Source of the DNA: Syntrophobacterales bacterium
GTDB taxonomy: Bacteria; Desulfobacterota; Syntrophobacteria; BM002
Assembly: GCA_050124835.1 (NCBI GenBank)
Contig: JASFEM010000001.1
Span: 15,280 to 79,279 of the forward strand
Reading direction: 5' to 3'
DNA: 64,000 nucleotides
The notes below the pieces were generated by a model. That model saw only the letters and a program-made list of their open reading frames with translations, made no database searches and was not told the origin of the DNA. The position numbers and the translations under genes are program-made. Shown here piece by piece: positions 1 through 64,000 of this stretch (within the stretch, counting starts at the first letter, position 1; each line of letters starts with the position of its first letter).

Positions 1-786
1 CACTCCTTTGACCCTCAACACAAGATCTTCCCCTCGCGCCAACTCCTGCAGCCTGACGTTGTCAGCATGTACTCTTCCCACCACGACCCGTCTGCCCGAG
101 GGAAGTCTCAGATGACGACCCCATTTTAGGAGTTCCACGTCGTGGAGTCCCACATTTTCCTGGGTGGTGAAAAGATCCCTCAACCTGTCGGCAAACCCGG
201 CTTTGGTGAGAATGCACCCGCCACCAGGACTCGGGTATTCCTTGATTCCATAATCAGCTGCTAGAGCCATTTGTCTCTTGCGAGAGCGACCGTGAATGTC
301 CAGCAGCCTCTGGCGATCAACTTTACCCAATTCTTCCGGTATGGTCTGCCAAAGCAACTTGGCACTCAGCGGACGTAAAATATACCCTCCGTAGCCCGAA
401 AGTTTGTCGACGGCCTTGAGCGCATCCTTTCGCTGCGACATTGGGCGCTGGCCCAACACCTCCCCCGTGGCAAGGAAGTCAAATCCTTCTGTCTCCATTA
501 TCTTACCGGCCGTGCGGAGCATGAGGGCGTGACAGTCAATGCAGGGATTCATCTGGCTGCCATAACCGTATTTGGGGTTCTTAAGCATCTCGAGATGAGA
601 TTCTCCAATATCCACCACCCGCAGGGGAATCTCTAGCTGACTGGCCGCCTGCTGCGCACCCTCAGGGCCAAAGAAAGGAGTCTCAAAGGTAATACCGGCC
701 ATCTCGATCTGCTGGTCCTGGAGCACCCTGACTGCCAGCATGCTGTCGAGACCTCCGGACATGAGACCAAGGGCACGAACCCTCAT
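1..786 (-). CDS. PP-loop superfamily ATPase (ThiI/TtuA/MnmA-like sulfurtransferase family), 3' part truncated by the window edge. Starts MRVRALGLMSGGLDSMLA.
   Basis: Reverse-strand translation gives an N-terminal SGGxDS PP-loop motif and a CxxC pair (NPCIDCH). The ATG lies at 784-786 on the minus strand. Confidence 0.7.
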   Translation of the reverse strand, partial: MRVRALGLMSGGLDSMLAVRVLQDQQIEMAGITFETPFFGPEGAQQAASQLEIPLRVVDIGESHLEMLKNPKYGYGSQMNPCIDCHALMLRTAGKIMETEGFDFLATGEVLGQRPMSQRKDALKAVDKLSGYGGYILRPLSAKLLWQTIPEELGKVDRQRLLDIHGRSRKRQMALAADYGIKEYPSPGGGCILTKAGFADRLRDLFTTQENVGLHDVELLKWGRHLRLPSGRRVVVGRVHADNVRLQELARGEDLVLRVKGV

Positions 787-845
787 CGAACTCCTCGCCT
801 TTGCGCAGGTAATATCTTGAAGCCTAATCAAACTCTATATTCAGG

Positions 846-1040
846 CAGATCCTAGCGGGTTCGAAATCCAAATATCGAATATCGAAATCCCAAACAAATT
901 CAAAATGCAAATTCTCCAATGTTCAAAACAGAATCGTAATTTTGATCACTGAAATCCGTTGTCTTCTCGTTTTGAATTTCGTGCTTTGGTCATTTGGATT
1001 TGTTTCGAATTTCGGATTTCGTGCTTCGAATTTATCATTA
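846..1040. repeat. MITE/REP-like intergenic element. Imperfect inverted-repeat arms made of heptamer words (cgaaatc/atatcga/tttcgaa) flank a core containing aattctccaatgttcaaaaca. A second copy sits at 40316-40490.
   Basis: The 21-mer aattctccaatgttcaaaaca is identical at 910-930 and 40372-40392. The flanking arms are mutually reverse-complementary heptamer arrays. Confidence 0.6.
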
Positions 1041-1094
1041 TGATCACAGTGTCACCGTGTGACCGTGTCACCGCGTCGCCACCGCTGCCTGCTG

Positions 1095-1754
1095 CTAGCT
1101 GCCAGCTGTCCTCTGGCCGTGGTCGCAGTGTTCCACCAATGGACAATCCGGGCACTTTGGCTTCCTCGCTGTGCATATTTTCCGACCATGCTGAATAAGC
1201 TGGTGGGAGAAAACCGTCCACTTTTCTCTTGGAATAAGCTCCATCAGGTCAAACTCAATTTTCACTGGATCTCGCTGCCGGGTTAGACCTATCCGCTGGG
1301 TGATTCGTCCCACATGGGTATCGACGACAATCCCCGGCGTATTGAAAGCACTACCCAGAATGACGTTTGCCGTCTTTCTGCCAATGCCAGGGAGCTTGAC
1401 CAACTCCTCGAGGCTGTTCGGCACCTCACCCTTATATTTCTCCACCAGCGCTAAGCCACAGTTTTTCAAGCTCTTGGCCTTGTTCCTGAAGAACCCTGTG
1501 GGCCGTATATCCTCCTCCAACTCGTTGAGAGGACCATTGGCATAATCTGCCGCGGCTTGATACTTCTTAAAAAGGTTTTTGGTCACCTGATTAACCCGCT
1601 CATCAGTACACTGAGCTGAAAGTACGGTGGCCACGAGAAGTTCCAAAGGATTCTTGAAGTCCAAACTACATTTTGCTTTGGGGTACATCTGGTCCAGAAT
1701 TTCAAGTATTGCCGGTACGTTCTTCATACGGTCTCCCCAATCAAAAGACGGCAC
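1095..1754 (-). CDS. nth: Endonuclease III (DNA glycosylase/AP lyase Nth).
   Basis: 219-aa ORF with the HhH-GPD motif (LPGIGRKTANVIL) and a C-terminal 4Fe-4S Cys cluster (CTARKPKCPDCPLVEHC). The true start may be the internal MKNVP. Confidence 0.9.
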   Translation of the reverse strand: MPSFDWGDRMKNVPAILEILDQMYPKAKCSLDFKNPLELLVATVLSAQCTDERVNQVTKNLFKKYQAAADYANGPLNELEEDIRPTGFFRNKAKSLKNCGLALVEKYKGEVPNSLEELVKLPGIGRKTANVILGSAFNTPGIVVDTHVGRITQRIGLTRQRDPVKIEFDLMELIPREKWTVFSHQLIQHGRKICTARKPKCPDCPLVEHCDHGQRTAGS

Positions 1755-1977
1755 GAGGCACCTTAATCAGCTGGAAGCTGATTAAACGGTCCAATCCCAG
1801 AATGCTGCCTGCTGTCGGCTGCCCTCTGCCAGCTGATTACCACTCTATGCTTCTATAACATAAAAAGTTTTGCATACATACCCAACCACCTGTTTGCTCA
1901 CCCCATTTCACTTGACCCAACATGCCGGTTCAGTTAGCATCACAGCCTCGGAAGGTAATATTTTCGGAGTATAGACC

Positions 1978-2448
1978 GTGAATCAGATTTCTGCCCCTCT
2001 TAAAGGCAAAATCGTGGCAGTTTCCACTAGTAGCCGTAAGGGGAAGAAGAAAACAAACCTCGCCCGTTGTGAGCTCTTGGAAAACAAAGGGCTCGACGGT
2101 GATGCACACGCCGGCGACTGGCATCGCCAGGTAAGCCTCCTGGCCACGGAGAGTATTGCCAAGATTCAAGAGAAAGGTCTTGAAGTCGCTCCCGGGGACT
2201 TTGCCGAAAACATCACCACTACCGGGCTCAAGCTCTGGAAACTTCCTTTAGGCACTCAGATTGCCTTGGGAAAGCAAGCATTATTAGAAGTTACACAGAT
2301 CGGCAAAGAGTGTCATGATCGTTGCGCCATCTACCACCAGGTGGGTGACTGTGTCATGCCAAGGGAGGGAATTTTTGCTCGCGTTCTCCGGGGCGGTACC
2401 ATCAAACCTGGAGATGAAATCAGCATTATACTCCCGGCCGGCTCATAA
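1978..2448 (+). CDS. MOSC domain-containing protein (YiiM-like).
   Basis: 156-aa ORF with a MOSC-like beta-barrel signature (GDxHAG, FAENITT, GKQALLEVTQIGKEC). Confidence 0.7.
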   Translation: MNQISAPLKGKIVAVSTSSRKGKKKTNLARCELLENKGLDGDAHAGDWHRQVSLLATESIAKIQEKGLEVAPGDFAENITTTGLKLWKLPLGTQIALGKQALLEVTQIGKECHDRCAIYHQVGDCVMPREGIFARVLRGGTIKPGDEISIILPAGS

Positions 2449-2572
2449 AATCCTTGACTTCAGGAGCTTATTAACCTAGGAATGACGAACTTGGAATTTT
2501 AGACTATCGCCTGCATAATTTCTCAATTGTCCTTGTCAAGTAACCCCTAATCGCGCGAAACGGAGATCGCTC

Positions 2573-2917
2573 ATGATCCTTAACATTGTTTGTCCTTTCT
2601 GCGAGAGAAAGCACCCCATTCCCATGGATTTCGACGATGTGTATACCTGTGACTGTGGAGCCTGCTACAGGATTTGTAGCAGCAATCTCCTTGAAAATGG
2701 ATTGACCCTCATCGCCAAGGAAGTCTGGGAAACCGACTACCTGCCCCTTCCTGAGGAGGAGGAAATGGGATTCTGCCAGGTGGTGGTTAACCGTGAGTTC
2801 GATCAACTCATTTCACTTAAACAGTCAATGGGTGAACCGTCCGAAATGCGTTTCTGCAAATATGACCCGTCCGCGGAACTTGCCCTAGTCTGGCTCAAGA
2901 GACCATTAGGGGGCTAG
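2573..2917 (+). CDS. Small Cys-rich (zinc-ribbon-like) hypothetical protein of 114 aa that ends in Gly-Gly.
   Basis: ORF with CPFC...CDCGAC motifs and a GGAG-type RBS 9 nt upstream. It sits immediately upstream of the B12-radical-SAM gene. Confidence 0.45.
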   Translation: MILNIVCPFCERKHPIPMDFDDVYTCDCGACYRICSSNLLENGLTLIAKEVWETDYLPLPEEEEMGFCQVVVNREFDQLISLKQSMGEPSEMRFCKYDPSAELALVWLKRPLGG

Positions 2918-2946
2918 GATGGTTTAAAACCAAGTGGAATTCAGTC

Positions 2947-4806
2947 GTGGCATCATTTCGACTCGCCCTCATCTCCATGCCCTGGCCGCTGGCTAACCGT
3001 CCTTCAATACAATTGGGAACCCTCAAGAGTTTCCTCAGAGTCAAGGCACCAGACATACAGGTTGACTGTTACCATCCCTACCTCGAGGTGGCCAATCTCC
3101 TGGGGCTGAAGGCTTACAATACCATCGCCGAGCGGACATGGGTGGCAGAGTCCGTTTACGCTTATCTGTTTAACCCGAAGAGAAGACCTGAGATAACTGA
3201 GCTAGTCTCCAAGGAATACCGTGCCGGAGGGCATCCTCCAGATCTTGAAAATATCTCTAGACAAATTCACCGCTTGCACCAAAGAAAGCATCTTAATTCG
3301 GCCTGGTCTTCTTATGATCTCATCGGTCTTTCTATCTGTCTTTCCCAGTTGACCTCATCTCTCTATATGATTAGGGAGATCCACAGGCATCATCCCCATT
3401 GCCTCATAGCGGTTGGCGGATCCAGTTGCTCCGGCGAACTGGGTTACTCGCTCCTTGCCAACTCACCCGAGATCGACTTCGTGGTGAGTGGAGAGGGTGA
3501 ACTGCCACTTTTGACTTTAATCAACCGAATCAAGAATGACGACTCTAAAGGTGATGACTCTGCTGGCCTGCTTTGGCGGGATAAACAGGGTAATGTCACC
3601 GGAGGTGGGCTGAAACAGCTGTCGAACCTAAAAGAACTTCCTGTGCCAGACTACACCGACTATTTTGAGCAATTAAGCCGTCAGTCTCGATTGTTTAATC
3701 TTATTCCCAATTTACCGGTGGAAACCTCTCGAGGATGCTGGTGGCACAGAGTAAAGTCTGGCACGGTCGATCGTGCTTGCAAATTCTGCAATCTTAATTT
3801 GCAGTGGCGAGGGTACAGGAGCAAAGAACCGACTCAAGTAGCGCGGGAAATGGAAGAGTTGGCTCGCAAACACTCTAGTCTGAAATTCTCCTTTGCTGAC
3901 AACATTCTTGACAGCCGGAAGCTCAAAGGACTCTTTAAATCTATCACTGAGTTAGATCGGAGCTTCGAGATCTTTACTGAACTAAGGGCATCTGTCTCTC
4001 GTGGCGACCTCATTCAGATGCGGAGAGCCGGGGTCAATCGGGTCCAGATTGGAGTTGAGGCCTTGAGCACCAGCCTCCTTGCCAAAATAAACAAAGGGAC
4101 CACGGCCATCCAAAACATTGAGGTGATGAAACACTGCGAGGAACTGGGTATCCACCATTCATCCAACCTTATCCTAGGCTTTCCAACAAGCGACAGCAGG
4201 GATGTTGAGGAAACCCTTGACAACCTCGAGTTTGTCCTACCCTACCTACCTCTTCGCAAGGTCCGTTTCTGGCTGGGGCAAAACAGCCCGGTGGACCTTC
4301 ACCCTGAACAATTTGGCATCCGCAGGGTGGCCAATCACCCGTACTACAAAAAGTTGCTACCGAACTCGCTCGCAGATTCACTCTGCTTAATGATAAAAAC
4401 TTACATAGGCGATCGCACCAAACAAAAGAAGCTCTGGATGCCGGTAGCTAGGGCTCTTGACCGCTGGCAAGAGCAGTACCACTCTCTGCGAAAAGACCAA
4501 TTCCCGGCTCCTTTACTTGGCTATCGTGACGGTGGAGATTTTCTCTTAATCCGAAGGCGAAGCAAAAATTACCAGATGGAGACCTTTCGACTCAAGGGCT
4601 ACTCACGGGGTATTTATCGACTCTGTGAAACACGTAGAACTTTGGGCCAAATCCTCCATGAATTTCAAAACGTCTCTTCAGATAAGCTGGAGAATTTCAT
4701 TTCACATATGGTTGAAAAACGGCTCATGTTTCGAGAGGGTGATCAGGTTCTGAGTCTGGCAGTGAACGAGGAACCGCACAGGGTGTTATGCGACGCCGGA
4801 AACTAA
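2947..4806 (+). CDS. B12-binding-domain radical SAM enzyme with a C-terminal RRE/PqqD-like region (RiPP-maturase-like).
   Basis: 619-aa ORF. The N-terminal B12-binding-like region (CLIAVGGSSCSGE) is followed by an atypical radical-SAM cluster motif, CWWHRVKSGTVDRACKFC (C-x14-C-x2-C). A C-terminal roughly 150-aa domain follows. Confidence 0.7.
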   Translation: MASFRLALISMPWPLANRPSIQLGTLKSFLRVKAPDIQVDCYHPYLEVANLLGLKAYNTIAERTWVAESVYAYLFNPKRRPEITELVSKEYRAGGHPPDLENISRQIHRLHQRKHLNSAWSSYDLIGLSICLSQLTSSLYMIREIHRHHPHCLIAVGGSSCSGELGYSLLANSPEIDFVVSGEGELPLLTLINRIKNDDSKGDDSAGLLWRDKQGNVTGGGLKQLSNLKELPVPDYTDYFEQLSRQSRLFNLIPNLPVETSRGCWWHRVKSGTVDRACKFCNLNLQWRGYRSKEPTQVAREMEELARKHSSLKFSFADNILDSRKLKGLFKSITELDRSFEIFTELRASVSRGDLIQMRRAGVNRVQIGVEALSTSLLAKINKGTTAIQNIEVMKHCEELGIHHSSNLILGFPTSDSRDVEETLDNLEFVLPYLPLRKVRFWLGQNSPVDLHPEQFGIRRVANHPYYKKLLPNSLADSLCLMIKTYIGDRTKQKKLWMPVARALDRWQEQYHSLRKDQFPAPLLGYRDGGDFLLIRRRSKNYQMETFRLKGYSRGIYRLCETRRTLGQILHEFQNVSSDKLENFISHMVEKRLMFREGDQVLSLAVNEEPHRVLCDAGN

Positions 4807-4936
4807 TTAGGAGGCTCAGAGCAGCAGGCGGCCGTTTCGACTAGGCACTAGGGACTAAGCACTAGGCACTGAAGAGCGACACGGTGAAACGCCGACGCGC
4901 TGATCAAAAAGCAACGAATCTAGCAGCTTTGCGCTT

Positions 4937-5818
4937 ATGATCTGGACTCAACTCCCACAATTTCTTGTCTCGGGCATCACCAGCGGCAGTATTTATGCCC
5001 TCATCGCCCTGGGATTCGGGATTATTCATAACGCCACGGGCATTGTCAACTTCGCTCAAGGGGAGTTTGTCATGATCGGGGCCATGACTATGATTAGTCT
5101 CACCCAGGTTGCTGGATTGCCGGTGCCCATAGCTTTTCCTCTGGCTGTATTGGCTGTAATGGCAGTGGGTTGGTTAATGGAGATTGGGCCTATTCGCAGG
5201 GCGCGCTCCAATAGCATTCTGATTCTGGTGATGATCACCGTGGGCGCCTCCATCACCATGCGGGAGGCAGCCATGCTTGTCTGGGGAAAGACCCCACGTA
5301 CGCTGCCGTCATTTTCCGGCGATGAACCTCTAGTCTGGGGCCATGCCGCAATTCTGCCCCAAACCCTCTGGATTTTGGGAATCACGCTGCTGGTGGTTGT
5401 TTTACTCGGCATATTTTTCAATAGGACCATGGTCGGCAAAGCCATGAGAGCAGTGGCGGAGAATCGTAGGGGGGCAGCACTCGTGGGTATCGCTGTCTAC
5501 CGCATGACGCTGCTTTCTTTCGTTCTCAGTGGCGGCATCGGCGCAGTGGCCGGTATCATCATTACCCCCATTACCACCATGTCTTACAGCGCCGGTGTTA
5601 TGCTAGCCCTAAAAGGTTTTGCTGCTGCTATATTGGGTGGGTATGGCAGTATGCTGGGTGCGGTAGTCGGTGGCCTTCTCCTTGGGATTATGGAGTCCTT
5701 TGGTGCTGGATTTATCTCATCAGCTTATAAGGATGCCTTTGCCTTTATGATTCTGCTACTTGTGCTTTTTGTCAGACCTACAGGGCTTTTTGGCAAGGAA
5801 GAGATTAAGAGAGTATAG
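4937..5818 (+). CDS. livH: Branched-chain amino acid ABC transporter permease LivH.
   Basis: 293-aa polytopic membrane ORF with typical LivH N-terminus and motifs. Confidence 0.9.
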   Translation: MIWTQLPQFLVSGITSGSIYALIALGFGIIHNATGIVNFAQGEFVMIGAMTMISLTQVAGLPVPIAFPLAVLAVMAVGWLMEIGPIRRARSNSILILVMITVGASITMREAAMLVWGKTPRTLPSFSGDEPLVWGHAAILPQTLWILGITLLVVVLLGIFFNRTMVGKAMRAVAENRRGAALVGIAVYRMTLLSFVLSGGIGAVAGIIITPITTMSYSAGVMLALKGFAAAILGGYGSMLGAVVGGLLLGIMESFGAGFISSAYKDAFAFMILLLVLFVRPTGLFGKEEIKRV

Positions 5819-5825
5819 AGAAACA

Positions 5826-6044
5826 TTGCGGATTTCGGATTGCGAATTAAAGAAAGGTGCAAGGCACAGGGCACAAGGCACAAGGTAAAAAAGATAGAAT
5901 TCAGGAGTCAGTAGGCAGGAGCCAGGAGAAAAGAGAGATTCGATTTTAATCTTTTCATTCTGGATTCTGTCTCCCGGATTCTGACTCCTCGCTACTTAGT
6001 TTGTCGCGGCTAAAAGCCGCTCCCACAGAGTACTGAAACCTGAT
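5826..6044. repeat. Roughly 220-bp intergenic insertion between livH and livM. It holds the dispersed-repeat family 'A' 50-mer at 5837-5886 plus inverted GGAGTCAG/CTGACTCC arms.
   Basis: The 50-mer ggattgcgaattaaagaaaggtgcaaggcacagggcacaaggcacaaggt matches 10201-10250 at 47 of 50 positions. The spacer is made of heptamer words (acaaggc). Confidence 0.7.
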
Positions 6045-7010
6045 ATGAGCAAAACCCAGAAAAAATGGATTTACTTCTTAGGACTGGCGGGGGTGGTGGG
6101 CCTGCTTCCCTTTGTGGTCAAAGGAGGCTATTACCTGCTGGTCTTAAATATCATTGCCATAAACGGCCTCGTTGTTCTTGGCTTGAACCTGCTCATCGGC
6201 TTTGCCGGTCAAATCTCCCTGGGCCATGCGGCTTTCTTTGGGATAGGGGCTTATTTGTCGGCCATCTCTACAGCCATGTACAACGCACCGCCTTGGCCAA
6301 CCCTACTGGCGGTAATGGTTTTCACTGCTGTGGTCGCATACGTACTGGGTATACCAACTCTGCGGCTCGAGGGCCACTACCTGGTCATGGCAACCCTGGG
6401 TTTCAATATCATTGTCTACATTCTCATGGTTCAGATGGAATATTGGACGGGCGGACCTTCTGGTTTCGCTGGCATTCCTCCCCTTAACCTGGGGCCTTTT
6501 CCTATCGAGGGTGACCTCCACTATTACTGGCTATTATGGTCTTTTTTCCTGGCAATTTTCTTTCTCTCACTCAACCTGGTTGATTCACGTGTGGGCCGCG
6601 CCCTTCGCGCCATTCATGAAAATGAACTTGTGGCTAACGCCATGGGAGTTAACACCGAAAGATACAAGGTGATCATTTTTGCGGTCAGTGCGGCTTATGC
6701 TTCTTTGGCCGGCAGCCTTTACGCGCACTACCTTTCGTTTATAAGTCCCAAGACATTTGATATCTTTTATTCCGTTCAGGTTGTCACTATGGTGGTGGTA
6801 GGAGGTATTGGAAATCTATGGGGAGGCCTGCTGGGCGCGGCTGTGCTTACGGCTTTGCCTGAAGTGCTTCATGCAATGCGTGATTATGCCCTTTTGCTTT
6901 ATGGCGTCATTTTGATGGGAGCGCTGGTGTTTTTCCCCGAGGGCTTGTTACCGGGTCTCATAAAGTTATGGTCTGATAAGCGAGCCGCAAAGCTCGGAGT
7001 CTCAGAGTAA
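6045..7010 (+). CDS. livM: Branched-chain amino acid ABC transporter permease LivM.
   Basis: 321-aa membrane ORF, LivM-like. Confidence 0.9.
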   Translation: MSKTQKKWIYFLGLAGVVGLLPFVVKGGYYLLVLNIIAINGLVVLGLNLLIGFAGQISLGHAAFFGIGAYLSAISTAMYNAPPWPTLLAVMVFTAVVAYVLGIPTLRLEGHYLVMATLGFNIIVYILMVQMEYWTGGPSGFAGIPPLNLGPFPIEGDLHYYWLLWSFFLAIFFLSLNLVDSRVGRALRAIHENELVANAMGVNTERYKVIIFAVSAAYASLAGSLYAHYLSFISPKTFDIFYSVQVVTMVVVGGIGNLWGGLLGAAVLTALPEVLHAMRDYALLLYGVILMGALVFFPEGLLPGLIKLWSDKRAAKLGVSE

Positions 7011-7040
7011 ACAGGGTGGAGAGGGAGTTCCTGGAAGAGT

Positions 7041-7829
7041 ATGAACACTAACGACACTCTCCTTAAGCTGAATCAGGTAAACAAGCAGTTTGACGGTCTA
7101 ATGGCAATTGCAGGGGTCTCGTTCGACTTGAATTCAGGAGAGATTGTCTCCCTCATTGGACCCAACGGTGCAGGAAAAACTACTTTGCTGAACTTGATTT
7201 CAGGGGTTTATCCTCCAACCAGCGGGGAGATCTTACTCCATGGCGCGAACATAACCGGAATGAAGCCTTACCAAATAGCCAAAAAAAAGATTGCACGCAC
7301 CTTCCAGTCAGTCCAGATATTTCAGGAAATGACTGTGCTAGAAAATGTTTTGCTGGGGCTACATCACCGCCTCCGCAGTGGGTTTGTCAAAGGTATGCTA
7401 CACTTTCCCGCAGAAAGACGAGAGGAGCAGACCGCTGTCACACAAGCTGTGGATTCCCTAGAGCAGTTCGGCATCGCCCATCTTGCCGAACGAAAAGCCG
7501 ACAGCATTAGCCTGAAAGAACAAAGGTGTTTGGAAATTGCTCGCTCTGTTGTCTCAGGGCCAAGTCTGCTGCTTTTGGACGAACCTGCCGCCGGCCTCAA
7601 TATTCGGGAAACTGAAGAAATAGCTGAGATTATACAGGGGCTGAGGCAGCATGGTCTTACTATTCTCTTGGTAGAGCACGACATGAACCTTGTCATGAGT
7701 ATCGCGCATCGGGTCATTGCTTTGCACCATGGTCTAAAAATCGCTGAAGGGACACCCGAGGAGATCCAGAGAAATCCAGAGGTAGTGAAGGCATACTTGG
7801 GTGGAACCCCGAGTGTGTTTTCGGAGTAG
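7041..7829 (+). CDS. livG: Branched-chain amino acid ABC transporter ATP-binding protein LivG.
   Basis: Walker A GPNGAGKTT, ABC signature and Walker B LLLDEPAAG. Confidence 0.92.
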   Translation: MNTNDTLLKLNQVNKQFDGLMAIAGVSFDLNSGEIVSLIGPNGAGKTTLLNLISGVYPPTSGEILLHGANITGMKPYQIAKKKIARTFQSVQIFQEMTVLENVLLGLHHRLRSGFVKGMLHFPAERREEQTAVTQAVDSLEQFGIAHLAERKADSISLKEQRCLEIARSVVSGPSLLLLDEPAAGLNIRETEEIAEIIQGLRQHGLTILLVEHDMNLVMSIAHRVIALHHGLKIAEGTPEEIQRNPEVVKAYLGGTPSVFSE

Positions 7830-7943
7830 AAGCTAGCAGCTGGCAGCCGGCAGCTAGCAGCCGACAGTTGATCAAATGGTCTAATCTAAGAATGCTGGCT
7901 GCTGATTAAAGCGCTATGCGCTATGCGCTATGCGAGATTCACA

Positions 7944-8681
7944 ATGCTTCGTGTAAAGAATGTATCCGCATATTACGGCAATATACAAGTTCTGCGGCGG
8001 GTGACCTTTCATGTCAAGCGAGGAGAGGTGGTCTCTCTCATTGGCGGCAATGGTGCAGGAAAGAGTACTCTTCTAAATGTTATTAGCGGACTGCACTCCG
8101 CCAGTTCAGGATCCGTCTTGTTTGAAGACCAGGAAATTCAGAAGCTGGCCCCAGACAAGATGGTTCGCCTTGGCCTACTGCAAGTGCCGGAGCAGAGACA
8201 AATTTTTAACTCTATGACCGTATTAGAAAATCTTGAGCTCGGTTCTTACTCTCTGGCACGAAAAAAGCAAAAACGTATGGCCCGGTCCCAACAGCATGAG
8301 ATCTACCAACTCTTCCCTATCCTGGAAGAACGAGCCCAGCAGAGGGCAGGGACGTTGAGTGGAGGCGAGCAACAGATGCTATCCATCGGACGGGCACTGA
8401 TGGCCAGACCTAAAATGCTTCTCCTTGACGAACCCTCGTTGGGATTGGCGCCCCTAGTGGCACAGGAGATTCTGGAGGTAACTCGCAAGCTTCGTGATGA
8501 TGGCACCACAATCCTTCTAGTTGAACAGAACGCCCAGGCGGCTCTTGAGATTTGCGATCGCGCTTATGTGTTGGAGGCGGGCCGCATCGTCCTTGAGGGC
8601 ACTCCTGCGGAACTCTTGACAAACGATGAGGTGCGTCGGGCATTTTTGGGACGGGATTATAAAGAAAAATGGGAGAGGTAG
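7944..8681 (+). CDS. livF: Branched-chain amino acid ABC transporter ATP-binding protein LivF.
   Basis: Walker A GGNGAGKST, LSGGEQQML signature and LLLDEPSLGLAP. The start was chosen at MLRVKNV. The upstream ATG at 7923 lies inside the gcgctat heptamer repeat. Confidence 0.88.
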   Translation: MLRVKNVSAYYGNIQVLRRVTFHVKRGEVVSLIGGNGAGKSTLLNVISGLHSASSGSVLFEDQEIQKLAPDKMVRLGLLQVPEQRQIFNSMTVLENLELGSYSLARKKQKRMARSQQHEIYQLFPILEERAQQRAGTLSGGEQQMLSIGRALMARPKMLLLDEPSLGLAPLVAQEILEVTRKLRDDGTTILLVEQNAQAALEICDRAYVLEAGRIVLEGTPAELLTNDEVRRAFLGRDYKEKWER

Positions 8682-8900
8682 AGCCGAGATTCAGTTACTT
8701 TAGCAAAGAATTATTCCCGATGCGAAACGACGCGGTGACGCGGCGATGCGGTGACACGGAGAAAGGGTGACGAGATCTAATTATCACTCTATCGCCGCGT
8801 CCCCGTGTCTCCCCTTCCCCGTGTCGCCACCTAGCCCAACGAGGCGAGCCGGTTGAGATCCCACTCGCCTGTTGGTGACAATAAACATGGAGAGCCAGGA

Positions 8901-10190
8901 ATGACTACGTACTGGAACGAAAAGATGGAGACTCTCCCTCGGCAGGAACTTGGCGAACTGCAACTTGAACGTCTGCAGATGACCCTCAACCGTGGATACG
9001 CCAAGGTGGATTTTTACCGGCAACGGTTCGAGGAGTTGGGGTTTCTACCTGAGGATATCAATTCCTTGGACAATTTAGCTCGGATACCTTGTACAACTGC
9101 GGCTGACTTGGCTGAGCATTACCCCTATGGATTATTTTCCGTTCCTCTGAAGTCCATTGTCCGTCTCAAATTCTCGGTAGCTCCGCGGGGAAACCCCATC
9201 GTTATTGGTTATACCCAAAGAGACGTCCAAAATTGGCTGGAAGTGATGGCGCGTCACATGACCGCTATGGGTATCGGCACCCGTGACATTGTGCAGGTTG
9301 CCTTCAATTATGGATTATTCACTGGTGCCTTCACATTCAACCAGGCAGCAGAACTGGTCGGTGCCACCGTCGCCCCCAGCTCTATCGCCTCCGCCACTCT
9401 TCAACTCCAGATTATGCAGGACTTTCGGAGTACAGTGCTAGCTACTTCACCATCATTCGCCTTCCACATTGCCGAGACTAGGGAACGGTTCGGCGTTGAT
9501 ATCAATCAGATTCATCTCAGGATTGGACTTTTCGGGCCGGAGGCCATGTCGCCGGATGTTCGTAAGGCTCTGGAGGAACGGTTCCGTATCCAAGCCTATA
9601 CAGTATACGGTGTAAAGGAGATGGTGGAGCCGGGGGTGGCGGCGGAGTGTCGTGAAAAGTCCGGACTCCACTTGGCCGAAGATCACTTTTATCCGGAAAT
9701 TGTCGATCCCCATTCGTGCCAGCCGCTGCCTCAAGGTCAGGAGGGGGAATTGGTGATCACCACCCTCACCAACGAAGGCTATCCTTTAATCCGTCTCCGG
9801 ACTGGGGATATCACCAAATTGGATCAAAGTCTCTGTCCTTGTGGACGCACCAGTGTAAGGATGTCACCGCCCTTAAGCCGCTCGGATGATTTGTTCATGG
9901 TGCGCGGTATTGCCATTTATCCTGAACAGTTGGCCATGCTACTTGGGGAGGCTGCGCCGAAAGTCGAATACTACCGCGTAATCATTCGTAAACGTGACGG
10001 TCTTAATGACCAGTTGGAACTTCAGGTCGCTTATCCCGAAAACTATGTCTCGGATTGGTACCGAACCCATGCGCTTGCTGACAACATTCGAGCTCATTTG
10101 CGAAGAGCCTTAGGCCTCGGCATCAAAGTGAAGCTGGTTGAGGAGAGTACGTTATCCAGGGAAAAAGGGCAAATCGTGTTTGAGGAGTAG
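8901..10190 (+). CDS. Phenylacetate-CoA ligase (PaaK)-family protein whose AMP-binding P-loop is degenerate.
   Basis: PaaK-like N-terminus (WNEKMETLPRQELGELQLERLQ) and C-terminal domain. The canonical SSGTTGKP is replaced by SVAPRGNPIVIGYTQRD. Confidence 0.75.
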   Translation: MTTYWNEKMETLPRQELGELQLERLQMTLNRGYAKVDFYRQRFEELGFLPEDINSLDNLARIPCTTAADLAEHYPYGLFSVPLKSIVRLKFSVAPRGNPIVIGYTQRDVQNWLEVMARHMTAMGIGTRDIVQVAFNYGLFTGAFTFNQAAELVGATVAPSSIASATLQLQIMQDFRSTVLATSPSFAFHIAETRERFGVDINQIHLRIGLFGPEAMSPDVRKALEERFRIQAYTVYGVKEMVEPGVAAECREKSGLHLAEDHFYPEIVDPHSCQPLPQGQEGELVITTLTNEGYPLIRLRTGDITKLDQSLCPCGRTSVRMSPPLSRSDDLFMVRGIAIYPEQLAMLLGEAAPKVEYYRVIIRKRDGLNDQLELQVAYPENYVSDWYRTHALADNIRAHLRRALGLGIKVKLVEESTLSREKGQIVFEE

Positions 10191-10200
10191 ATGAGATTTT

Positions 10201-10250
10201 GGATTGCGGATTAAAGAAAGGCGCAAGGCACAGGGTACAAGGCACAAGGT
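10201..10250. repeat. Second copy of dispersed repeat family 'A' (50-mer), followed by a ctatgcc heptamer array.
   Basis: 47 of 50 positions match 5837-5886. Confidence 0.75.
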
Positions 10251-10372
10251 CAGAAATATTGCTTTTTTCTCTATGCCCTATGCCCTATGCTCTATGCTTC
10301 TTCCTACTGACTACTGGCTACTGTATTTGAGATGCTGGAAACTGGGATTCTATTAGGCATGGGGAAACTGTA

Positions 10373-11662
10373 ATGACTCGTACGTTTATGCCGAATATTT
10401 CCACTGAGAAAGAACTTCTTGCCTTACAGTTAGATGGTCTGCGCTGGACAGTTCTCCATTCGTATGACAACTCGCCTTTCTATCGCCAGCGGTTGCAGAA
10501 GGCAGGTATACAACCAGACAACATCAAGTCTCTGGATGATTTGATCCGGCTGCCATTCACCACGGCAGACGACCTACGGGAGGGATATCCCTTTCCTTTA
10601 CGCGCGGTGGGCTATGACAAGATTGTCCGCATTCATGCTTCCTCCGGCACCACCGGAAAACGCAAGGTGCTTTGCTATACCCAGAAGGACATCAACGACT
10701 GGGCCGACATGTTTGCTCGCTGTTATGAGATGGCGGGCCTGTCGGCTGAGGACCGCGTCCAAATCGCCGTGGGCTATGGCCTCTGGACTGCTGGTGTTGG
10801 TTTTCAATTGGGCTGTGAAAGACTCGGGGCCATGGCCGTACCTGTAGGCCCTGGAAATACCGAGATGCATTGTGAGATGTTGGTGGACATGCAAAGCACA
10901 GTCTTTTGCGCCACCGCTTCCATGGCACTGCTCATGGGAGAAGAGGTGCAACGGAGGAATCTCCGGGACCAAATAGCGCTGCATAAAGTCATCTTGGGTG
11001 CAGAGCGGCACAGCGAATCCATGGACCGACGCATCAAGGAGCTCCTTGGAGCTGAACACGTGTTTGATATACCTGGCCTCACTGAATTGTACGGACCTGG
11101 AACCGGTCTGGACTGCGGTAAACACGAAGGTATCCACTACTGGGCTGACTATTACATTTTGGAAATCATAGATCCTGAAACTCTCGAGCCGGTTGAACCG
11201 GGAGAATTGGGCGAAATGGTGGTGACAACGCTGTGCAAAGAAGGAGCTCCGCTGATCCGCTATAGAACTCGAGACCTGACGCGGCTTATTCCACAATCAT
11301 GCTCTTGCGGTAACCCCTTACCCATGCATGACCGTATTCTTGGACGATCCGACGACATGTTTATTGTTAGGGCGGTGAACATCTATCCCGGACAAATTGA
11401 TCACGTCCTATCACAGGTAGCGGAAATCGGCAGTGAGTTCCAGGTCCACCTCGAACGTAGAGAGGACGGTCGCGATTACATGATCCTCAAGGTGGAGAGG
11501 CGGCCACGCTACGATGCCCAACACAACGAAGCCATAGCCAAGCGTATTTCCCAGGACGTTCGCAAGCATATGTTGGTGAGTGCTGAAGTGGAAGTCCTTG
11601 ATCACGGCACCCTGCCACGAACTGAGCGCAAGAGCAAACGAGTTTTTGACCACAGAAATTAA
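10373..11662 (+). CDS. Phenylacetate-CoA ligase (PaaK)-family adenylate-forming enzyme with a canonical P-loop.
   Basis: IHASSGTTGKRKV motif and PaaK-like N- and C-terminal domains. Confidence 0.85.
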   Translation: MTRTFMPNISTEKELLALQLDGLRWTVLHSYDNSPFYRQRLQKAGIQPDNIKSLDDLIRLPFTTADDLREGYPFPLRAVGYDKIVRIHASSGTTGKRKVLCYTQKDINDWADMFARCYEMAGLSAEDRVQIAVGYGLWTAGVGFQLGCERLGAMAVPVGPGNTEMHCEMLVDMQSTVFCATASMALLMGEEVQRRNLRDQIALHKVILGAERHSESMDRRIKELLGAEHVFDIPGLTELYGPGTGLDCGKHEGIHYWADYYILEIIDPETLEPVEPGELGEMVVTTLCKEGAPLIRYRTRDLTRLIPQSCSCGNPLPMHDRILGRSDDMFIVRAVNIYPGQIDHVLSQVAEIGSEFQVHLERREDGRDYMILKVERRPRYDAQHNEAIAKRISQDVRKHMLVSAEVEVLDHGTLPRTERKSKRVFDHRN

Positions 11663-11933
11663 TTTATCATTTCGCATTTCAGATTTATCGTTTATCATTG
11701 CGGATATTTCCATCTTTTACTCACAACTATTACCACCAAATACGGTTACAAATACGCTGCCGTGTTCGGCATGACGGTTGAAGCTACTTCAGGACTCTTT
11801 CGATATCTCAAAGATGACAAGTGCGAAATGATAAATGGTAAATCATAAATGTATTGGGGGAGGTGATATGAGAAAGGTTCGAAATAGGTACTTTGGCTTC
11901 TTATGTACTGTCCAGAGAAGGGGGGTTTTTAGC

Positions 11934-13130
11934 ATGAACTCAATGAGAAGAATTACGGTTTTGCTCTGTATCATCATGATGGCCTTTTCCTTCGGGTATG
12001 TCGCGGACCAGGCAGCGGCGGCAGAATCAATCAAAATTGGTGCCTTTTTTGATCTCTCCGGTACTGCGTCCTTTATCGGTACTCCCACCAAACTGGTGGC
12101 TGAGATGGTGGTTGAAAAGATCAACAAGGAAGGCGGGATCAACGGCCGTCAGCTCGAACTTGTGATCGGTGATACCGAGGGCGATCCCACCCGGGCGCTA
12201 ATGGTGGCCAAAAGGCTCGTCGAGCAGGAAAATGTCGTGGCTCTTATCGGTCCCACCCGAACAGGCACGGGCATGGCGGTTAAAAAATATCTTGAACAAA
12301 AGCAAATACCGACCGTTATGACCGTCGGTGGTGATCCGGTGATCATGGAGGGAGTACACGGGGGTAAAGATTTCGGTTCTGCCAAGTGGATATTCAAATC
12401 GCCACAAAGGAGTTCGGTAGCCGTCAAAAAAGTCTACCAGTATCTAAAGGCCAAGAAAGTCAAGAAAGTTGCTCTCATTACTGCGTCAGACGGATTCGGT
12501 CGCGATGGCAAGCGCTGGCTTACCAAATTAGCCCCTGGATTTGGTCTGGAGATTGTGGCTGACGAGTCCTTTGGCGTCAGGGATGCTGACATGACCACCC
12601 AGCTCACTAAGATCAAAAATACTGACGCTCAGATCATCATCTGTTGGACCATCGGCCCGGCCGGATCAATAGTTGCCAAGAATGTAAAGCAGCTTGCCGT
12701 TAAACTGCCGCTCGTTCAGTGTCACGGTCTACCTGATCCCAAATACATCGAATTAGCGGGAAGCGCCGCCGAAGGCAACGTCATGCCAGCCACCAAGTTA
12801 ATGGCCTATGACCAGCTGTCGGCAAATGACCCACAAAAGGCCACCATAGAAGAATTTGTGAGCCTTTACAACAATGTGTACGACTATGACAAGCAATTTC
12901 CCATCAATACCCACTCCGGCTATGCCTGGGATGCCATCTACATTGTGGCCAACGCCATGAAGAAGGCTGGTACTGATAAGGAGAAATTGCGCGATGCCAT
13001 TGAGCAAACCGAGAATTATGTGGGCATCAGCGGTATCTATAATATCACCCCAAAAGACCATAATGGTTTGGGCACCGACTCCATGGTCATGGTCATGATC
13101 TGGACTGGTGAATGGAAACTGGTGTATTAA
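11934..13130 (+). CDS. livK: Branched-chain amino acid ABC transporter substrate-binding protein (LivK-like).
   Basis: Signal peptide MNSMRRITVLLCIIMMAFSFGYVADQAAAAES, then a type-I periplasmic binding-protein fold. An alternative start at 11868 has a strong GGGAGGTG RBS. Confidence 0.85.
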   Translation: MNSMRRITVLLCIIMMAFSFGYVADQAAAAESIKIGAFFDLSGTASFIGTPTKLVAEMVVEKINKEGGINGRQLELVIGDTEGDPTRALMVAKRLVEQENVVALIGPTRTGTGMAVKKYLEQKQIPTVMTVGGDPVIMEGVHGGKDFGSAKWIFKSPQRSSVAVKKVYQYLKAKKVKKVALITASDGFGRDGKRWLTKLAPGFGLEIVADESFGVRDADMTTQLTKIKNTDAQIIICWTIGPAGSIVAKNVKQLAVKLPLVQCHGLPDPKYIELAGSAAEGNVMPATKLMAYDQLSANDPQKATIEEFVSLYNNVYDYDKQFPINTHSGYAWDAIYIVANAMKKAGTDKEKLRDAIEQTENYVGISGIYNITPKDHNGLGTDSMVMVMIWTGEWKLVY

Positions 13131-13178
13131 AGAGGAGGTTTCACCTAGAAAACCGGTTCTGCGGTAACCTAAAAAACT

Positions 13179-13236
13179 AATTGGGCGCTTTAGACCTTTG
13201 ATTATCCGGGGTCTGAGCGCCCAATTTATTATCATC
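13179..13236 (+). terminator. Rho-independent terminator downstream of livK.
   Basis: Long inverted repeat AATTGGGCGCTTTAGACC...GGTCTGAGCGCCCAATT followed by TATTATCAT. Confidence 0.6.
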
Positions 13237-13341
13237 CGAGCAGGCTTGTGCAATCAATTTGGCCCGAATCGGCGAGCTTGGTCTTCAACTGAAAATGATA
13301 AATTCGCTGGCCGCTTAACAAAGTGAGCCAGTCTTCAGCCT

Positions 13342-13557
13342 TTATTCAAGTCTGCGAAGACAATCCTGCGGGAAACGATGAGTTCCCCCGGTCCCGTCGA
13401 GCGTGACCCGCACCAGCGCTTGAGGGTCATTGATAACGGTATCAGGGTCTGTCACCACACCATGGAAGCCTATATACTCCTCCATGTAGCTTTCCCAGTT
13501 TTCGTCCCCTGACTTTCGATAAATCTCAACCCGATCACCCTGCCGAAACGGTTGCAT
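13342..13557 (-). CDS. Hypothetical small protein (71 aa).
   Basis: Isolated ORF with no recognisable family. Confidence 0.4.
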   Translation of the reverse strand: MQPFRQGDRVEIYRKSGDENWESYMEEYIGFHGVVTDPDTVINDPQALVRVTLDGTGGTHRFPQDCLRRLE

Positions 13558-13715
13558 GGCTGCCTCCTGTTTTCTTGTCTCAGACTAGTTTCGGCCGATG
13601 TAATGAATGGTTTCTACTTTTACCACAAAGGACACGAAGATCACAAAGTGTTTTAAATACGTGCGAATCCTTTGTGTGCTTTGTAATCTCTGTGCTTCGG
13701 TAATTACCGTCCATC

Positions 13716-13750
13716 CAAAAAAATACTTTCCCCTCCCCTGGCGGGAGGGG
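13716..13750 (-). terminator. Rho-independent terminator of the minus-strand oxidoreductase operon.
   Basis: On the minus strand, the CCCCTCCC-GCCAG-GGGAGGGG hairpin is followed by AAAGTATTTTTTT. Confidence 0.65.
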
Positions 13751-13796
13751 ATCAAGGGGAGCGGGAGGAGATTTTTTATTCGTGGACGGATATGAA

Positions 13797-15968
13797 TTAG
13801 GTTTTCTTTACCCTGGGAATGGACATCTCTGACTTGAACTCTGCGGTGGCCTTTCTTGCGCACTCAGAGCACAGCTTCCGCCCCCCAAAGGCTGGGCTTA
13901 TCGTCTCGGTGCGCTTGTTTACATAATCAAGATACCTGGCCGGCCCTAGGACCTCGTTGCATCTATCACAGTGTTCCAACTTTTCCCGACAAAGAATAGT
14001 GCCGCAGAGGCTGAGTTGACGATCGCCGTTTCTATCTTCAACTACGATAGCTCCGGTAGGACAATTTGCGGCGCAGGCGCCACACAAAATGCATCTCTCG
14101 GCGGTGATTCTAAAATCACTGGGGCCAGGCTGGTCGAAATCCAAGTAACCAAATTGGAGGGCATCTACTTCCATCTTATCGCGGCAGATACTGACACAGA
14201 GGCCACACCTCTTGCAAATGTCGCACCTCAAACATCGCCGTCCCTCTTCCCGTGCCATGGCCTCGGATAGCCCCAACTCCACCTGTTGAAAGGTGATTCT
14301 CCTTCGGTCCGGGTTGAGCATGGGCATCTCGGGTCGACTCAAGCTCATTTTGGTGACAGCCGGAACCTCGAGCCATTCAACCCTCTGGTGACGCACCGGT
14401 ACCTGAGGCATTTTAGGTTGAGGCAGCCCTCGGAGATACCGGTCTATGCCCGCAGCGGCGAACTTCCCCGCACCGATAGCCTCCACTACTGTGGCTGGCC
14501 CCAAAACCGCATCCCCGCCGGCAAACATCCCCTTCTCATCGGTGGTTCCACTTATTGTGTCCGCCATAATCGTGTTACGCCTGGACCATTTCAACTTTTC
14601 CAATGAGTCGAGACCCTCAGAGGAAGTCGTTTGCCCGATGGCCGTTATAATGGCGTCAACTTCATACAGGTGGTCACTCCCTTCCACCGGCACCGGCCTT
14701 CTCCGTCCACTCTTGTCAGCAGCTCCAAGTTCAGCTCGGAGGCACTTCAATCCTGTCAGCTGGCCATTATCACCAATCGCCTCAATGGGAATTGTAAGGA
14801 AGGCAAAATCCACCCCTTCTTCTTCAGCCTGTTCCACCTCCTCCACGCTGGCAGGCATTTCAGAACGGGTCCGCCGGTAGAGAATGATCACATCCTCACA
14901 GCCCAGCCGGATACATGTCCGAGCCGCGTCTATGGCCACGTTACCACCGCCGACAACAGCCACTCTCTTACCAGGTTTGTGCCTTTCACCCATTGCCACT
15001 TGCAGCAGGAAACTTATGGCGTCTACTACCTGGGAAAAATCTTCTTCTCCGGCGACTCCCAGTTTGTAGCAGCCATGGGCCCCCACAGCTATGAAGAAGG
15101 CCTCAAATCCTTCCTGTTTGAGCTCCTTGATGGTGGTATCTTTGCCTAATCTGGTGTTATAGCGAATTTCAACACCCAGATCCTCGATCATGGCCACTTC
15201 CCGGTCGATAACCTCTCGGGGCAGCCGATAGCGGGGGATGCCAACCATCATCATGCCACCGGCCATGGGTAGAGCTTCGATTACGGTAACCCCATAGCCT
15301 TTCAAGGCCAAATAGTAAGCAGCTGTGAGACCCGCAGGCCCTGCGCCGATGACACACACTTTACGGCCATTGTCCGGAGCCTTTTGTGGGTTGATGTATT
15401 CCCCAGCAGACATGGCTCTTTCGGCGGTAAAGGCTTTTAGGTCTTTTATTGCAATGGGGCTGTCCATGCGTCCCCTTACACACATGTATTCACATGGATG
15501 GGTGCAAACCAGACCGCAGACCCAAGGGAACGGGTTGTCTTTGCGAATCAATTCCACAGCTTCCGCATCACGCCCCTGGCCGATCAAACTCACATAACTG
15601 GAGACATCGATCCCCGCAGGACAGGCCATCTGGCAGGGGGCTGGAGTGAGGATATCGCAATCCCCGGTTGGGCAATTGTGAGTTTCAATGTGACTCTCAT
15701 ATACTTCCCGGTACTGGGCCAAACCCTCGGAGGCAATTTGACCGAACCGAATCCCCTGCTCGTCTTCCCCTTCCACAAGACGGTTAGCCAGTGATTCCAT
15801 AGCAGGGAAGTGCTCGGGCCCGCCCCTACCTCGAGAGACATCCTCCATGAGCTCCAGGAGTGATTCAGCTCTCTGTTGCGCCCTGGGCACAGTTATCCTG
15901 TGCCTTTCCAGAGCTTCTTGCAGATTCCTATAGGATTGGGCAACTGGGCAGATAGCAGTTTCAGACAT
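13797..15968 (-). CDS. GltD-like (glutamate synthase small-subunit family) NAD(P)H:FAD oxidoreductase with several 4Fe-4S ferredoxin motifs. Probable NAD(P)H-linked electron-transfer subunit (FdhB-like) of the adjacent molybdoenzyme.
   Basis: 723 aa. Dinucleotide-binding motifs VCVIGAGPAGLTAAYYL and VAVVGGGNVAIDAA sit between N-terminal and C-terminal ferredoxin-type Cys clusters (CxxCxxCxxxCP). Confidence 0.8.
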   Translation of the reverse strand: MSETAICPVAQSYRNLQEALERHRITVPRAQQRAESLLELMEDVSRGRGGPEHFPAMESLANRLVEGEDEQGIRFGQIASEGLAQYREVYESHIETHNCPTGDCDILTPAPCQMACPAGIDVSSYVSLIGQGRDAEAVELIRKDNPFPWVCGLVCTHPCEYMCVRGRMDSPIAIKDLKAFTAERAMSAGEYINPQKAPDNGRKVCVIGAGPAGLTAAYYLALKGYGVTVIEALPMAGGMMMVGIPRYRLPREVIDREVAMIEDLGVEIRYNTRLGKDTTIKELKQEGFEAFFIAVGAHGCYKLGVAGEEDFSQVVDAISFLLQVAMGERHKPGKRVAVVGGGNVAIDAARTCIRLGCEDVIILYRRTRSEMPASVEEVEQAEEEGVDFAFLTIPIEAIGDNGQLTGLKCLRAELGAADKSGRRRPVPVEGSDHLYEVDAIITAIGQTTSSEGLDSLEKLKWSRRNTIMADTISGTTDEKGMFAGGDAVLGPATVVEAIGAGKFAAAGIDRYLRGLPQPKMPQVPVRHQRVEWLEVPAVTKMSLSRPEMPMLNPDRRRITFQQVELGLSEAMAREEGRRCLRCDICKRCGLCVSICRDKMEVDALQFGYLDFDQPGPSDFRITAERCILCGACAANCPTGAIVVEDRNGDRQLSLCGTILCREKLEHCDRCNEVLGPARYLDYVNKRTETISPAFGGRKLCSECARKATAEFKSEMSIPRVKKT

Positions 15969-15971
15969 GGG

Positions 15972-16574
15972 CTAGGCCTCTTTTGGTTTTTTCTTTCCTT
16001 TGGCCTTCTTTTTTCTGGGTTTGGGCACCCCCGGCTTGGCACCTGACACGGGCCGGGCCAATGTGACCTCCCAGCCCACTGCGGCCATGGCCTTAGCGTG
16101 ACGTTCCCGCCGGGCATCGGACATTTTTGAAGGTTCACCAAAGTGGAGACAATGAGTGACACATTTGGCGACGCAGGCAGGCGAGAGTCCTTCATCTATA
16201 CGGTCCATGCAATAATCGCATTTTGCTGCCTTGCCCGTTTCAGGATTCCATTGGGGGGCACCCCAGGGGCAAGCTCTCATGCAGGCCTTGCAGCCCACAC
16301 AAAGTTCTTCATCAACAAAGACAATGCCGTCCTTTGCTCGCTTTTGCATAGCCCCTGTCGGGCAGGCCGCCACGCACCAGGGCTGCTCACAATGGAAACA
16401 AGGCATGAAGATAAAGTCCATCTTGGGAATGTTGTTTACCATTTTCGGCCCAACCGTTTGGATCCGACACAGCCTTGGCCCTACAGGGAGCCGTTTGTTC
16501 TCCTTGCAATGAATCTCGCAGGACAGACAGGCAATGCATCTGGCACTGTCATGAAAAAGGTAATATTGACTCAT
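15972..16574 (-). CDS. 4Fe-4S ferredoxin-type iron-sulfur subunit (FdhB/PsrB/HybA-like) with a lysine-rich C-terminal tail.
   Basis: 200 aa with four CxxCxxCxxxCP-type motifs. The C-terminus is PKPRKKKAKGKKKPKEA. Confidence 0.8.
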   Translation of the reverse strand: MSQYYLFHDSARCIACLSCEIHCKENKRLPVGPRLCRIQTVGPKMVNNIPKMDFIFMPCFHCEQPWCVAACPTGAMQKRAKDGIVFVDEELCVGCKACMRACPWGAPQWNPETGKAAKCDYCMDRIDEGLSPACVAKCVTHCLHFGEPSKMSDARRERHAKAMAAVGWEVTLARPVSGAKPGVPKPRKKKAKGKKKPKEA

Positions 16575-16630
16575 CGATTTACTCCTTGAAATGAACGCTC
16601 ACTAATCATCTCCAATGTATTGACCATAGC

Positions 16631-18718
16631 TTACTCGGATAGAGGTCTCACCCTCACAAAGGTGTCATGCAGGCCGGGACTTCCGCCAATCATGTCTGTC
16701 ACATTCTCCTGTAGTAAGGTGTCGCTGGCGCCCTTGTTGTAGCACCTCGTCGTTGCTGGTACCTGGCGGCCGAAGCCGTGGAGCATGAAAACCGCCTCTG
16801 GGTGGATGAAGTCGGTCACAAAGGCTTTGATCTTGCCAAAGCCTTGATCTGAGGAGACCTCCACGTATTGACCGTCAGCAATTCCCAGCTTCTCCGCTTC
16901 CTCGGTGTTGATCCAGAGGACGTTCTCCGGCACCAATTCATTGAGATAGGGATTGTTCTGGGTGGAGACGTGGGTGTGGACCGCACACCTTCCCACAGTA
17001 AGCCTGAAGGATCCCTCATCCGGAGCCGTGATCTCATCATAGTGAGGGCAGGAAGGAAACTTATGCTCCTCCAGCAAGTGAGAGACCAACTCGATCTTCC
17101 CGGAGATGGTCTTGAACTTGATTCCATCTTTGCGGTCCCAGAGGATATTCTTATCCGAAAGCGTAACGAACCCTTTGTCGTCAAAATCCTCGATTTTTAT
17201 ACCCATATCCTTGAGCTGCATATTCCAGATATCTTCTATGGTCTCGTAGGGAAAGTACTGCCCAACCCCCAACCTCTCGGCCAACCCTTTGATGATCTCC
17301 CACTGTGGCTTGGTGTCGTACCTTGGCGGAACACACTGCCGCCGCATGAAGATAGTAGGCTTCAGGCTGTTGGCCATCATCAGGGAATCAGCTCGCTCGA
17401 GATAGATGGACTCGGGCAGAATCACATCTGAATACCAGGCAGTCTCGCTGAAGTTTACGTCAATGGTGACGATCAGATCCAACTTGTCGAAGGCCCTCTT
17501 GTTGAGGTTGTAGTCCGGTATGGAAAGCAGAGGATCGAAGCGGTTGGAAATGGCCGCCTTGATGGGATATGGATCCTCGTTCAAAATGGCGTTGGGGACC
17601 ATTGAAGGCACACCGTGGGCCGGATCGCAGACGGGAAGCTTTGGTCCCCCGACCCCATCGTATCTTTCCACCTCCACTTTGGGCAGCCCCTCCTGATCCA
17701 CCAGCTTGCCGAAGGAGCCATATCCCGCATCCTTGGGACCTTTCTTGAAATAAAGGCCTCCTTTAGTCTCGATGCTTCCCATCAAAGCATTGAGAACAAT
17801 AATGGAGCGTCTGAAACAGATTTCGTTGCTATGGTTGGCGCCCCGGTAGCCGTAGTTGAAAATCACCTGGGGCTTATCTCTGCTAATTTCCCTGGCCAAG
17901 GCGACGATCTCCTCCGCGGGGATGCCGGTTTCCTCCTCAGCCCACTCGGGAGTATATGGTTCCACAAAGGCCCTATACTCTTTTATTCCCGTGACCCAAC
18001 TGTTTACATACTTCTCGTCGTAGAGGTTTTCCTTGAAAATAACGTGAATAAGAGCGTAGTTGAGGGCAAGATCGGTTCCCGGCCTGATCATCCAGAAACG
18101 ATCCGCGTGGGAAGCTGTCACTGTGGATCTTATATCGATATAGGTAATCTTCGCCCCTTTTTCCCTTGCCTTCATCAGGGCCTGGATCGGTTTAAGCTGA
18201 AGGGATTCGAAGAAATTGCGCCCATAGAAAACCACGTGCTTCGTGTTGGCGAAGTCCATATTCACCTGGCCGTCGGTATAACCGGTGAGGGAGCGAAAGG
18301 CGGTGTTCACCGAACCCTTGCACAGGGCATCGTGGGTGTAGTGGTTGGGAGAACCAATAGCCCGCATGAAAGTCTTGCTAATGTGCGTGTTAAGGTTCGT
18401 CCTTTCGCCAAAGATCACGCTCTGAGGACCGTGTTTGTCCATGATGCCCTTGAGCTTGTCCGCGGTGTAATTCAGGGCCTCATCCCAACTGACTCTTTTC
18501 CATTTGCCCTCGCCCCGAGCACCCTCACGGATCATGGGATAGCGCAGCCTCTCGCTGTCGTATAGCAAAGCAGTGCCTGCACTTCCTTTGGCGCAAAGGG
18601 CTCCATTGAGCTGGTGAGGGTTGCCTTCAATCCATCTGACAGCACCGTCCTCCACCGTGACCTTGATAGGACATCTGATGGAGCACATGAAACATATGCT
18701 GTATACCTCTTTCCGCAT
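16631..18718 (-). CDS. Molybdopterin (bis-MGD) oxidoreductase catalytic subunit, DMSO-reductase superfamily (FdhA/PsrA/acetylene-hydratase-like), cytoplasmic.
   Basis: N-terminal 4Fe-4S motif CFMCSIRCP. A Cys (ALCAKG) sits at the usual Mo-ligand position rather than selenocysteine. There is no twin-arginine signal. An AAGGAGG RBS precedes the MRKEVY start at 18718. Confidence 0.8.
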   Translation of the reverse strand: MRKEVYSICFMCSIRCPIKVTVEDGAVRWIEGNPHQLNGALCAKGSAGTALLYDSERLRYPMIREGARGEGKWKRVSWDEALNYTADKLKGIMDKHGPQSVIFGERTNLNTHISKTFMRAIGSPNHYTHDALCKGSVNTAFRSLTGYTDGQVNMDFANTKHVVFYGRNFFESLQLKPIQALMKAREKGAKITYIDIRSTVTASHADRFWMIRPGTDLALNYALIHVIFKENLYDEKYVNSWVTGIKEYRAFVEPYTPEWAEEETGIPAEEIVALAREISRDKPQVIFNYGYRGANHSNEICFRRSIIVLNALMGSIETKGGLYFKKGPKDAGYGSFGKLVDQEGLPKVEVERYDGVGGPKLPVCDPAHGVPSMVPNAILNEDPYPIKAAISNRFDPLLSIPDYNLNKRAFDKLDLIVTIDVNFSETAWYSDVILPESIYLERADSLMMANSLKPTIFMRRQCVPPRYDTKPQWEIIKGLAERLGVGQYFPYETIEDIWNMQLKDMGIKIEDFDDKGFVTLSDKNILWDRKDGIKFKTISGKIELVSHLLEEHKFPSCPHYDEITAPDEGSFRLTVGRCAVHTHVSTQNNPYLNELVPENVLWINTEEAEKLGIADGQYVEVSSDQGFGKIKAFVTDFIHPEAVFMLHGFGRQVPATTRCYNKGASDTLLQENVTDMIGGSPGLHDTFVRVRPLSE

Positions 18719-19345
18719 ACTATCCTCCTTAGGTAATCTTATTCGTTTTTTCTCAGTCCGTTTCTTAGAAGAAACTTGCCCTGTCGGCCTATCCCTTTGG
18801 CCAACCAGACACAACAAGACTATAAGCTATCTCAGCCGCACCAGGTTCTAATAGTGGTTCTTGAAATAGAGTGCAATATGGAAGATCGCTTTCACTATGT
18901 CTGGGCTTGGGGAGAAAAGTTTAAAAACTTACAGCATCACAAGTGAGTCATGTGGTCAAGCAAATTTGGTGCCTCAAAAGCGAACTATGTCGGTCAAAGA
19001 ATAACTAATTGAAAATATTAATTATTTTTCGTCTCATAAATTATAACCCGGCTATGGCTAAGAAAAAACGCATATTTTTCTTTGCACCATGTAGATGTCT
19101 CTGGGCCTTCAATCAGTTAAGCTGTGTAACCTGAGGGGTGTGAAAGATGAGAATTGCACTGCATAAAAAAAATTGCATCATACGCGATTCTAGACTGCGA
19201 TTCCCTTGACATAGTGAGGGAAACACATCTAGAGTGATTGAGGATTGTAGATTTTAGATTTAAGAACGAACCCTTGGGATGTATCAATTTATCGGGAACC
19301 CTCAATCTGAAATCTGAAATCTGAAATCTCAAAAAGGAGGACCCC

Positions 19346-20452
19346 ATGCCGAGTCAGGTATTTGCCATGGATTTGCGGGCTAGCTTACAGGAAAACCTTT
19401 ACGTCAAGCTGGATCGGTTGCTCGATGCTGCTGGGCTCGATGACATTATCAAGGAAAGGCATTTGATTGCCATTAAGCTCCACTTTGGCGAGAAGGGCAA
19501 TACGGCCTACATCCCACCCACTCATTTACGTCATTTGGTCAATCGAGTCCAGAACTTGGGAGGCAAACCCTTTTTAACCGATACGAACACGCTCTACGTG
19601 GGTAGCAGAACCAACAGCGTGGATCATATCACCACGGCCATCCAAAATGGCTTTGCCTATGCTGTGGCCGGTGCGCCTCTGACCATCGCTGACGGTCTGA
19701 GAGGCAACGCTGAGGTTGCCGTAACAGTGAATATGCCTATCTATGACGAAGTCTATATAGGCTCGGATGTGGTGCAGGCAGACGCCCTCATCAGCGCCGC
19801 CCACTTCAAAGGACATGAACTTGCAGGGTTTGGCGGAACGATTAAAAATTTAGGTATGGGCTGTGCCTCCAGAAAAGGAAAACTTGCCCAACATTGCGAA
19901 ATTTCGCCCGAATTCGACGCCAAAAAGTGTATCGGCTGTGGTGAATGCGTGACCCACTGTCCTGCTGAAGCAATCGAACTGCTAAAGAAAAAAGCCAAAA
20001 AGGATTCCGAGAAATGTATCGGCTGCGGCGAGTGCGTAGCAGTTTGCCCGGAAGAGGCTGTCTCCATCCCCTGGGATAGCGACACGGCTCGATTTCAGAA
20101 AAAGATGGTAGAGTACACCGTGGGAGTCCTCAAAGGCAAGGAAGACCGTACTTTCTACCTCAGTTTCGTCAGCCGGGTAACTCCGCAGTGCGACTGCTAT
20201 GGCTTTAGTGATGTCCCGCTGGTAAGAGACCTGGGTATTCTGGCAAGCAAAGATCCGGTGGCCATCGATCAGGCTTCAGTGGATCTAGTCAATGCGCAAC
20301 CCGCTTTGGCTGACTGCTGCCTCGAGAACAACAGAGGGCCTGGTGAGGACAAGTTCCGCGGCGTCTATCCTCACATTGACTGGTCTGTCCAGTTGGGTTA
20401 CTCAGAAGAGTTGGGGTTGGGCAGTAGGGAATACAAGCTTGAGTATGTGTAG
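19346..20452 (+). CDS. DUF362 domain protein with two 4Fe-4S ferredoxin motifs.
   Basis: 368 aa. DUF362-like N-terminus, then CIGCGECVTHCP and CIGCGECVAVCP. Confidence 0.75.
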   Translation: MPSQVFAMDLRASLQENLYVKLDRLLDAAGLDDIIKERHLIAIKLHFGEKGNTAYIPPTHLRHLVNRVQNLGGKPFLTDTNTLYVGSRTNSVDHITTAIQNGFAYAVAGAPLTIADGLRGNAEVAVTVNMPIYDEVYIGSDVVQADALISAAHFKGHELAGFGGTIKNLGMGCASRKGKLAQHCEISPEFDAKKCIGCGECVTHCPAEAIELLKKKAKKDSEKCIGCGECVAVCPEEAVSIPWDSDTARFQKKMVEYTVGVLKGKEDRTFYLSFVSRVTPQCDCYGFSDVPLVRDLGILASKDPVAIDQASVDLVNAQPALADCCLENNRGPGEDKFRGVYPHIDWSVQLGYSEELGLGSREYKLEYV

Positions 20453-20465
20453 ATTAGTTTAAAAA

Positions 20466-20545
20466 ATCCCCCTTTAAAAAAGGGGGACTTTTCCGGACCC
20501 CAACGAATCTTTTGCCCCCCTTTTCTAAAGGGGGGTTGGGGGGAT
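20466..20545 (+). terminator. Tandem hairpin terminators downstream of the DUF362 gene.
   Basis: CCCCCTTT-AAA-AAAGGGGG followed by CTTTT. A second hairpin CCCCCCTTTTCTAAAGGGGGG follows. Confidence 0.55.
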
Positions 20546-20586
20546 TTGCCCCAAGCGATTGATCCTCCATTTTATCAGGCAACTGA

Positions 20587-21084
20587 ATGATCCTTAGAAC
20601 CTTACGACATAACACAATTTGGGCCAAGATTCTCACTCTTTGCTGCTTCTTTATCTTCTGCCCCAGAGCAGCCTGGGCCCTCCAAACGCACCCGGCCCCG
20701 GAGGGCCTTTATGCTCATATGCTGGCGCACCTCTTCTTTATTGCCACCCTGGGTATATTCACCTACTGGCTGCAGACCACCGGGCTAGTCAGAGAAAGGG
20801 GCTGGCGTCTGATCCAAATCTCCTGCCTCATGTTCATTTTGTGGAATCTGGACACCTTCACGGTTCATTGGATCGAACATACCATGACAAAAGAGATGTT
20901 CATTACCACTGGACTCGACTGGTCACGAAGGCTTGCCTTGACCGGAGGTCTGCGGAGCTGGGTGTATTATTTTGGCAAATTTGATCATTTACTCTGTGTG
21001 CCCGCCATGCTTTTCCTTGTATTTGGCCTACGCGATCTTTATAGAAAAACGGGCACTGAGGGGCTTTCACATCATGAGCAATAG
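20587..21084 (+). CDS. Integral membrane protein (hypothetical, signal peptide plus TM helices), translationally coupled to the downstream histidine kinase.
   Basis: 165-aa hydrophobic ORF. Its stop codon overlaps the ATG of the kinase gene by 11 nt. Confidence 0.6.
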   Translation: MILRTLRHNTIWAKILTLCCFFIFCPRAAWALQTHPAPEGLYAHMLAHLFFIATLGIFTYWLQTTGLVRERGWRLIQISCLMFILWNLDTFTVHWIEHTMTKEMFITTGLDWSRRLALTGGLRSWVYYFGKFDHLLCVPAMLFLVFGLRDLYRKTGTEGLSHHEQ

Positions 21085-22597
21085 TCTCCCCCTCTTTCCA
21101 GTGTGGTTTGTTGATATAGTGGGTTCGGCCCTGATGATCATCATCTCCTTTGTCTGCGTCCGCTACGCCCAATTGCTTCGTCGAACTGACAGAGACAACG
21201 TTATCTGGACTTATCTGCTCTGGCTCTCTTTGGCCTTGGCTCTTTTTTCCGTCTCGCGTTCAGTGGGCCACATTGCTAAACGGTTGCTACTTCTTGCAGG
21301 ACATAGTGACATCTGGGTGGCACTTAGACCTTATAGCGGCTCGATCAACAGCTTGACCTTCGTTATTGCGGGCAGCATAACTCTCTTTTTTCAAAGAGTT
21401 CACCGGATTAATGTCCAGATCCTCCAAGACAAAAAGGCCATCGAAAAAGCGAGTGAAGAACTCAGATGGCTCAACCGAAATTTGGAAGATATGGTACGGC
21501 AGCGCACGCAGGAACTCAGCAAATCCGAGGAAAAGTATCGGCGCATATTCGAAGGATCCATGGACATTATTCTAGTTCTCGACCCGGGAGGCAGATTCTT
21601 GGACATAAACCAGGCCGGGCTCAGTATCCTAGGATATGGGTCAAAGGATGAACTGGCCTCCAGCGCAACCTTTGCTGACATAATTGTCTCACCCCAAAAT
21701 CCTCAACATTTGCTGGAAGAGACCGCGGCCGCCGGCTTCCGCAAAGACCTGGAATGTGAAGTACGGAACCGGGAGGGGGAGATTCGGGTCTGGCTTTTTA
21801 GTTTGACAGTCAGGAAAAAGACCGCGGGGGAGATAGCAGGATTCGAGGGCATTGCCAAGGATATAACCCTTCGTAAGAAGATGGAGCAACAGCTACTCCA
21901 GGCAGATCGGTTAGCCTCGCTGGGAGAGCTTTCTGCCGGTGTGGCCCACGAGGTCAATAACCCTCTTGGCATGATACTTGGCTATACCCAGTTAATGCTT
22001 CGTACCGAGCCGCAGGATACCCAGAATTTTCAGGATCTCAAAACCATTGAAAAACACACACGAAACTGTAAAAAGATTGTCGAGGATCTCCTAAATTTTG
22101 CTCGTAACGCGGAAACCCAAAAGGGGCGACTTGACATCAATGAACTTCTCCGGGAAGTTGTCTCGGTGGTAGAGCACCAATTTAAACTGGACAACGTCGC
22201 CATAGAAATCCAGCTTGACACCTCTGTTCCCACGCTCTGGGCCGACGGCGAGAAACTGAAGCAGGTGTTCATGAACCTCTTGATGAACGCTAAGCAGTCC
22301 ATTGCTACCTCAGGGCGTATCCAGATTGGTACAAGCCATGATTCGTCTGAAAATAAGATCGTCGTCACGGTGGCTGACACAGGTTCGGGCATAGATCCTG
22401 AAATTTTGGACAAGATTTTCGATCCCTTTTTTACCACCAAACCCACCGGACACGGCACTGGTTTGGGGTTGTCGGTGAGTTATGGTATCGTCAAAGATCA
22501 CCATGGCGACGTAGTTGTCCAAAGTACACTTGAAAAGGGGAGTATATTTACTGTCTTCCTACCCATCGACGGGGAGGGTAGTGAAGAAGCTTGTTGA
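21074..22597 (+). CDS. PAS-domain sensor histidine kinase (membrane-anchored).
   Basis: N-terminal TM segments, a coiled coil, a PAS-like region, the HisKA motif [16 protein letters not shown], and HATPase_c motifs DTGSGI and GTGLGLS. Confidence 0.88.
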
Positions 22598-22670
22598 GAC
22601 ATATCGCAAAAGGAATAGGACAGCCTACGGGGACCTGTAGTCTCTGTGAAAGCCAGCCTAAAACGTTATT

Positions 22671-24074
22671 ATGACTGAAGAGGTAAAAGACAGACTGCTC
22701 GTTGTTGATGATGAGACCGACATGCTTCATTTACTACAGCGAAGTATTCGTCAAGACCTCGATTGTGAAATTGATACGGCTACCTCCGGGAAGGAGGCCC
22801 TGAGATTGCTCGAGAGGAAAAACTATGATTTGGCCCTGGTGGACATTCGGATGTCTGGAATGGATGGCATTGAACTGCTCGAGCGTGTCAAACAGATCAA
22901 CCCTTGGATGACCGTAGTGATGATGACCGCTCATGGAGTGGTGGAGCTGGCAGTTAAATCCATCAAAAAGGGCGCGTACGATTTCATCACCAAACCATTT
23001 GATCATGCGGAACTCATCCACCTGCTGCGCAAAGCCTTGGAGCGTAGTCAGCTTCTCCGAGAGAATCTGAATCTTCAGCGGCGGATTAAAGAGAGAGAGC
23101 CGTTTGAGAATCTGGTCGGTCGCAGCCAAGCCATGCAGCGAGTCTACCAGACCATCCAGATGATAGCCAAAACCGATGTTACTGTTCTCATCACCGGAGA
23201 ATCCGGTACTGGCAAGGATCTGGCGGCCAGGGCAATCCATGCTCTTAGTCATCGCTCTGACCAGTCCTACGTAACGGTGAACTGTCCCACCCTGCCGGAA
23301 AATATTCTGGAAAGCGAACTCTTTGGCTACAAGAAAGGCGCATTTACCGATGCCAGCAGTGACAAGATCGGACTGTTTGAGGAAGCCCGGGGTGGTACGA
23401 TTTATCTAGATGAAATTGGTGACATCGCTCCGACCATTCAGACCAAACTGTTGAGGGTGCTCCAGGAAAAAGAGATCAAACCCTTGGGTCAGACCAAATC
23501 AATCAAGGTGGATGTCAGAGTTGTTGCCTCCACCAATCGTGAGCTCAAAGAAAAAATTCGTAATCAGGAGTTCAGAGAAGATCTCTTTTACCGATTAAAT
23601 GTGCTTACGGTTCACATGCCTCCCTTGCGAGAACGCAAGGAAGACATTCCCCTCTTAGCTGAACACTTCCTTAAATACTACTGCGAGGAGTTCGGCAAAC
23701 CGTCCAAATCTTTATCCCCGGAGCTCATGGATTTACTTTTGCGGCGGAACTGGGAGGGCAACGTCAGAGAACTGGAAAACATAATCAACCGAGCAATTCT
23801 TCTTTCGACTGGGGATGTTATCAAGCCTTACGAAATAGGCTGGACTGCTGAGGTATCTGATAGCTGCGTGGTGGGAAGGGAGATTCAAGGGATGCATTAC
23901 AAAGCGGCGAAGGAGGAGGTACTTCACCGCTTCCACGCTGAGTATTTGGGAGATCTTCTGCGCCGCAACAACGGAAATGTTACCCATTCAGCCCGCGAAT
24001 GTGGACTGGAAAGACAGGCCCTGCAACAAATAATGAGACGCTACGGTCTCAAATCTCAAGATTTCCGCTCCTAG
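22671..24074 (+). CDS. Sigma-54-dependent response regulator (NtrC/AtoC family: receiver, AAA+ and Fis-type HTH).
   Basis: Receiver LVVDDE...D, Walker A GESGTGKD, GAFTDA, ESELFGY, and a C-terminal HTH. Confidence 0.92.
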   Translation: MTEEVKDRLLVVDDETDMLHLLQRSIRQDLDCEIDTATSGKEALRLLERKNYDLALVDIRMSGMDGIELLERVKQINPWMTVVMMTAHGVVELAVKSIKKGAYDFITKPFDHAELIHLLRKALERSQLLRENLNLQRRIKEREPFENLVGRSQAMQRVYQTIQMIAKTDVTVLITGESGTGKDLAARAIHALSHRSDQSYVTVNCPTLPENILESELFGYKKGAFTDASSDKIGLFEEARGGTIYLDEIGDIAPTIQTKLLRVLQEKEIKPLGQTKSIKVDVRVVASTNRELKEKIRNQEFREDLFYRLNVLTVHMPPLRERKEDIPLLAEHFLKYYCEEFGKPSKSLSPELMDLLLRRNWEGNVRELENIINRAILLSTGDVIKPYEIGWTAEVSDSCVVGREIQGMHYKAAKEEVLHRFHAEYLGDLLRRNNGNVTHSARECGLERQALQQIMRRYGLKSQDFRS

Positions 24075-24183
24075 CCGCTGTGCGGTGCCGTTTCGAAGAT
24101 GCAGCCCATTTTACAACCAGCCACTGCCCTAGGGTCGGTATTGCTCACCCCGCAGAACTGCTGAATCGCGGCTGCCTGCCACC

Positions 24184-24259
24184 CCGCCCGCCTCGCCTTG
24201 CCCGCCCGGCAATCGCCTGAGGCGAAGCCGATGGCGGACGGCCAAGGCGAGGCGGGCGG
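24184..24259. repeat. Perfect 17-bp inverted repeat (CCGCCCGCCTCGCCTTG / CAAGGCGAGGCGGGCGG) upstream of lpd.
   Basis: The two arms are exact reverse complements separated by 42 bp. A 15-mer aagccgctcccacag shared with the livM upstream region follows at 24263-24277. Confidence 0.6.
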
Positions 24260-24301
24260 GGAAAGCCGCTCCCACAGGATACCTTTTAGGAGACGTTCAT
24301 C

Positions 24302-25699
24302 ATGCCTCAATATGATACGGTGATTCTAGGGGCCGGACCCGGTGGCTATGTGGCAGCTATTCGGGGAGCCCAATTAGGCGCCAAAGTCTGCATCATTGAA
24401 AAGGAACTGGTGGGCGGAACCTGTCTCAACTGGGGCTGCATTCCCACCAAGGCCATGTACAAATCCGCGGTCTTATTTCAACAAATGCGCAATGCGGAAG
24501 CATTTGGCTTGAGTTGCGACCGGCCTCTCGCCCATTTAGACAAAATTGTCAGCCGGAATCAGCAGATCGTCGCAGAGCTCAGAGAGGGAGTTGAACGATT
24601 GTTCACGAAACACAAGGTTAACCTGATCGTGGGCAGGGGTCAGGTGAGCGGCCCTGGCGAGATTGAGGTTGTGACGGAGGATGGACAAAACCTGACGGTT
24701 CGTGGCACCCAGCTCATCATAGCCACTGGCTCTGAACCCCTTTCCCTGGATCTTTTGCCCTGGGACCATCAAAAGGTATTCAACACCCGTAGCATCCTGG
24801 AATTGACCCGAATTCCCCAAAGCCTATTTATTTTGGGCGGCGGTGTCTCCGGCTGTGAATTCGCCCTTCTATTCGGTGCGCTGGGCTCCACAATTCACAT
24901 GACCAAACGCAGCAAGGAACCGATTAAAGGACTTGATCGGGATATTAATAGAGCACTGATTCGAGCGCTAAAAAAACGAAAAGTCAAACTGCATCTTGGA
25001 GACCCTCCCGTCTCTGGATCCCACACATCATCCGGAGTGGAAATCGTGCTTAGCTCGGGCAAACGGATCGAGACGGAAGCAGTGCTCGTTACGGTGGGAA
25101 GAGCGCCAGTTTCTCACAGGATAGGGCTGAATCAAACTGGCGTCAATTTGCAGCATAGCTATGTTCAGGTAGATGAACACTGTCAGACCAACGTGCCTGG
25201 GGTTTACGCCATCGGAGACGTTACAGGCAAAAAAGAACTCGCTCACTTTGCCTCTCATCAGGGAATCGTGGCAGTGGAGCATGGCTTGGGAAATCAGGAA
25301 GCAAAAGTGGAAGAAGACGGTGTGCCTGTGGCCATATTTACCAGTCCGGAGGTTGCCAGCGTTGGACTTACCAGTCAACAGTGTGATGAGCGGGGCATTG
25401 GTTATCTCGAGGGATCGTTTCCTTTTCGCGCCCTCGGCAAATCGCATGCTATCGGTGAAATAGACGGTTTTGTAAAAGTGATCGCCCGGAACACCGATGA
25501 AAAGATAATCGGCATCCATATCATAGGCCCGGATGCCAGCACATTGATTGCTGAATGTACCGTCGCGGTTAATCAGGGCGTGACCCTTAGTAAAATGGCT
25601 CGAACCATACATGCGCACCCAACTGTTGCGGAAGCGCTGTGGGAAGCTGTTGAGGATGCCAGGGGATTGTCGATACATAAACTGGACCTCGGTTTGTAG
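24302..25699 (+). CDS. lpd: Dihydrolipoyl dehydrogenase.
   Basis: FAD motif GAGPGGY, redox-active CLNWGCIPTK, and an NAD motif. Confidence 0.93.
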   Translation: MPQYDTVILGAGPGGYVAAIRGAQLGAKVCIIEKELVGGTCLNWGCIPTKAMYKSAVLFQQMRNAEAFGLSCDRPLAHLDKIVSRNQQIVAELREGVERLFTKHKVNLIVGRGQVSGPGEIEVVTEDGQNLTVRGTQLIIATGSEPLSLDLLPWDHQKVFNTRSILELTRIPQSLFILGGGVSGCEFALLFGALGSTIHMTKRSKEPIKGLDRDINRALIRALKKRKVKLHLGDPPVSGSHTSSGVEIVLSSGKRIETEAVLVTVGRAPVSHRIGLNQTGVNLQHSYVQVDEHCQTNVPGVYAIGDVTGKKELAHFASHQGIVAVEHGLGNQEAKVEEDGVPVAIFTSPEVASVGLTSQQCDERGIGYLEGSFPFRALGKSHAIGEIDGFVKVIARNTDEKIIGIHIIGPDASTLIAECTVAVNQGVTLSKMARTIHAHPTVAEALWEAVEDARGLSIHKLDLGL

Positions 25700-25877
25700 G
25701 TCAGCAGGCAGTAAGGCGTGAATGGTCACGCGCAACAATACCGAACCAGAAACCACCTGGCGCAAGGCTTAGGGCGCAAGGCACAAGGAGTTGCCTTGTA
25801 AGGAAGATTTTTAAATTCCCTGAGCCTTTAGCCTTGAGCCTTATGCCTCAGACCAAATGACTATTGACCAATGACCA

Positions 25878-26621
25878 ATGACTAATGACCTACAAGATGG
25901 ATGGATCGTAAACCTCGGGCAGGCCAGGTACCTCGAGGTCCTCGACCTGCAGAGAAGACTGGTCGAACTGCGTCAGGGAAACTTTGTGCCTGACACTCTA
26001 CTGCTGGTGGAGCACGAACCGATCATAACCTTGGGTCGGCGTGGCAGCAAGGACAACATTCTGTCCCACGCTGAAGAGTTGGCCTCGCAGGGAATAAAAA
26101 TTCAAAGAGTTGAACGAGGAGGAGATGTCACCTACCATGGCCCCGGGCAGTTGGTCGTCTATCCCATCGTTCATCTGACTCAAAGAAACCTCTCCGTCCG
26201 TGGGTTTGTCGATTTGCTCGAAGAAATTATAATACAGGTTCTTGCCGATTTCGGCATTCAAGCTCACCGTGATCCGCAACACCGCGGCGTTTGGGTGGAG
26301 GACCTCAAAGTGGCTGCCCTCGGCGTTGCCATCAGGCGATGGGTCAGCTTTCATGGCATTGCTTTAAACGTCTCCCCCAATATGGATCATTTTTGCCATA
26401 TTCACCCCTGCGAGCTCAGAAGCGAGCAGGTGACTTCAATGGCCAAGTTGTTGAGAGAAACTCCCAGCATGGAACAGGTGGTCCAAAAGGTTGTGGGCAG
26501 ATTTGTTGAGCATTTTCCCGGAAGGTGGCGCGAAATTTCGCCCAATGAAGTCTTCGAAGGAAGCCGGATCAAGCGAGAGTTCGGGCGAACTCGCACGGCG
26601 GGGGTGGTTGCGAGCAGGTAA
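25878..26621 (+). CDS. lipB: Octanoyltransferase (lipoyl(octanoyl) transferase LipB).
   Basis: LipB motifs LLLVEHEPIITLGRRG, RGGDVTYHGPGQLV and a KV catalytic region. Confidence 0.88.
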   Translation: MTNDLQDGWIVNLGQARYLEVLDLQRRLVELRQGNFVPDTLLLVEHEPIITLGRRGSKDNILSHAEELASQGIKIQRVERGGDVTYHGPGQLVVYPIVHLTQRNLSVRGFVDLLEEIIIQVLADFGIQAHRDPQHRGVWVEDLKVAALGVAIRRWVSFHGIALNVSPNMDHFCHIHPCELRSEQVTSMAKLLRETPSMEQVVQKVVGRFVEHFPGRWREISPNEVFEGSRIKREFGRTRTAGVVASR

Positions 26622-26712
26622 ACCCCACCCCTACTCAAGTCCAAACTATATTATTTTTTGTGAGTCGCAACGGACTACGGACCACGGACTGCGGACAACA
26701 GGAGGAGGCGAC

Positions 26713-27102
26713 ATGACGAATGGGACATTGAAAATCAGCCAAGATCACGTCTATGTGCAAGCTAACGATGATGGTGCACAGGTGGGCATTTCCGACTTTG
26801 CTGCCGAGGCCCTCGGCACCATTATTTATGTGGAACTTCCAGAGGTTGGCGATGAGGTCATAAAGGGTGAACCTTTTGCCGCGGTGGAATCAGGAAAAGC
26901 CAGTGTTGAGCTCCCTGCACCCATATCGGGCAAAGTTCTTAAAGTGAATGAAGAGCTCGAAGACGCTCCTGACCTCATAAACCAAGACACCTATGGCAAG
27001 GGCTGGATCGCAGCCCTGGCCATTGAAGAGGTCACGGAACTCGACGAACTGATGAGCAAGGCTGACTATGATCTGTTCGTAGCTGGCGCCGAAGAAGGGT
27101 AG
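26713..27102 (+). CDS. gcvH: Glycine cleavage system H protein (lipoyl carrier).
   Basis: 130 aa with a GGAGGAGG RBS. Lipoyl-lysine motif ESGKASVELPAPISGKV. Confidence 0.88.
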   Translation: MTNGTLKISQDHVYVQANDDGAQVGISDFAAEALGTIIYVELPEVGDEVIKGEPFAAVESGKASVELPAPISGKVLKVNEELEDAPDLINQDTYGKGWIAALAIEEVTELDELMSKADYDLFVAGAEEG

Positions 27103-27124
27103 TTTGCGGAATAAACGCTTCCCT

Positions 27125-27823
27125 ATGATTCAGAAACCAATTCTTATTGTGGAAGACGATAAAAAGACCGCTTCACTAGTAGAACTCTATCTGCAGCGGG
27201 AAGGGTTCCAGACTGTTCTCGCTCTTGATGGTCGGGAAGCTCTGGAACTGGCTCGGCGTTACAACCCCATGCTTGTGGTTCTCGATCTTATGCTTCCCCT
27301 TGTCGATGGCTGGGAAGTCTGCCGGGAGCTCAGGAGTTGGTCGGATGTTCCTATCCTCATGCTCACCGCCAGAGGGGAAGAGGTGGACCGCATTTCGGGG
27401 CTGACATTGGGAGCTGATGATTATGTGGTGAAACCCTTCAGTCCACGGGAACTGGTGGCAAGGGTGAAAGCCATTCTCAGAAGAGTTCGTTCGGACACCA
27501 CTGCCAAAAGGACTGTCTGGTCACATAAAGATCTGGTTCTGGATCTGGATAAGCGCAAGGTGAGTTTAAGCGGGCGAGCAATTTCACTTACCGTTCATGA
27601 GTACAACCTCCTCAAAGCCTTGATGACCAGGCCCGGAAGGGTTTTTACTCGAGCAGAACTTCTGGACCGGCTTTATCCAGACGGTGAATCAGTAATAGAC
27701 CGCGTCATCGACGTCCATATTGGAAAGCTCAGGCAGAAGATCGAAAAGGACTCGTCGCGGCCTCGCCACATTCTCACGGTAAGAGGCATAGGATATCAGT
27801 TTGCCGAGGAGAGCGATTCATGA
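27125..27823 (+). CDS. OmpR-family response regulator (receiver plus winged helix).
   Basis: ILIVEDD, DLMLP and a trans_reg_C-like C-terminus. Confidence 0.9.
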   Translation: MIQKPILIVEDDKKTASLVELYLQREGFQTVLALDGREALELARRYNPMLVVLDLMLPLVDGWEVCRELRSWSDVPILMLTARGEEVDRISGLTLGADDYVVKPFSPRELVARVKAILRRVRSDTTAKRTVWSHKDLVLDLDKRKVSLSGRAISLTVHEYNLLKALMTRPGRVFTRAELLDRLYPDGESVIDRVIDVHIGKLRQKIEKDSSRPRHILTVRGIGYQFAEESDS

Positions 27824-27839
27824 ATGGGGGGATTGGGCC

Positions 27840-28925
27840 GTGACAAATCGAATCCTCTGGAAACTACTCGGGATTAATATCCTAGTCATTGGATTCGTTA
27901 TCATTATCGTATGGCTGGCGGTTGACTACCTCGCCGCCGGCTACTTCATGACTTTGATGGAGAAATACAATATCTCACCAACATCCAGCCACCAAATGTT
28001 CGTGAGCGCCGTTCACCGCTATTTGGTCTGGGCCAGTCTCGGCGCTCTTGTGCTGGCTGTTGGGTTCAGCTTCTTGCTCATGCGAAGAATTTTGCATCCT
28101 CTCACCCAGATGACTGAGATCACGAGCAAGATCGCATCTGGCAATTACTCAGCCAGCGTCCCTGTGAACTCTCAAGATGAAGTTGGCCGGTTGGCGCTTG
28201 CCTTTAACCGGATGGCTGAAAGTCTTCAGATGATTGAGCAACTACGGAAGACGATGATGATCGACGTGGCCCATGAGCTCAGGACTCCCCTAACCAACAT
28301 CAGAGGGTATCTCGAGGCCCTGACTGATGGCGTGGTCAGCCCCTCTGAGGAGACCTTCGAGTTGCTTCAGGAGGAGACCCTCCGGTTGGTACAATTAGTG
28401 GAAGATATCCTTCGGCTGGCCAAAGCTGACGCCGCCAAGGCAAGCCTTCGTCAAGTAGAGATCCATATTGTCGACCTGATTAAGCAAATGCTCGACTCGT
28501 TTCGTCCCCAACTCGAAGAAAAAGGGATCAGGCTGGAGACTCATTTTGCGAATGGCGAAAAAACCGTTTGGGCCGATCCCCACCATTTGTCGCAGGTGAT
28601 ACAAAATTTCCTGCAAAACTCCTGGCAGTATACTCCGTCAGGTGGAACGGTCACGGTCTCAACTGAGCTGATGCCAAGAGCGATCAAGGTTGTTTTTGCC
28701 AACACCGGTGGAGAAATAGCCGAAGATGATCTTCCCTATATATTCGAGCGTTTCTATCGAGGGGAAAAGTCTCGCTCGCGGGAGCACGGGGGTGCTGGCA
28801 TCGGTTTGGCCATAGTCAAAGAACTGGTCGAGGCCCACAGCGGCTCCGTCGGCGCTGAAATGCTCGCCGGTAGCATCCAGATCTGGTTTGAGCTTCCTTT
28901 GGACTCCCCGCGGAGGATAGATTGA
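27840..28925 (+). CDS. Sensor histidine kinase (TM-HAMP-HisKA-HATPase_c), partner of the OmpR-type regulator.
   Basis: HAMP, H-box VAHELRTPL and G-boxes. The GTG start at 27840 is inferred. The ORF track opens with TTG at 27801. Confidence 0.85.
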   Translation: MTNRILWKLLGINILVIGFVIIIVWLAVDYLAAGYFMTLMEKYNISPTSSHQMFVSAVHRYLVWASLGALVLAVGFSFLLMRRILHPLTQMTEITSKIASGNYSASVPVNSQDEVGRLALAFNRMAESLQMIEQLRKTMMIDVAHELRTPLTNIRGYLEALTDGVVSPSEETFELLQEETLRLVQLVEDILRLAKADAAKASLRQVEIHIVDLIKQMLDSFRPQLEEKGIRLETHFANGEKTVWADPHHLSQVIQNFLQNSWQYTPSGGTVTVSTELMPRAIKVVFANTGGEIAEDDLPYIFERFYRGEKSRSREHGGAGIGLAIVKELVEAHSGSVGAEMLAGSIQIWFELPLDSPRRID

Positions 28926-28957
28926 CCCACATATCCTCCCAGTGAAGCCCCACTGCA

Positions 28958-28990
28958 AATCTTTACACAATCTTTACAGTTTCTTTACAC
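28958..28990. repeat. Three-unit 11-bp tandem repeat (aatctttacac-like).
   Basis: aatctttacac aatctttacag tttctttacac is read directly from the sequence. Confidence 0.6.
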
Positions 28991-29045
28991 CATCCTTAAA
29001 TATCAGTCTTATTATTTATCCAAAGAAAACAACAAACCCCGGTCT

Positions 29046-29078
29046 CTTTGGACCGGAACCCTTTTATAACGTTAGAAT
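29046..29078 (+). terminator. Putative intrinsic terminator after the histidine kinase gene.
   Basis: CCGGTC-tctttg-GACCGG hairpin followed by AACCCTTTTAT. Confidence 0.45.
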
Positions 29079-29107
29079 TATATGGTTAGCAGCCGAGGAG
29101 GTATCTC

Positions 29108-30298
29108 ATGAAACCGTTATATATGATAATCATCGCCCTGGTATTGGTCCTCTTGGTCTACCATCAGGTCACTGGAGAAATGGAAAAACAGATTCAGGAT
29201 AAACCCGAGAACACCAAGGAGGCATATTTTGCCGGCGGCTGTTTCTGGTGCACCGAAGCCGATTTTGAGAAAGTTGACGGCGTCATCGACGCTATCTCGG
29301 GTTACACTGGGGGCAACATTGCCAATCCCACCTACAAGCAGGTCTCCAAAGGCGGAACCGGGCACGTGGAGGCCGTGAAAGTGGTATACGACCCCACCAA
29401 GGTCACCTATGAGGAGTTGCTCGAGGTGTTCTGGATGCATGTGGATCCCACCGATGGAGACGGACAGTTTGTGGATCGCGGCTCCCAGTATCGTAGTGTT
29501 ATCTTTTACAGTAACGAACAAGAGCACCGTTTGGCTGAAGCCTCTAGGAAACGATTGGCGGCTTCGGGCCGCTTCGACAAGCCGATAGCGACCGATATCC
29601 TTCCGCTGGGCCCCTTTTACCCGGCTGAGGACTACCACCAGGATTACTACAAAAGAAATTCCATCCGCTACCGCTGGTACCGTCACGGCTCTGGCCGGGA
29701 CCAATTCCTGAAAAATGTATGGGAAGACAAGGAGTCAGATATGAAACCGCAAGCCAAAAAGGTTGAGATGGAAGATGAAATAAAGGAGAGTCGAATGAGC
29801 GCTGACAAGATAAAAGAAAAGACCGACGCCCGTATGGCATCTGACATGGAAGCCGGCCGGATGTACAACCGTCCCGGCGAGGAAGAGCTGCGTCGGCAAT
29901 TGACGCCCATGCAATACAAGGTCACCCAAAAAGACGGTACGGAGCCACCCTTCAAAAACGCTTACTGGAATAATCACGAGATGGGCATCTACGTGGACAT
30001 TGTCTCGGGGGAGCCTCTTTTCAGCTCGAAGGATAAGTTCGACTCTGGTACGGGCTGGCCCAGCTTCACCAAGCCTTTGGAGCCAGATAATATAGTGGAG
30101 AAGACGGACCGGAGTTTTTTTATGACTCGTATCGAGGTACGGAGCAAGCATGGCGACTCGCACCTCGGTCATGTATTCAACGACGGCCCCGAGCCCACGG
30201 GTCTGCGCTACTGCATCAACTCGGCCGCCCTAAGATTCATTCCCGAGTCGGACTTGGAAAAGGAAGGCTACGAAATATACCGGAAGCTGTTCGAGTGA
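29108..30298 (+). CDS. msrAB: Bifunctional peptide-methionine sulfoxide reductase MsrA/MsrB fusion with an N-terminal membrane anchor.
   Basis: MsrA GCFWC motif and MsrB motifs (CINSAAL, HLGHVF). Confidence 0.92.
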
Positions 30299-30318
30299 TG
30301 AGAACTGGGGAGTTTCGC

Positions 30319-30609
30319 ATGAAAGTATTTACGACAATACTCATGAGTTTTTTGCTTGTCGGATATATCTGGGCAGGGGCGGTTCATTCAAATGAGCCGT
30401 CCCTTGCCAAAATCGTCTTTTACGTTAGCTGATACGATGTGGGCAAATCAGCCCTGGAGGGGCTGAAAGGTATAAAAGAAGTAAGCAATGGTTTTCGCGG
30501 GTTCCGGGAGATCAACACCGTGACCTACGACCCGAGCGTAATCACGGCGGATGAGATGGTATCGGCCCTGGAAGCGGCCGGCACCTATCTCGGACTGGCG
30601 GAGGATTGA
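30319..30609 (+). other. Secreted HMA-fold-like small ORF interrupted by an in-frame TGA at 30430-30432. Either a pseudogene or UGA recoding (selenocysteine).
   Basis: Signal peptide MKVFTTILMSFLLVGYIWAGAVHS, then ...KIVFYVS-TGA-YDVGKSALEGLKGIKEV...TVTYDPSVITADEMVSALEAAG (HMA-like beta-alpha-beta-beta-alpha-beta pattern). A 7-bp hairpin TCAGCCC-TGGAG-GGGCTGA sits 15 nt downstream of the TGA. Confidence 0.4.
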
Positions 30610-30839
30610 TTCCAGTATTGAACGAGGGTGACTATGGTGCATTTTTTTTATTGCACTGCATCTGTTTTTGTTCTTTTCTTTAACCTACCGTTTCTTCAAA
30701 TTAAATTCTTTTGCCACCCTAATTCTGCAGTATTTTACCTGCAGCCTATCCAGGCAATTTTGATCCTACCCTTCTTTCTCGTCTAGGTAATTATTAACAA
30801 TATTAATAGCTTATATTTTCGATCTCTTTCAGTTTCTTC

Positions 30840-30855
30840 TGGCACATCCCTTGCG
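30840..30855 (+). promoter_or_regulatory. Sigma-54 (-24/-12) promoter: TGGCAC-N5-TTGC.
   Basis: cTGGCACatcccTTGCg matches the consensus exactly, about 65 nt upstream of the receiver ORF. Confidence 0.65.
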
Positions 30856-30920
30856 TTCAGGGTGCGCCACACTCATTCATTAGCCAGAAAAATGTTTGGA
30901 AGGAAGATTCCACAAGAGCC

Positions 30921-31277
30921 GTGGCCAAATCACTCGTGTTGCATGAAGAATCTGATTGTCGTGAACTGATCAAGAGGGTCCTGCTAGAGAACGGCCATGA
31001 AGTGGTTGCTTTCGATGAGCCGGAAGAGGCCCTCGCCTGGACGCGTTCCAACCCCGTGGATCTGGCTATCGTTAGCTTGGAGTCGAGTGTAAGTCAGAAT
31101 GACGTTTGGCAGCAACTGAAACATTTTAACAAGAATCTCAAAATCCTTATCCTGACTAGATTCGCCGCTAAAGATTCGGCCAAGAGGGCGCTGGAAGAAG
31201 GCGCCGATGATTATCTCCTCAAGCCTATCGACATAGAGGCATTGGAAACCAAGGTAAAAAGCCTGAAAGAAGACTAA
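30921..31277 (+). CDS. Stand-alone CheY-like receiver with an atypical acidic pocket (DD replaced by HE). It has a GTG start.
   Basis: 118 aa. SLVLHEESD, VDLAIVS, ILILT and LLKP receiver landmarks. Paralog of the receiver at 39092-39457. Confidence 0.6.
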   Translation: MAKSLVLHEESDCRELIKRVLLENGHEVVAFDEPEEALAWTRSNPVDLAIVSLESSVSQNDVWQQLKHFNKNLKILILTRFAAKDSAKRALEEGADDYLLKPIDIEALETKVKSLKED

Positions 31278-31476
31278 TCTCGTTCGGTATTTGATGACTA
31301 GTACAGCTTGATATAGTTGTCTATTTAATCGTTGGTATCGTCTGCACTGAATTGGGTGCAATTTTAGCAATTAAATATTTGAAACTTAGTCAATGAAATC
31401 GAAAAAGTTTTATAGGAAGGAGGTGTCAGTCGTTCTTTTTTTGTTCCCATATTATAAAACAATGAAGGAGGAAACC

Positions 31477-33168
31477 GTGAAGAAAGTATCTTTCGTATTG
31501 ACCCTATTGATTGTCGGAATTGCCCTCATGGCTGCGGTTCCCAACAGCGCCCTGGCAGCAGCAAAAATCTCTGCTACCGAATATAAAGTTGGGGATACTG
31601 TCACTATAGAGGGAAGCATCGAGCCCGGCAAAGATCTCTACGTCACCGTAGTCTCGCATACCACGTTTGCACCTAAAGACACGGATGGTGTACACGAGGT
31701 GGCTCGGCTCAAGAAAGAGGCCCAAAAAAGAGGCTTCACCAATGAGACTAGGATACCTGTCTTTTATTACCTGCTAACCTCCAATCCCTCGCAATTTGGA
31801 AAGGTTACCAAGAAAAAATTTGGTGGGCCATCCTTCCTGCCGGGACTCTACAGCACAACCATGTTCAAGCTGGCAAAGTTTGACCAGCTTGATGCTGAGG
31901 CCAAGAATGTTTTGGGCCCCATCAAAAGCAAAGATGAGTGGAATTTCTTCAGATTCGCCCACGAATCTGCCTATGGCATCAACACCATTACCAAGGAAGG
32001 AGCCAAGAGAGGAAAAATCGTAATATTTGCCCGTAGTATCCTGGGAGATTACGGCACAAGCAAGAATTACTGGGACAAGGGCACGTCAGTTCAGTTGGAC
32101 AAGAGCACTGGAAAATTCACGGCCTCTTTCAAAACTTTCCGTCACACCCCGCCTAACAGCAAGTTTGACGTCTATGTGAACGGTGCCAAGGCCGGAACAT
32201 ATAACTTGCAGCCGAAAGGCTTCTGGCTGAGCAGGGGTTACCGTTACATGAACCCGATCATAATCACACTCGGCGCCATTGTTGTTGGTATTTTCTTCAC
32301 CATGATCGGCGCCGCCGGCGGCATGCTCATGGCGGCCTATCAGGTCATCGTTGTTCAGACCGCCGGTCCTATCGGCATTAACGCTGCCAACGTGCTGCGC
32401 TCATCGAACATAGCTTTGACCCTGTTCGCGCCACTGGGCGCTTTTTACCGGTACGCTGTGGTGGAGAAGCGGGTTGCCTGGCCTGTTGGTATCTCTTTTG
32501 GTGTGGGAATTTTGATCGGCTCCATCTGGTTGGGGAAATATGCAACTGCATACCTGCCCATGAAAAGCTATAAGGAGTGGTTGGCGGTTCTGGTTGTGAT
32601 CATGGGTATCAGAACCCTTTATGAGCTCACACCCAAGGTCATGGAAAAGAGGAAAGCCATCAAAGCGATGGTCAAAAAGTTTAATGAAGAGGTTGCACGG
32701 GCAAAAGCTGAAGGGCGCGCCGTTGAAATGGGTAAAATTGAAACGGTTAAGACCGGTCTTACTAGTTATCATTTCAAGTTTTGGGGTGAAGACTTCAGTA
32801 TTAACCCATTGCTCTTCGGTATCCTTGGCATAGTAATCGGGATAGTCTCTCGCTCGTTCGGTATCGGCGGCGGCTTCCTATTGGTGCCCGCCATGACCAC
32901 CCTGGGTGCTCTGCCCATGTACGTGGCCGTGCCTGTTGGGCTGATTGGTACTTCCTTCAGCAGCATCGGTTCCTTTATCGGCTACGCCATGAACAGGTAC
33001 TGGCCCGACTTGTGGATATTCATTGCCGTTATCATTGGTGGCTTTGTCGGGGGCATGCTTGGCAGTCGCTTCCAGAAGCTTTTCAGTGAGAGAGTCCTGA
33101 AGTGGGTGTTGGCAATTACCCTATTTTTCCTTTTCTTCCGCTTTTTCAAGATCGAAATCTGGATCTAG
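31477..33168 (+). CDS. TauE/SafE (DUF81) family membrane transporter fused to a roughly 270-aa N-terminal secreted domain of unknown function.
   Basis: An AAGGAGG RBS precedes the GTG start, giving MKKVSFVLTLLIVGIALMAAVPNSALA. An Lys-rich soluble domain is followed by two TauE-type 4-TM repeats with Gly-rich motifs (GAAGGMLM, GIGGGFLLVP). Confidence 0.7.
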   Translation: MKKVSFVLTLLIVGIALMAAVPNSALAAAKISATEYKVGDTVTIEGSIEPGKDLYVTVVSHTTFAPKDTDGVHEVARLKKEAQKRGFTNETRIPVFYYLLTSNPSQFGKVTKKKFGGPSFLPGLYSTTMFKLAKFDQLDAEAKNVLGPIKSKDEWNFFRFAHESAYGINTITKEGAKRGKIVIFARSILGDYGTSKNYWDKGTSVQLDKSTGKFTASFKTFRHTPPNSKFDVYVNGAKAGTYNLQPKGFWLSRGYRYMNPIIITLGAIVVGIFFTMIGAAGGMLMAAYQVIVVQTAGPIGINAANVLRSSNIALTLFAPLGAFYRYAVVEKRVAWPVGISFGVGILIGSIWLGKYATAYLPMKSYKEWLAVLVVIMGIRTLYELTPKVMEKRKAIKAMVKKFNEEVARAKAEGRAVEMGKIETVKTGLTSYHFKFWGEDFSINPLLFGILGIVIGIVSRSFGIGGGFLLVPAMTTLGALPMYVAVPVGLIGTSFSSIGSFIGYAMNRYWPDLWIFIAVIIGGFVGGMLGSRFQKLFSERVLKWVLAITLFFLFFRFFKIEIWI

Positions 33169-33184
33169 AGGACTGACAAAAAAA

Positions 33185-33218
33185 TGGGAAGGGGAAGGAG
33201 CAGTTTCCTTCCCCTTCC
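33185..33218. terminator. Perfect 14-bp-stem hairpin (GGGAAGGGGAAGGA...TCCTTCCCCTTCCC), possibly a bidirectional terminator.
   Basis: The inverted repeat is read directly. A-rich sequence lies on one side and T-rich sequence on the other. Confidence 0.5.
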
Positions 33219-33241
33219 CAAAAAAGAAAGAGTTAACTGAA

Positions 33242-33886
33242 ATGGAAGAATTTCTAGATACTTTGTGGTTTAGAATAGAAGTCTTAATTGATTATCTGAG
33301 AAGCTTTCTTGATTTCTTATTCGGCCCTCTCAATTCTTTGGGGCCGGCCGTTGCCATAGCAACGATGGCCTTGATCACGGTTGCAGTAACAAAGTACTTT
33401 ACCAAGAAGTTTAAAACCAAGCGATACAGAGAGTTAAAAAAGGAGTTTGCCCATTGGTACAATGTCCGTCAAGAGGCGACAAGATGTGAAGATTACGAAA
33501 AAGGAAAGCTTCTTGCCAAAAATATAGACAGTGCCAAGTTAAACAAGGTCTATTACGACTTCTTTCTTGAGGGGCTTTTGAACAATGTCTTAACGATGTA
33601 TTTACCCATTTTACTTGTTTTGGCTTATGTCAACGAGACTTACAACAGTGCTCATTTACTCAAGCTATTTGGGCGAGAATATGTATTCAGGCTCTGGAGC
33701 TTTAATGGAGACACGCTCGCTGTGGGAGCTGCTTTCTGGTTTGTCCTTTCCCTTTTGCTCATTTATCTGTGCTGGTTCATAGTAGAAAAGATATATGTAA
33801 AATTTGTAGTTGAAAAAAGAAACAACCGGGTACCGTATTGGGGGGCGAAGAGCCAGTTTTATGAGCAGTATCGTGACGCAGGCTAA
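33242..33886 (+). CDS. Hypothetical membrane protein (214 aa). TM segments flank a charged coiled-coil segment.
   Basis: Hydrophobic segments with a KKFKTKRYRELKKEF charged stretch. No confident family assignment. Confidence 0.5.
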   Translation: MEEFLDTLWFRIEVLIDYLRSFLDFLFGPLNSLGPAVAIATMALITVAVTKYFTKKFKTKRYRELKKEFAHWYNVRQEATRCEDYEKGKLLAKNIDSAKLNKVYYDFFLEGLLNNVLTMYLPILLVLAYVNETYNSAHLLKLFGREYVFRLWSFNGDTLAVGAAFWFVLSLLLIYLCWFIVEKIYVKFVVEKRNNRVPYWGAKSQFYEQYRDAG

Positions 33887-33895
33887 CCCGTCGCT

Positions 33896-34270
33896 CTAGA
33901 AGAGATGGTAACCAACAAGGAAGATTCCCAGCAATTCACCCAAACCTGCCGACAGGTGAAAGTGTCTTTCCTCAATATTTCTTGCCAGATGACCACAGAT
34001 TACCACAAAGCCGACAATTATGATTGCGACCATCGGCCAGCCCATTGCCAGCTCGAACCAAGACAATATCCATTTGGCAGTGAGGACGGCCACCGACCCC
34101 ATGGCGATACCCTGGATTAAGGGAACAAGGTATTTGGATATCCAGCTGAAACGCTCGAAAGGACTCACTAGAGGGGTGAGGATTATTCCACTGATCGCTC
34201 CAGCGACCAGTTTTCCATTTAGCAGTGCCAGGACCAATGCTACTCCATAACCTATGAATAGTCTCATCAC
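33896..34270 (-). CDS. Small hypothetical membrane protein (124 aa, roughly 4 TM).
   Basis: Strongly hydrophobic ORF on the opposite strand between plus-strand genes. Confidence 0.45.
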   Translation of the reverse strand: MMRLFIGYGVALVLALLNGKLVAGAISGIILTPLVSPFERFSWISKYLVPLIQGIAMGSVAVLTAKWILSWFELAMGWPMVAIIIVGFVVICGHLARNIEERHFHLSAGLGELLGIFLVGYHLF

Positions 34271-34366
34271 TATGTGCTCTGGTGGGATTACATTTTGACA
34301 ACCACAAAAATTCTATAGTATTTAGAAAGCTACGTCTAGTTTCCAATTTCGAGGAGGTCCTCCGTC

Positions 34367-34504
34367 ATGTGTAGCCGAGAGAAAACTCTCTGTATGTTTC
34401 CCGAAAAGTTGAAAGAGAAACCAAAAGCATGCACTCCGGAACAGATCAAGGAGTGCCATGGCGATGACAAGAACCATCCCTGCGTCTCTGAGAAGAAAAG
34501 CTAG
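34367..34504 (+). CDS. Small Cys-rich peptide (45 aa: MCSREKTLCMFPEKLKEKPKACTPEQIKECHGDDKNHPCVSEKKS).
   Basis: Perfect GAGGAGG RBS 6 nt upstream. The peptide has five Cys and sits 40 nt upstream of the TauE/SafE gene. It is missing from the ORF track because it is under 60 aa. Confidence 0.5.
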   Translation: MCSREKTLCMFPEKLKEKPKACTPEQIKECHGDDKNHPCVSEKKS

Positions 34505-34544
34505 CACAGTCTCCCGCTAAGAGGGTGAAATAGGTCCTACTCTC

Positions 34545-35297
34545 ATGTCCTGGTTCCTGCTCATGCCTATCATCTTTGCGAGCTCGCTTGTTCTCACCAT
34601 GGTGGGCCTAGGGGGTGGGCTCATCTTCTCCCCCCTATTTGTTCTCCTTTCCTTCCCGGTCTCCACGGCGGTCTCTGCCTCTCTTTTTCTGAACGGCATC
34701 GCTGCTCTGTCCGCGGCCATTACCTATTTTCGCAAGAAAATGATAGACGTGCAGGTTGGGGGGCCCCTCATCCTTGCCTCAGCCCTGGCCGCTCCTCTGG
34801 GTGCGCTTACCACCTCCAGGGTAAATATCAAGATCTTTACTGCCATTCTGGCAGGGGTGATCTTTCTGGCTTCTCTGCGCATGCTCTTCTCAGGCAAAAT
34901 AGAGGCTGCGACTGAGGAGGTCGGTACCAGGAGGAGGGTCATTGGCGGTGGTGCCATTGGCTTGGTTATTGGCTTCATGGCAGGGCTTCTAGGAATCGGT
35001 GGTGGGGTTTTCATTGTCCCCTTACTGATTTACATCTTGAGGGTACCCACAAAGATCGCGGCCGCCACCTCCATCTTTATCGTGGTCTTTTCCTCATGTA
35101 GCGGCTTCATTACCCATGCGTCTTTGGCTAGGGCCGACTGGAATTTCATCTTGGTGGCTGCCTGCTTCTCCTTTGCCGGCGGTCAGGTGGGCTCGCGAAT
35201 CATGGCAGAGAAGCTCAAAGGAAGGACCGTGCGGAGGCTCTTCGGAATTGTGCTCTTGGCTTTTGCCTTTAAGCTGATTCAGCGGGTGTGGTGGTAA
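34545..35297 (+). CDS. TauE/SafE (DUF81) family membrane transporter (sulfite/anion exporter family).
   Basis: 250 aa with duplicated 4-TM repeats carrying GLGGGLIFSPL and GIGGGVFIVPLL motifs. Confidence 0.85.
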   Translation: MSWFLLMPIIFASSLVLTMVGLGGGLIFSPLFVLLSFPVSTAVSASLFLNGIAALSAAITYFRKKMIDVQVGGPLILASALAAPLGALTTSRVNIKIFTAILAGVIFLASLRMLFSGKIEAATEEVGTRRRVIGGGAIGLVIGFMAGLLGIGGGVFIVPLLIYILRVPTKIAAATSIFIVVFSSCSGFITHASLARADWNFILVAACFSFAGGQVGSRIMAEKLKGRTVRRLFGIVLLAFAFKLIQRVWW

Positions 35298-35323
35298 GCT
35301 TGATTTACTGGCAGACCCTTTTC

Positions 35324-36457
35324 TCATTTGGAGGAGTTCAGATATTCGAAGTACTTCTGGACAAATTTTCCCGAAACCGCATCTGCCAGCGTGAAGACGA
35401 GTCTCCTTTCGACTGCATTAGACGTGGTGAGGGCGTGAAACATATTCTCAGAAGTCCTAGCCAGTACTGCATCCACTTGATCATAGTCGAGCCTGGCACC
35501 ATCTGCCGCCACCTCACCTTGATCAGCAAAGATTCGGACCTTACCCTCATGGGAAACAGGTAGGCCATAGAGCCTACACGCAGTCGGTCGTATGGGGTAT
35601 ACGGTACATCTGGAGTTAACATTAAGGGGGCACCTTATCTCTTCTTGAGCATATATCTCAGCGAACTTGTGCGAATCATCCTTAGTTTCGCTACCAGCCC
35701 GCAGCCTTTTCTCAAGATCTCCAATCTTTTTCGACACTCCCACCGCCCGTTGGATCGCCTCCTTGCGCTCAGTGCTGGTGAGGTGAAGGCTCATCTTGTG
35801 GTTTAGATAGGCCGCTTCTATAAACTGAAGATCAACCGGTCGGTAGCAGCACGCTTCACTTTCCAGACCGCAACTCAAGAGTCCCCCACCGGTGGTTTCG
35901 GCAGTTCTCTGAAACGCATGATCAATGAGATTTAAGAGAGTTTCATACTCTTGGAAGTACGGGTTCAAATCAGCGATGGGTCCGTTATCCAAAGAAGGTT
36001 GCCGGAATTCTAAGGTCCCAGCCTGCTTGTGGTATTTTCTCAACAATCGCCACTGAGAGAAACTACTGGAGACAGCCCGCGTTTCCTCGACCCTCTTTCT
36101 GGCCAGCTTCAAGCCATATCCTTTTCGAAGCAGATAGGCCATAACAAAGGTCGCTGTTCTGCCAATCCCAAAACGGCAATGGACGAGAACCTTCTTTCCC
36201 AGATAAAGGGCCTCGTCCAGCCAATCCAGCGCCTTTTCAAGCTCATCCATAGAAGGCACTTCATTATCGCAGGTGGGCAGATAGTACACTTCAAAGTCAT
36301 ACTCTTTTTGAATTTCATGAAGATTACAGAATTCTCCACATAGGTTCACAATAGCATTGATCCCTTGTTGTCTCATTGATTCCATTTCTCCATGAGACAA
36401 GGGAGCGTGGCCGAGACCAAGGCTCTCTGTCAACCAGGAAATGAGATAATCTGTCAT
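35324..36457 (-). CDS. Dual-specificity protein phosphatase domain fused to a YkgJ/UPF0153 (CxxCxxCC) putative Zn/Fe-chelating domain.
   Basis: DSP signature VLVHCRFGIGRTATF (HCxxGxxR). The C-terminus has CGLESEACCYRP...CPLNVNSRCTVYPIRPTACRLYG. Confidence 0.75.
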   Translation of the reverse strand: MTDYLISWLTESLGLGHAPLSHGEMESMRQQGINAIVNLCGEFCNLHEIQKEYDFEVYYLPTCDNEVPSMDELEKALDWLDEALYLGKKVLVHCRFGIGRTATFVMAYLLRKGYGLKLARKRVEETRAVSSSFSQWRLLRKYHKQAGTLEFRQPSLDNGPIADLNPYFQEYETLLNLIDHAFQRTAETTGGGLLSCGLESEACCYRPVDLQFIEAAYLNHKMSLHLTSTERKEAIQRAVGVSKKIGDLEKRLRAGSETKDDSHKFAEIYAQEEIRCPLNVNSRCTVYPIRPTACRLYGLPVSHEGKVRIFADQGEVAADGARLDYDQVDAVLARTSENMFHALTTSNAVERRLVFTLADAVSGKFVQKYFEYLNSSK

Positions 36458-36470
36458 TTTCTCTATACCC

Positions 36471-39038
36471 TCATCTTCGCTGCAATGGGCTGAAATCGTA
36501 GATGCCGTTCATAAATCTTTCAATCAGTTCTTCCACCTGCGAACCATCTTTCAGAGACATATCCAGCACTCTGGTGCATCCCAGCAGTTGTCCCAATACC
36601 TCTAGTTTGGCCTCCAAGGTTTGGCGGTCATTTCTGCTCAGTTGAGCATCAATCATATCGCCCTTTTTTTCAACTTTAAAGCCATGGTGTGACAAAATGC
36701 CTTCCAGGAATTTCAGCCTCAAGAACTTCGAGTACAAATCACCACCTCCACCGGCAAACCTTAGCATAATATAGTTTTCGTCAAGCTCATGGCCGCAAAG
36801 GGTATCGAGAACTACAAAATGAAAGCCAAAATGGATATTGAAGTTAAGGTAGTCATGGGAAAGAATTGCATAACTGCCCAAGAATTTGGATTCTGGCCGG
36901 ACAACACTATCACTGCTACTAATTCTGGCGAACTCCTGCCAATCGTAATGCCTCACATTAGGGTCCCAGTATATCCCAGGATTACTGAGGCCCTTCCACA
37001 GTGCTTTTAGTGGAATGTTGGTAATATCGTTGAGCTCAATTTCTTTCTTAGTGCGCGCTTCCTCAACAAGGCCACCACCAAGGTCGAGCAAATAAATTAT
37101 TATAGGTATCTCTGAAATCAGTCTTTTTGCTCCTGCGGCCCTTCTGCTTCCCTTGTCACCCAACAAAAACATCTGTTGGATGGATTTTTCGTGGGCAAAT
37201 CTGAGGATATCATGTAGGCTCTCACAGCCCTCGGGCGCAAAAGCCTCCGCGAGAGGATCTACCAGGTTTAGGGGCGAAATGTCGCTGAGAATCTTTTCCA
37301 TGCTCACCATGAAGGGGCTGTCTGTCAAAAGGGATCTCACGGAACATGCACTTCCCACTAGCTGCTCAACTATACCTTCGTATACAATCTTGGCTTCCGC
37401 GTAGACAGTGACCTCTTGTCCTGAAGTGAGGCTGTTCATGGCCACGCCTGTGTTTACCAATGTAGGAATGCCGAACTCTCTGGCCACCGAGGCGAAGTGC
37501 CCTGCCGTGCTGCCCACATCCGTTATCACTGCACTTATTTTCCCCACCACTTTGACCAAATCGGGGGACGGCACCTTGGCCACCACGACTGCCCCTTGCG
37601 GGAGGCTCTCTAAATCTTTCGATCTCTCTACTTTGTAAACTTCACCAGCAGCGATGCCTCCGCAAGCGCTATTCCCACCAGACAACAACACCCGGCTATC
37701 CACCTCAATATTGCTACAGTCAATTTTCTGCTGATCCTTATCTTCAATATGGAGAGGTCTGGACTGCAGAATGAAAAGCTTGCCCTCGTTGTCCATGCAC
37801 CATTCGATGTCTTGAGGGGTTCCTTGAAAGTCTTCCAGTTTGGTTGCCCATTCCATCAACTCGAGAGCAGACTGATCATCCAGGGCCAGATTCGCCGGCA
37901 AGTCATCCACCCCAGAGACTACTTGAATACCGCCTTTCTTAAGTGGAACCGCTTTCACGGGCTGAAATATCTCCTTGTCTCGCTCAAGCTGGTGGGGTGG
38001 TTCCCTCGTCACCCTGATAACGCTGGGGGTAACGCTGCCGTCTACAAGCAACTTCCCCAAACCCCATATGGAATGGATAGCCAATGTGCCACCACCAGTC
38101 TCCTCAGGATCGAGCGTATATATCACCCCGCTCACCCCGGCATCAATCATCTCCAAGACCAATACTGCCATGGGAGTCTCTCGGTCAGACAGCCCGTAGT
38201 TGATACGGTAATTGAGTGCCCGAGGTGAATACTTACTGGCAATGACTTCTTTATAAGCGTCAACGATTCTATTCGGTTGCACATTAAGAACCGACTCGTA
38301 CTGCCCAGCGAAAGAGGCCGCGCTGTCCTCGCCAACAGCACTACTGCGTACTGAGACCCGAAGTCTCCCAACTTGGTCCCCGCTGATCTCTTTGAGCGCA
38401 GTGCTGATTTCCTCTTCTATTGCCTTCGGGACTCGGGCTAATTGAATGAGTTTCACCAAATCCTCTGAGGTTTTCTCCACTGAACTGGCAGAATTGAGGT
38501 CGAGTTGAGCCAGCCGCTCATCAATCTTCTCGCGGAGGTTGTTTTCCTCTATTAAATAGTTAAATGAGTTGGCAGTAACGACAAAGCCTCTCGGCACCGG
38601 TAAGCCCAACCCTTTACGCACCGTGGCCAAATTGAACGCTTTACCGCCAACCAACAGGTGGCTGTCTGTACCCAGTTCATCAAGTGTTAGAGTGAAAGGC
38701 GGAGAGAAGTCATAGGAACTGGGGGCCAAAACTTGTTGTATCCTCTGGTCTATGGCGCGGAAGCAATCATCAAGTTTTGGATAGCAGGTGGGGCATATTT
38801 CGCTGAGCGACTTGACAACTTTCGTAACAGACGAGGACAGCTGCTTGCATTTGTGCTCTATTGCGGCAAAATCGACTTTGAGCTGCTCGTAGTAGATCTG
38901 CTCCAACTCGGCGATCAGTTCATGGCTTTTTTTGTCGTGCTCCAGCAAATTCCTGAATGCTTCATATTTCTCCTGAACCAGAAGGCCAGGAGCGAAGATT
39001 TTGTACGTCCAGTGTTTAAATAGATTAGCAACGTACAT
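36471..39038 (-). CDS. PEP-utilizing-enzyme-family dikinase (PpsA/PPDK-like): ATP-grasp domain, phospho-histidine swivelling domain, and a non-canonical 300-aa C-terminal domain.
   Basis: 855 aa. PPDK_N-like region (GGKAFNLATV...SVRSSAVGEDSAASFAGQ), then a mobile His domain (GGNSACGGIAAGEV...GSTAGHFASVAREFGIPTLVNTG). The C-terminal third lacks PEP/pyruvate TIM-barrel motifs. Confidence 0.8.
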   Translation of the reverse strand: MYVANLFKHWTYKIFAPGLLVQEKYEAFRNLLEHDKKSHELIAELEQIYYEQLKVDFAAIEHKCKQLSSSVTKVVKSLSEICPTCYPKLDDCFRAIDQRIQQVLAPSSYDFSPPFTLTLDELGTDSHLLVGGKAFNLATVRKGLGLPVPRGFVVTANSFNYLIEENNLREKIDERLAQLDLNSASSVEKTSEDLVKLIQLARVPKAIEEEISTALKEISGDQVGRLRVSVRSSAVGEDSAASFAGQYESVLNVQPNRIVDAYKEVIASKYSPRALNYRINYGLSDRETPMAVLVLEMIDAGVSGVIYTLDPEETGGGTLAIHSIWGLGKLLVDGSVTPSVIRVTREPPHQLERDKEIFQPVKAVPLKKGGIQVVSGVDDLPANLALDDQSALELMEWATKLEDFQGTPQDIEWCMDNEGKLFILQSRPLHIEDKDQQKIDCSNIEVDSRVLLSGGNSACGGIAAGEVYKVERSKDLESLPQGAVVVAKVPSPDLVKVVGKISAVITDVGSTAGHFASVAREFGIPTLVNTGVAMNSLTSGQEVTVYAEAKIVYEGIVEQLVGSACSVRSLLTDSPFMVSMEKILSDISPLNLVDPLAEAFAPEGCESLHDILRFAHEKSIQQMFLLGDKGSRRAAGAKRLISEIPIIIYLLDLGGGLVEEARTKKEIELNDITNIPLKALWKGLSNPGIYWDPNVRHYDWQEFARISSSDSVVRPESKFLGSYAILSHDYLNFNIHFGFHFVVLDTLCGHELDENYIMLRFAGGGGDLYSKFLRLKFLEGILSHHGFKVEKKGDMIDAQLSRNDRQTLEAKLEVLGQLLGCTRVLDMSLKDGSQVEELIERFMNGIYDFSPLQRR

Positions 39039-39091
39039 AATTTTCCTGATTGACCATAAGTCCTATGTTGTTAATTAAATTCAAAATTTGG

Positions 39092-39457
39092 TCAGTCTTG
39101 ACCTGCCAAGACTTTTTCCACTTTCTCTTCTATTTCATCAATGTCGATAGGCTTAATGAGGTATTCATTCGCTCCGAGAGTAAGCGCTTCCCGGGCTGAC
39201 TCTAGAGTAGGATAACCGGTGAGCATTATCACCTTCATGTGTGGGTCTATTTTCTTTAGCTCCTCGAGGACTTCAATCCCAAGAATCTTTTTTAGTCTAA
39301 TGTCAAGAATTGCCAGATCGACCTTATTTGTCCTGGCATGGCCAATTGCTTCCTCTTCCTCAGTAAAAGAAAGAACCTGATGGCCTTTCTCCACAAGAAT
39401 CCTTTGGAGCAGGATAACCGCATCCGGTTCATCATCGAGTACAAGAATGGTGGCCAT
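39092..39457 (-). CDS. Stand-alone CheY-like response regulator receiver.
   Basis: 121 aa with ILVLDDEPD, DLAILDIRL, IMLTGY and LIKP. Confidence 0.88.
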   Translation of the reverse strand: MATILVLDDEPDAVILLQRILVEKGHQVLSFTEEEEAIGHARTNKVDLAILDIRLKKILGIEVLEELKKIDPHMKVIMLTGYPTLESAREALTLGANEYLIKPIDIDEIEEKVEKVLAGQD

Positions 39458-39497
39458 CAGTTTTATTTCCCCCTTATTTTAGCCGCAATATGCCTGC

Positions 39498-40388
39498 TCA
39501 GGAAAGAGTCATCGGATCAAGCGGGTGGTGCTGGGAGGCCAGGGTGATCCTCAGACTCTCCCGCATGTGGCGAGGAAGCATGCTAGCAAAGGTCTTCATA
39601 ACCATTTCTGAGGAATTGTTGGTATCACTCACATGAGCGAAGATGACCTCTTGCAGATCTTCGCTATAAACTTGAGAGAGAACTATTACCGACTGCTCAT
39701 TGGAAAGATGACCAAATCGACTTCTGATTCGCTGTTTCACCGGCCAGGGATAGGGGCCATTTTTCAGCATTTCAACATCATGGTTTGCCTCCAGAACCAG
39801 GATGGAGCAGTTCTCGAGATGACGATGAACCAGGTTGGTAGCCGCTCCCAGATCAGTGCAAACTCCAACCTTTACCGAGCCATTGACCAGGGCAAACCCT
39901 ACCGGGTCGGCGGCATCGTGTGAAATGGCAAAGGGATGAATAGTGGTGTCTTCAACAGAGAAACTTTTTCCGGTTCTAAACTCAACTTTCTCCCCCAGTC
40001 GCCCCACCATCTCCGGGAGATGGGCATGGGTCAGCTGGTTTAGATAAACCGGCAGCTTATATCTCCTTGCAAGACTACCCAGGCCCCGGACGTGGTCCAG
40101 GTGTTCATGGGTCACGATGATCCCATCAAGATCTTTAGGGTTGACACCTACGGTGGCCAGACGGTGCTTTGTCTCCCGCCCACTGAGACCGGCATCTATG
40201 AGTAGACGAACCCTCTCGGTGGCAAGGTAGATGCTGTTACCCCGAGACCCACTAGCTAAGACGGACAATCTTATGCTCAACTTTGCCCCCTGATCACGCG
40301 CTATTCTCTTGCCTGGGCCAGGTTCAAATCCGAATATCGAAGCACGAATTTCGAGACAAATCCGAAATACGAATTCTCCAATGTTCAA
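39498..40388 (-). CDS. MBL-fold metallo-hydrolase (YycJ/WalJ- or PhnP-like).
   Basis: HxHxDH motif IIVTHEHLDHVRG. The real start is probably a downstream TTG giving MSIRLSVLASGSRGNS, because the 5' part of the ORF runs into the repeat element. Confidence 0.75.
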   Translation of the reverse strand: MNIGEFVFRICLEIRASIFGFEPGPGKRIARDQGAKLSIRLSVLASGSRGNSIYLATERVRLLIDAGLSGRETKHRLATVGVNPKDLDGIIVTHEHLDHVRGLGSLARRYKLPVYLNQLTHAHLPEMVGRLGEKVEFRTGKSFSVEDTTIHPFAISHDAADPVGFALVNGSVKVGVCTDLGAATNLVHRHLENCSILVLEANHDVEMLKNGPYPWPVKQRIRSRFGHLSNEQSVIVLSQVYSEDLQEVIFAHVSDTNNSSEMVMKTFASMLPRHMRESLRITLASQHHPLDPMTLS

Positions 40389-40490
40389 AACAAAAGATTA
40401 GATACATTTCAATCAAAATTTTGGAAATTTGAATTTGTTTGGGATTTCGTGCTTGGGATTTCGGATTTAGGCTCACCCATTGGGTGAGCT
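40316..40490. repeat. Second copy of the MITE/REP-like element seen at 846-1040. Inverted heptamer-word arms flank the shared core.
   Basis: The 21-mer is identical at 40372-40392. Arms aaatccgaatatcgaagcacgaatttcg and cgtgcttgggatttcggattt are reverse-complementary in word content. Confidence 0.6.
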
Positions 40491-40491
40491 G

Positions 40492-40983
40492 CTAACGTCC
40501 GGTATGCCCAAATCCTCCCTCGTTGCGCTCGGTCTCGTCTAGGTCTTGCCTGAGATCCCACTGTACCCGGTAGATTCTGCTTATGATCATCTGGGCAATC
40601 CGATCGCCCCTCTTAATGGTAAAGGGATTCTTCCCCAGGTTAATCAGCGCCACCCTGATTTCGCCCCGATAGTCACTATCTATCGTCCCTGGCGCATTTA
40701 TGACAGCAAGACCATGCGAAATTGCCAGCCCACTGCGTGCCCGGATCTGTCCTTCATAGCCCTCGGGTATGGCCACCGCCAACCCGGTTGAGATCAAGGC
40801 AGCTTCCTGGGGTTGGATGGTTAGGTCTTCATCTATGGCGGCAACAAGGTCCATTCCCGCTGCTCGGGAACTCATGTATTGAGGCAGGGGTAGGTCTTTG
40901 TCAGCCTCCCTCCGCAGACGACGGATGGGGATAGAGAGAATTTTGCTGCGGGTTCCTGTGCTCGCGTCTACCGGTTCGGTCAT
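40492..40983 (-). CDS. dut: dUTP diphosphatase.
   Basis: Dut motifs AGMDL, RSGLA, GTIDSDYRGE and GGFGHTG. Confidence 0.9.
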   Translation of the reverse strand: MTEPVDASTGTRSKILSIPIRRLRREADKDLPLPQYMSSRAAGMDLVAAIDEDLTIQPQEAALISTGLAVAIPEGYEGQIRARSGLAISHGLAVINAPGTIDSDYRGEIRVALINLGKNPFTIKRGDRIAQMIISRIYRVQWDLRQDLDETERNEGGFGHTGR

Positions 40984-41032
40984 GGCAGGTTTGTCGATTG
41001 CAGATTTCAGATTGTAGATTGAAGATTGTAGA

Positions 41033-42289
41033 TTACAGATCTAAGAATGTTTGGTCTAAGCCAAGCCCGTCCACCTGTCCCAAAAGCACGGAGGACATGA
41101 CCTCCGGCCGGAAGATTTCCTGAGCTAGAGCTTGAACATCTTCAGAGGTAACCTTCTCGAGGCCGGCCTCTATCTCCTCGTAAGTGACAAACCGGCCGAA
41201 GATCATCTCGTTTTTAGCCAGACGACTCATACGATTGTCAGTGTTTTCGGCGGCCAGGTAGATGCCCCCCTTGATATGTTCTTTGGCGGCACGAAGTTCG
41301 ACATCACTGATGGGCTTCTGTTTTAAGCTTCGGAGTTCATGCCGAATCACCTCAAGGGTTTCCTTAATATTGTCGGGTCGAACCGCGCCGTAAATTCCCA
41401 GCATCCCAGAATCAGTGTGTGAAGAAAGAAAGGAGTAAATTGAGTAGGCCAGCCCACGACGCTCCCGCACCTCCTGAAATAGTCTGGAACTCATACTGCC
41501 ACCCAGGATGACATTCAGGATACTGCAGCAATATCGCTCATCTTCTACCAGGGAGGCTCCCCGTGTTCCCAGGCAAAGGTGGATCTGTTCCAGATCTCTA
41601 GGATAAAGCTCTACGCCTGAGACAATGGTTGGAGGAGTGCGGTTGAGGTTGTGTGAATGCCTCTTGACGTTACGGAAAGCCGGCTCCACTAATTCTAGAA
41701 ATTCTTGGTGATCCACATTACCTGCTGCGCTCAAGACAATGCGATCTGGGTGGTAGCCGCGGTTCAGGTAGCCCAAAATAATCTCCCTGGTGAAGCTCTG
41801 TACCGTCTGGGCATTGCCAAAGATCGGCCGGGCCAAGGGATTCCCGTCCCAAAAAGCCTGGTTGAAAAGCACGTGGACGTATTCGTCGGGGGTATCTTCC
41901 ACCATGTTGATTTCCTGGAGGATAACCTCACGCTCGCGTTCCACTTCCTGATGATCAAATACCGAGTGGAGAAAAATATCAGCTAGTATATCCACGACAA
42001 GGGGCAGATGAGCATCCAAGACCTTGGCATGAAAGCAGGTGTTTTCTTTGCTGGTAAAGGCATTGGACATGCCCCCCACAGCATCCAGTTGCTTGGCTAT
42101 TTCCAGAGCACTTCTCTTCTTCGTGCCTTTGAAGAGCATGTGCTCGATGAAGTGGGTCAAGCCGCTCTCGCTTTCGGCTTCATCACGGGAGCCCACATTC
42201 AGCCAGATACCCATGGAGACCGAATGAAGATGGGGAATCCTCTCAGTCACCACCCGCATCCCATTGTCCAAGATGGTTCTTTTATACAA
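41033..42289 (-). CDS. M16-family zinc peptidase (pitrilysin-like).
   Basis: Inverted zinc motif HFIEHMLF and a downstream Glu. Confidence 0.88.
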   Translation of the reverse strand: MYKRTILDNGMRVVTERIPHLHSVSMGIWLNVGSRDEAESESGLTHFIEHMLFKGTKKRSALEIAKQLDAVGGMSNAFTSKENTCFHAKVLDAHLPLVVDILADIFLHSVFDHQEVEREREVILQEINMVEDTPDEYVHVLFNQAFWDGNPLARPIFGNAQTVQSFTREIILGYLNRGYHPDRIVLSAAGNVDHQEFLELVEPAFRNVKRHSHNLNRTPPTIVSGVELYPRDLEQIHLCLGTRGASLVEDERYCCSILNVILGGSMSSRLFQEVRERRGLAYSIYSFLSSHTDSGMLGIYGAVRPDNIKETLEVIRHELRSLKQKPISDVELRAAKEHIKGGIYLAAENTDNRMSRLAKNEMIFGRFVTYEEIEAGLEKVTSEDVQALAQEIFRPEVMSSVLLGQVDGLGLDQTFLDL

Positions 42290-42494
42290 CCCGTGTCTCC
42301 CTCTCTAACTCTGTCCGTTGTCAGTTGTCAGTGGTCCGTGGTACCGTCGCTCACCTTATTCGCGACCGGCTCAAGGCGCAGGGCGCAAGGCATAAGGCAA
42401 ATCCATAGAATCCATTTGCTGCTCTATGCTTCGTGTTCTATGCTCTGCGCTTTTTTCGCAACGGACGACTGACCAGACCCAATTGGGCATTTTA

Positions 42495-44588
42495 CTAGTT
42501 GCTAATGGTTTCTCCTAAAGCGGCCTTTCGACTCAAGCGAATGCGTCCATCCCTATCGATTTCCAGTACCTTGACCAGCACCTCATCCCCTTCATTGAGA
42601 ATATCGCGAACTCTTTGCACTCTCTTATGGTCCAGCTGCGAAATGTGAATCAAGCCATCGGTGCCTGGAAGGATCTCCACAAAAGCGCCAAAATCTGTTA
42701 TTTTGCGCACCTTGCCAAGATAGAGACCACCGACCTCCGCTTCTGCGGTGAGCTGTTTGATCATCTCCACCGCCTTCTGGCAGCCGGCAAGATCTGGACT
42801 CATGATGACCACCTTACCATCGTCATCCACGTCGATCTTGGTACTGGTTTCGGCAATAATTTGGCGGATGACCTTGCCACCCGGACCGATAACGTCACGA
42901 ATTTTGTCGGGATGTATTTCAATGCTCACAACTCGAGGCGCATAGGGTGAGAGTTCTTTACGGGGCGCCGGGATGGCGTGGTTCATCTTCTCGAGGATAC
43001 TCAACCGTCCCTCTCTGGCCTGAAAAAGAGCCTGGCGCATCACCTCACGAGGTACACCGGCCACCTTTATATCCATCTGCAAAGCGACAACGCCCTCAGA
43101 ACTTCCGGTAACCTTGAAATCCATATCTCCCAGGTAGTCCTCGTCGCCAAGGATGTCGCTAAGGATGGCTACCTGGTCACCTTCCATGATCAAACCCATG
43201 GCGATCCCCGCAATTGAATTCTTTAAAGGTACCGCCGCATCCATTAAAGCCAGAGAACTGGCACATACCGAGGCCATGGAAGAGGAACCGTTGGATTCCA
43301 ACACTTCGGCCACCACTCGCACGGTGTAGGGGAAATCTTCATGGGAGGGCATCACTGCTTTAATGGTCCTTTCAGCCAAGGCCCCATGGCCGATTTCCCG
43401 CCGACTAGGTCCACGAAGGAACCTGGCCTCCCCCACACAATAGGGAGGAAAGTTGTAGTGGAGCATAAAGGTCTTCCACTCATCACCTTCCAACGCCTCG
43501 ATCTTCTGTTCGTCAGAAGAGGATCCTAAAGTGACCACGGAGAGCACCTGGGTCTCCCCGCGGGTAAAAAGTCCAGAGCCATGGGTGCGCGGCAGCCGGC
43601 CAACCTGGCAATCAATTGTCCGAATGTCGGCGAGATTTCGTTTATCGATCCTAGTTTTCCGCGTGAGGATCATCTGGCGCACAAATTTCTTTTCGAGATT
43701 TTGCAGAATCTCCCGCACTTCCCCCTCTCGCTCCGCAAAATCCGGACCGAGTTTTTCCATCACCTCTTGGATCACCGCATTCCGCAGGAGATAGCGGGCT
43801 TCTTTTTCGGCAGTGGTGTTGGCTTCCTCAATTTTCCCCTGGGAAAGCTCTGCCACCCGAGCGGCCAGGGCTTCGTCTTCTTGTGGAGGCTCGTATTGTC
43901 TTTTATTTTTACCGCAGCGAGACTTGAGCGTCTCTTGCATATCCAAAATGGGCTGTATGGCATCGTGGGCTCTATAGAGAGCCTCCAATAAATCATCCTC
44001 ACTCACAAACTGAGCGCTACCCTCCACCATGACGATACCCTGGCGGTTGCCAGCCACAACCACATTGAAGTCGCTCATTTCTAACTGGTCTGCAGTGGGA
44101 TTGATTACCATTTGTCCATTGGCTCGACCAACCCGAACCGCTCCGATGGGTCCTTGAAACGGAATATCCGAGATTTCGAGTGCGGCAGATGCCCCCACCA
44201 TTGCCACCGTATCCGGATCGTTATCAGGATCCGCAGAGAGCACGGTGGCAATCACCTGGATTTCCTTTCTATATTTCTTGGGAAACAGGGGTCGGATTGG
44301 GCGGTCGATAAGGCGCGATGTCAAAGTTTCCCGTTCGCTGGGACGTCCGATCTCGCGGCGGAAAAAACCGCCAGGGATCCTGCCCACTGCAAAGCCCTTT
44401 TCCATGTAGTCCACGCTGAGCGGCAGGAAATCAATACCCTCGCGGATCCTTTCCTCACCAACCGCGGTTACAAGAACCACCGTTTCTCCGTAACTGGCGA
44501 GTACAGCACCGCTGGCCTGCTTGGCCATCTCCCCAGTTTCGAGTCTGAATTGCCGACCGCCTAACTCTATTTCAATATTTTCTTTCAT
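42495..44588 (-). CDS. pnp: Polyribonucleotide nucleotidyltransferase (PNPase).
   Basis: 697 aa with two RNase PH domains, KH, and S1 at the C-terminus. Confidence 0.95.
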
Positions 44589-44785
44589 AATCTTTCCCTT
44601 TTTCTACTCCAACTCTGGCATGCGCAAATGATAAGAGTCGCTCATGAACAGGTTTGACATGTGTTGATAAATTTGAGATCAATTTCTAATCTCCGGTATA
44701 CAATGCTGCTAAAACTTGCACGTTTTCCTCTGAAGCCTCCCAAAAAACCATTGGCCGACTCCTGCCGGATCCTCGCTGCCGTTCG

Positions 44786-45055
44786 CTAACGGCGAAGACC
44801 CAATCTCTCTAGGACCTCCCGGTATCTACCCACATCCTTTCGCTTGAGGTAATCCAACAGCCGCCGGCGTTGGCCCACCAGTTTTAGCAACCCCCGCCGC
44901 GAATGATGGTCCTTCTTGTGAGTCTTAAAGTGTTCAGTGAGATAGGTAATTCGCTCGCTGAGCAAAGCTATCTGCACTTCTGGAGAGCCGGTATCGGTCT
45001 CGTGTGTTTTGAAATTCTCAATGACTTCTTTTTTCCTCTCAGCAGTTAGTGCCAC
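44786..45055 (-). CDS. rpsO: 30S ribosomal protein S15.
   Basis: [21 protein letters not shown] motif. A GTG start is preferred because GAGGAGG lies 8 nt upstream and it gives the canonical 89-aa length. The track ORF extends to 45079. Confidence 0.9.
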
Positions 45056-45120
45056 CGTAAGTCCCTCCTCGTAATTCAAACCGGAACCTCGTCCCGCTTA
45101 ATAAAAAAAGTACCTCCATA

Positions 45121-46128
45121 CTAGGAAAATTTTGGCTGTGTCTTGGAAACATTCCCAAAAACGCGCAGAGTCTTGAAGACGATCTCCTTGTCCGGGAGAT
45201 CATCAGCTGATTTGACGACCATCGCCACCAACTGATTATCAGGGTCCAAAACTTTGGCCGGCCCTCTCGGCCAACTCTTGCCGCTGTATTCGTCAATAAG
45301 ATGTGCTGATTCCAAGACGCCGCCCTGGCGAATTCTCTTGGCGGCTGGATGCGATACTCGAAGTTTTGGGTATCCCTCCAAAGCTGCCACTTGACTAATA
45401 AGCAAGCGGTCTAACTCACTTTTGGACACCACCTCCTCGAGTTGCTCAAGGGTCACAGCCTGACTCAAACGAAAGCCCCCGCTTCTTAGCCGTCGCAACT
45501 CACTTACATGCCCATTACAGTTCAGATAATGGGCCAAATCCACCCCAAGGGATCGCACATAGGTTCCCTTGGAGCAGGTGACTTTAAAGGTTGCCTCTGG
45601 CCAGCTTAACTGTTGCAATGACAGGGTTATGATCCTCACTTTGCGACTGGGTGGAGTTACCTGGACACCGCGGCGTGCCAGTTGGTACAACCGCTTACCC
45701 CCCACTCGCACTGCCGAGTAGCGCGGCACCGTCTGCTCTATTTCACCAGTGAACGCAGCGCACGCCTCTCTGATTACAGTCTCCTGGAGCGGCTCAGATT
45801 GCGTCTGAGCCACCACCCTCCCGGTGCAATCCTGCGTGTCTGTTTCAACACCAAAGCAGACTTTGAAAAGATAGGTCTTTTCCTGATCCACCAAAAAGGG
45901 CGAAAGCTTGGTGGCCTCGTTGACCAAAACAATAAGCACCCCAGTGGCAAATGGATCAAGCGTGCCGCTGTGGCCCACTTTGGCACCACCGAGCTTCTTT
46001 TTCACCTGCTGCACGACATCATGAGAGGTTAACCCTTTGGGCTTGTCCAAAATCAGAACACCATGGCCGGTAAATTTCGGTTCATTCTGATGTTCGCTGT
46101 TTTCTCGCACAATAGGGCTGGACCTCAC
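45121..46128 (-). CDS. truB: tRNA pseudouridine(55) synthase.
   Basis: GHSGTLDP catalytic Asp motif and a PUA-like C-terminus. Confidence 0.9.
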   Translation of the reverse strand: MRSSPIVRENSEHQNEPKFTGHGVLILDKPKGLTSHDVVQQVKKKLGGAKVGHSGTLDPFATGVLIVLVNEATKLSPFLVDQEKTYLFKVCFGVETDTQDCTGRVVAQTQSEPLQETVIREACAAFTGEIEQTVPRYSAVRVGGKRLYQLARRGVQVTPPSRKVRIITLSLQQLSWPEATFKVTCSKGTYVRSLGVDLAHYLNCNGHVSELRRLRSGGFRLSQAVTLEQLEEVVSKSELDRLLISQVAALEGYPKLRVSHPAAKRIRQGGVLESAHLIDEYSGKSWPRGPAKVLDPDNQLVAMVVKSADDLPDKEIVFKTLRVFGNVSKTQPKFS

Positions 46129-47093
46129 TGGGCGCCTCCAGCGATAAATACTTCTGCTGCCGCCAACACTTTTTCTACCACCTCTGAGAGGGATCCGTGA
46201 CAGCGAAAGGCTGCAGCATTTTGGTGGCCACCGCCATCATAGGTCCGAGCGAATTCAGCAACGTCTTGCCCACCCCGAGATCGCAAACTGACGTTCACTT
46301 GACCCGAGTCCATTTCTCTGAAAAAGATGGCCACCTCAGCCGTATTGATCGAACGGGGGTAATTGACAAAGCCGTCAGTGTCCATGACACTGGTCCCCGT
46401 CTCTGCCAACATCTTCTGACTAACCACCATGGCGGCCAGGCGGCCATTATCCCTGAGAGTCAGGGTATTGAGGCTGAGCGCCAGTAGCCTCAGCCGCTCC
46501 GGCCTCCTGCTGTCGTAGACGTGGCTGGCCACTTTTACAGGCGCTGCTCCCAGCAAGACCATTTCTGCCGCTATGGCCAGGGCTCTGGCTGTCGTGTTGG
46601 CAAAACGGAATGATCCTGTATCGGTCAAAATGGCGGTGTAGATGTTTTCTGCTGCCTCCGGCGTCAAGGCGACTGGAATGGTCTGAAAAATCTCATAGAG
46701 AATCTCGGCGGTGCTACTGCACTCAGGGCGGACAAGATTTATTTGGCCGAAATCATTACTGGAGCTATGATGATCGATATGAATAACTTTCCCTACGTGC
46801 TGCAAAATCTCGGCAGCACTTCCGATCCGGTCAAGCTCACCACAATCCAGCACCACCGCTACATCAAAACGGTCAGACGTGGGAACCTCCCTGACAATTC
46901 TGTCTGCATAGGGCAAGAATCGTAAAAATCCGGGAACCTCATCCTGGCAGTAGGCCACCACCTGCTTACCCATCTCCTCAAGCACCAAGGCAAGCGCACC
47001 CAATGAACCGATGGCGTCGCCGTCTGGATTTACGTGTGTCGCCAACAGGAAGCTATTATTGCGCCTGAATTCTCTTGCAATGGTCGAGATCAT
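46125..47093 (-). CDS. nrnA: DHH/DHHA1 phosphoesterase (NrnA-like nanoRNase/pAp phosphatase).
   Basis: DHH motifs (HVNPDGDAIGS, DHH) and DHHA1 GGGH. Confidence 0.85.
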   Translation of the reverse strand: MISTIAREFRRNNSFLLATHVNPDGDAIGSLGALALVLEEMGKQVVAYCQDEVPGFLRFLPYADRIVREVPTSDRFDVAVVLDCGELDRIGSAAEILQHVGKVIHIDHHSSSNDFGQINLVRPECSSTAEILYEIFQTIPVALTPEAAENIYTAILTDTGSFRFANTTARALAIAAEMVLLGAAPVKVASHVYDSRRPERLRLLALSLNTLTLRDNGRLAAMVVSQKMLAETGTSVMDTDGFVNYPRSINTAEVAIFFREMDSGQVNVSLRSRGGQDVAEFARTYDGGGHQNAAAFRCHGSLSEVVEKVLAAAEVFIAGGAQ

Positions 47094-47443
47094 TCCGTAT
47101 CAGATTCCTTCAACTCTGTAAGGAGACGGTCAATGTGAGATCCGTATTCTAGAGAACCATCGAAGCAAAATTCGATGTCAGGGATGCGCCGCAGATGCAA
47201 CCGTTTGCTAAGCTCACGTTTGACAAATCCGCTCGCACTCTCCAGTCCAAGAGCCGCTGCAGCCCTCCTTTCATCATCACCAAACAAGCTATAAAATATT
47301 TTGGCATGTCGAAGGTCTGGCGACACCTTCACATCGGTCAAAGTGATCTCATGGAGACGAGGGTCTTTAACCTTACGGAGCAGAACCTCTGCAAGCTCTT
47401 TCAATATGAGGTCCGCAACCCGATCAGCCCGTTTGTGTTCCAT
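47090..47443 (-). CDS. rbfA: Ribosome-binding factor A.
   Basis: 117 aa. RbfA KH-like signature with a 4-bp overlap with nrnA. Confidence 0.9.
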   Translation of the reverse strand: MEHKRADRVADLILKELAEVLLRKVKDPRLHEITLTDVKVSPDLRHAKIFYSLFGDDERRAAAALGLESASGFVKRELSKRLHLRRIPDIEFCFDGSLEYGSHIDRLLTELKESDTE

Positions 47444-47490
47444 GATTTCCTTGATTCTCCATACTAGATCCTCGATCCTGGATCGAGTGT

Positions 47491-47778
47491 CTAGAAGTGA
47501 ATCAACTCTCTTTGAACATCCACAATCTCAGCCAACTGCAGGTCTTCGACGAAATTGATTGCCTTGTCCAATTTTGAGTCAATGTATCTCGACTGATTGC
47601 CAACTGCGACAATTCCCAACTCTCCAGTCTGCCATATATCTTGGGCATCGGTCTCAGCCACCGCTAAATTGAAACGCTGACGCAGTCGCTCGCAAATTCG
47701 CTTTATTACCTTACGTTTGCCCTTGAGGCTGTGGTTACCCGGCAACCGCAAACTCAGCTTGACAATTCCCACAACCAT
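47491..47778 (-). CDS. DUF503 family protein (YlxP-like), in its conserved position between infB and rbfA.
   Basis: 95 aa with a conserved GKR-rich N-terminus and the expected position. Confidence 0.75.
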   Translation of the reverse strand: MVVGIVKLSLRLPGNHSLKGKRKVIKRICERLRQRFNLAVAETDAQDIWQTGELGIVAVGNQSRYIDSKLDKAINFVEDLQLAEIVDVQRELIHF

Positions 47779-47975
47779 CTTTCCGCCTCGGCGAAGCTCC
47801 CAATCATTGACATAGATCGAAAAGGTGGAAGGATATTTGAGATTTTAGATTTGAGAATGCAGATTTAAGCTTTAAGAGGCTAGAACCAAACAGTTAAGGA
47901 ACGTATGCAACCTCAATCTGCGATCTGAAATCTTAAATTATATTTCTTTGTGGCTACTTGGTTTGGCCGCCCTAT

Positions 47976-50621
47976 CTATTCCTTCTTGTTATCTTTACCA
48001 GGCTCCAGGACCGCTTTGATCTCTTCAATGGTGTAGGTTTCCAAAATATCGCCAATTTTAATATCGTTGAAATTTGCTATGCCAATACCACAATCCTGAC
48101 CTGCCTTGACCTCTTTGACTTCATCTTTGTAGCGCCTGAGTGAGGCGATTTTGCTGTCGTTGATCACCACGTCATCACGCAAAACTCTGATCTTGGCTCC
48201 AAGTTCCACCCGGCCTTCCTCTACCATACAGCCAGCCACTGTCCCCACACGGGACACCTTAAAAGTCTTGAGCACCTCGGCCCGCCCCATGGAGTGCTCT
48301 TTGTAGATGGGCTCCAGCATGCCTTCCATTGCGTCTTTTACATCAGCAACCAGTTGATAGATGACGTCGTAGAAGCGCAGATCCACCTTCTCAGCTTCGG
48401 CCAACTCTTGAACTTTCTGAGGGGCCCTAACGCTAAAGCCAATAACTATGGCGTCAGAAGCTGAGGCCAGCATTATATCAGTCTCGGTAACCGCCCCAGC
48501 AGCACTGTGAATGACGTTAACTTTGATTTCCTCGGTACTGAGGTTGTTCAAGGAGTCTATAATTGCCTCCAAGGAGCCCTGCACGTCAGCTTTGAGAACC
48601 ATCTTGAGCTCTTTGGTTTCCCCTTCTTTGATTCGGGCGAAAAGGTTATCCAAGGTCACCTTGGTCGCTCTGGAAAGCTCAGCTTCGCGGAGCTTCAGCT
48701 GCCTGTGGGCTGCTACCTGTCTTGCCTGTTTCTCATCGTCCACAACCACAAACTCGTCGCCTGCCTGTGGCACCCCTGATATACCGTGGACCTCCACCGG
48801 CATCGAGGGCAGTGCTTGTTCCACTTTGCGCCCATGATCATCTAGCATGGCTCGCACTCTTCCGTGGAATGTCCCACAGACGAAAGGATCTCCGGCTCGC
48901 AGGGTCCCCGCCTGCACCAAAACGGTAGCCAACGGGCCTTTGCCTGTGTCCAATCTAGCCTCGATCACCCGGCCTCTGGACTTCTTGTTGGGATTGGCCT
49001 TGAGTTCCATAAGCTCTGCCTGGAGCAGGATTAGCTCGAGCAATTCATCCAGACCTATCTTCTTCTTGGCAGAGACTTCAACCATTGTGGTGCTGCCACC
49101 CCACTCCTCCGGGGACAGATCCCTTTCAGCCAGCTCTCGTTTAACTCGATCTGGATTGGCGTTATCCTTATCTATTTTATTGATGGCCACAAGGATGGGA
49201 ATATCTGCCGCCTGGGCATGGTTGATTGCCTCAACCGTTTGCTGCATGACCCCATCGTCCGCCGCCACCACTAAAACAACCAGATCTGTTACCCGGGCAC
49301 CGCGGGCCCGCATGGCGGTAAAGGCCTCATGCCCAGGTGTGTCCAAGAAAACAACCTGCCCGGCATCTAGGCTGACATTGTAGGCACCAATATGCTGGGT
49401 GATACCTCCAGCCTCTCTCTCTGTCACCCTCGTCTCTCTGATGGCATCAAGCAGGGAGGTTTTACCGTGGTCAACGTGTCCCATAATGGTTACTACCGGA
49501 GGTCTAGGTTTCAGGTCTTCCTCCCGATCAGGTGTGGACTGGATGATTTCTGTTTCCTCAAAACCTGTCTTCTCCGCCTCATAGTCAAATTCCGCTGTTA
49601 CCAGAACGGCGGTGTCAAAATCAATTGCCTGGTTCATGGTTGCCATAAGGCCCAAATCCATGAGCTTCTTGATCACTTCGCCACCTTTGACTCCCATGCG
49701 CTTGGCTAGACTAGCGACGGTAATAGCCTCGTCGAGTTTGATTCTCCGCTTGACCGCCTTAGGTACGGTAATCTCAGTTTTCTTGACATCTTTGGCAACA
49801 GGACGCGCAATCTTCCGGCCTTTCATGACCCGGCCCGGCATGGAACGTTTTTCGTAAAGATCAGCCCCGCTTACCACCTCCTTACGGCGACTCGGAAATT
49901 TTTTTCTAGCGGGCCGAGCCTCTTCGTCTTCCACCCGTGCTTTTCTGCCTTTTTTCCTCTTTGCTTTGGCTGGCTTTTTTTCTTCCTCTAATCCAGGTGC
50001 AGGCTCTGAGGGCAAGGGTTCAACCGCTTTAGCCACTTGTCTTGCTGGCTTCTCAGTTTCGGGCTCTTCTTCAGATGGGGGAGGCGCAACTTCAGGAGCT
50101 CGCTCAGGAAGCTTGATGATCTTTGCAGCGGGCTCTCTTTTAACTTTCCGCCGGGGCTTTTTAACCTTCTTTTTTTCCTCAGCTATTTTTTTCTTTGGTT
50201 TCGGCTTCTTAACAACCTCCGGTGCTGGCTCAACCTCTTCCTTTTCTTCGGGTTCTGCTTCTGGCTGGGGCTCCTCCTCGGCTGGCATTTCCTCCAGCTC
50301 CACTTCTTCCACCGACAAATCGGGGGGAGCGTCTGTGGCGGCTACTTCATCTACCTCAGCTTCAAGCTCCATCTCTTCAGGCGCTGGCTCAGCCTTGACG
50401 ATTTTTCGCCGTCTGCGGATGACCCCACGTCGAACCCGCTTTTCGACAATTAGTTGTTGCGAGCGACCTTCCACTGTGTCACGCACCAGCTGGGCCTCCT
50501 CTTCATCCAATGAACTCATATGCCCTTTAATCTGAATGCCCAAATCGCTGATGCGTTCAACCAGCTCTTTGTTGGCCATGTCCAGTTCTTTTGCTAGCTC
50601 GTAAACCCTCAACTTCGCCAT
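47976..50621 (-). CDS. infB: Translation initiation factor IF-2.
   Basis: 881 aa. A Lys/Glu/Pro-rich N-terminal region, then G-domain GHVDHGKT and DTPGH, then C-terminal beta-barrels. Confidence 0.95.
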   Translation of the reverse strand: MAKLRVYELAKELDMANKELVERISDLGIQIKGHMSSLDEEEAQLVRDTVEGRSQQLIVEKRVRRGVIRRRRKIVKAEPAPEEMELEAEVDEVAATDAPPDLSVEEVELEEMPAEEEPQPEAEPEEKEEVEPAPEVVKKPKPKKKIAEEKKKVKKPRRKVKREPAAKIIKLPERAPEVAPPPSEEEPETEKPARQVAKAVEPLPSEPAPGLEEEKKPAKAKRKKGRKARVEDEEARPARKKFPSRRKEVVSGADLYEKRSMPGRVMKGRKIARPVAKDVKKTEITVPKAVKRRIKLDEAITVASLAKRMGVKGGEVIKKLMDLGLMATMNQAIDFDTAVLVTAEFDYEAEKTGFEETEIIQSTPDREEDLKPRPPVVTIMGHVDHGKTSLLDAIRETRVTEREAGGITQHIGAYNVSLDAGQVVFLDTPGHEAFTAMRARGARVTDLVVLVVAADDGVMQQTVEAINHAQAADIPILVAINKIDKDNANPDRVKRELAERDLSPEEWGGSTTMVEVSAKKKIGLDELLELILLQAELMELKANPNKKSRGRVIEARLDTGKGPLATVLVQAGTLRAGDPFVCGTFHGRVRAMLDDHGRKVEQALPSMPVEVHGISGVPQAGDEFVVVDDEKQARQVAAHRQLKLREAELSRATKVTLDNLFARIKEGETKELKMVLKADVQGSLEAIIDSLNNLSTEEIKVNVIHSAAGAVTETDIMLASASDAIVIGFSVRAPQKVQELAEAEKVDLRFYDVIYQLVADVKDAMEGMLEPIYKEHSMGRAEVLKTFKVSRVGTVAGCMVEEGRVELGAKIRVLRDDVVINDSKIASLRRYKDEVKEVKAGQDCGIGIANFNDIKIGDILETYTIEEIKAVLEPGKDNKKE

Positions 50622-50684
50622 GCAACCCCCCGATTGCTATGAATCTACTTCCCATTGTTAATCAAAGCTGCACTCCGACGTGCT

Positions 50685-50996
50685 TTATTGGAGTTGTCGT
50701 TCATTGAGGTGCTCGCCATAGCTCTGGAGAGCTTCCGCCATTGTCAAAGCGGGATCCCAGCCATCAGCGGATAGTGACTGTCGGAATGCTTTTTGGAGCT
50801 GCTCAAGTTTCAGCCGCGCCAGACATTCCGGCCTCGAGCAGACATAGCCACCCCGACCGGAGTATCTTTGGCGTCGGTCCAAGCACACCCTGCTTTCATC
50901 ATCCAGCGCCAATCTAAGTAGCTCCATTTTGGCTTTCTTGCCGCCACAGACAATGCAGGTGCGCTGCGGCACTCGGCTCTTCTCTCTTTTGCTCAT
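50685..50996 (-). CDS. ylxR: YlxR/DUF448 family RNA-binding protein.
   Basis: RTCIVCG motif and its position between nusA and infB. Confidence 0.8.
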   Translation of the reverse strand: MSKREKSRVPQRTCIVCGGKKAKMELLRLALDDESRVCLDRRQRYSGRGGYVCSRPECLARLKLEQLQKAFRQSLSADGWDPALTMAEALQSYGEHLNERQLQ

Positions 50997-52294
50997 GATT
51001 CTGCTTCGTCACCCTCTTCGACCGTGCTGCTTTCTTTCTCCTCGGCAGCAGCCTCCTCTTGCTCGACCACGTAGTCCTTGGCCGCCTCAACAAACTTTGT
51101 CGCCTTCTGCTGGCTGATACCCGGAATTGCCACCAACTCTTCAGACTGGGCGCTAGCCAGTTCTTCGGCCGAGCCAAAGCCAGCCTCGTAAAGATGTTCT
51201 GCGGTAGCATCCCCAATACCAGGTAGTGCCATAAGCGATTGGAAACCTTCTTTAAGTGATTTTTGGTATTTAGCTTCACTCTTGACGTCAATGCGCCACT
51301 CTGCAAGCTTCGAAGCCAATCGCACATTCTGACCGCGCTTGCCGATGGCTAGCGAGAGCTGATCGTCGGGAACAATGACCTCCATGAGCCGATTTGCCTG
51401 GTCAATTACCACTTTAGAGATAACTGCAGGTGCCAGTGCATTGCATACGAACTTGGCCGGATCCGGGTTGTATTCGATGATGTCAATCTTCTCGCCTCGC
51501 AGTTCCTGGACGACGCTTTGCACCCTAGATCCCTTCATTCCCACGCAGGCACCCACCGGATCAATGTCGGGATCTTTTGAAGTGACGGCTATTTTAGCCC
51601 TGCTTCCCGGCTCCCGGGTCGCTCCCATGATCGTTACAATCCCTTCAGCAATCTCGGGCACCTCTAAAGTGAAAAGGTTGATGAGGAAATCTGGGTGGGT
51701 GCGGCTGAGGATAATTTGCGGCCCGCGAGCTTCTCTGTTGACCTCGAGAACGTAAGCCCGAATGCGATCTCCTCTCCTGTAAGTTTCTCGGGGGACCTGC
51801 TCCCGATATGGTATGACGGCTTCGGCTCGACCCAAGTTAACGGTAATCCCCCCTTTGTCCAGCCGCTGAACTATGCCATTGATGATCTCACCACGGCGGT
51901 CCTTGTAATCCTCGTAGATCATCTCTCGCTCTGCATCCTTCATTTTCTGGATGATGACCTGCTTGGCAGACTGGGCCGCAATACGACCAAAGGTGTCGGT
52001 GTCGAGCTTGATACCCAGGCTGTCGCCGAGCTCGCAATCAGGATCCAGTTGACGTCCCTCCTTGAGGGATATTTCCAGCATCGGATCCGCCACCTTTTCC
52101 ACGACCTCTTTGAATTGAAAGGCTTCGATTTCTCCGTACTCATCGTTGTAGGCTACCTCCAGATCGAGATCATGGCCGTACTTCTTCCTGGCGGCAGAAC
52201 GCATGGCCTCCTCTAAGGTGGTAATGAGCACATCTCGTTCGATGCCTTTATCTCTACTGACCTGCTCGATTAGCCTTTTTAAGTCCGGGATCAT
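50993..52294 (-). CDS. nusA: Transcription termination/antitermination factor NusA.
   Basis: N-terminal domain, S1 and KH1/KH2 domains, and an acidic C-terminal repeat. The start was chosen at MIPDLKRLIEQ. Confidence 0.93.
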   Translation of the reverse strand: MIPDLKRLIEQVSRDKGIERDVLITTLEEAMRSAARKKYGHDLDLEVAYNDEYGEIEAFQFKEVVEKVADPMLEISLKEGRQLDPDCELGDSLGIKLDTDTFGRIAAQSAKQVIIQKMKDAEREMIYEDYKDRRGEIINGIVQRLDKGGITVNLGRAEAVIPYREQVPRETYRRGDRIRAYVLEVNREARGPQIILSRTHPDFLINLFTLEVPEIAEGIVTIMGATREPGSRAKIAVTSKDPDIDPVGACVGMKGSRVQSVVQELRGEKIDIIEYNPDPAKFVCNALAPAVISKVVIDQANRLMEVIVPDDQLSLAIGKRGQNVRLASKLAEWRIDVKSEAKYQKSLKEGFQSLMALPGIGDATAEHLYEAGFGSAEELASAQSEELVAIPGISQQKATKFVEAAKDYVVEQEEAAAEEKESSTVEEGDEAES

Positions 52295-52493
52295 AACCAC
52301 TGTTCTCCATAAGTTGGGACACACATTTTCACAGACACACACGGATGGCTAAAATATCGCCATACCTTGAACAGCTGTCCGCCTGGCCTGACCCTTTCTT
52401 GCGACCGGGCACCGCGAAACCAGCAGATAATTCCGGCTGAGAGTGTTGGTATGGATATCCTGATAATCTGTGTTCATCTGTTTCCTACTGCAG

Positions 52494-52964
52494 TCAAAAC
52501 TCGTGCACCAAGTTGGCCTTCTTGATGTCCTCCAAGGCGACAGAGCAACGGCCATCCGGGGCAGCTACAATCACCGCCTCGTCTTCTATTCCCACGAGCT
52601 GACCAACTATCTTCTTCCGCCCCTCTATGGGCGAGACCAGCCTCAGCTGTATCTTGCGGCCGGCAAAACGAGAAAAGTCCTCCTTCTTGCGAATTCGTCT
52701 ATCCAAGCCCGGTGAAGAAACTTCCAGCACGTAAGCCTGGGGAATTATGTCTTTTACATCAAGCAAATCTCCCAGCTGCCGGCTAATATAAGCGCAATCA
52801 TCGACAGTGACTCCGCCGTCTTTGTCAATGAAAAGCCTCACCACCCAACGGGATCCCTCCCTGCGATACTCGAGGTCCACCAACTCCATCCCCTCTGAGG
52901 TCACAAGGGATTCGGCAACTTCCTCCACCTGTGTTTGAATCTGTGCTTGTAACTCTTTGTTCAT
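52494..52964 (-). CDS. rimP: Ribosome maturation factor RimP.
   Basis: RimP signature VLEVSSPGLDR. The start was chosen at MNKELQ. Confidence 0.88.
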   Translation of the reverse strand: MNKELQAQIQTQVEEVAESLVTSEGMELVDLEYRREGSRWVVRLFIDKDGGVTVDDCAYISRQLGDLLDVKDIIPQAYVLEVSSPGLDRRIRKKEDFSRFAGRKIQLRLVSPIEGRKKIVGQLVGIEDEAVIVAAPDGRCSVALEDIKKANLVHEF

Positions 52965-53199
52965 ATACAAAAAAAGTGGGCTAGCGCCCACTTCTCTTAG
53001 CAGACTAGATTATAACGCAATTGACTACAAAAGTTAGCTTTTGAAGCAAATAAAATTATAACCTAAAAATCCACTAATCGAAGTAAGCTTGCTGCCGCTG
53101 ACTATCTGTCAACCGAGCGGCCACCTCAAAAAGGGATCTGAACAACGGCCTTTGCCGTGCTCCCTCCGGCGTTCTTTCCAGACTTGCTGGACCAGCCGA

Positions 53200-53275
53200 T
53201 GGAGCGGGCAACGGGACTCGAACCCGCGACACCGAGCTTGGGAAGCTCGTACTCTACCAGCTGAGCTATGCCCGC
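53200..53275 (-). tRNA. tRNA-Gly (anticodon CCC), CCA-encoded.
   Basis: The cloverleaf was folded by hand. Acceptor stem GCGGGCA/TGCCCGC, U8, D-loop AGCTGGTA, anticodon loop TTCCCAA, T-loop TTCGAGT, discriminator U. It is close to E. coli glyU. Confidence 0.9.
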
Positions 53276-53496
53276 TCAAACGTAAGGCAGTCTAATCAAT
53301 TGGGTATTTTTTGTCAACCTTTTTCGCCTCTATTCAACCACAGTTACGGCGATTTCAGTCACTGAACCCACCGCGTTCTGGCATTGACACAAACATGGTC
53401 GTGTGATACCCAAACTCAGATCTGCTGAATCCATTCTATCCGTAAGGAAACCGGGCTTTTTGTTCGGAGGGATGAGATGAGAAAGGAGGGAAACTC

Positions 53497-54582
53497 TTGT
53501 CTAGCACGGTTAAAAAATTCCAACCTCTTGGTGCTGCCACCCTGATTGGCAGTCTGCCGCATCAAAACCGGGACAAGGCCATAAATTTGGTATTTGAGGA
53601 AATCGGTGAAATACCCGTATGGCCGCAGCTCTCCCCATATCCATCCGAACAAATGTTGCTGCAGTATAATGAGGGATTGCCCGGATTGGTTCGCCAAAAC
53701 AATGGTGCACTATTTATCACCTCGGACCCGAGCTTTGAAGACGAGCTTCTTCGCTTCTATGAAGAATACCTGGCGGTCACCAACGGCGAACTGGATTTGA
53801 CCCAGTCCCGCTTCCAATTTGGCGTGGATAGTGGCAAGACCTTTTTTTCCTTTTTGGACCGCTTGGATCGGCAACAGCCACCTCCCACTGCAGTGAAGGG
53901 GCAGACTACCGGTCCTTTTACACTGCTGGCAGGACTCAAAGACGAAAATGACCGCCTTGCTCTCTACGATCCGAGGCTTCGAGATGCGGTGGTTAAAACC
54001 TTGGCATTGAAGGCACAGTGGCAGGTGGAACAGCTGAGCCGGTTCTCACTCCCTACAATTTTGTTTATCGACGAACCAGCTTTGGCCGGCTTCGGGTCAT
54101 CGGCCTTCATCAGCATTTCGGCAGAAGAGGTCACCACCATGCTTGAGGAGGTAACCAGTCACATTCACAAAGCTGGCGGCCTCGCCGGGATTCACGTTTG
54201 TGCAAACACTGATTGGTCCCTTTTTTTCGGCGGCTCTCTCGATGTGATCAATTTCGATGCCTATACCTACTTTGATCGTTTCGCCCTCTATCGGCAGGAT
54301 CTGGTTTCGTTTTTTGACAGGGGTGGCATTATCGCTTGGGGTATCATTCCCACCATGGATGCAAAGGATATTGAACAAGAGAGTGCCGACTCCCTGGTCA
54401 GCCGCTGGCGCCAGCAGATTGATGAGTTGACCGGCAAAGATCTCCCACTGGAGACCATCTTTGCACAGTCGCTCATAACACCAAGTTGCGGCTGCGGAAC
54501 GCTTAACGAATCTCTGGCCGAACGAGTCATTCATCTCACCCGTGCGGTGTCAGAACAGTTGCGGCGAGAGATAGGTAATTAG
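53497..54582 (+). CDS. Short cobalamin-independent methionine-synthase-like (MetE C-terminal/Meth_synt_2 fold) methyltransferase-family protein.
   Basis: 361 aa. Zn-site-like motifs FIDEPAL, HVCANTDW and PSCGCGTL. TTG start with a GAAAGGAGGG RBS. Confidence 0.65.
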   Translation: MSSTVKKFQPLGAATLIGSLPHQNRDKAINLVFEEIGEIPVWPQLSPYPSEQMLLQYNEGLPGLVRQNNGALFITSDPSFEDELLRFYEEYLAVTNGELDLTQSRFQFGVDSGKTFFSFLDRLDRQQPPPTAVKGQTTGPFTLLAGLKDENDRLALYDPRLRDAVVKTLALKAQWQVEQLSRFSLPTILFIDEPALAGFGSSAFISISAEEVTTMLEEVTSHIHKAGGLAGIHVCANTDWSLFFGGSLDVINFDAYTYFDRFALYRQDLVSFFDRGGIIAWGIIPTMDAKDIEQESADSLVSRWRQQIDELTGKDLPLETIFAQSLITPSCGCGTLNESLAERVIHLTRAVSEQLRREIGN

Positions 54583-54761
54583 GCCAGAAAGTCTCCCTCC
54601 ACTCAGTGCCACTCGTTCAAATCAGGAATCCGGAAAGAATCTGCCAGAGCAATCGTTTGCGTTTGTGTTCTTTTTAGCTTCATTGTATGTATAAGAGCCG
54701 ATCTGATTGTGCAATCACGCAACAGCAGGTCAGCCATATTTCTAATTGATAAGGGGAATCA

Positions 54762-56060
54762 ATGGATATCAAGCAAACAGCGATACAGGCCAAGGAAGCA
54801 TCCATTAGGCTTGCGGCGGTCAGAAGCGAGATGAAAGACCGGGCGCTCGCCGCAATCGCCCGGGCACTGGAGATCAACAAGACTGAAATCATATCGGCCA
54901 ACCGTGCCGATATGGAAAGGTCCGAAAGAGAGAATTTGGCCGCACCTTTGCTGAAGAGATTAAGATTTGCTGAAGATAAGATCAAAGAAGCGTGTGAGGG
55001 TCTGGAGAGTTTAATTGGGCTTGAGGATCCTGTGGGAATTACTTTGAGTGCTTTGGAGATGGACGAAGGCCTTGAGCTCTATAAGGTAAGTTGTCCCATT
55101 GGCGTGATCGGCGTTGTTTTTGAATCCAGACCCGACGCCCTTGTGCAGATATCGTCGCTTTGCCTAAAAAGTGGCAACGCAGTCCTTCTAAAAGGTGGCA
55201 GTGAGGCGGCTGAAACAAACCGCATTCTGGCGGATATCATTGATAGGGCAAGTGTCCAAGCAGGTATCCCCGCAGGCTGGCTCGGGCTTTTGGAAACCCG
55301 GGCCGATGTTGCCGACATGCTTGGGATGGATAATTACATCGACCTCATCGTGCCCCGAGGCAGCAACGAGTTTGTTCAGCATATCATGGAAAACACAAAC
55401 ATCCCTGTCTTGGGTCACGCCGACGGCATATGCCATGTTTATGTTGACAGTCAGGCGGATCTAGACATGGCTGTCCGCATCGTCGTGGACAGCAAATGTC
55501 AGTATGTCGCGGTGTGTAATGCTGCCGAGACCTTACTGGTGCACCAGGATATCGCTTCCGTTTTCTTGCCACAACTGAAAGTGGCCCTTGAAGAAAAAGG
55601 GGTAGAAATCCGTGGCTGCGAGGAGACTCTCCAGATAATTGACGTCAAACCTGCAACAGAGCAAGACTGGCAAACCGAATATCTGGATTTAATCCTGGCG
55701 GTCAAAATCGTCGACAGTCTGGACGAGGCGATCAATCACATCAACAGATACGGCTCGGGACACACCGACGTGATCGTGACCGCCGACAAGGCGAGGAGCA
55801 TCAAATTCATGGACCACGTGGATTCTGCCGGCGTATTTGTCAACTGCAGCAGCAGGTTCGCCGACGGGTTTCGTTATGGTTTGGGGGCAGAGGTCGGCAT
55901 CAGCACCAACAAGATCCACGCACGCGGGCCGGTGGGATTGGAAGGGCTGGTGATCTACAAATGGCGGCTCATCGGCAAGGGCCAACTGGTTGCAGATTAT
56001 TCGGGCAAGGACGCTAGAGCTTTTACCCACAGAAGACTCGAGAAAGATTTTATATTGTAG
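54762..56060 (+). CDS. proA: Gamma-glutamyl phosphate reductase.
   Basis: 432-aa aldehyde dehydrogenase-type ProA with catalytic Cys motif AVCNAAETLLVH. Confidence 0.92.
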   Translation: MDIKQTAIQAKEASIRLAAVRSEMKDRALAAIARALEINKTEIISANRADMERSERENLAAPLLKRLRFAEDKIKEACEGLESLIGLEDPVGITLSALEMDEGLELYKVSCPIGVIGVVFESRPDALVQISSLCLKSGNAVLLKGGSEAAETNRILADIIDRASVQAGIPAGWLGLLETRADVADMLGMDNYIDLIVPRGSNEFVQHIMENTNIPVLGHADGICHVYVDSQADLDMAVRIVVDSKCQYVAVCNAAETLLVHQDIASVFLPQLKVALEEKGVEIRGCEETLQIIDVKPATEQDWQTEYLDLILAVKIVDSLDEAINHINRYGSGHTDVIVTADKARSIKFMDHVDSAGVFVNCSSRFADGFRYGLGAEVGISTNKIHARGPVGLEGLVIYKWRLIGKGQLVADYSGKDARAFTHRRLEKDFIL

Positions 56061-56244
56061 ATTGCAGATTGCAGAATGCAGATTTCCTAGACTGGATTTA
56101 GGATCTGACCTCCAGGTACATTTGTTGCAAATATATGCAGAGGGGAGCTGTATTAAACTGTGACTTTGCTGCCTGCAAAAGCAGGCATAGAAGCAGGATG
56201 GCTCTCAGATTTGCAATCGAAACTGCCCTCTGGACGTTATCTTT

Positions 56245-56628
56245 TTGGATACACCTATGAACGAAAAAGGGCACAGATTCTCAGCAGTGGAAGTCTGCTA
56301 CCCTGTCACTGTGCTGACAGCTGATGGAAACCTGGAAGGAGAAACACGCCTGATCAACAGCAAAGGAGCACTTATCCGCTGTCAAAGACCGCCACGCCTG
56401 TACGAAAGGGCCACTATCAGTATTGATATTTCTGAGCGTGAGACACTAATAGCCGAGGCCGAGGTGGTTCGGTTGGAATTCTACGAGTCGGATGAAAATC
56501 AGGTGATGGCCCCGCGCGGAATGGTGGTACGTTTTACGAACCTCTCAAATCTGGGTCGCCAGCGATTGCGCAATGTAATCGCCAAGCACTATGAGAAAAA
56601 GGTCAAACGATTGACTGCTAAGAACTGA
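56245..56628 (+). CDS. PilZ-domain-like small protein (hypothetical).
   Basis: 127 aa. Weak PilZ-like RxxxR...DxSxxG pattern (QRPPRLY...DISERE). Confidence 0.45.
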   Translation: MDTPMNEKGHRFSAVEVCYPVTVLTADGNLEGETRLINSKGALIRCQRPPRLYERATISIDISERETLIAEAEVVRLEFYESDENQVMAPRGMVVRFTNLSNLGRQRLRNVIAKHYEKKVKRLTAKN

Positions 56629-56769
56629 AGCGCTCCTGATCTACAGGTCGCTTCTTCCTTATCTCGCCTACCACTAAGACCTTGCCTGTCCCGCCCGTCT
56701 CGAGCGAAGCCGCGGGGGACTTCGTCGCGGCGAGCTTGCTTGCCCTCCGGCGGACATAGGCGAGGCTAG

Positions 56770-57402
56770 CTACTTACTGGTCTTCTTGCGCGCCAAGACC
56801 GCCATCCAAGTAAAACTCCCTGACGGGGGTACGGCGTAGAAAGTCAGATCTTCACTCAACCAACGTTCCGCAACAAGGCCTAGCCGGCGCATCTCAGGTT
56901 CCAAAAGAGGTCTATCCACATCCTGAAATCCAGAAAGGATCAGCGAAGCGTTAGCGCCGCTCAACCGAACCAGTTCAGTGAGCTTTTCCTTCAGCACAAC
57001 CAAAGGCAAATTGGCCACTAGCAACTCGAAAGGACCAGCCACGGCCTCTGCTGAGCCTCTCACGAGCAAAAGACGTCCGGCAAGGTGGTTGAGTTCGGCA
57101 TTGGCGCGACTGGTGCTGATGGCCTGGGGGCAGAGGTCCAGGCCCACGGCACACTCCACACCCAATTTCAATCCAGCCAGCGAAAGAATGCCGCTGCCGC
57201 AACCCACGTCTACCAGATTCCGACACTGGTTTTCTCTAAGGTCTTGGAGCATGAGACGCAGGCACATTTTTGTGGTGGGATGGCTGGGCGGAAAGACACT
57301 GCCCGGCCGGAGATGAATCCAGACAGGCGATCTGGAAAGTAGTCTGCGCCACCAGGGAGCACCAACTGCCAGGAAGTCATCAATACGATAGAAAAAAAGC
57401 AC
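56770..57402 (-). CDS. Class I SAM-dependent methyltransferase, PrmA-like catalytic domain, lacking the N-terminal L11-binding domain.
   Basis: Motif I VDVGCGSGILSLAGLKLG and DPQAISTSRANAELN, which resembles PrmA. Confidence 0.7.
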   Translation of the reverse strand: MLFFYRIDDFLAVGAPWWRRLLSRSPVWIHLRPGSVFPPSHPTTKMCLRLMLQDLRENQCRNLVDVGCGSGILSLAGLKLGVECAVGLDLCPQAISTSRANAELNHLAGRLLLVRGSAEAVAGPFELLVANLPLVVLKEKLTELVRLSGANASLILSGFQDVDRPLLEPEMRRLGLVAERWLSEDLTFYAVPPSGSFTWMAVLARKKTSK

Positions 57403-57404
57403 GG

Positions 57405-57434
57405 CTATCTCCTTTCGCGAAGCGAAGGAGATAG
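57405..57434. repeat. Perfect 30-bp palindrome (CTATCTCCTTTCGC-GA-AGCGAAGGAGATAG).
   Basis: Read directly from the sequence, immediately upstream of the PrmA-like gene start. Confidence 0.6.
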
Positions 57435-57630
57435 TAGGCAGCTAGCAGGGGGCAGCAGGCAGCTTTTGAATTGCTTGAGTTGTGAAATATTAATGAGCTT
57501 AAATTTACTGTACTTTTTAGCAATCTTCTGGCTCAAACCAGTTTTACCTTTTGCCGGCACTTTGGCCCACTACAATCTATTATACAGGAGCAATCGCTGC
57601 CAGCTGCGAGCTGCTGACTGCCTGCTGGAA

Positions 57631-58716
57631 TTACCCGTGCTTCCTTTCGAACTCCGCCATGAAGGAAACGAGAGCCTGAACAGCCTCCAGGGATGAGGCA
57701 TTGTAGATAGATGCCCTACAGCCGCCCACGGAGCGATGGCCTTTTAACCCGCCAAGACCATTTGCCAGAGCTTCAGCAATGAAGGTCTCCTCCAGGGACT
57801 CATCCGTCAACCTGAAAGTGATGTTCATGATTGACCGATCTTCCTTCTCCGCAGTGCCACGATAGAAATAGCTTTCGTCCAGATAGTTATAAAGTAACTC
57901 GGCCTTTTTCCGATTGATCTCCTCCATATTGGCAATACCGCCAATGGTTTCCTCAAGCCATTTCATTACCAACTGCAATACGTAAATGGCGAAGCACGGG
58001 GGCGTGTTGAACATGGAGTTCTTGGCAGCGTAAGTCGTGTACTTCAACATGGTGGGAAGATTATCTGGTACCCGTTCCAGCATATCCTGCCGAATGATCG
58101 CTACGGTGACGCCTGACGGTCCTAAGTTCTTTTGGGCCCCCGCGTAAATGAGTCCGAAGGGGGCAACATCAAAGGTCCGCCCCATAATGTCAGAAGACAT
58201 GTCACTGACTAAAGGTACGCCACCAGTATCAGGAAAGCTTTGCCATTGGGTCCCTCTGATGGTGTTGTTGGAGGTGATATGCACATAGGCTGCGTCTGCA
58301 TCAAAAGCAATATCTTTTGGTATATAGTTGAAATCACGGTCTTCCGAAGAGGCCACCACTCGCACCTTTTTATTGATAATCTGTGCTTCTTTGATGGCCT
58401 TGACGGACCATGAACCAGTGTTTACGTAGTCGGCGACCTGGTCGTCAGCCAGGAAATTCAGGGGCACCATGGTGAATTGTAGGCTCGCCCCTCCGTGCAA
58501 GAACAACACCTTGTAATTTTCCCCCAGGTTAAGAAGACGTTTAACCCTCACCACGGCGTCGTTGATCACCTCATCGAACCAACTGGAGCGGTGGCTCACC
58601 TCGGTGATGGACATGCCGCATCCTTTATAATCCAAAAACTCCGCCTGGATTTCTTCAAGAACCGACAGTGGTAGCGCGGCTGGGCCGGCATTAAAGTTAA
58701 AAATCCGCTTGGCCAT
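57631..58716 (-). CDS. serC: Phosphoserine aminotransferase.
   Basis: 361 aa with a SerC N-terminus (FNFNAGPAALP) and a PLP-Lys region. Confidence 0.92.
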   Translation of the reverse strand: MAKRIFNFNAGPAALPLSVLEEIQAEFLDYKGCGMSITEVSHRSSWFDEVINDAVVRVKRLLNLGENYKVLFLHGGASLQFTMVPLNFLADDQVADYVNTGSWSVKAIKEAQIINKKVRVVASSEDRDFNYIPKDIAFDADAAYVHITSNNTIRGTQWQSFPDTGGVPLVSDMSSDIMGRTFDVAPFGLIYAGAQKNLGPSGVTVAIIRQDMLERVPDNLPTMLKYTTYAAKNSMFNTPPCFAIYVLQLVMKWLEETIGGIANMEEINRKKAELLYNYLDESYFYRGTAEKEDRSIMNITFRLTDESLEETFIAEALANGLGGLKGHRSVGGCRASIYNASSLEAVQALVSFMAEFERKHG

Positions 58717-59014
58717 TATCTTGCTCCTCCCTAGACGCGATGACTCCCTAGCTTGATCCCCTCAATTCATTGAACCACAAAGCCAATGGTGCAACTAAGC
58801 ACTAAACACTAGGCACCATTAATTCCACATTGCTAAGATCTCAATTCTCAAGTACCATTTGGCTTTGTTCGCTATATGTTGATATCCATTTAATCATCCT
58901 GTCAGAATGCAAAATGACATAATCTAAAATGCCAATAGTGACAAGAGAAATCACAATAGTTCCTACTGCCTAGTGCTTAGTGCCTACTGCGCACAGCGCA
59001 CGACGTTGTGCGCT

Positions 59015-59266
59015 TTAGTCTTTGAGGAAGTAGCGGTGGTACTCAGCTTCCTTCAGGTGTGTTTTTAGCAGACCAGTAAGACGGTCCACCAGTTCCTCAA
59101 TCTCCTCGTCACTGAGTCGACTAGTCAAAAGTTTCATGAGATCATCATCTGAAAATTTCTGCAAGAATACAATGAGGGAGCGCTCATCTTCCTCTCGAGA
59201 ATAGCCGAAAGCCATCATTCCATCATACGTTTCCACAAATTCATGCCGATGTCGGCGCATACGCAC
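59015..59266 (-). CDS. Hypothetical small acidic protein (83 aa).
   Basis: ORF only. Confidence 0.4.
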   Translation of the reverse strand: MRMRRHRHEFVETYDGMMAFGYSREEDERSLIVFLQKFSDDDLMKLLTSRLSDEEIEELVDRLTGLLKTHLKEAEYHRYFLKD

Positions 59267-59412
59267 CTCTCAACTTAGGAATTGCGAATTCAGGAATTAT
59301 GAGATTAATAGATATAGGGCTTTGGAGCCTCGGGAGTTAAGAGGATGGGCGTTTTAAAGTTAAAGTCGGAATTCCTTAAATCTCAATTCGTAATACCTAG
59401 ATTCACTAATTC

Positions 59413-59928
59413 CTAAGTCTCTGAATTATCTATCCAGTTAGCCAACTCCCGCAAGTTCTGACGGATGAGACGTCGCAGTTGGCTTTCAACCGTCCGTCGT
59501 TTCAGCCCGTTATCCAGCTCCGCCTCAAGATAGTAACTCACCCGACTTCCCGCTCCGGCCAAGCTCGGATCTACCCGCCAATGGCCGCAGAAAGAGGCAA
59601 ATGACCCGAGACGTTGATTGAAGTAGAGGAAAGGTCTTTCCTCTACAACATCCATGATTACCTTGAGAGAGAAGGACATTAAAGGAACACGAACTTTTGC
59701 AGTCTGTTCCACCAACCGATAGCTTCCCTCTCGCTTCAAAATCTTGCTGTGTTCTATAGCGCTCAAGTAGGTAGGCATCTTCTCAAAGGAGGTTAGAACA
59801 CGCCAGACGCGTTCTTCGGATGCCCCCACCTTAATCTCTTCCAAGACACCCTTTCCCTGCCTACAGAAACTAATCTGACCATGTGTATTCGGATTCAACT
59901 GTTTACCTCGTTGCTGTACCACTCCCAC
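59413..59928 (-). CDS. SRPBCC (START/Bet v1/polyketide-cyclase-like) family protein.
   Basis: Size and beta-strand/helix pattern typical of cyclase/dehydrase-fold proteins. Weak. Confidence 0.5.
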   Translation of the reverse strand: MGVVQQRGKQLNPNTHGQISFCRQGKGVLEEIKVGASEERVWRVLTSFEKMPTYLSAIEHSKILKREGSYRLVEQTAKVRVPLMSFSLKVIMDVVEERPFLYFNQRLGSFASFCGHWRVDPSLAGAGSRVSYYLEAELDNGLKRRTVESQLRRLIRQNLRELANWIDNSET

Positions 59929-60149
59929 CAGTTACTATTTACCATTCAATTGAACCATAATTGAGTTTTAACTCAATCAGGGTCCAACAGCAATGTTCCA
60001 TTTGCAGACTCGAAGCGAGAGGTGTCAAAATCCCTCATCTACCCAACGATTGAAGCTAACCCTCTCTTGCCAGCAGTGAAATCAAAACCCCACTTTGGCC
60101 GCCTGTGGCAAAGCGGGGTTGCGCTACCTACCGGTCTCACCCGATCTCT

Positions 60150-60353
60150 TTAAAGATGGCACTCCTGAGCGAACTCCGGACACGCAGACTTTACCTGCTC
60201 AGTGTGCACCAGACTACACTCAGGACAGGTGAACTCGATGTTCTCCCTATCGATGGTTTTGGACTCAATCTCCTCCGCAGTGAGATGGTAAATTGAGCCG
60301 CAAGCACATTGAGGGCAAGTTCCCTTGACCTGGTAGCGCTTCTTCTCGGCCAT
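60150..60353 (-). CDS. Small zinc-ribbon protein (two CxxC pairs).
   Basis: CPQCACGS...CPECS motifs. The start was chosen at MAEKKRYQ. Confidence 0.45.
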   Translation of the reverse strand: MAEKKRYQVKGTCPQCACGSIYHLTAEEIESKTIDRENIEFTCPECSLVHTEQVKSACPEFAQECHL

Positions 60354-60643
60354 GAACAAATCCTTTTGCTGTTTGGCTATCTGCTTGGTTTGTTTTGGCG
60401 CTAACAATGCCTAAGCCCAGAGGGTTTGTCAAGGGCAATTGTCTATATTTGTCTTCGGACAGCTATGCACTGAGATTTTAACTGGTCACGTTACCTTCAA
60501 AGTAGAGCAATCGCTCAAAAAAATTAGTAAAAACTTGATATATCGATTTTTTTTGGTATTTACAGGTTATATGGAACTTTACAGCTAAATAAACTGAATT
60601 TTCGCGCTTGAATTTTTTTCACTAATCGGTAAAGTTCTCGATG

Positions 60644-60670
60644 TTAGCACTCATCATTCTTGAGTGCTAA
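60644..60670 (+). promoter_or_regulatory. CIRCE operator (HrcA-binding inverted repeat) upstream of groES.
   Basis: TTAGCACTC-N9-GAGTGCTAA matches the consensus exactly. Confidence 0.92.
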
Positions 60671-60761
60671 TAATTTTAGAAGAAAGGCCCGAACCCCATT
60701 GAATCAAAACTGATGCTGCACTCTAAGAGGGTGCCTAATTTTAAAAAAGGAGAGTGATGCT

Positions 60762-61049
60762 ATGAAGCTCAGACCACTGCACGATCGGGTTATCGTCAAA
60801 CGGATTGAGGAAGAGGAAAAGACCTCGGGAGGTATCATTATTCCCGATACAGCCAAGGAGAAGCCCCAGCAAGGCAAGGTCATTGCCATCGGCAAAGGAA
60901 AGATCCTTGAAAATGGGAAGGTTAGTCCGCTGACCGTAAAAAAGGGGGATCGAATCCTTTTCGGAAAATATGCGGGTACCGACATCAAGATTGATGGAGA
61001 AGAACATCTTATCATGCGTGAGGACGATATTCTTGCTGTGATTAAATAG
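60762..61049 (+). CDS. groES: Co-chaperonin GroES.
   Basis: 95-aa Hsp10 with a mobile-loop motif. Confidence 0.95.
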
Positions 61050-62741
<1,692 letters not shown>

Positions 62742-62780
62742 ACTGCCGATATCGCTGAAGCAAATAGTATGAATATATAA

Positions 62781-62810
62781 ACCCACGCCCTTTGGGGTGT
62801 GGGTTTTTTT
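62781..62810 (+). terminator. Rho-independent terminator of groESL.
   Basis: ACCCACGCC-ctttgg-GGTGTGGGT followed by TTTTTTTG. Confidence 0.85.
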
Positions 62811-62891
62811 GTGAGTTCGACAACTATAGTAGAATTCCTCAATCTTCCATTTCCAAATCTGCAATCTAAAATCTACAATCTGAAATATCTT

Positions 62892-63803
62892 TTATTCATA
62901 TTCAATGACTTCAATTTGAGAAAAGTCACGAGTCTTTTCTGGATAGGGGCTGAATTGTTCTCTGATTGCATTTTGGCGAAACTGGAAGTAAGCGCTTCTT
63001 AAAGCAACGTATGGATCGAGAGCCATCTCCTTGAGCTTTTCATATTCTCCCAGTGTTAAGGAAGTCTTGTTGATCTGCTCGCCAGCCTTTACGCCAATGG
63101 CGGCAGGAAGTCCAATGGATATGAAGCTCAGGGGATCGAGGAAGGCATCCCCCAGACGACCCAGCCCATCGCGAAAACTGGATGGCCCCAAGAAAGGCAA
63201 AGTAAGGTAGACTCCGTTTCCGAATCCCCAGACTCCCAAGGTCTGGCCAAGATCCTCATCCTGTTTTGGAAGGTTCAGTCCTTTTGTAGCCACATCAAAA
63301 AAACCGCCAATGCCGAAAATCGAGTTCATGGTAAAACGGGAAAACTCGATGTAGGCGCCGGTCAATTGGCCCTGAAGCAGGCAATTGACAAACCTGACAG
63401 GGAAGGCCAAGTTGGAGAAAATGTTGCGTATGCCAATCCGCAACTCCTCAGGAAGCACTGCCCCGTAACCTCTAGCCACTGGCTTGAGTATCCAGAAGTA
63501 GAGCTTGTCATTGAAATGGAAAAAAGCCCTATTCATGGGCTCCAAAGGGTCAGGAATGCTCTCCTGAGGCTTTTCCAATTCCTCAGCTTCAAAGACATCG
63601 GCAAAAGGATCTTCAAAATCCTCCTCATCCTCCTCGTAGTCCAGTGACTCTTCTTCCTGGGGTGGAGAGGTATCATCGTCCGCTAAGGTGAAGGGAATAT
63701 TTTTTTCGAAAGGAGGGGGTGATTGCAGTTGTCTGGAGGCACAACCGGATAAAGAAGCAAAGCAAAAGATAGCAAGGAAAAGGAGCCAGGACCTCATTTT
63801 CAT
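62892..63803 (-). CDS. mlaA: MlaA/VacJ family outer-membrane lipoprotein.
   Basis: Lipobox LSGC plus conserved MlaA motifs (NRAFFHFNDKLY, DPLSF). Acidic linker near the N-terminus. Confidence 0.85.
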   Translation of the reverse strand: MKMRSWLLFLAIFCFASLSGCASRQLQSPPPFEKNIPFTLADDDTSPPQEEESLDYEEDEEDFEDPFADVFEAEELEKPQESIPDPLEPMNRAFFHFNDKLYFWILKPVARGYGAVLPEELRIGIRNIFSNLAFPVRFVNCLLQGQLTGAYIEFSRFTMNSIFGIGGFFDVATKGLNLPKQDEDLGQTLGVWGFGNGVYLTLPFLGPSSFRDGLGRLGDAFLDPLSFISIGLPAAIGVKAGEQINKTSLTLGEYEKLKEMALDPYVALRSAYFQFRQNAIREQFSPYPEKTRDFSQIEVIEYE

Positions 63804-63902
63804 AGGAGTTGGCCCTCTGCCACAAGGTCTAAGCGGTGTAGGTTAGCTTCTGAATTCCAGATTCTATGTTGGCTTCCTCGGAGCGGTTATCGATCCGAGG
63901 CT

Positions 63903-64000
63903 TTATTCGTTTGCGACCTTCTTTCTCAACTGTTCAACTAAGTCTTCGTATGAAGACTTGAGGATAATGTCGTTGAATTGTTGCCGATAATTGTTAATCA
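63903..64000 (-). CDS. 3' end of a minus-strand ORF entering from beyond the window (...INNYRQQFNDIILKSSYEDLVEQLRKKVANE*). Function unknown.
   Basis: Open frame up to the window edge, with the stop at 63903-63905. Confidence 0.3.
   Translation of the reverse strand, partial: INNYRQQFNDIILKSSYEDLVEQLRKKVANE

Follow-up and report, generated by a model that had tools for sequence, protein, structure and literature searches.

The nitrate cluster and related systems

The Desulfovibrio 'nitrate cluster' (DVU0251-DVU0245), the mutant phenotypes of which were published by Korte et al. 2014 (PMC4001038), is made of genes encoding, in the order, TauE, a hypothetical protein, a PtxB-like protein, a histidine kinase, a response regulator (360 bp), a dikinase and a dual-specificity phosphatase, or DSP (1110 bp) (PMC4001038). 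In D. vulgaris, nitrate resistance arises upon mutation of the genes for TauE, the binding protein, the response regulator and the dikinase (PMC4001038). The DSP mutant remains nitrate-sensitive, with a fitness of -6.04 (PMC4001038). The dikinase and DSP mutants differ in sign, as they should if the phosphatase works against the dikinase. A simple antagonism of the two is however poorly fitted, because the mutant in the DSP homolog of D. alaskensis G20 has a positive nitrate fitness (+2.08), like mutants in the other cluster genes (PMC4001038). DVU0245, a protein of 369 aa, is annotated only as a tyrosine/dual-specificity phosphatase, and the cysteine domain described below is unmentioned (PMC4001038). 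Few genetic determinants of nitrate resistance in sulfate reducers are as strong as this cluster, which bears on the control of oil-field souring. The cluster has been without a biochemical explanation since 2014, and no follow-up biochemistry was found in the literature searched by locus tags and by the term 'nitrate cluster'.

Pairs made of a dikinase and a DSP acting on one substrate are known from plant glucan water dikinase and SEX4/LSF2, and from laforin. The genes described here likewise encode a His-swivel dikinase and a DSP-fold phosphatase carrying an accessory domain, and would follow the same one-target logic. They differ by having a cysteine cluster as the accessory domain, no carbohydrate-binding module and the genomic context of a two-component system. 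Homology to the glucan enzymes is limited to the catalytic folds.

Organization of the locus

The window, i.e. the whole stretch of 64,000 nucleotides analysed here, hosts an operon encoding a response regulator (RR), a dikinase and a protein in which a DSP is fused to a cysteine-rich domain (hereafter DSP-Cys). Genes encoding TauE-family proteins are found close to it. The genes are the following:

31393..33886, forward strand: large TauE-family protein with a periplasmic domain at its N-terminus (591 aa; Pfam TauE) followed by a 214-aa membrane protein, possible cluster members
34545..35297, forward strand: permease of the TauE/SafE family, transcribed convergently to the DSP gene, possible cluster member (Pfam TauE, 164.5 bits)
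35324..36457, reverse strand: whole DSP-Cys fusion gene, a single ORF of 377 aa plus stop codon
36471..39038, reverse strand: PpsA-like dikinase, 855 aa, identified by its Pfam domains, adjoining the DSP gene
39092..39457, reverse strand: 121-aa receiver-only response regulator, with which the RR-dikinase-DSP operon begins (Pfam Response_reg, 94.9 bits)

Promoter, terminator and Rfam scans around the operon revealed nothing over background. The RR-dikinase-DSP genes and the TauE genes correspond to a partial nitrate-cluster set. The likeness to the nitrate cluster (DVU0245/Dde_0605) concerns both gene set and order, and includes the TauE permease, a small hypothetical membrane protein, the PtxB/PhnD-like binding protein, the PAS histidine kinase, the receiver-only regulator (119-121 aa), the PPDK-like dikinase and the DSP (~360-377 aa). 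The window operon differs for the lack of an adjacent binding protein and sensor kinase, neither of which was found beside it, and for a different arrangement of the permease genes. The whole nitrate-cluster order is matched at loci L087, L088, L037, L093 and others. The last of those named, from Oceanidesulfovibrio marinus, bridges the nitrate cluster and the DSP-Cys module family. The window gene is apparently orthologous to DVU0245, as indicated by the order and sizes of the genes and by the occurrence of the family in Desulfovibrionales, where the P-loop and both cysteine motifs are kept in 112 of 119 orthologs.

Components missing beside the window operon are found at other loci. At least 26 of the 80 species loci have a PhnD-like protein and a sensor kinase next to the module, and in 43 of the 80 it is adjoined by response regulator orthologs, 60-75% identical. 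The phospho-acceptor residues of the regulator (D8, D9, D52 and T/S80) are retained in all of the 66 orthologs. Linkage of TauE to the module is moderate, a TauE-family gene being present in 15 of the 26 loci with full 10-kb flanks; the pair formed by the 591-aa TauE-family protein and the 214-aa membrane protein is also found in L007, L032, L059, L089 and L090. The initial annotation had paired the phosphatase with the neighbouring dikinase, and had missed the response regulator, the sensor kinase and the binding protein. Because these three are linked to the pair, the locus is better described as a signalling module than as a metabolic pair.

The phosphatase domain

The ORF starts with ATG and has no internal stops. 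The identical protein (P0001) is found in NCBI, JGI and Logan, and its record is named 'MAG: dual specificity protein phosphatase family protein [Syntrophobacterales bacterium]'. The homologs retrieved at full length exceed 120 and are 45-100% identical; in every one of them the DSP and the cysteine halves are encoded by one ORF, as initially proposed for the window gene. The protein was modelled with AlphaFold2 (pLDDT 85, pTM 0.82); matches of the full-length model to PDB entries, searched with Foldseek, are confined to the DSP domain. The parts of the protein, all encoded by the reverse strand, are:

36026..36457, reverse strand: dual-specificity (Cys-based PTP-fold) phosphatase domain, residues 1-144 (Pfam DSPc, Foldseek and PDB sequence matches)
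36266..36268, reverse strand: Asp64, putative general acid, within the motif LPxxDxxxP (conservation and phmmer alignments)
36155..36181, reverse strand: P-loop HCRFGIGRT, residues 93-101, with catalytic Cys94 and Arg100 (invariant residues)
35966..36025, reverse strand: interdomain linker, residues 145-164 (low pLDDT)
35327..35965, reverse strand: cysteine domain of the YkgJ/CxxCxxCC type, residues 165-377, into which a helical hairpin is inserted (profile homology)
35846..35872, reverse strand: N-terminal cysteine motif C196-G-x5-C203-C204 (invariant)
35573..35632, reverse strand: C-terminal cysteine motif C276-P-L-x5-C284-x5-R-P-x2-C294-R (invariant)

Residues 25-144 match Pfam DSPc (PF00782) at 59.2 bits, the gathering cut-off being 33.5, and DSPc is matched in 18 of the 18 family members tested. 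The P-loop stretch, VLVHCRFGIGRTATF, spans residues 90-104, and the tract H93-C94-R-F-G-I-G-R100-T101 fits the form HCx5R(S/T). Across 62 homologs sharing 45-84% identity, no variation is seen at D64, H93, C94, R95, G97, G99 and R100. In the LPxxDxxxP motif, P61, D64 and P68 are invariant. Asp64, on a loop about 30 residues ahead of the catalytic Cys, is taken to be the general acid from what is generally known of PTP-fold enzymes; phmmer aligns it with the Asp residue that 25xa_A and ShufPTP have in their corresponding motif, lP.pDf.aP. The N-terminal half, where the DSP P-loop had initially been noticed, is a genuine Cys-based DSP with invariant catalytic residues.

The top PDB sequence matches of the domain are 25xa_A, ShufPTP and Tk-PTP. 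The modelled fold resembles those of ShufPTP, Tk-PTP and SsoPTP (Foldseek target-normalised TM-score 0.75-0.84, E down to 4e-8). These small archaeal/bacterial Cys-based PTPs (Tk-PTP 5z5a, SsoPTP 2i6i/7mpc, ShufPTP 9e9l, 25xa) are alike in fold and 26-28% identical to the DSP domain, with which they share the HCxxGxGR(T/S) P-loop and an Asp-containing acid-loop motif. They are single-domain proteins of ~150 aa, whereas DSP-Cys has an additional cysteine domain of 213 aa. Moreover, DSP-Cys features an invariant Arg right after the catalytic Cys (HCR), unlike these enzymes.

The cysteine domain

Residues 142-158, at the linker, have a pLDDT below 50 in the AlphaFold2 model. The linker sequence is conserved despite the low pLDDT, and includes a REPSLE motif. 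The cysteine motifs highlighted in the initial annotation were located downstream: CGLESEACC corresponds to residues 196-204 and CPLNVNSRC to residues 276-284, and C294 follows. All six cysteines (C196, C203, C204, C276, C284, C294) are invariant, and the two groups are parted by a helical hairpin of ~55 residues. The second group has the CP(L/F)...C..Y..RP..CR form, as C276-P-L...C284..Y..R290-P291..C294-R295 is invariant.

Assignment of the domain to the YkgJ/UPF0153 family, suggested at first reading, holds by homology but not by direct match. The Pfam PF03692 score is under the threshold of 23 bits both for the whole protein (19.3 bits) and for the domain alone (20.8 bits), and the match is partial, covering positions 29-69 or 41-69, respectively, of the 85 positions of the profile. 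The 29-69 match falls on the C-terminal cysteine motif. A PF03692 signal was obtained for 10 of the 18 family members tested, always under threshold. A profile built on the cysteine domain (A4) found 2494 proteins, among which stand-alone proteins of ~215 aa and proteins with multiple copies of PF03692. The stand-alone relatives are matched over nearly the whole length of the profile (E from 1e-36 to 1e-16), and 9 of the 10 tested exceed the PF03692 threshold; in the multi-copy proteins PF03692 scores 59-95 bits at the same residues. The domain can be regarded as of the PF03692 type because its profile retrieves proteins exceeding the PF03692 threshold.

The CxxCxxCC motif is one cysteine short. 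Stand-alone relatives have C-x3-C-x2-CC where the fused clade has C-G-x5-CC, and the cysteine located three residues ahead of the CC pair is absent throughout the fused clade, which has not retained the four-cysteine motif. The domain is of the YkgJ type but divergent, one cysteine of its N-terminal motif having been lost. Common to YkgJ/FliB/UPF0153 (PF03692) proteins are the CP(L/F)-x-C-x-Y-x-RP-x2-CR motif and the homology, domain-wide, to the stand-alone ~215 aa proteins. The differences are the sub-threshold Pfam score, the replacement of C-x3-C-x2-CC or CxxCxxCC by C-G-x5-CC, the ~55-residue hairpin between the cysteine groups and the fusion to a phosphatase. In FliB, a cysteine motif of the PF03692 type carries an O2-sensitive [4Fe-4S] cluster (PMC8598068). 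By likeness to FliB, the domain probably binds metal, putatively as Fe-S. Metal binding and metal type are not assured, because the N-terminal motif of the fused clade has three cysteines rather than four.

No solved structure was found for any relative of the cysteine domain. Regular expressions detected no canonical C..C..CC protein in the window and in 86 loci, and no stand-alone paralog of the domain was found in the fetched loci; the genomic surroundings of the stand-alone relatives P0258, P0277 and P0268, on contigs of 1-2 kb, are uninformative. Comparison by hhalign of the family HMM to an E. coli YkgJ-like sequence, scoring 45 bits by Pfam, gave only a local match of 24 residues with a probability of 10%, too little to settle family membership.

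Distribution of the fusion

The fusion is encoded in at least 419 species genomes, nearly all belonging to the Thermodesulfobacteriota. The nitrate cluster emerges from this survey as a widespread, tightly conserved signalling module, the phosphatase of which bears a previously unnoticed YkgJ-type cysteine domain. No description of a DSP-CxxCxxCC architecture was found in the literature searched, including searches for CxxCxxCC with phosphatase, for DSP-PTPase, and for dikinase with DSP and response regulator. The initial impression of an undescribed architecture stands in this respect. It must be corrected in others, since the architecture is common, is automatically annotated by JGI as 'protein-tyrosine phosphatase/Fe-S-cluster containing protein', and mutants of the Desulfovibrio cluster have been published. 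For the uncharacterised YkgJ/UPF0153 superfamily, the fusion provides a defined partner and context. At locus L089 a 159-aa DSP lacking the cysteine domain adjoins the dikinase. The cysteine domain is therefore dispensable in one lineage.

The partner dikinase

The dikinase consists of a family-specific N-terminal region of ~115 aa, a PPDK_N ATP-grasp domain (PF01326, 272 bits), a swivelling His domain (PF00391, 54.8 bits) containing His514, and a C-terminal domain of ~300 aa. His514 and the surrounding GS(T)AGHF are conserved. The ATP-grasp nucleotide-binding and swivelling phospho-His domains are common to PpsA/PPDK enzymes. The partner dikinase differs from these for the lack of the PEP/pyruvate TIM barrel, the place of which is held by a matchless alpha/beta domain of ~300 aa, and for the extra N-terminal ~115 aa. 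Alignments to PpsA end at residue 569, no Pfam match to the barrel (PEP-utilizers_C) was obtained, and NCBIfam scores are all far under the cut-offs. The C-terminal domain is modelled by AlphaFold2 as an alpha/beta structure with an antiparallel sheet, at a moderate pLDDT (65); no relatives were found among Pfam families, PDB sequences or Foldseek matches, the best PDB fold having E 0.03. The missing PEP/pyruvate barrel shows that the dikinase is no PEP synthase, and its substrate is not pyruvate. The "pyruvate phosphate dikinase" of the nitrate cluster cannot hence be a PEP or pyruvate enzyme. A PEP synthase coupled to a PSRP/PDRP-type regulator was also considered, and rejected: the TIM barrel is missing, and the DSP does not belong to DUF299.

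In the window the dikinase stop codon is located 13 nt ahead of the DSP start codon. In 72 of the 80 species loci the dikinase gene is found directly upstream of DSP-Cys, on the same strand; the gap has a median of ~24 nt. When the check was made from the dikinase side, the linkage held in 3 of 3 cases. In two independent lineages dikinase, DSP and cysteine domain make up one natural polypeptide, a point added by the present analysis (P0246, 1252 aa; P0254, 1205 aa). In L001, L009, L037 and L082 the dikinase is not adjacent, and the response regulator gene sits directly before the DSP gene. The suggestion that DSP-Cys is the cognate phosphatase of the dikinase is very strongly backed by linkage; action on the dikinase product is only presumed.

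Proposed function and alternatives

The likeliest function of DSP-Cys, to which we give about even chances, is that of the off-switch phosphatase arm in a conserved, two-component-controlled dikinase/phosphatase module shared by sulfate reducers and related Thermodesulfobacteriota. In its complete form the module comprises a periplasmic PhnD/PtxB-like oxyanion-binding protein, a sensor histidine kinase of the sCache/PAS type, the receiver-only regulator, the PpsA-like dikinase and DSP-Cys, and often adjoins a TauE-family anion permease. The sensor kinase would phosphorylate the response regulator, which in its phosphorylated form may govern the dikinase through protein-protein contact. The dikinase is predicted to load the swivelling His514 from ATP, and to hand the phosphate to a substrate held on its unique C-terminal domain. 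The DSP domain, through Cys94, Arg100 and Asp64, would strip this phosphate and reset the switch. The six-cysteine YkgJ-type domain may, like the [4Fe-4S]-binding motif of FliB, hold a metal centre, and either gate the phosphatase by redox, iron or sulfur status, or help to hold the substrate; the structural model is consistent with the cysteine domain packing against the phosphatase domain. The output is probably the activity of a TauE-type permease, plausibly meaning traffic of sulfur oxyanions. From such an output the change in nitrate sensitivity upon loss of the Desulfovibrio counterparts would follow. The model is concrete and testable, and the D. vulgaris mutants already exist.

A bolder formulation is tentative, and unlikely to hold. 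It sees in the module a new type of two-component output, in which the receiver-only regulator would turn on a His-swivel dikinase, acting as a protein or signalling-metabolite kinase through an unprecedented substrate domain, a Cys phosphatase gated by Fe-S would turn it off, and a TauE sulfur-oxyanion permease would be set in this way. If true, this would be the first signalling role in bacteria for a dikinase of the PEP-synthase type, and the first Fe-S-regulated phosphatase with a PTP fold.

Proteins of the pathway may themselves be the target of DSP-Cys, be it a regulatory phosphate of the dikinase (on the Ser/Thr before His514, PDRP/PSRP-like), the phospho-His or the response regulator. 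This we hold unlikely. The fusion proteins place DSP and dikinase on one polypeptide, the conserved GS(T)AGH has a Ser/Thr near the catalytic His, and the opposite phenotypes of the DVU0245 and DVU0246 mutants fit this explanation equally well. The response regulator, in addition, is the most conserved component (60-75%), and directly precedes the DSP at the four loci named above, where the dikinase is not adjacent. Known PPDK/PpsA regulators, on the other hand, are of a different family (DUF299), and no Cys-based PTP-fold enzyme is known to act on phospho-Asp or phospho-His, which also argues against a target of this kind. A metabolic role of the pair looks rather improbable. Dikinase and DSP would in this case phosphorylate and dephosphorylate a small molecule or a polymer, similarly to glucan water dikinase and SEX4/LSF2 or to the PFK-2/FBPase-2 control. 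Non-barrel dikinases do phosphorylate small molecules or polymers elsewhere (rifampicin phosphotransferase, PigC/RedH; NCBIfam partial matches), and kinase-phosphatase fusions, typical of enzymes setting the level of a signalling metabolite, also count in favour of this role. However, Pfam detected no carbohydrate-binding module or other ligand domain in either protein, the neighbours are signalling and transport genes rather than metabolic enzymes, and the P-loop HCRFGIGR departs from C-x-A-G-x-G-R, the signature of glucan phosphatases. An analogue of the glucan-dikinase/glucan-phosphatase system specifically was rejected, both for the lack of carbohydrate-binding modules and for the wrong P-loop signature.

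The off-switch model leaves to the cysteine domain a regulatory or substrate-holding part. Improbable, in our opinion, is that the domain is itself catalytic, as an Fe-S enzyme comparable to FliB, a methyltransferase, or to the phage candidate DpdM, in a bifunctional protein carrying out a second chemical step on the same substrate after dephosphorylation. Superfamily relatives with an assigned activity are only enzymes: FliB transfers methyl groups in a [4Fe-4S]-dependent manner (PMC8598068), and DpdM/DUF3109 is a candidate preQ1 methyltransferase (PMC10516641). The domain itself is large, with 213 aa, shows good conservation and is modelled with a confident fold. Yet the fused clade has lost a cysteine of the N-terminal motif that the FliB cluster requires, a DSP-only variant is found beside the dikinase, and Pfam revealed no SAM-binding motif and no methyltransferase family. 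Similarities to toxins were also noted. The Pfam model Tc-R-P (PF22785), a 'polymorphic toxin system' DSP model, scores 55.6 bits, and NCBI names the ortholog P0438 of Desulfobulbus alkaliphilus 'phosphatase domain-containing putative toxin'. A phosphatase of the toxin or defence type is nevertheless extremely improbable, and was rejected on genomic context: immunity genes, secretion domains or a mobile-element context are missing, and the synteny with the two-component system is chromosomal and stable in more than 400 species. The DSPc model, moreover, fits the domain better than the toxin model.

The DSP-Cys gene and its dikinase partner

The DSP-Cys protein, a dual-specificity phosphatase (DSP) followed by a cysteine (Cys) domain, is encoded by the third and final gene of a minus-strand operon of three genes:

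39092-39457, minus strand: receiver-only response regulator, first operon gene
36471-39038, minus strand: dikinase of 855 aa, second operon gene
35324-36457, minus strand: DSP-Cys protein of 377 aa, single ORF with an ATG start

The ATG of the latter lies 13 nt past the dikinase stop codon, which is overlapped by a GAGG-type ribosome-binding site. Both halves are in one reading frame, as initially annotated, and the motifs quoted then are all present (VLVHCRFGIGRTATF, residues 90-104; CGLESEACC, 196-204; CPLNVNSRC, 276-284, followed by C294). The protein is 100% identical to a record found in NCBI, JGI and Logan, named 'MAG: dual specificity protein phosphatase family protein [Syntrophobacterales bacterium]'. 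The Pfam DSPc model matches residues 25-144 with 59.2 bits (gathering cut-off 33.5). An alignment of 62 full-length homologs sharing 45-84% identity shows no variation at the catalytic residues (H93, C94, R100), at D64, the putative general acid, or at the six cysteines of the C-terminal half (C196, C203, C204, C276, C284, C294). The AlphaFold2 model derived from this alignment is confident (pLDDT 85, pTM 0.82). It features a DSP domain (1-144), followed by a linker modelled with low confidence (142-158); the C-terminal domain (165-375) is well folded and mainly helical. The modelled DSP part superposes on MKP5 and on small archaeal and bacterial PTP-fold enzymes, with target-normalised TM-scores of 0.75-0.84 for ShufPTP, Tk-PTP and SsoPTP; a PDB sequence search agrees with these structural matches.

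The link to the neighbouring dikinase, proposed on position alone, holds across the family. The dikinase gene is found directly upstream of the DSP gene, on the same strand and at a median distance of about 24 nt, in 72 of 80 species loci; of the other loci, 3 have it at another place and 5 lack it within 10 kb. Reciprocally, the DSP gene is directly downstream of all three dikinase homologs checked. In two clusters of the representative library sharing less than 50% identity, represented by P0246 (1252 aa) and P0254 (1205 aa), PPDK_N, PEP-utilizers, DSPc and Cys domains are joined in a single polypeptide. The P0246 ORF is continuous on its contig (locus L087, 6001-9759). The linkage is thus tight, fusion proteins included. 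The L087 fusion gene is preceded by genes encoding a PhnD-like protein, a sensor kinase and a response regulator, as well as by YeeE-like (Sulf_transp), TusA and Se/S-carrier genes.

A reduced variant is found in L089 (GCA_019308175.1, 3876-4355), where the DSP measures only 159 aa and lacks the Cys domain, and the dikinase has no response regulator before it. The locus is syntenic with the window (dUTPase, MBL-fold gene, dikinase, DSP, membrane protein, TauE). The Cys domain is therefore accessory to a more basic dikinase-DSP partnership.

Distribution and annotation

Homologs of the window protein, including those matched via either half, form 1345 clusters at 90% identity. Relatives are encoded by at least 419 species-representative genomes, nearly all Thermodesulfobacteriota, of orders including Syntrophobacterales, Desulfobacterales, Desulfobulbales and Desulfovibrionales, cultured strains among them. 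Many have already been named 'protein-tyrosine phosphatase/Fe-S-cluster containing protein' by the JGI pipeline. The initial annotation regarded the fusion as an undescribed architecture: neither the DSP-YkgJ fusion nor its altered cysteine motif was found in the searchable literature, but the architecture is common, and carries a name in databases. The Desulfobulbus alkaliphilus ortholog (P0438) is denominated 'phosphatase domain-containing putative toxin' by NCBI, probably because it resembles the polymorphic-toxin DSP model of Pfam. The conserved setting among two-component-system genes speaks for a misleading name, and a toxin role for the DSP-Cys protein is very unlikely.

The Cys domain

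Assignment of the C-terminal half to the YkgJ/UPF0153 CxxCxxCC family stands in part. The direct PF03692 score is 19.3-20.8 bits, below the Pfam threshold of 23; the match is limited to the second half of the model (CPL..C..Y..RP..CR), and is found, still sub-threshold, in only 10 of 18 family members. The family HMM similarly gives a local match of only 24 residues with an E. coli YkgJ-like sequence. A 217-position profile (A4) of the domain was searched against 1.84 billion representative proteins, and yielded 2494 matches at E <= 1e-3. Beyond the DSP-fused clade, these include many stand-alone proteins of about 190-300 aa, aligned across almost all of the profile (E 1e-36 to 1e-16), of which 9 of 10 tested pass the PF03692 threshold. 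In larger proteins hosting two or three PF03692 copies (59-95 bits), A4 matches the same residues. Because A4 retrieves both sets, the Cys domain is, as judged by profile homology, a genuine though divergent superfamily member. At the N-terminal motif, column-by-column comparison reveals C-x3-C-x2-CC in stand-alone relatives and C-G-x5-CC in every DSP-fused protein; one cysteine has therefore been lost. No solved structure was found among Cys-domain relatives.

Multi-copy proteins such as P0279, P0324 and P0349 (740-786 aa), and P0368, P0375 and P0387 (503-524 aa), consist of PF03692 domains in tandem, two or three per protein, with nothing else recognisable, and are an uncharacterised architecture of the same superfamily. 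A4 also matched P0287 (472 aa), an NtrC-type regulator with receiver and sigma-54 AAA+ domains, whose last ~140 residues fit the C-terminal two-thirds of the profile and replace the DNA-binding domain; P0287 might be either a genuine novel fusion or a chimera produced in assembly.

The dikinase

ATP-grasp and swivelling His domains are clear in the window dikinase, the latter with a conserved His514 (GS(T)AGHF motif). Similarity to PpsA stops at residue 569; for the last ~300 residues no Pfam, PDB-sequence or Foldseek match was found, and a model of moderate quality depicts an alpha/beta domain with an antiparallel sheet, not a TIM barrel. NCBIfam scores are all far under the cut-offs. The enzyme lacks a PEP/pyruvate domain, which, with the end of PpsA similarity, rules out a PEP synthase; the substrate is therefore other than pyruvate.

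Signalling and transport genes

The response regulator is the best-conserved component of the module (60-75% identity). It adjoins the module in 43 of 80 loci, and directly precedes the DSP gene where the dikinase is non-adjacent. D8, D9, D52 and T/S80 are kept in 66/66 orthologs examined. The domain identities of the module proteins are clear, and all parts are catalytically competent at the sequence level.

In at least 26 of 80 loci, the regulator has as flanking genes those of a periplasmic binding protein resembling PhnD/PtxB and of a histidine kinase with sCache and PAS domains. In L037 the former (6318-7457) matches phosphonate/phosphite binding-protein models, and is weakly similar to the tetrathionate sensor TtrS, in its periplasmic part, as well as to a putative selenate-binding protein, a likeness consistent with the sensing of a sulfur or related oxyanion. 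The cognate kinase (7488-9584) hosts at residues ~225-285 a cytoplasmic motif with seven cysteines, CW..M.C.....CPA[YH]......CWY.AGT.C..C...(11-12)...C..C, conserved in about 34 orthologs from other loci. The motif is placed between the PAS domain and the membrane/HAMP region, and may be equivalent to the 'two-CW domain' of NCBI. It is a second cysteine-rich element of the pathway, and possibly senses metal or redox state.

Of the 26 loci with full flanks, 15 encode a TauE-family permease no more than 10 kb away. The corresponding region of the window includes:

30921-31277, plus strand: second receiver-domain protein, 118 aa, ~40% identical to the operon regulator
31393-33168, plus strand: TauE-family permease, 591 aa
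33242-33886: membrane protein, 214 aa, following the 591-aa TauE gene
34545-35297: TauE-family permease

In addition to a signal/TM segment, the 591-aa protein carries an extra domain of ~250 aa at the N-terminus, which in the L089 homolog corresponds to DUF8269 (precomputed Pfam entry). The 118-aa protein, encoded directly upstream, lacks the phospho-acceptor residues (S stands in place of D52, HE in place of the DD pair) and is therefore a pseudo-receiver; orthologs 71-72% identical are found in L007 and L008, and receiver genes also adjoin TauE in L089 and L090.

The Desulfovibrio nitrate cluster

A 'poorly annotated' cluster was described by Korte et al. (2014) in D. vulgaris Hildenborough (DVU0251-DVU0245) and D. 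alaskensis G20 (Dde_0597-0605) (PMC4001038). It encodes, in order, a TauE-like permease, a conserved hypothetical protein, a PtxB-like periplasmic protein, a PAS histidine kinase, a receiver-only regulator (360 bp), a 'pyruvate phosphate dikinase'-like protein and a tyrosine/dual-specificity phosphatase, DVU0245 (1110 bp, 369 aa) (PMC4001038). Gene content and order are complete in Oceanidesulfovibrio marinus (L093), and likewise in L037, L087 and L088. Among 119 Desulfovibrionales orthologs of the DSP-Cys protein, 112 retain the P-loop and both cysteine motifs. Synteny, gene sizes and family distribution lead us to infer that the window protein is orthologous to DVU0245. The 214-aa membrane protein is a possible counterpart of the 'conserved hypothetical' DVU0250, but it resembles the O. 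marinus equivalent only marginally (27% over 70 aa, E 0.04).

D. vulgaris became resistant to 100 mM nitrate when transposons disrupted the genes for the permease, the binding protein, the regulator or the dikinase, and the DVU0245 mutant remained sensitive (fitness -6.04); the G20 DSP homolog scored +2.08, in the same direction as the remaining cluster (PMC4001038). The authors could not assign functions, and proposed a leaky thiosulfate transporter (PMC4001038). No later biochemical study of the cluster was found in the literature search.

Proposed role of the module

The best-supported reading is that of a signalling module. The oxyanion-binding protein and the sensor kinase would provide input to the receiver-only regulator; this would control the dikinase/phosphatase pair, presumably acting on the dikinase. 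Both enzymes would work on one common target, the DSP reversing the phosphorylation made by the dikinase, and the target plausibly governs the TauE-type permease, the activity of which would be the output. Dikinase-DSP antagonism is favoured because the D. vulgaris mutants show opposite phenotypes; the result for the G20 DSP homolog does not favour it. Alternatively, the DSP might act on the dikinase or the regulator themselves, or the substrate of the pair might be a small molecule or a polymer.

Within the signalling module, the Cys domain would bind an Fe-S or Zn centre, and modulate or target the phosphatase. Its sole biochemical precedent is FliB, which carries an oxygen-sensitive [4Fe-4S] cluster in a related motif (PMC8598068); by analogy with FliB or DpdM, the domain might instead be catalytic.

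Both folds, DSP and YkgJ-type, are already known, and the cluster had already been seen genetically. The non-barrel dikinase, the dikinase-DSP-Cys triple fusions, and the breadth and tightness of the module were not found in the searchable literature. An unexplained genetic result is hereby turned into a testable mechanism.

Other genes close to the module

Two further two-component systems are located upstream of the module on the plus strand (20972-24074 and 27104-28925). One pairs a PAS kinase with an NtrC-type regulator, the other a HAMP kinase with an OmpR-type regulator; the cognate sCache kinase of the module is orthologous to neither. A fused MsrA-MsrB methionine sulfoxide reductase, with a hydrophobic segment at its N-terminus and a linker that is long and charged, is encoded near the module in the window (29108-30298, plus strand), in L003 (3194-4045) and in L007 (8888-10084), a proximity which hints at an oxidative-stress context.

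Follow-up and report, generated by a model that had tools for sequence, protein, structure and literature searches.

What is phosphorylated by an enzyme that resembles PpsA in its first two-thirds and appears to have no pyruvate-binding barrel in the last? This question is raised by a gene for a dikinase-like protein in a 64,000-nt stretch of DNA from a Syntrophobacterales bacterium, the whole of which is called the window below. An exact-sequence look-up led to the public record MGD8774503.1, for which NCBI gives the name 'PEP/pyruvate-binding domain-containing protein' and JGI the name 'pyruvate,water dikinase'; members of its family bear the name 'Phosphoenolpyruvate synthase' in UniRef.

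Domain organization and distribution of the family

The gene and the domains of its product are arranged as follows.

36471..39038, minus strand: dikinase-like gene, 855 aa, an ATG-initiated ORF filling these coordinates exactly
38718..39038, minus strand: N-terminal family-specific all-alpha domain, residues 1-107 (AlphaFold)
37704..38693, minus strand: PpsA-type ATP-grasp domain, residues 116-445 (PF01326)
37374..37676, minus strand: swivelling phosphohistidine domain, residues 455-555 (PF00391)
37497-37499, minus strand: codon of the catalytic His514 (alignment with PpsA His421)
36474..37286, minus strand: family-specific C-terminal domain (CTD), residues 585-855 (AlphaFold, conservation)

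Pfam recognized PPDK_N (PF01326) at residues 129-440 (E 8e-81) and the PEP-utilizers mobile His domain (PF00391) at residues 480-547 (E 7e-15), and returned no match at E<=1 within residues 1-115 or 565-855. The order of an ATP-grasp domain followed by a His domain, which the original prediction had described as that of PpsA and not of rifampin phosphotransferase (RPH) or glucan,water dikinase (GWD), was seen with Pfam, NCBIfam and BLASTP alike. Conservation across hundreds of homologues shows both the N-terminal domain and the CTD to be real domains, not products of chance or of mis-annotation.

The CTD family comprises at least 1,408 clusters or representatives at 50% identity (E<=1e-3), has a fixed architecture, and is present in at least 525 species genomes. 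The hosts that we saw are sulfate- or sulfur-respiring anaerobes of Thermodesulfobacteriota and Nitrospirota, among them the cultured Desulfacinum hydrothermale DSM 13146, Desulforhabdus sp. TSK and Thermodesulfovibrio sp. 3907-1M. Thermodesulfovibrio and its relatives form a divergent subfamily, and in a sister subclass of about 1,050 aa, weak Pfam matches point to a ConA-like lectin or LamG domain at the C-terminus. Genes of the kinase family occur as single copies and are conserved by vertical descent; their context is one of signalling, and not of mobility or resistance. In the literature searched, we found no paper on this architecture or on the association of kinase, phosphatase and response regulator described below; an earlier description may exist, for instance in the rhodanese-phosphatase survey of Burroughs & Aravind 2023.

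The ATP-grasp and His domains

Similarity to PpsA stops abruptly behind the His domain. NCBIfam PpsA models cover only residues 116-563, corresponding to model positions 7-470 of 798, and both PpsA equivalog models, matched over model positions ~3-470 only, remained below their cutoffs (NF005057, 320.7 bits vs 598; TIGR01418, 313.4 bits vs 739.75). Alignments to solved PpsA structures end at residue ~569, and BLASTP paired residues 108-580 with residues 2-488 of E. coli PpsA at 31% identity, leaving the barrel of the latter (488-792) without a counterpart. NF004531, which we take to be the model of VadK-type truncated PPDK, matched only the His-domain region, residues 449-559.

Within the shared part, the ATP-grasp residues K133, R231, S232, S233, E237, D238, F243-Q246, E412, Q425 and R427 show no variation among 121 non-redundant homologues. 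The same is true of His514, which BLASTP aligned to PpsA His421. On these grounds of sequence, the protein would belong to the PEP-utilizing swivelling phosphohistidine dikinases, the characteristic features of both domains being in place. One position departs from the E. coli enzyme: A512-G-H514 stands where the latter has T419-C-H421, and Ala512 is invariant among close homologues. Thr419, two residues before the catalytic His, is presumably the regulatory target of PpsR.

Two family-specific domains

The original prediction held that the last third of the protein lacks the PEP/pyruvate TIM barrel, and this was borne out by every approach that we used, namely Pfam, NCBIfam, PDB profiles, hhalign and AlphaFold topology. 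None of 21 CTD sequences matched any Pfam family, and the CTD of the window's protein had no match in NCBIfam. Two profiles of the CTD family, one of 21 and the other of 37 sequences, yielded nothing better than E 0.37 in a PDB sequence search. When these two profiles were compared with PpsA by hhalign, a comparison bearing directly on a PEP-utilizers_C domain over the C-terminus, the probabilities were 0.45% and 0.13%, and no such domain was recognized. The predicted structure, a moderately confident model (mean pLDDT 73, with model residues 1-80 poor), has an antiparallel beta-meander core plus helices, not a (beta/alpha)8 barrel, and Foldseek found no match to it in the PDB at E<0.001. Some motifs of the CTD ('LNLVDP...F.P..C..LHD', 'SHDYLNF') might seem to echo those of the PpsA barrel, and a degenerate TIM barrel was considered; it was rejected by hhalign with both profiles and by the AlphaFold topology. 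Pfam, hhalign and the predicted fold together confirm, at the level of profiles and model, that the PEP-utilizers_C (PF02896) TIM barrel is absent.

Conservation of the CTD is on a par with that of the catalytic domains (mean 0.485 vs 0.43), with 23 invariant positions, many of them polar. Its signature reads HD..RF.HE ... SYA..S.DYLN ... FGxHF ... NY...RF.GGG, and H609, D610, R613, H616, E617, W691, Y730, H740, N755, G763, G764, R774 and D826 do not vary among the 121 non-redundant homologues. Presumably, this is the acceptor or catalytic domain that stands in place of the PEP/pyruvate barrel.

The N-terminal domain, found in all full-length family members, is predicted by AlphaFold as a confident all-helical bundle (pLDDT 87.5; helices 2-15, 17-50, 57-81 and 89-104). 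As anticipated for the first 110-115 residues, no known domain could be assigned: Pfam gave no match, and Foldseek against the PDB gave generic helical matches only (best E 0.4) and no specific relative. An HPt domain and a domain like the HPr-binding one of EI were also considered, and neither had Foldseek or motif support. One may speculate that this bundle probably serves in oligomerisation or in docking of a regulator.

A phosphatase gene adjoins the kinase gene

Immediately behind the dikinase-like gene lies the gene of a putative opposing enzyme, which begins 13 nt past the stop codon.

35324..36457, minus strand: dual-specificity (Cys-based) phosphatase (DSP), 377 aa (Pfam DSPc)

Pfam matched DSPc (E 5e-16), Tc-R-P and PTP-SAK, and CxxCxxCC weakly. 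The DSP domain occupies residues ~1-150 and is followed by a Cys-rich C-terminal domain (Fe-S or Zn). Its active site is that of a Cys-based phosphatase, with D64 and the motif H93-C94-RFGIG-R100-T; all 78 orthologues retain the general acid D64 and the HCx5R loop. The solved structures nearest to it are those of protein tyrosine and dual-specificity phosphatases.

The association is tight in the window's subfamily: of 72 loci, 67 have the DSP gene as the next gene downstream, in the same orientation, and the remaining 5 have it at another place in the locus. Unbiased neighbourhood clustering recovered it in 77 of 80 loci, and in two cases (P0149 and P0210) kinase and DSP are fused in one polypeptide. 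We considered whether such a partner is universal in the family, which holds for the window's subfamily and fails for the divergent one: a DSP, LMW-PTP or rhodanese gene was found there in 0/80 loci. Support for a 'reversible ester' step is therefore confined to the window's subfamily. It was also considered that three classes of Cys phosphatases interchange in the ~1,050-aa subclass. This idea was abandoned, as the neighbour of the LMW-PTP family is ArsC-like (CTGNAVRSQ, TLCx6C), and the rhodanese, a would-be substitute phosphatase, has a sulfurtransferase-type CARGGS loop and not CX5R. Two further members of this subclass were examined, and no phosphatase was found with them.

Response regulator, sensor and transporters

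On the other side of the kinase gene there is a small regulator gene, which ends 53 nt upstream of the dikinase start.

39092..39457, minus strand: single-domain CheY-like response regulator (RR), 121 aa (PF00072, E 4.5e-27)

The residues expected of a receiver (D8/D9, D52, T80 and K102) are intact and conserved in orthologues. In 42 loci, RR orthologues, 60-75% identical, adjoin the pair of kinase and phosphatase genes irrespective of gene orientation. No further small protein recurs next to the pair, and the RR itself is absent from about a third of the loci. In the informative loci of the window's subfamily, a histidine kinase (HK) was present in 35 of 43 and an SBP in 16 of 43; the sensor is typically an sCache-PAS histidine kinase with a periplasmic binding protein. 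Co-directional SBP-HK-RR-kinase(-DSP) operons occur in two loci (L002 and L086), and two-component contexts surround the kinase gene in both subfamilies. In the window, the gaps of 53 nt and 13 nt hold no terminator-like site, with promoter and terminator scans at or below chance.

Beyond the phosphatase gene, on the opposite strand, transporter-like genes are found.

31393..35297, plus strand: TauE-family membrane protein cluster (Pfam TauE)
31393-33168, plus strand: 591-aa TauE protein with an N-terminal extension (Pfam)
33242-33886, plus strand: 214-aa unknown protein, hyp214 (ORF)
34545-35297, plus strand: 250-aa TauE protein (Pfam)

They recur in the informative loci of the window's subfamily (the 591-aa TauE protein in 13/43, hyp214 in 9/43, the 250-aa TauE protein in 8/43), and a TauE gene was found in 24 of 80 loci of the divergent subfamily. 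The cluster is a recurrent neighbour of the module and possibly belongs to it. In the window, Rfam detected only a tRNA, and no riboswitch. A role in a defence system was considered as well, and PADLOC gave no matches for the kinase or the phosphatase.

Proposed mechanism

We estimate at roughly 70% the probability that the protein is a PpsA-derived, ATP-driven phosphotransferase which uses the three-site swivelling mechanism and serves a different final acceptor. First, the ATP-grasp domain would phosphorylate His514 from ATP with release of AMP and Pi, as strong homology and the invariant active-site residues suggest. The phosphorylated His domain would then swing to the CTD and pass the phosphoryl group there to a non-pyruvate acceptor; His609, Asp610, Arg613, His616 and Glu617, placed on one helix, are candidates for participation in this step, as may be Tyr730, His740, Asn755, the Gly-Gly loop and Arg774. 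In the window's subfamily, gene linkage and the fusions suggest that the phosphomonoester product would be hydrolysed by the co-transcribed DSP. Since this enzyme appears catalytically intact (Asp64, Cys94, Arg100) and would hydrolyse the product of the kinase, the pair would set the phosphorylation level of the acceptor. Finally, judging from the neighbourhood, the CheY-like RR, usually together with the sCache-PAS HK and the periplasmic binding protein, may control the balance between the two activities. The phosphorylation state would thus be the output of a two-component pathway, possibly tied to TauE-type anion transport.

Overall, the locus is best read as a module for reversible phosphorylation under signal control, with an acceptor other than pyruvate. 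The case against pyruvate, which the original prediction had already held to be an unlikely acceptor, is good but indirect: the barrel is absent, other residues are conserved instead, and the obligate phosphatase and the signalling context are foreign to a gluconeogenic enzyme. The most informative features, namely the conserved operon with DSP and RR, the size and taxonomic spread of the family and the link to TauE genes, lay outside the original prediction. Among the points against the mechanism is that, with a metabolite as substrate, the two opposing enzymes would run a futile cycle if regulation were not tight. It is also conceivable that the regulator, instead of controlling the pair, is itself the acceptor.

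Nature of the acceptor

We would give slightly less than even odds to a non-protein acceptor, such as a polymer, an anionic metabolite or a hydroxylated one. A protein side chain, be it of a target protein, of the response regulator or of the enzyme itself, is a serious candidate at odds of about two in five, and something else would be a minor prospect.

The alternative that survives best is a variant of the preferred explanation, in which the enzyme is a protein-directed kinase or phosphorelay component. Phosphate from His514 would go to a Tyr, Ser or Thr residue, either in a target protein or in the enzyme's own CTD, with the DSP resetting it, or to the adjacent RR. In the phosphorelay version, the RR would be reached possibly through the invariant His609 of the 'HD..R' helix, and the protein would be an unorthodox histidine kinase like VadK. 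The two-component contexts in both subfamilies, the RR as the sole other small protein recurring by the pair, the kinship of the DSP with protein phosphatases, and the fusion of opposing activities, which is typical of signalling switches, all speak for this proposal, and VadK itself provides a PPDK-derived regulatory His autokinase (PMC13400623). However, the neighbourhood offers no conserved candidate substrate protein besides the RR, which is missing from about one-third of loci, and a canonical HK, the expected phosphodonor, usually adjoins the RR. The likeness of 'HD..R' to an H-box also appears to be off-register. We know of no Cys-based DSP acting as a phospho-Asp or phospho-His phosphatase, and in all characterised three-domain members of the superfamily known to us the third domain serves a small molecule or a polymer. 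On balance, the protein-directed variant can be held only tentatively.

A glycan phosphorylation cycle is an unlikely second alternative. A storage or envelope polysaccharide would be phosphorylated and then dephosphorylated by the DSP, as in the plant system of GWD with SEX4, LSF2 and laforin; GWD/PWD with SEX4/LSF2 is, to our knowledge, the only known pairing of a PEP-utilizer dikinase with DSP phosphatases. The ConA-like/LamG domain weakly matched in the ~1,050-aa subclass, and a second ConA-like protein encoded nearby in two loci (L093 and L094), would fit such a function, although ConA-like folds bind proteins too. Pfam found no carbohydrate-binding module in the window's kinase or phosphatase, there are no glycogen or polysaccharide genes in the conserved neighbourhood, and the domain order is unlike that of GWD. 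Moreover, two-component control and the TauE association would be unexpected for glycogen turnover.

Even less probable is that the enzyme, as a small-molecule kinase in catabolism or detoxification, activates or inactivates an aromatic or xenobiotic hydroxyl in the manner of phenylphosphate synthase, AcvAB/HpeHI or RPH. Aryl phosphates are preferred substrates of Cys-based phosphatases. The ATP-grasp and His-domain chemistry is common to these enzymes, AcvAB has a dedicated phosphatase, AcvF, and NCBIfam models of the RPH family score second best (about 200-224 bits). These RPH models cover only the grasp and His parts, though, and the RPH substrate domain shows no kinship with the CTD, RPH structures being absent from the 50 Foldseek matches listed; the pair has neither a carboxylase gene nor other catabolic genes beside it, and a single-copy, vertically inherited, signalling-linked gene with a negative PADLOC result does not suggest a mobile or resistance context.

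A genuine PEP synthase with an extremely diverged pyruvate-binding domain is hardly credible, although the first two-thirds match PpsA best and the database names agree, given scores far under the equivalog cutoffs (321 vs 598 and 313 vs 740 bits), no barrel by sequence profile or predicted topology, an invariant Ala512 at what we believe to be the PpsR-target position, and an obligate phosphatase and signalling context implausible for a gluconeogenic enzyme.

Returning to the signal-controlled module with a non-pyruvate acceptor, its consequences for annotation are immediate. The labels 'pyruvate,water dikinase' and 'phosphoenolpyruvate synthase' borne by family members in JGI and UniRef almost certainly amount to mislabelling, and since these members lack the pyruvate domain, metabolic reconstructions that count them as a gluconeogenic PEP synthase are probably wrong. 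For enzymology, the family offers a well-defined replacement of the acceptor domain in swivelling-His dikinases, with two orphan domains and clear candidate catalytic residues. The obligate and in some cases fused kinase-phosphatase pair, the dedicated CheY-like regulator with its unusually high conservation, the sensor kinase and its periplasmic binding protein, and the recurring TauE transporters look like a complete signalling output in environmentally important anaerobes. More speculatively, an unrecognised class of signalling enzymes might be at work here as a two-component output, either as a new non-Hanks, non-BY and non-HK protein kinase whose action the DSP phosphatase would reset, or as the maker of a new small-molecule phospho-signal or anion derivative that would govern TauE/SLC13 sulfur-oxyanion transport in sulfate-reducing bacteria.

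Comparison with known systems

The enzyme shares with PpsA the order of an ATP-grasp (PPDK_N) and a swivelling His domain, with the ligands of ATP, Mg and phosphate kept. It differs in that an unrelated alpha/beta domain of ~270 aa replaces the PEP-utilizers_C TIM barrel, a helical domain of ~107 aa is added at the N-terminus, Ala occupies the regulatory Thr position, NCBIfam scores reach about half of the equivalog cutoff, and a phosphatase and a response regulator are co-encoded.

The dikinase phosphate introduced by GWD/PWD is removed by the DSP glucan phosphatases SEX4, LSF2 and laforin, which makes a reversible cycle. Here, too, a superfamily dikinase is paired with a Cys-based DSP. GWD, however, has an N-terminal CBM45 and a His domain preceding the ATP-grasp, whereas the present family has no CBM and a PpsA-like order, and occurs in a bacterial operon or fusion with a two-component and anion-transporter context.

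Swap or loss of the acceptor domain has precedents in the superfamily, namely RPH (PMC4844700), VadK (PMC13400623), and AcvAB with its phosphatase AcvF (bioRxiv 10.1101/2022.04.28.489975). RPH converts ATP to AMP, Pi and a phospho-product through a swivelling His, another substrate domain taking the place of the barrel (PMC4844700). Replacement of the pyruvate barrel is thus common to our family, RPH and the PRK06241-type relatives (PigC, RedH), which had the second-best NCBIfam and PDB scores. In RPH, an ATP-grasp is followed by the rifampin-binding domain and a C-terminal His domain, whereas the present family has its His domain in the middle and the novel domain at the C-terminus. The RPH model NF041857 gave 200.6 bits vs a cutoff of 999, which does not make the protein an RPH; there was no RPH structure among the 50 Foldseek matches listed for the CTD, and no likeness of its sequence to the RPH substrate domain.

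In phenylphosphate synthase, AcvAB and HpeHI, a hydroxyl is phosphorylated by ATP-grasp and His-domain chemistry (PMC12167813), and the Acv system has its dedicated phosphatase AcvF in the same operon (bioRxiv 10.1101/2022.04.28.489975). Both traits recall our pair. Those enzymes, however, are split into 2-3 subunits and lie in catabolic operons with carboxylases and a HAD-type phosphatase, whereas the present enzyme consists of one chain and has an unrelated CTD, its phosphatase is of the DSP type, and catabolic genes are absent.

VadK (Rv1127c) of Mycobacterium tuberculosis, derived from PPDK/PpsA and devoid of the pyruvate/PEP domain, autophosphorylates its swivel His and has a regulatory role, not a metabolic one (PMC13400623). 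The enzyme described here has the same derivation and lacks the same domain. Unlike VadK, which is truncated (~490 aa) and has no third domain, this family has gained two new conserved domains, and a dedicated phosphatase and response regulator accompany it.

A dikinase with a family-specific third domain

The kinase gene and its two closest neighbours lie on one strand of the window, in the order response regulator, kinase, phosphatase:

39092-39457, minus strand: single-domain CheY-like response regulator (RR), 121 aa, 53 nt upstream of the kinase
36471..39038, minus strand: kinase, 855 codons with an ATG start (ORF analysis)
kinase residues 129-440: PPDK_N (ATP-grasp), Pfam E 8e-81
kinase residues 480-547: PEP-utilizers mobile domain, Pfam E 7e-15
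35324-36457, minus strand: dual-specificity Cys-based phosphatase (DSP), 377 aa, starting 13 nt past the kinase stop

The kinase is a member of the PEP-utilizing (swivelling-His dikinase) superfamily. The original prediction, that an ATP-grasp and a His domain follow one another as in PpsA, between a C-terminal third devoid of PEP/pyruvate-barrel hallmarks and about 115 N-terminal residues with no recognised domain, proved correct on all structural points. In BLASTP, kinase residues 108-580 aligned with residues 2-488 of E. coli PpsA (31% identity, E 7e-56), with His514 paired with the catalytic His421, and no counterpart of the PpsA barrel was found. Ala512 occupies the position of E. coli Thr419, which we take to be the target of PpsR. 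Alignments to the solved PpsA structures 9dae, 8a8e and 2ols likewise stop at about residue 569. The NCBIfam PpsA equivalogs cover only residues 116-563 (model positions 7-470 of 798) and, at 321 and 313 bits, fall short of their cutoffs of 598 and 740; RPH-type models reach about 200-224 bits and PPDK models about 50.

Residues 1-115 and 565-855 match no Pfam model. The N-terminal part (residues 1-107) is modelled by AlphaFold with confidence (pLDDT 87.5) as a set of long helices (2-15, 17-50, 57-81 and 89-104), for which Foldseek returned only generic helical-bundle matches (best E 0.4). This domain is present in every full-length family member, down to about 20% identity.

For the C-terminal domain (CTD, residues 585-855), family profiles A1 (21 sequences) and A3 (37, more diverse) found nothing among PDB sequences (best E 0.37), and none of 21 CTDs matched any Pfam model. 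A PEP-utilizers_C domain over the C-terminus, named in the prediction as the finding that could overturn it, was not detected by hhalign against full-length E. coli PpsA (probabilities 0.45% and 0.13%). The AlphaFold model (mean pLDDT 73, core 80-95) begins with a long helix and small strands, continues with a four-stranded antiparallel meander and ends with a helix, a hairpin and two further helices; it is not a (beta/alpha)8 barrel. Foldseek gave no PDB match at E<0.001 (best TM ~0.2).

Conservation of the CTD equals or exceeds that of the catalytic domains: over 121 non-redundant sequences it averages 0.485, vs 0.43 for the ATP-grasp domain. Invariant in this set are H609, D610, R613, H616, E617, W691, Y730, H740, N755, F761, G763, G764, R774 and D826 of the CTD, together with His514 and the ATP-grasp residues K133, R231, S232, S233, E237, D238, F243-Q246, E412, Q425 and R427. 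This pattern, spanning CTD, ATP-grasp domain and His514, speaks for an active enzyme in which the third domain is itself a catalytic or acceptor site rather than a relic.

Distribution of the family

Clustered at 50% identity, the sequences retrieved by the CTD profile give at least 1,408 representatives at E<=1e-3, of which 706 pass E<=1e-30; almost every one is 800-870 aa long with the CTD at a constant position. A pattern scan of GTDB species genomes gave at least 525 encoding genomes; of the best 80 of these loci nearly all bear the label Thermodesulfobacteriota or 'Deltaproteobacteria', and they include the cultured Desulfacinum hydrothermale and Desulforhabdus sp. TSK. A divergent subfamily, found in Nitrospirota and other lineages (Thermodesulfovibrio, including the cultured strain 3907-1M, Thermodesulfobacterium, Dissulfurispiraceae), keeps the layout and the signature HDITRFxHE ... 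NYIxFxFKGGG. A third subclass, of about 1,050 aa, bears an extra C-terminal ConA-like (lectin/LamG) domain (loci L085, L087-L089, L092-L094; relatives P0197, P0233, P0264, P0240 and P0260).

The exact protein is public (e.g. MGD8774503.1), as 'PEP/pyruvate-binding domain-containing protein' at NCBI and 'pyruvate,water dikinase' at JGI, and its relatives appear in UniRef as 'Phosphoenolpyruvate synthase'. As names for the whole family, those used by JGI and UniRef are very likely wrong. No prior description of the family or module was found in the literature searched, which left one relevant survey uncovered.

The phosphatase partner

Among 80 species loci of the window's subfamily, DSP lies directly downstream of the kinase and co-directional with it in 67 of the 72 with room for it; the remaining 5 have it at another place in the locus. 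When every neighbouring ORF was clustered without bias, it was recovered in 77/80. Two proteins are single-chain kinase-DSP fusions (P0149, 1,252 aa; P0210, 1,205 aa). The general-acid Asp64 and the H93-C94-x5-R100-T motif are kept in 78/78 DSP sequences. Among solved structures, DSP comes closest to small PTPs of archaea and bacteria and to the MAPK phosphatase DUSP10. About three quarters of the orthologues carry a C-terminal domain with conserved cysteines, annotated by JGI as Fe-S, and about a quarter are without it; such a Cys-rich domain could make the phosphatase responsive to redox state or to a metal. In the window this half (35324-35890, minus strand) contains the conserved C196, C203, C204, C276, C284 and C294 and weakly matches the CxxCxxCC Zn/Fe-chelating family.

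No DSP, LMW-PTP or rhodanese gene is present in any of 80 metagenomic loci of the divergent subfamily or in the Thermodesulfovibrio genome, and members of the ~1,050-aa subclass are variously paired with a short DSP, with an ArsC-like LMW-PTP-family protein, with a sulfurtransferase-type rhodanese or with no such partner. The DSP partnership is therefore taken as firm for the window's subfamily alone. The ArsC-like partner has a thioredoxin-like extension. In 15/80 divergent-subfamily loci a dikinase-like paralogue of about 680 aa (partial PPDK_N plus His domain; e.g. L099:1245-3287) directly adjoins the full-length kinase, which suggests a two-protein system there.

Signalling and transporter genes

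Single-domain RRs 60-75% identical to that of the window adjoin the kinase-DSP pair in 42 loci, placed upstream and co-directional or convergent downstream; this identity exceeds the tblastn identity of the kinase CTD (43-62%) in all of them except L005 (87%). Of 43 informative loci, 35 have an sCache-PAS-HisKA kinase and 16 a PF12974 periplasmic binding protein, and loci L002 and L086 hold fully co-directional arrays of binding protein, histidine kinase, RR and kinase(-DSP). Two-component genes are present in 48/80 divergent-subfamily loci, where RRs adjoining the kinase are just 26-42% identical to that of the window. The annotated part of the window (~19-46 kb) showed no sCache-type kinase that would be the cognate of the orphan RR. 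Two other two-component systems are present, a PAS-HisKA kinase with an NtrC-type sigma-54 activator (20972-24074, plus strand) and an OmpR-type regulator with a HAMP kinase (27104-28925, plus strand); an NtrC-type pair adjoins the kinase-DSP-TauE cluster in L017, L062, L076 and L078.

TauE/SafE-family (TSUP) membrane proteins (31393-35297, plus strand, in the window) recur beside the kinase in two divergent subfamilies (L005, L006, L010, L013, L017, L018, L058, L062, L076, L078; in the divergent one, among others, L098, L125, L164). About 30% of loci of the window's subfamily hold a 591-aa TauE extended at its N-terminus, along with a 250-aa TauE and a ~210-aa protein; TauE-family membrane proteins and this ~210-aa protein are the only further neighbours that clustering showed to recur there. 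TauE occurs in 24/80 loci of the divergent subfamily (17/39 informative ones), its Nitrospirota-type form being about 351 aa and accompanied by a 99-aa membrane protein and Usp. Usp, CBS, a Na:sulfate-symporter-type permease, a DUF4881 lipoprotein and the shorter paralogue are also found in that subfamily. By our rough estimate of ~1% per locus, the recurrence of TauE is far above chance, and it hints that the module is tied to transport of sulfur oxyanions or other anions. ChrA/ChrB (chromate-type), MFS and SulP genes are often near the ~1,050-aa subclass; GDT1 and TerC transporters also lie near it. The trait that holds more broadly in the family than the link to DSP is the company of signalling and anion-transporter genes.

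An MBL-fold hydrolase and dUTPase directly upstream of RR (39498-40983, minus strand) keep this layout only in the close Syntrophobacterales lineage (L005, L007-L009), and are thus probably lineage-specific synteny outside the module. Elsewhere around the module lie ordinary housekeeping genes: dihydrolipoyl dehydrogenase, lipoate ligase and GcvH (24302-27102, plus), an MsrA-MsrB fusion (29108-30298, plus), M16 peptidase, PNPase and TruB (41033-46128, minus), and tRNA-Gly(CCC) (53200-53275, minus), the sole Rfam match in the window.

Proposed mechanism and relation to known systems

By homology, the ATP-grasp domain would use ATP to phosphorylate His514, releasing AMP and Pi, and the mobile domain would carry the phosphoryl group onward to the CTD. 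Candidates for binding and activating the acceptor are the helix face H609, D610, R613, H616 and E617, the strand-GlyGly-helix junction F761, G763 and G764 followed by R774, and the set Y730, H740 and N755. As DSP is obligate, sometimes fused and catalytically intact, the product in the window's subfamily is probably a phosphomonoester that is turned over. The dedicated RR, histidine kinase and periplasmic binding protein suggest that the kinase-phosphatase balance is a regulated signalling output.

Sequence does not allow the acceptor to be named. We put a non-protein one slightly ahead, at roughly 45%: to our knowledge, every characterised third domain of the superfamily binds a small molecule or polymer, many invariant polar residues are packed in the CTD, and anion-transporter genes recur nearby. 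A protein acceptor, which we rate as only slightly less likely, would agree with the likeness of DSP to protein phosphatases, the two-component context, and the kinase-phosphatase fusions, opposing activities in one chain being typical of switches; VadK provides a precedent (PMC13400623).

Compared with PpsA, the kinase is without the barrel and the regulatory Thr, and scores below the cutoff. It differs from RPH in domain order, and its score fails there too; the order also differs from that of GWD, and there is no CBM. Relative to VadK it has extra domains. The nearest functional analogies are dikinases working with a phosphatase, namely GWD with the SEX4/laforin phosphatases and AcvAB with AcvF, and, as a regulatory derivative, VadK. 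The chemistry is familiar, unlike the two orphan domains and the conserved wiring of kinase, DSP and RR.
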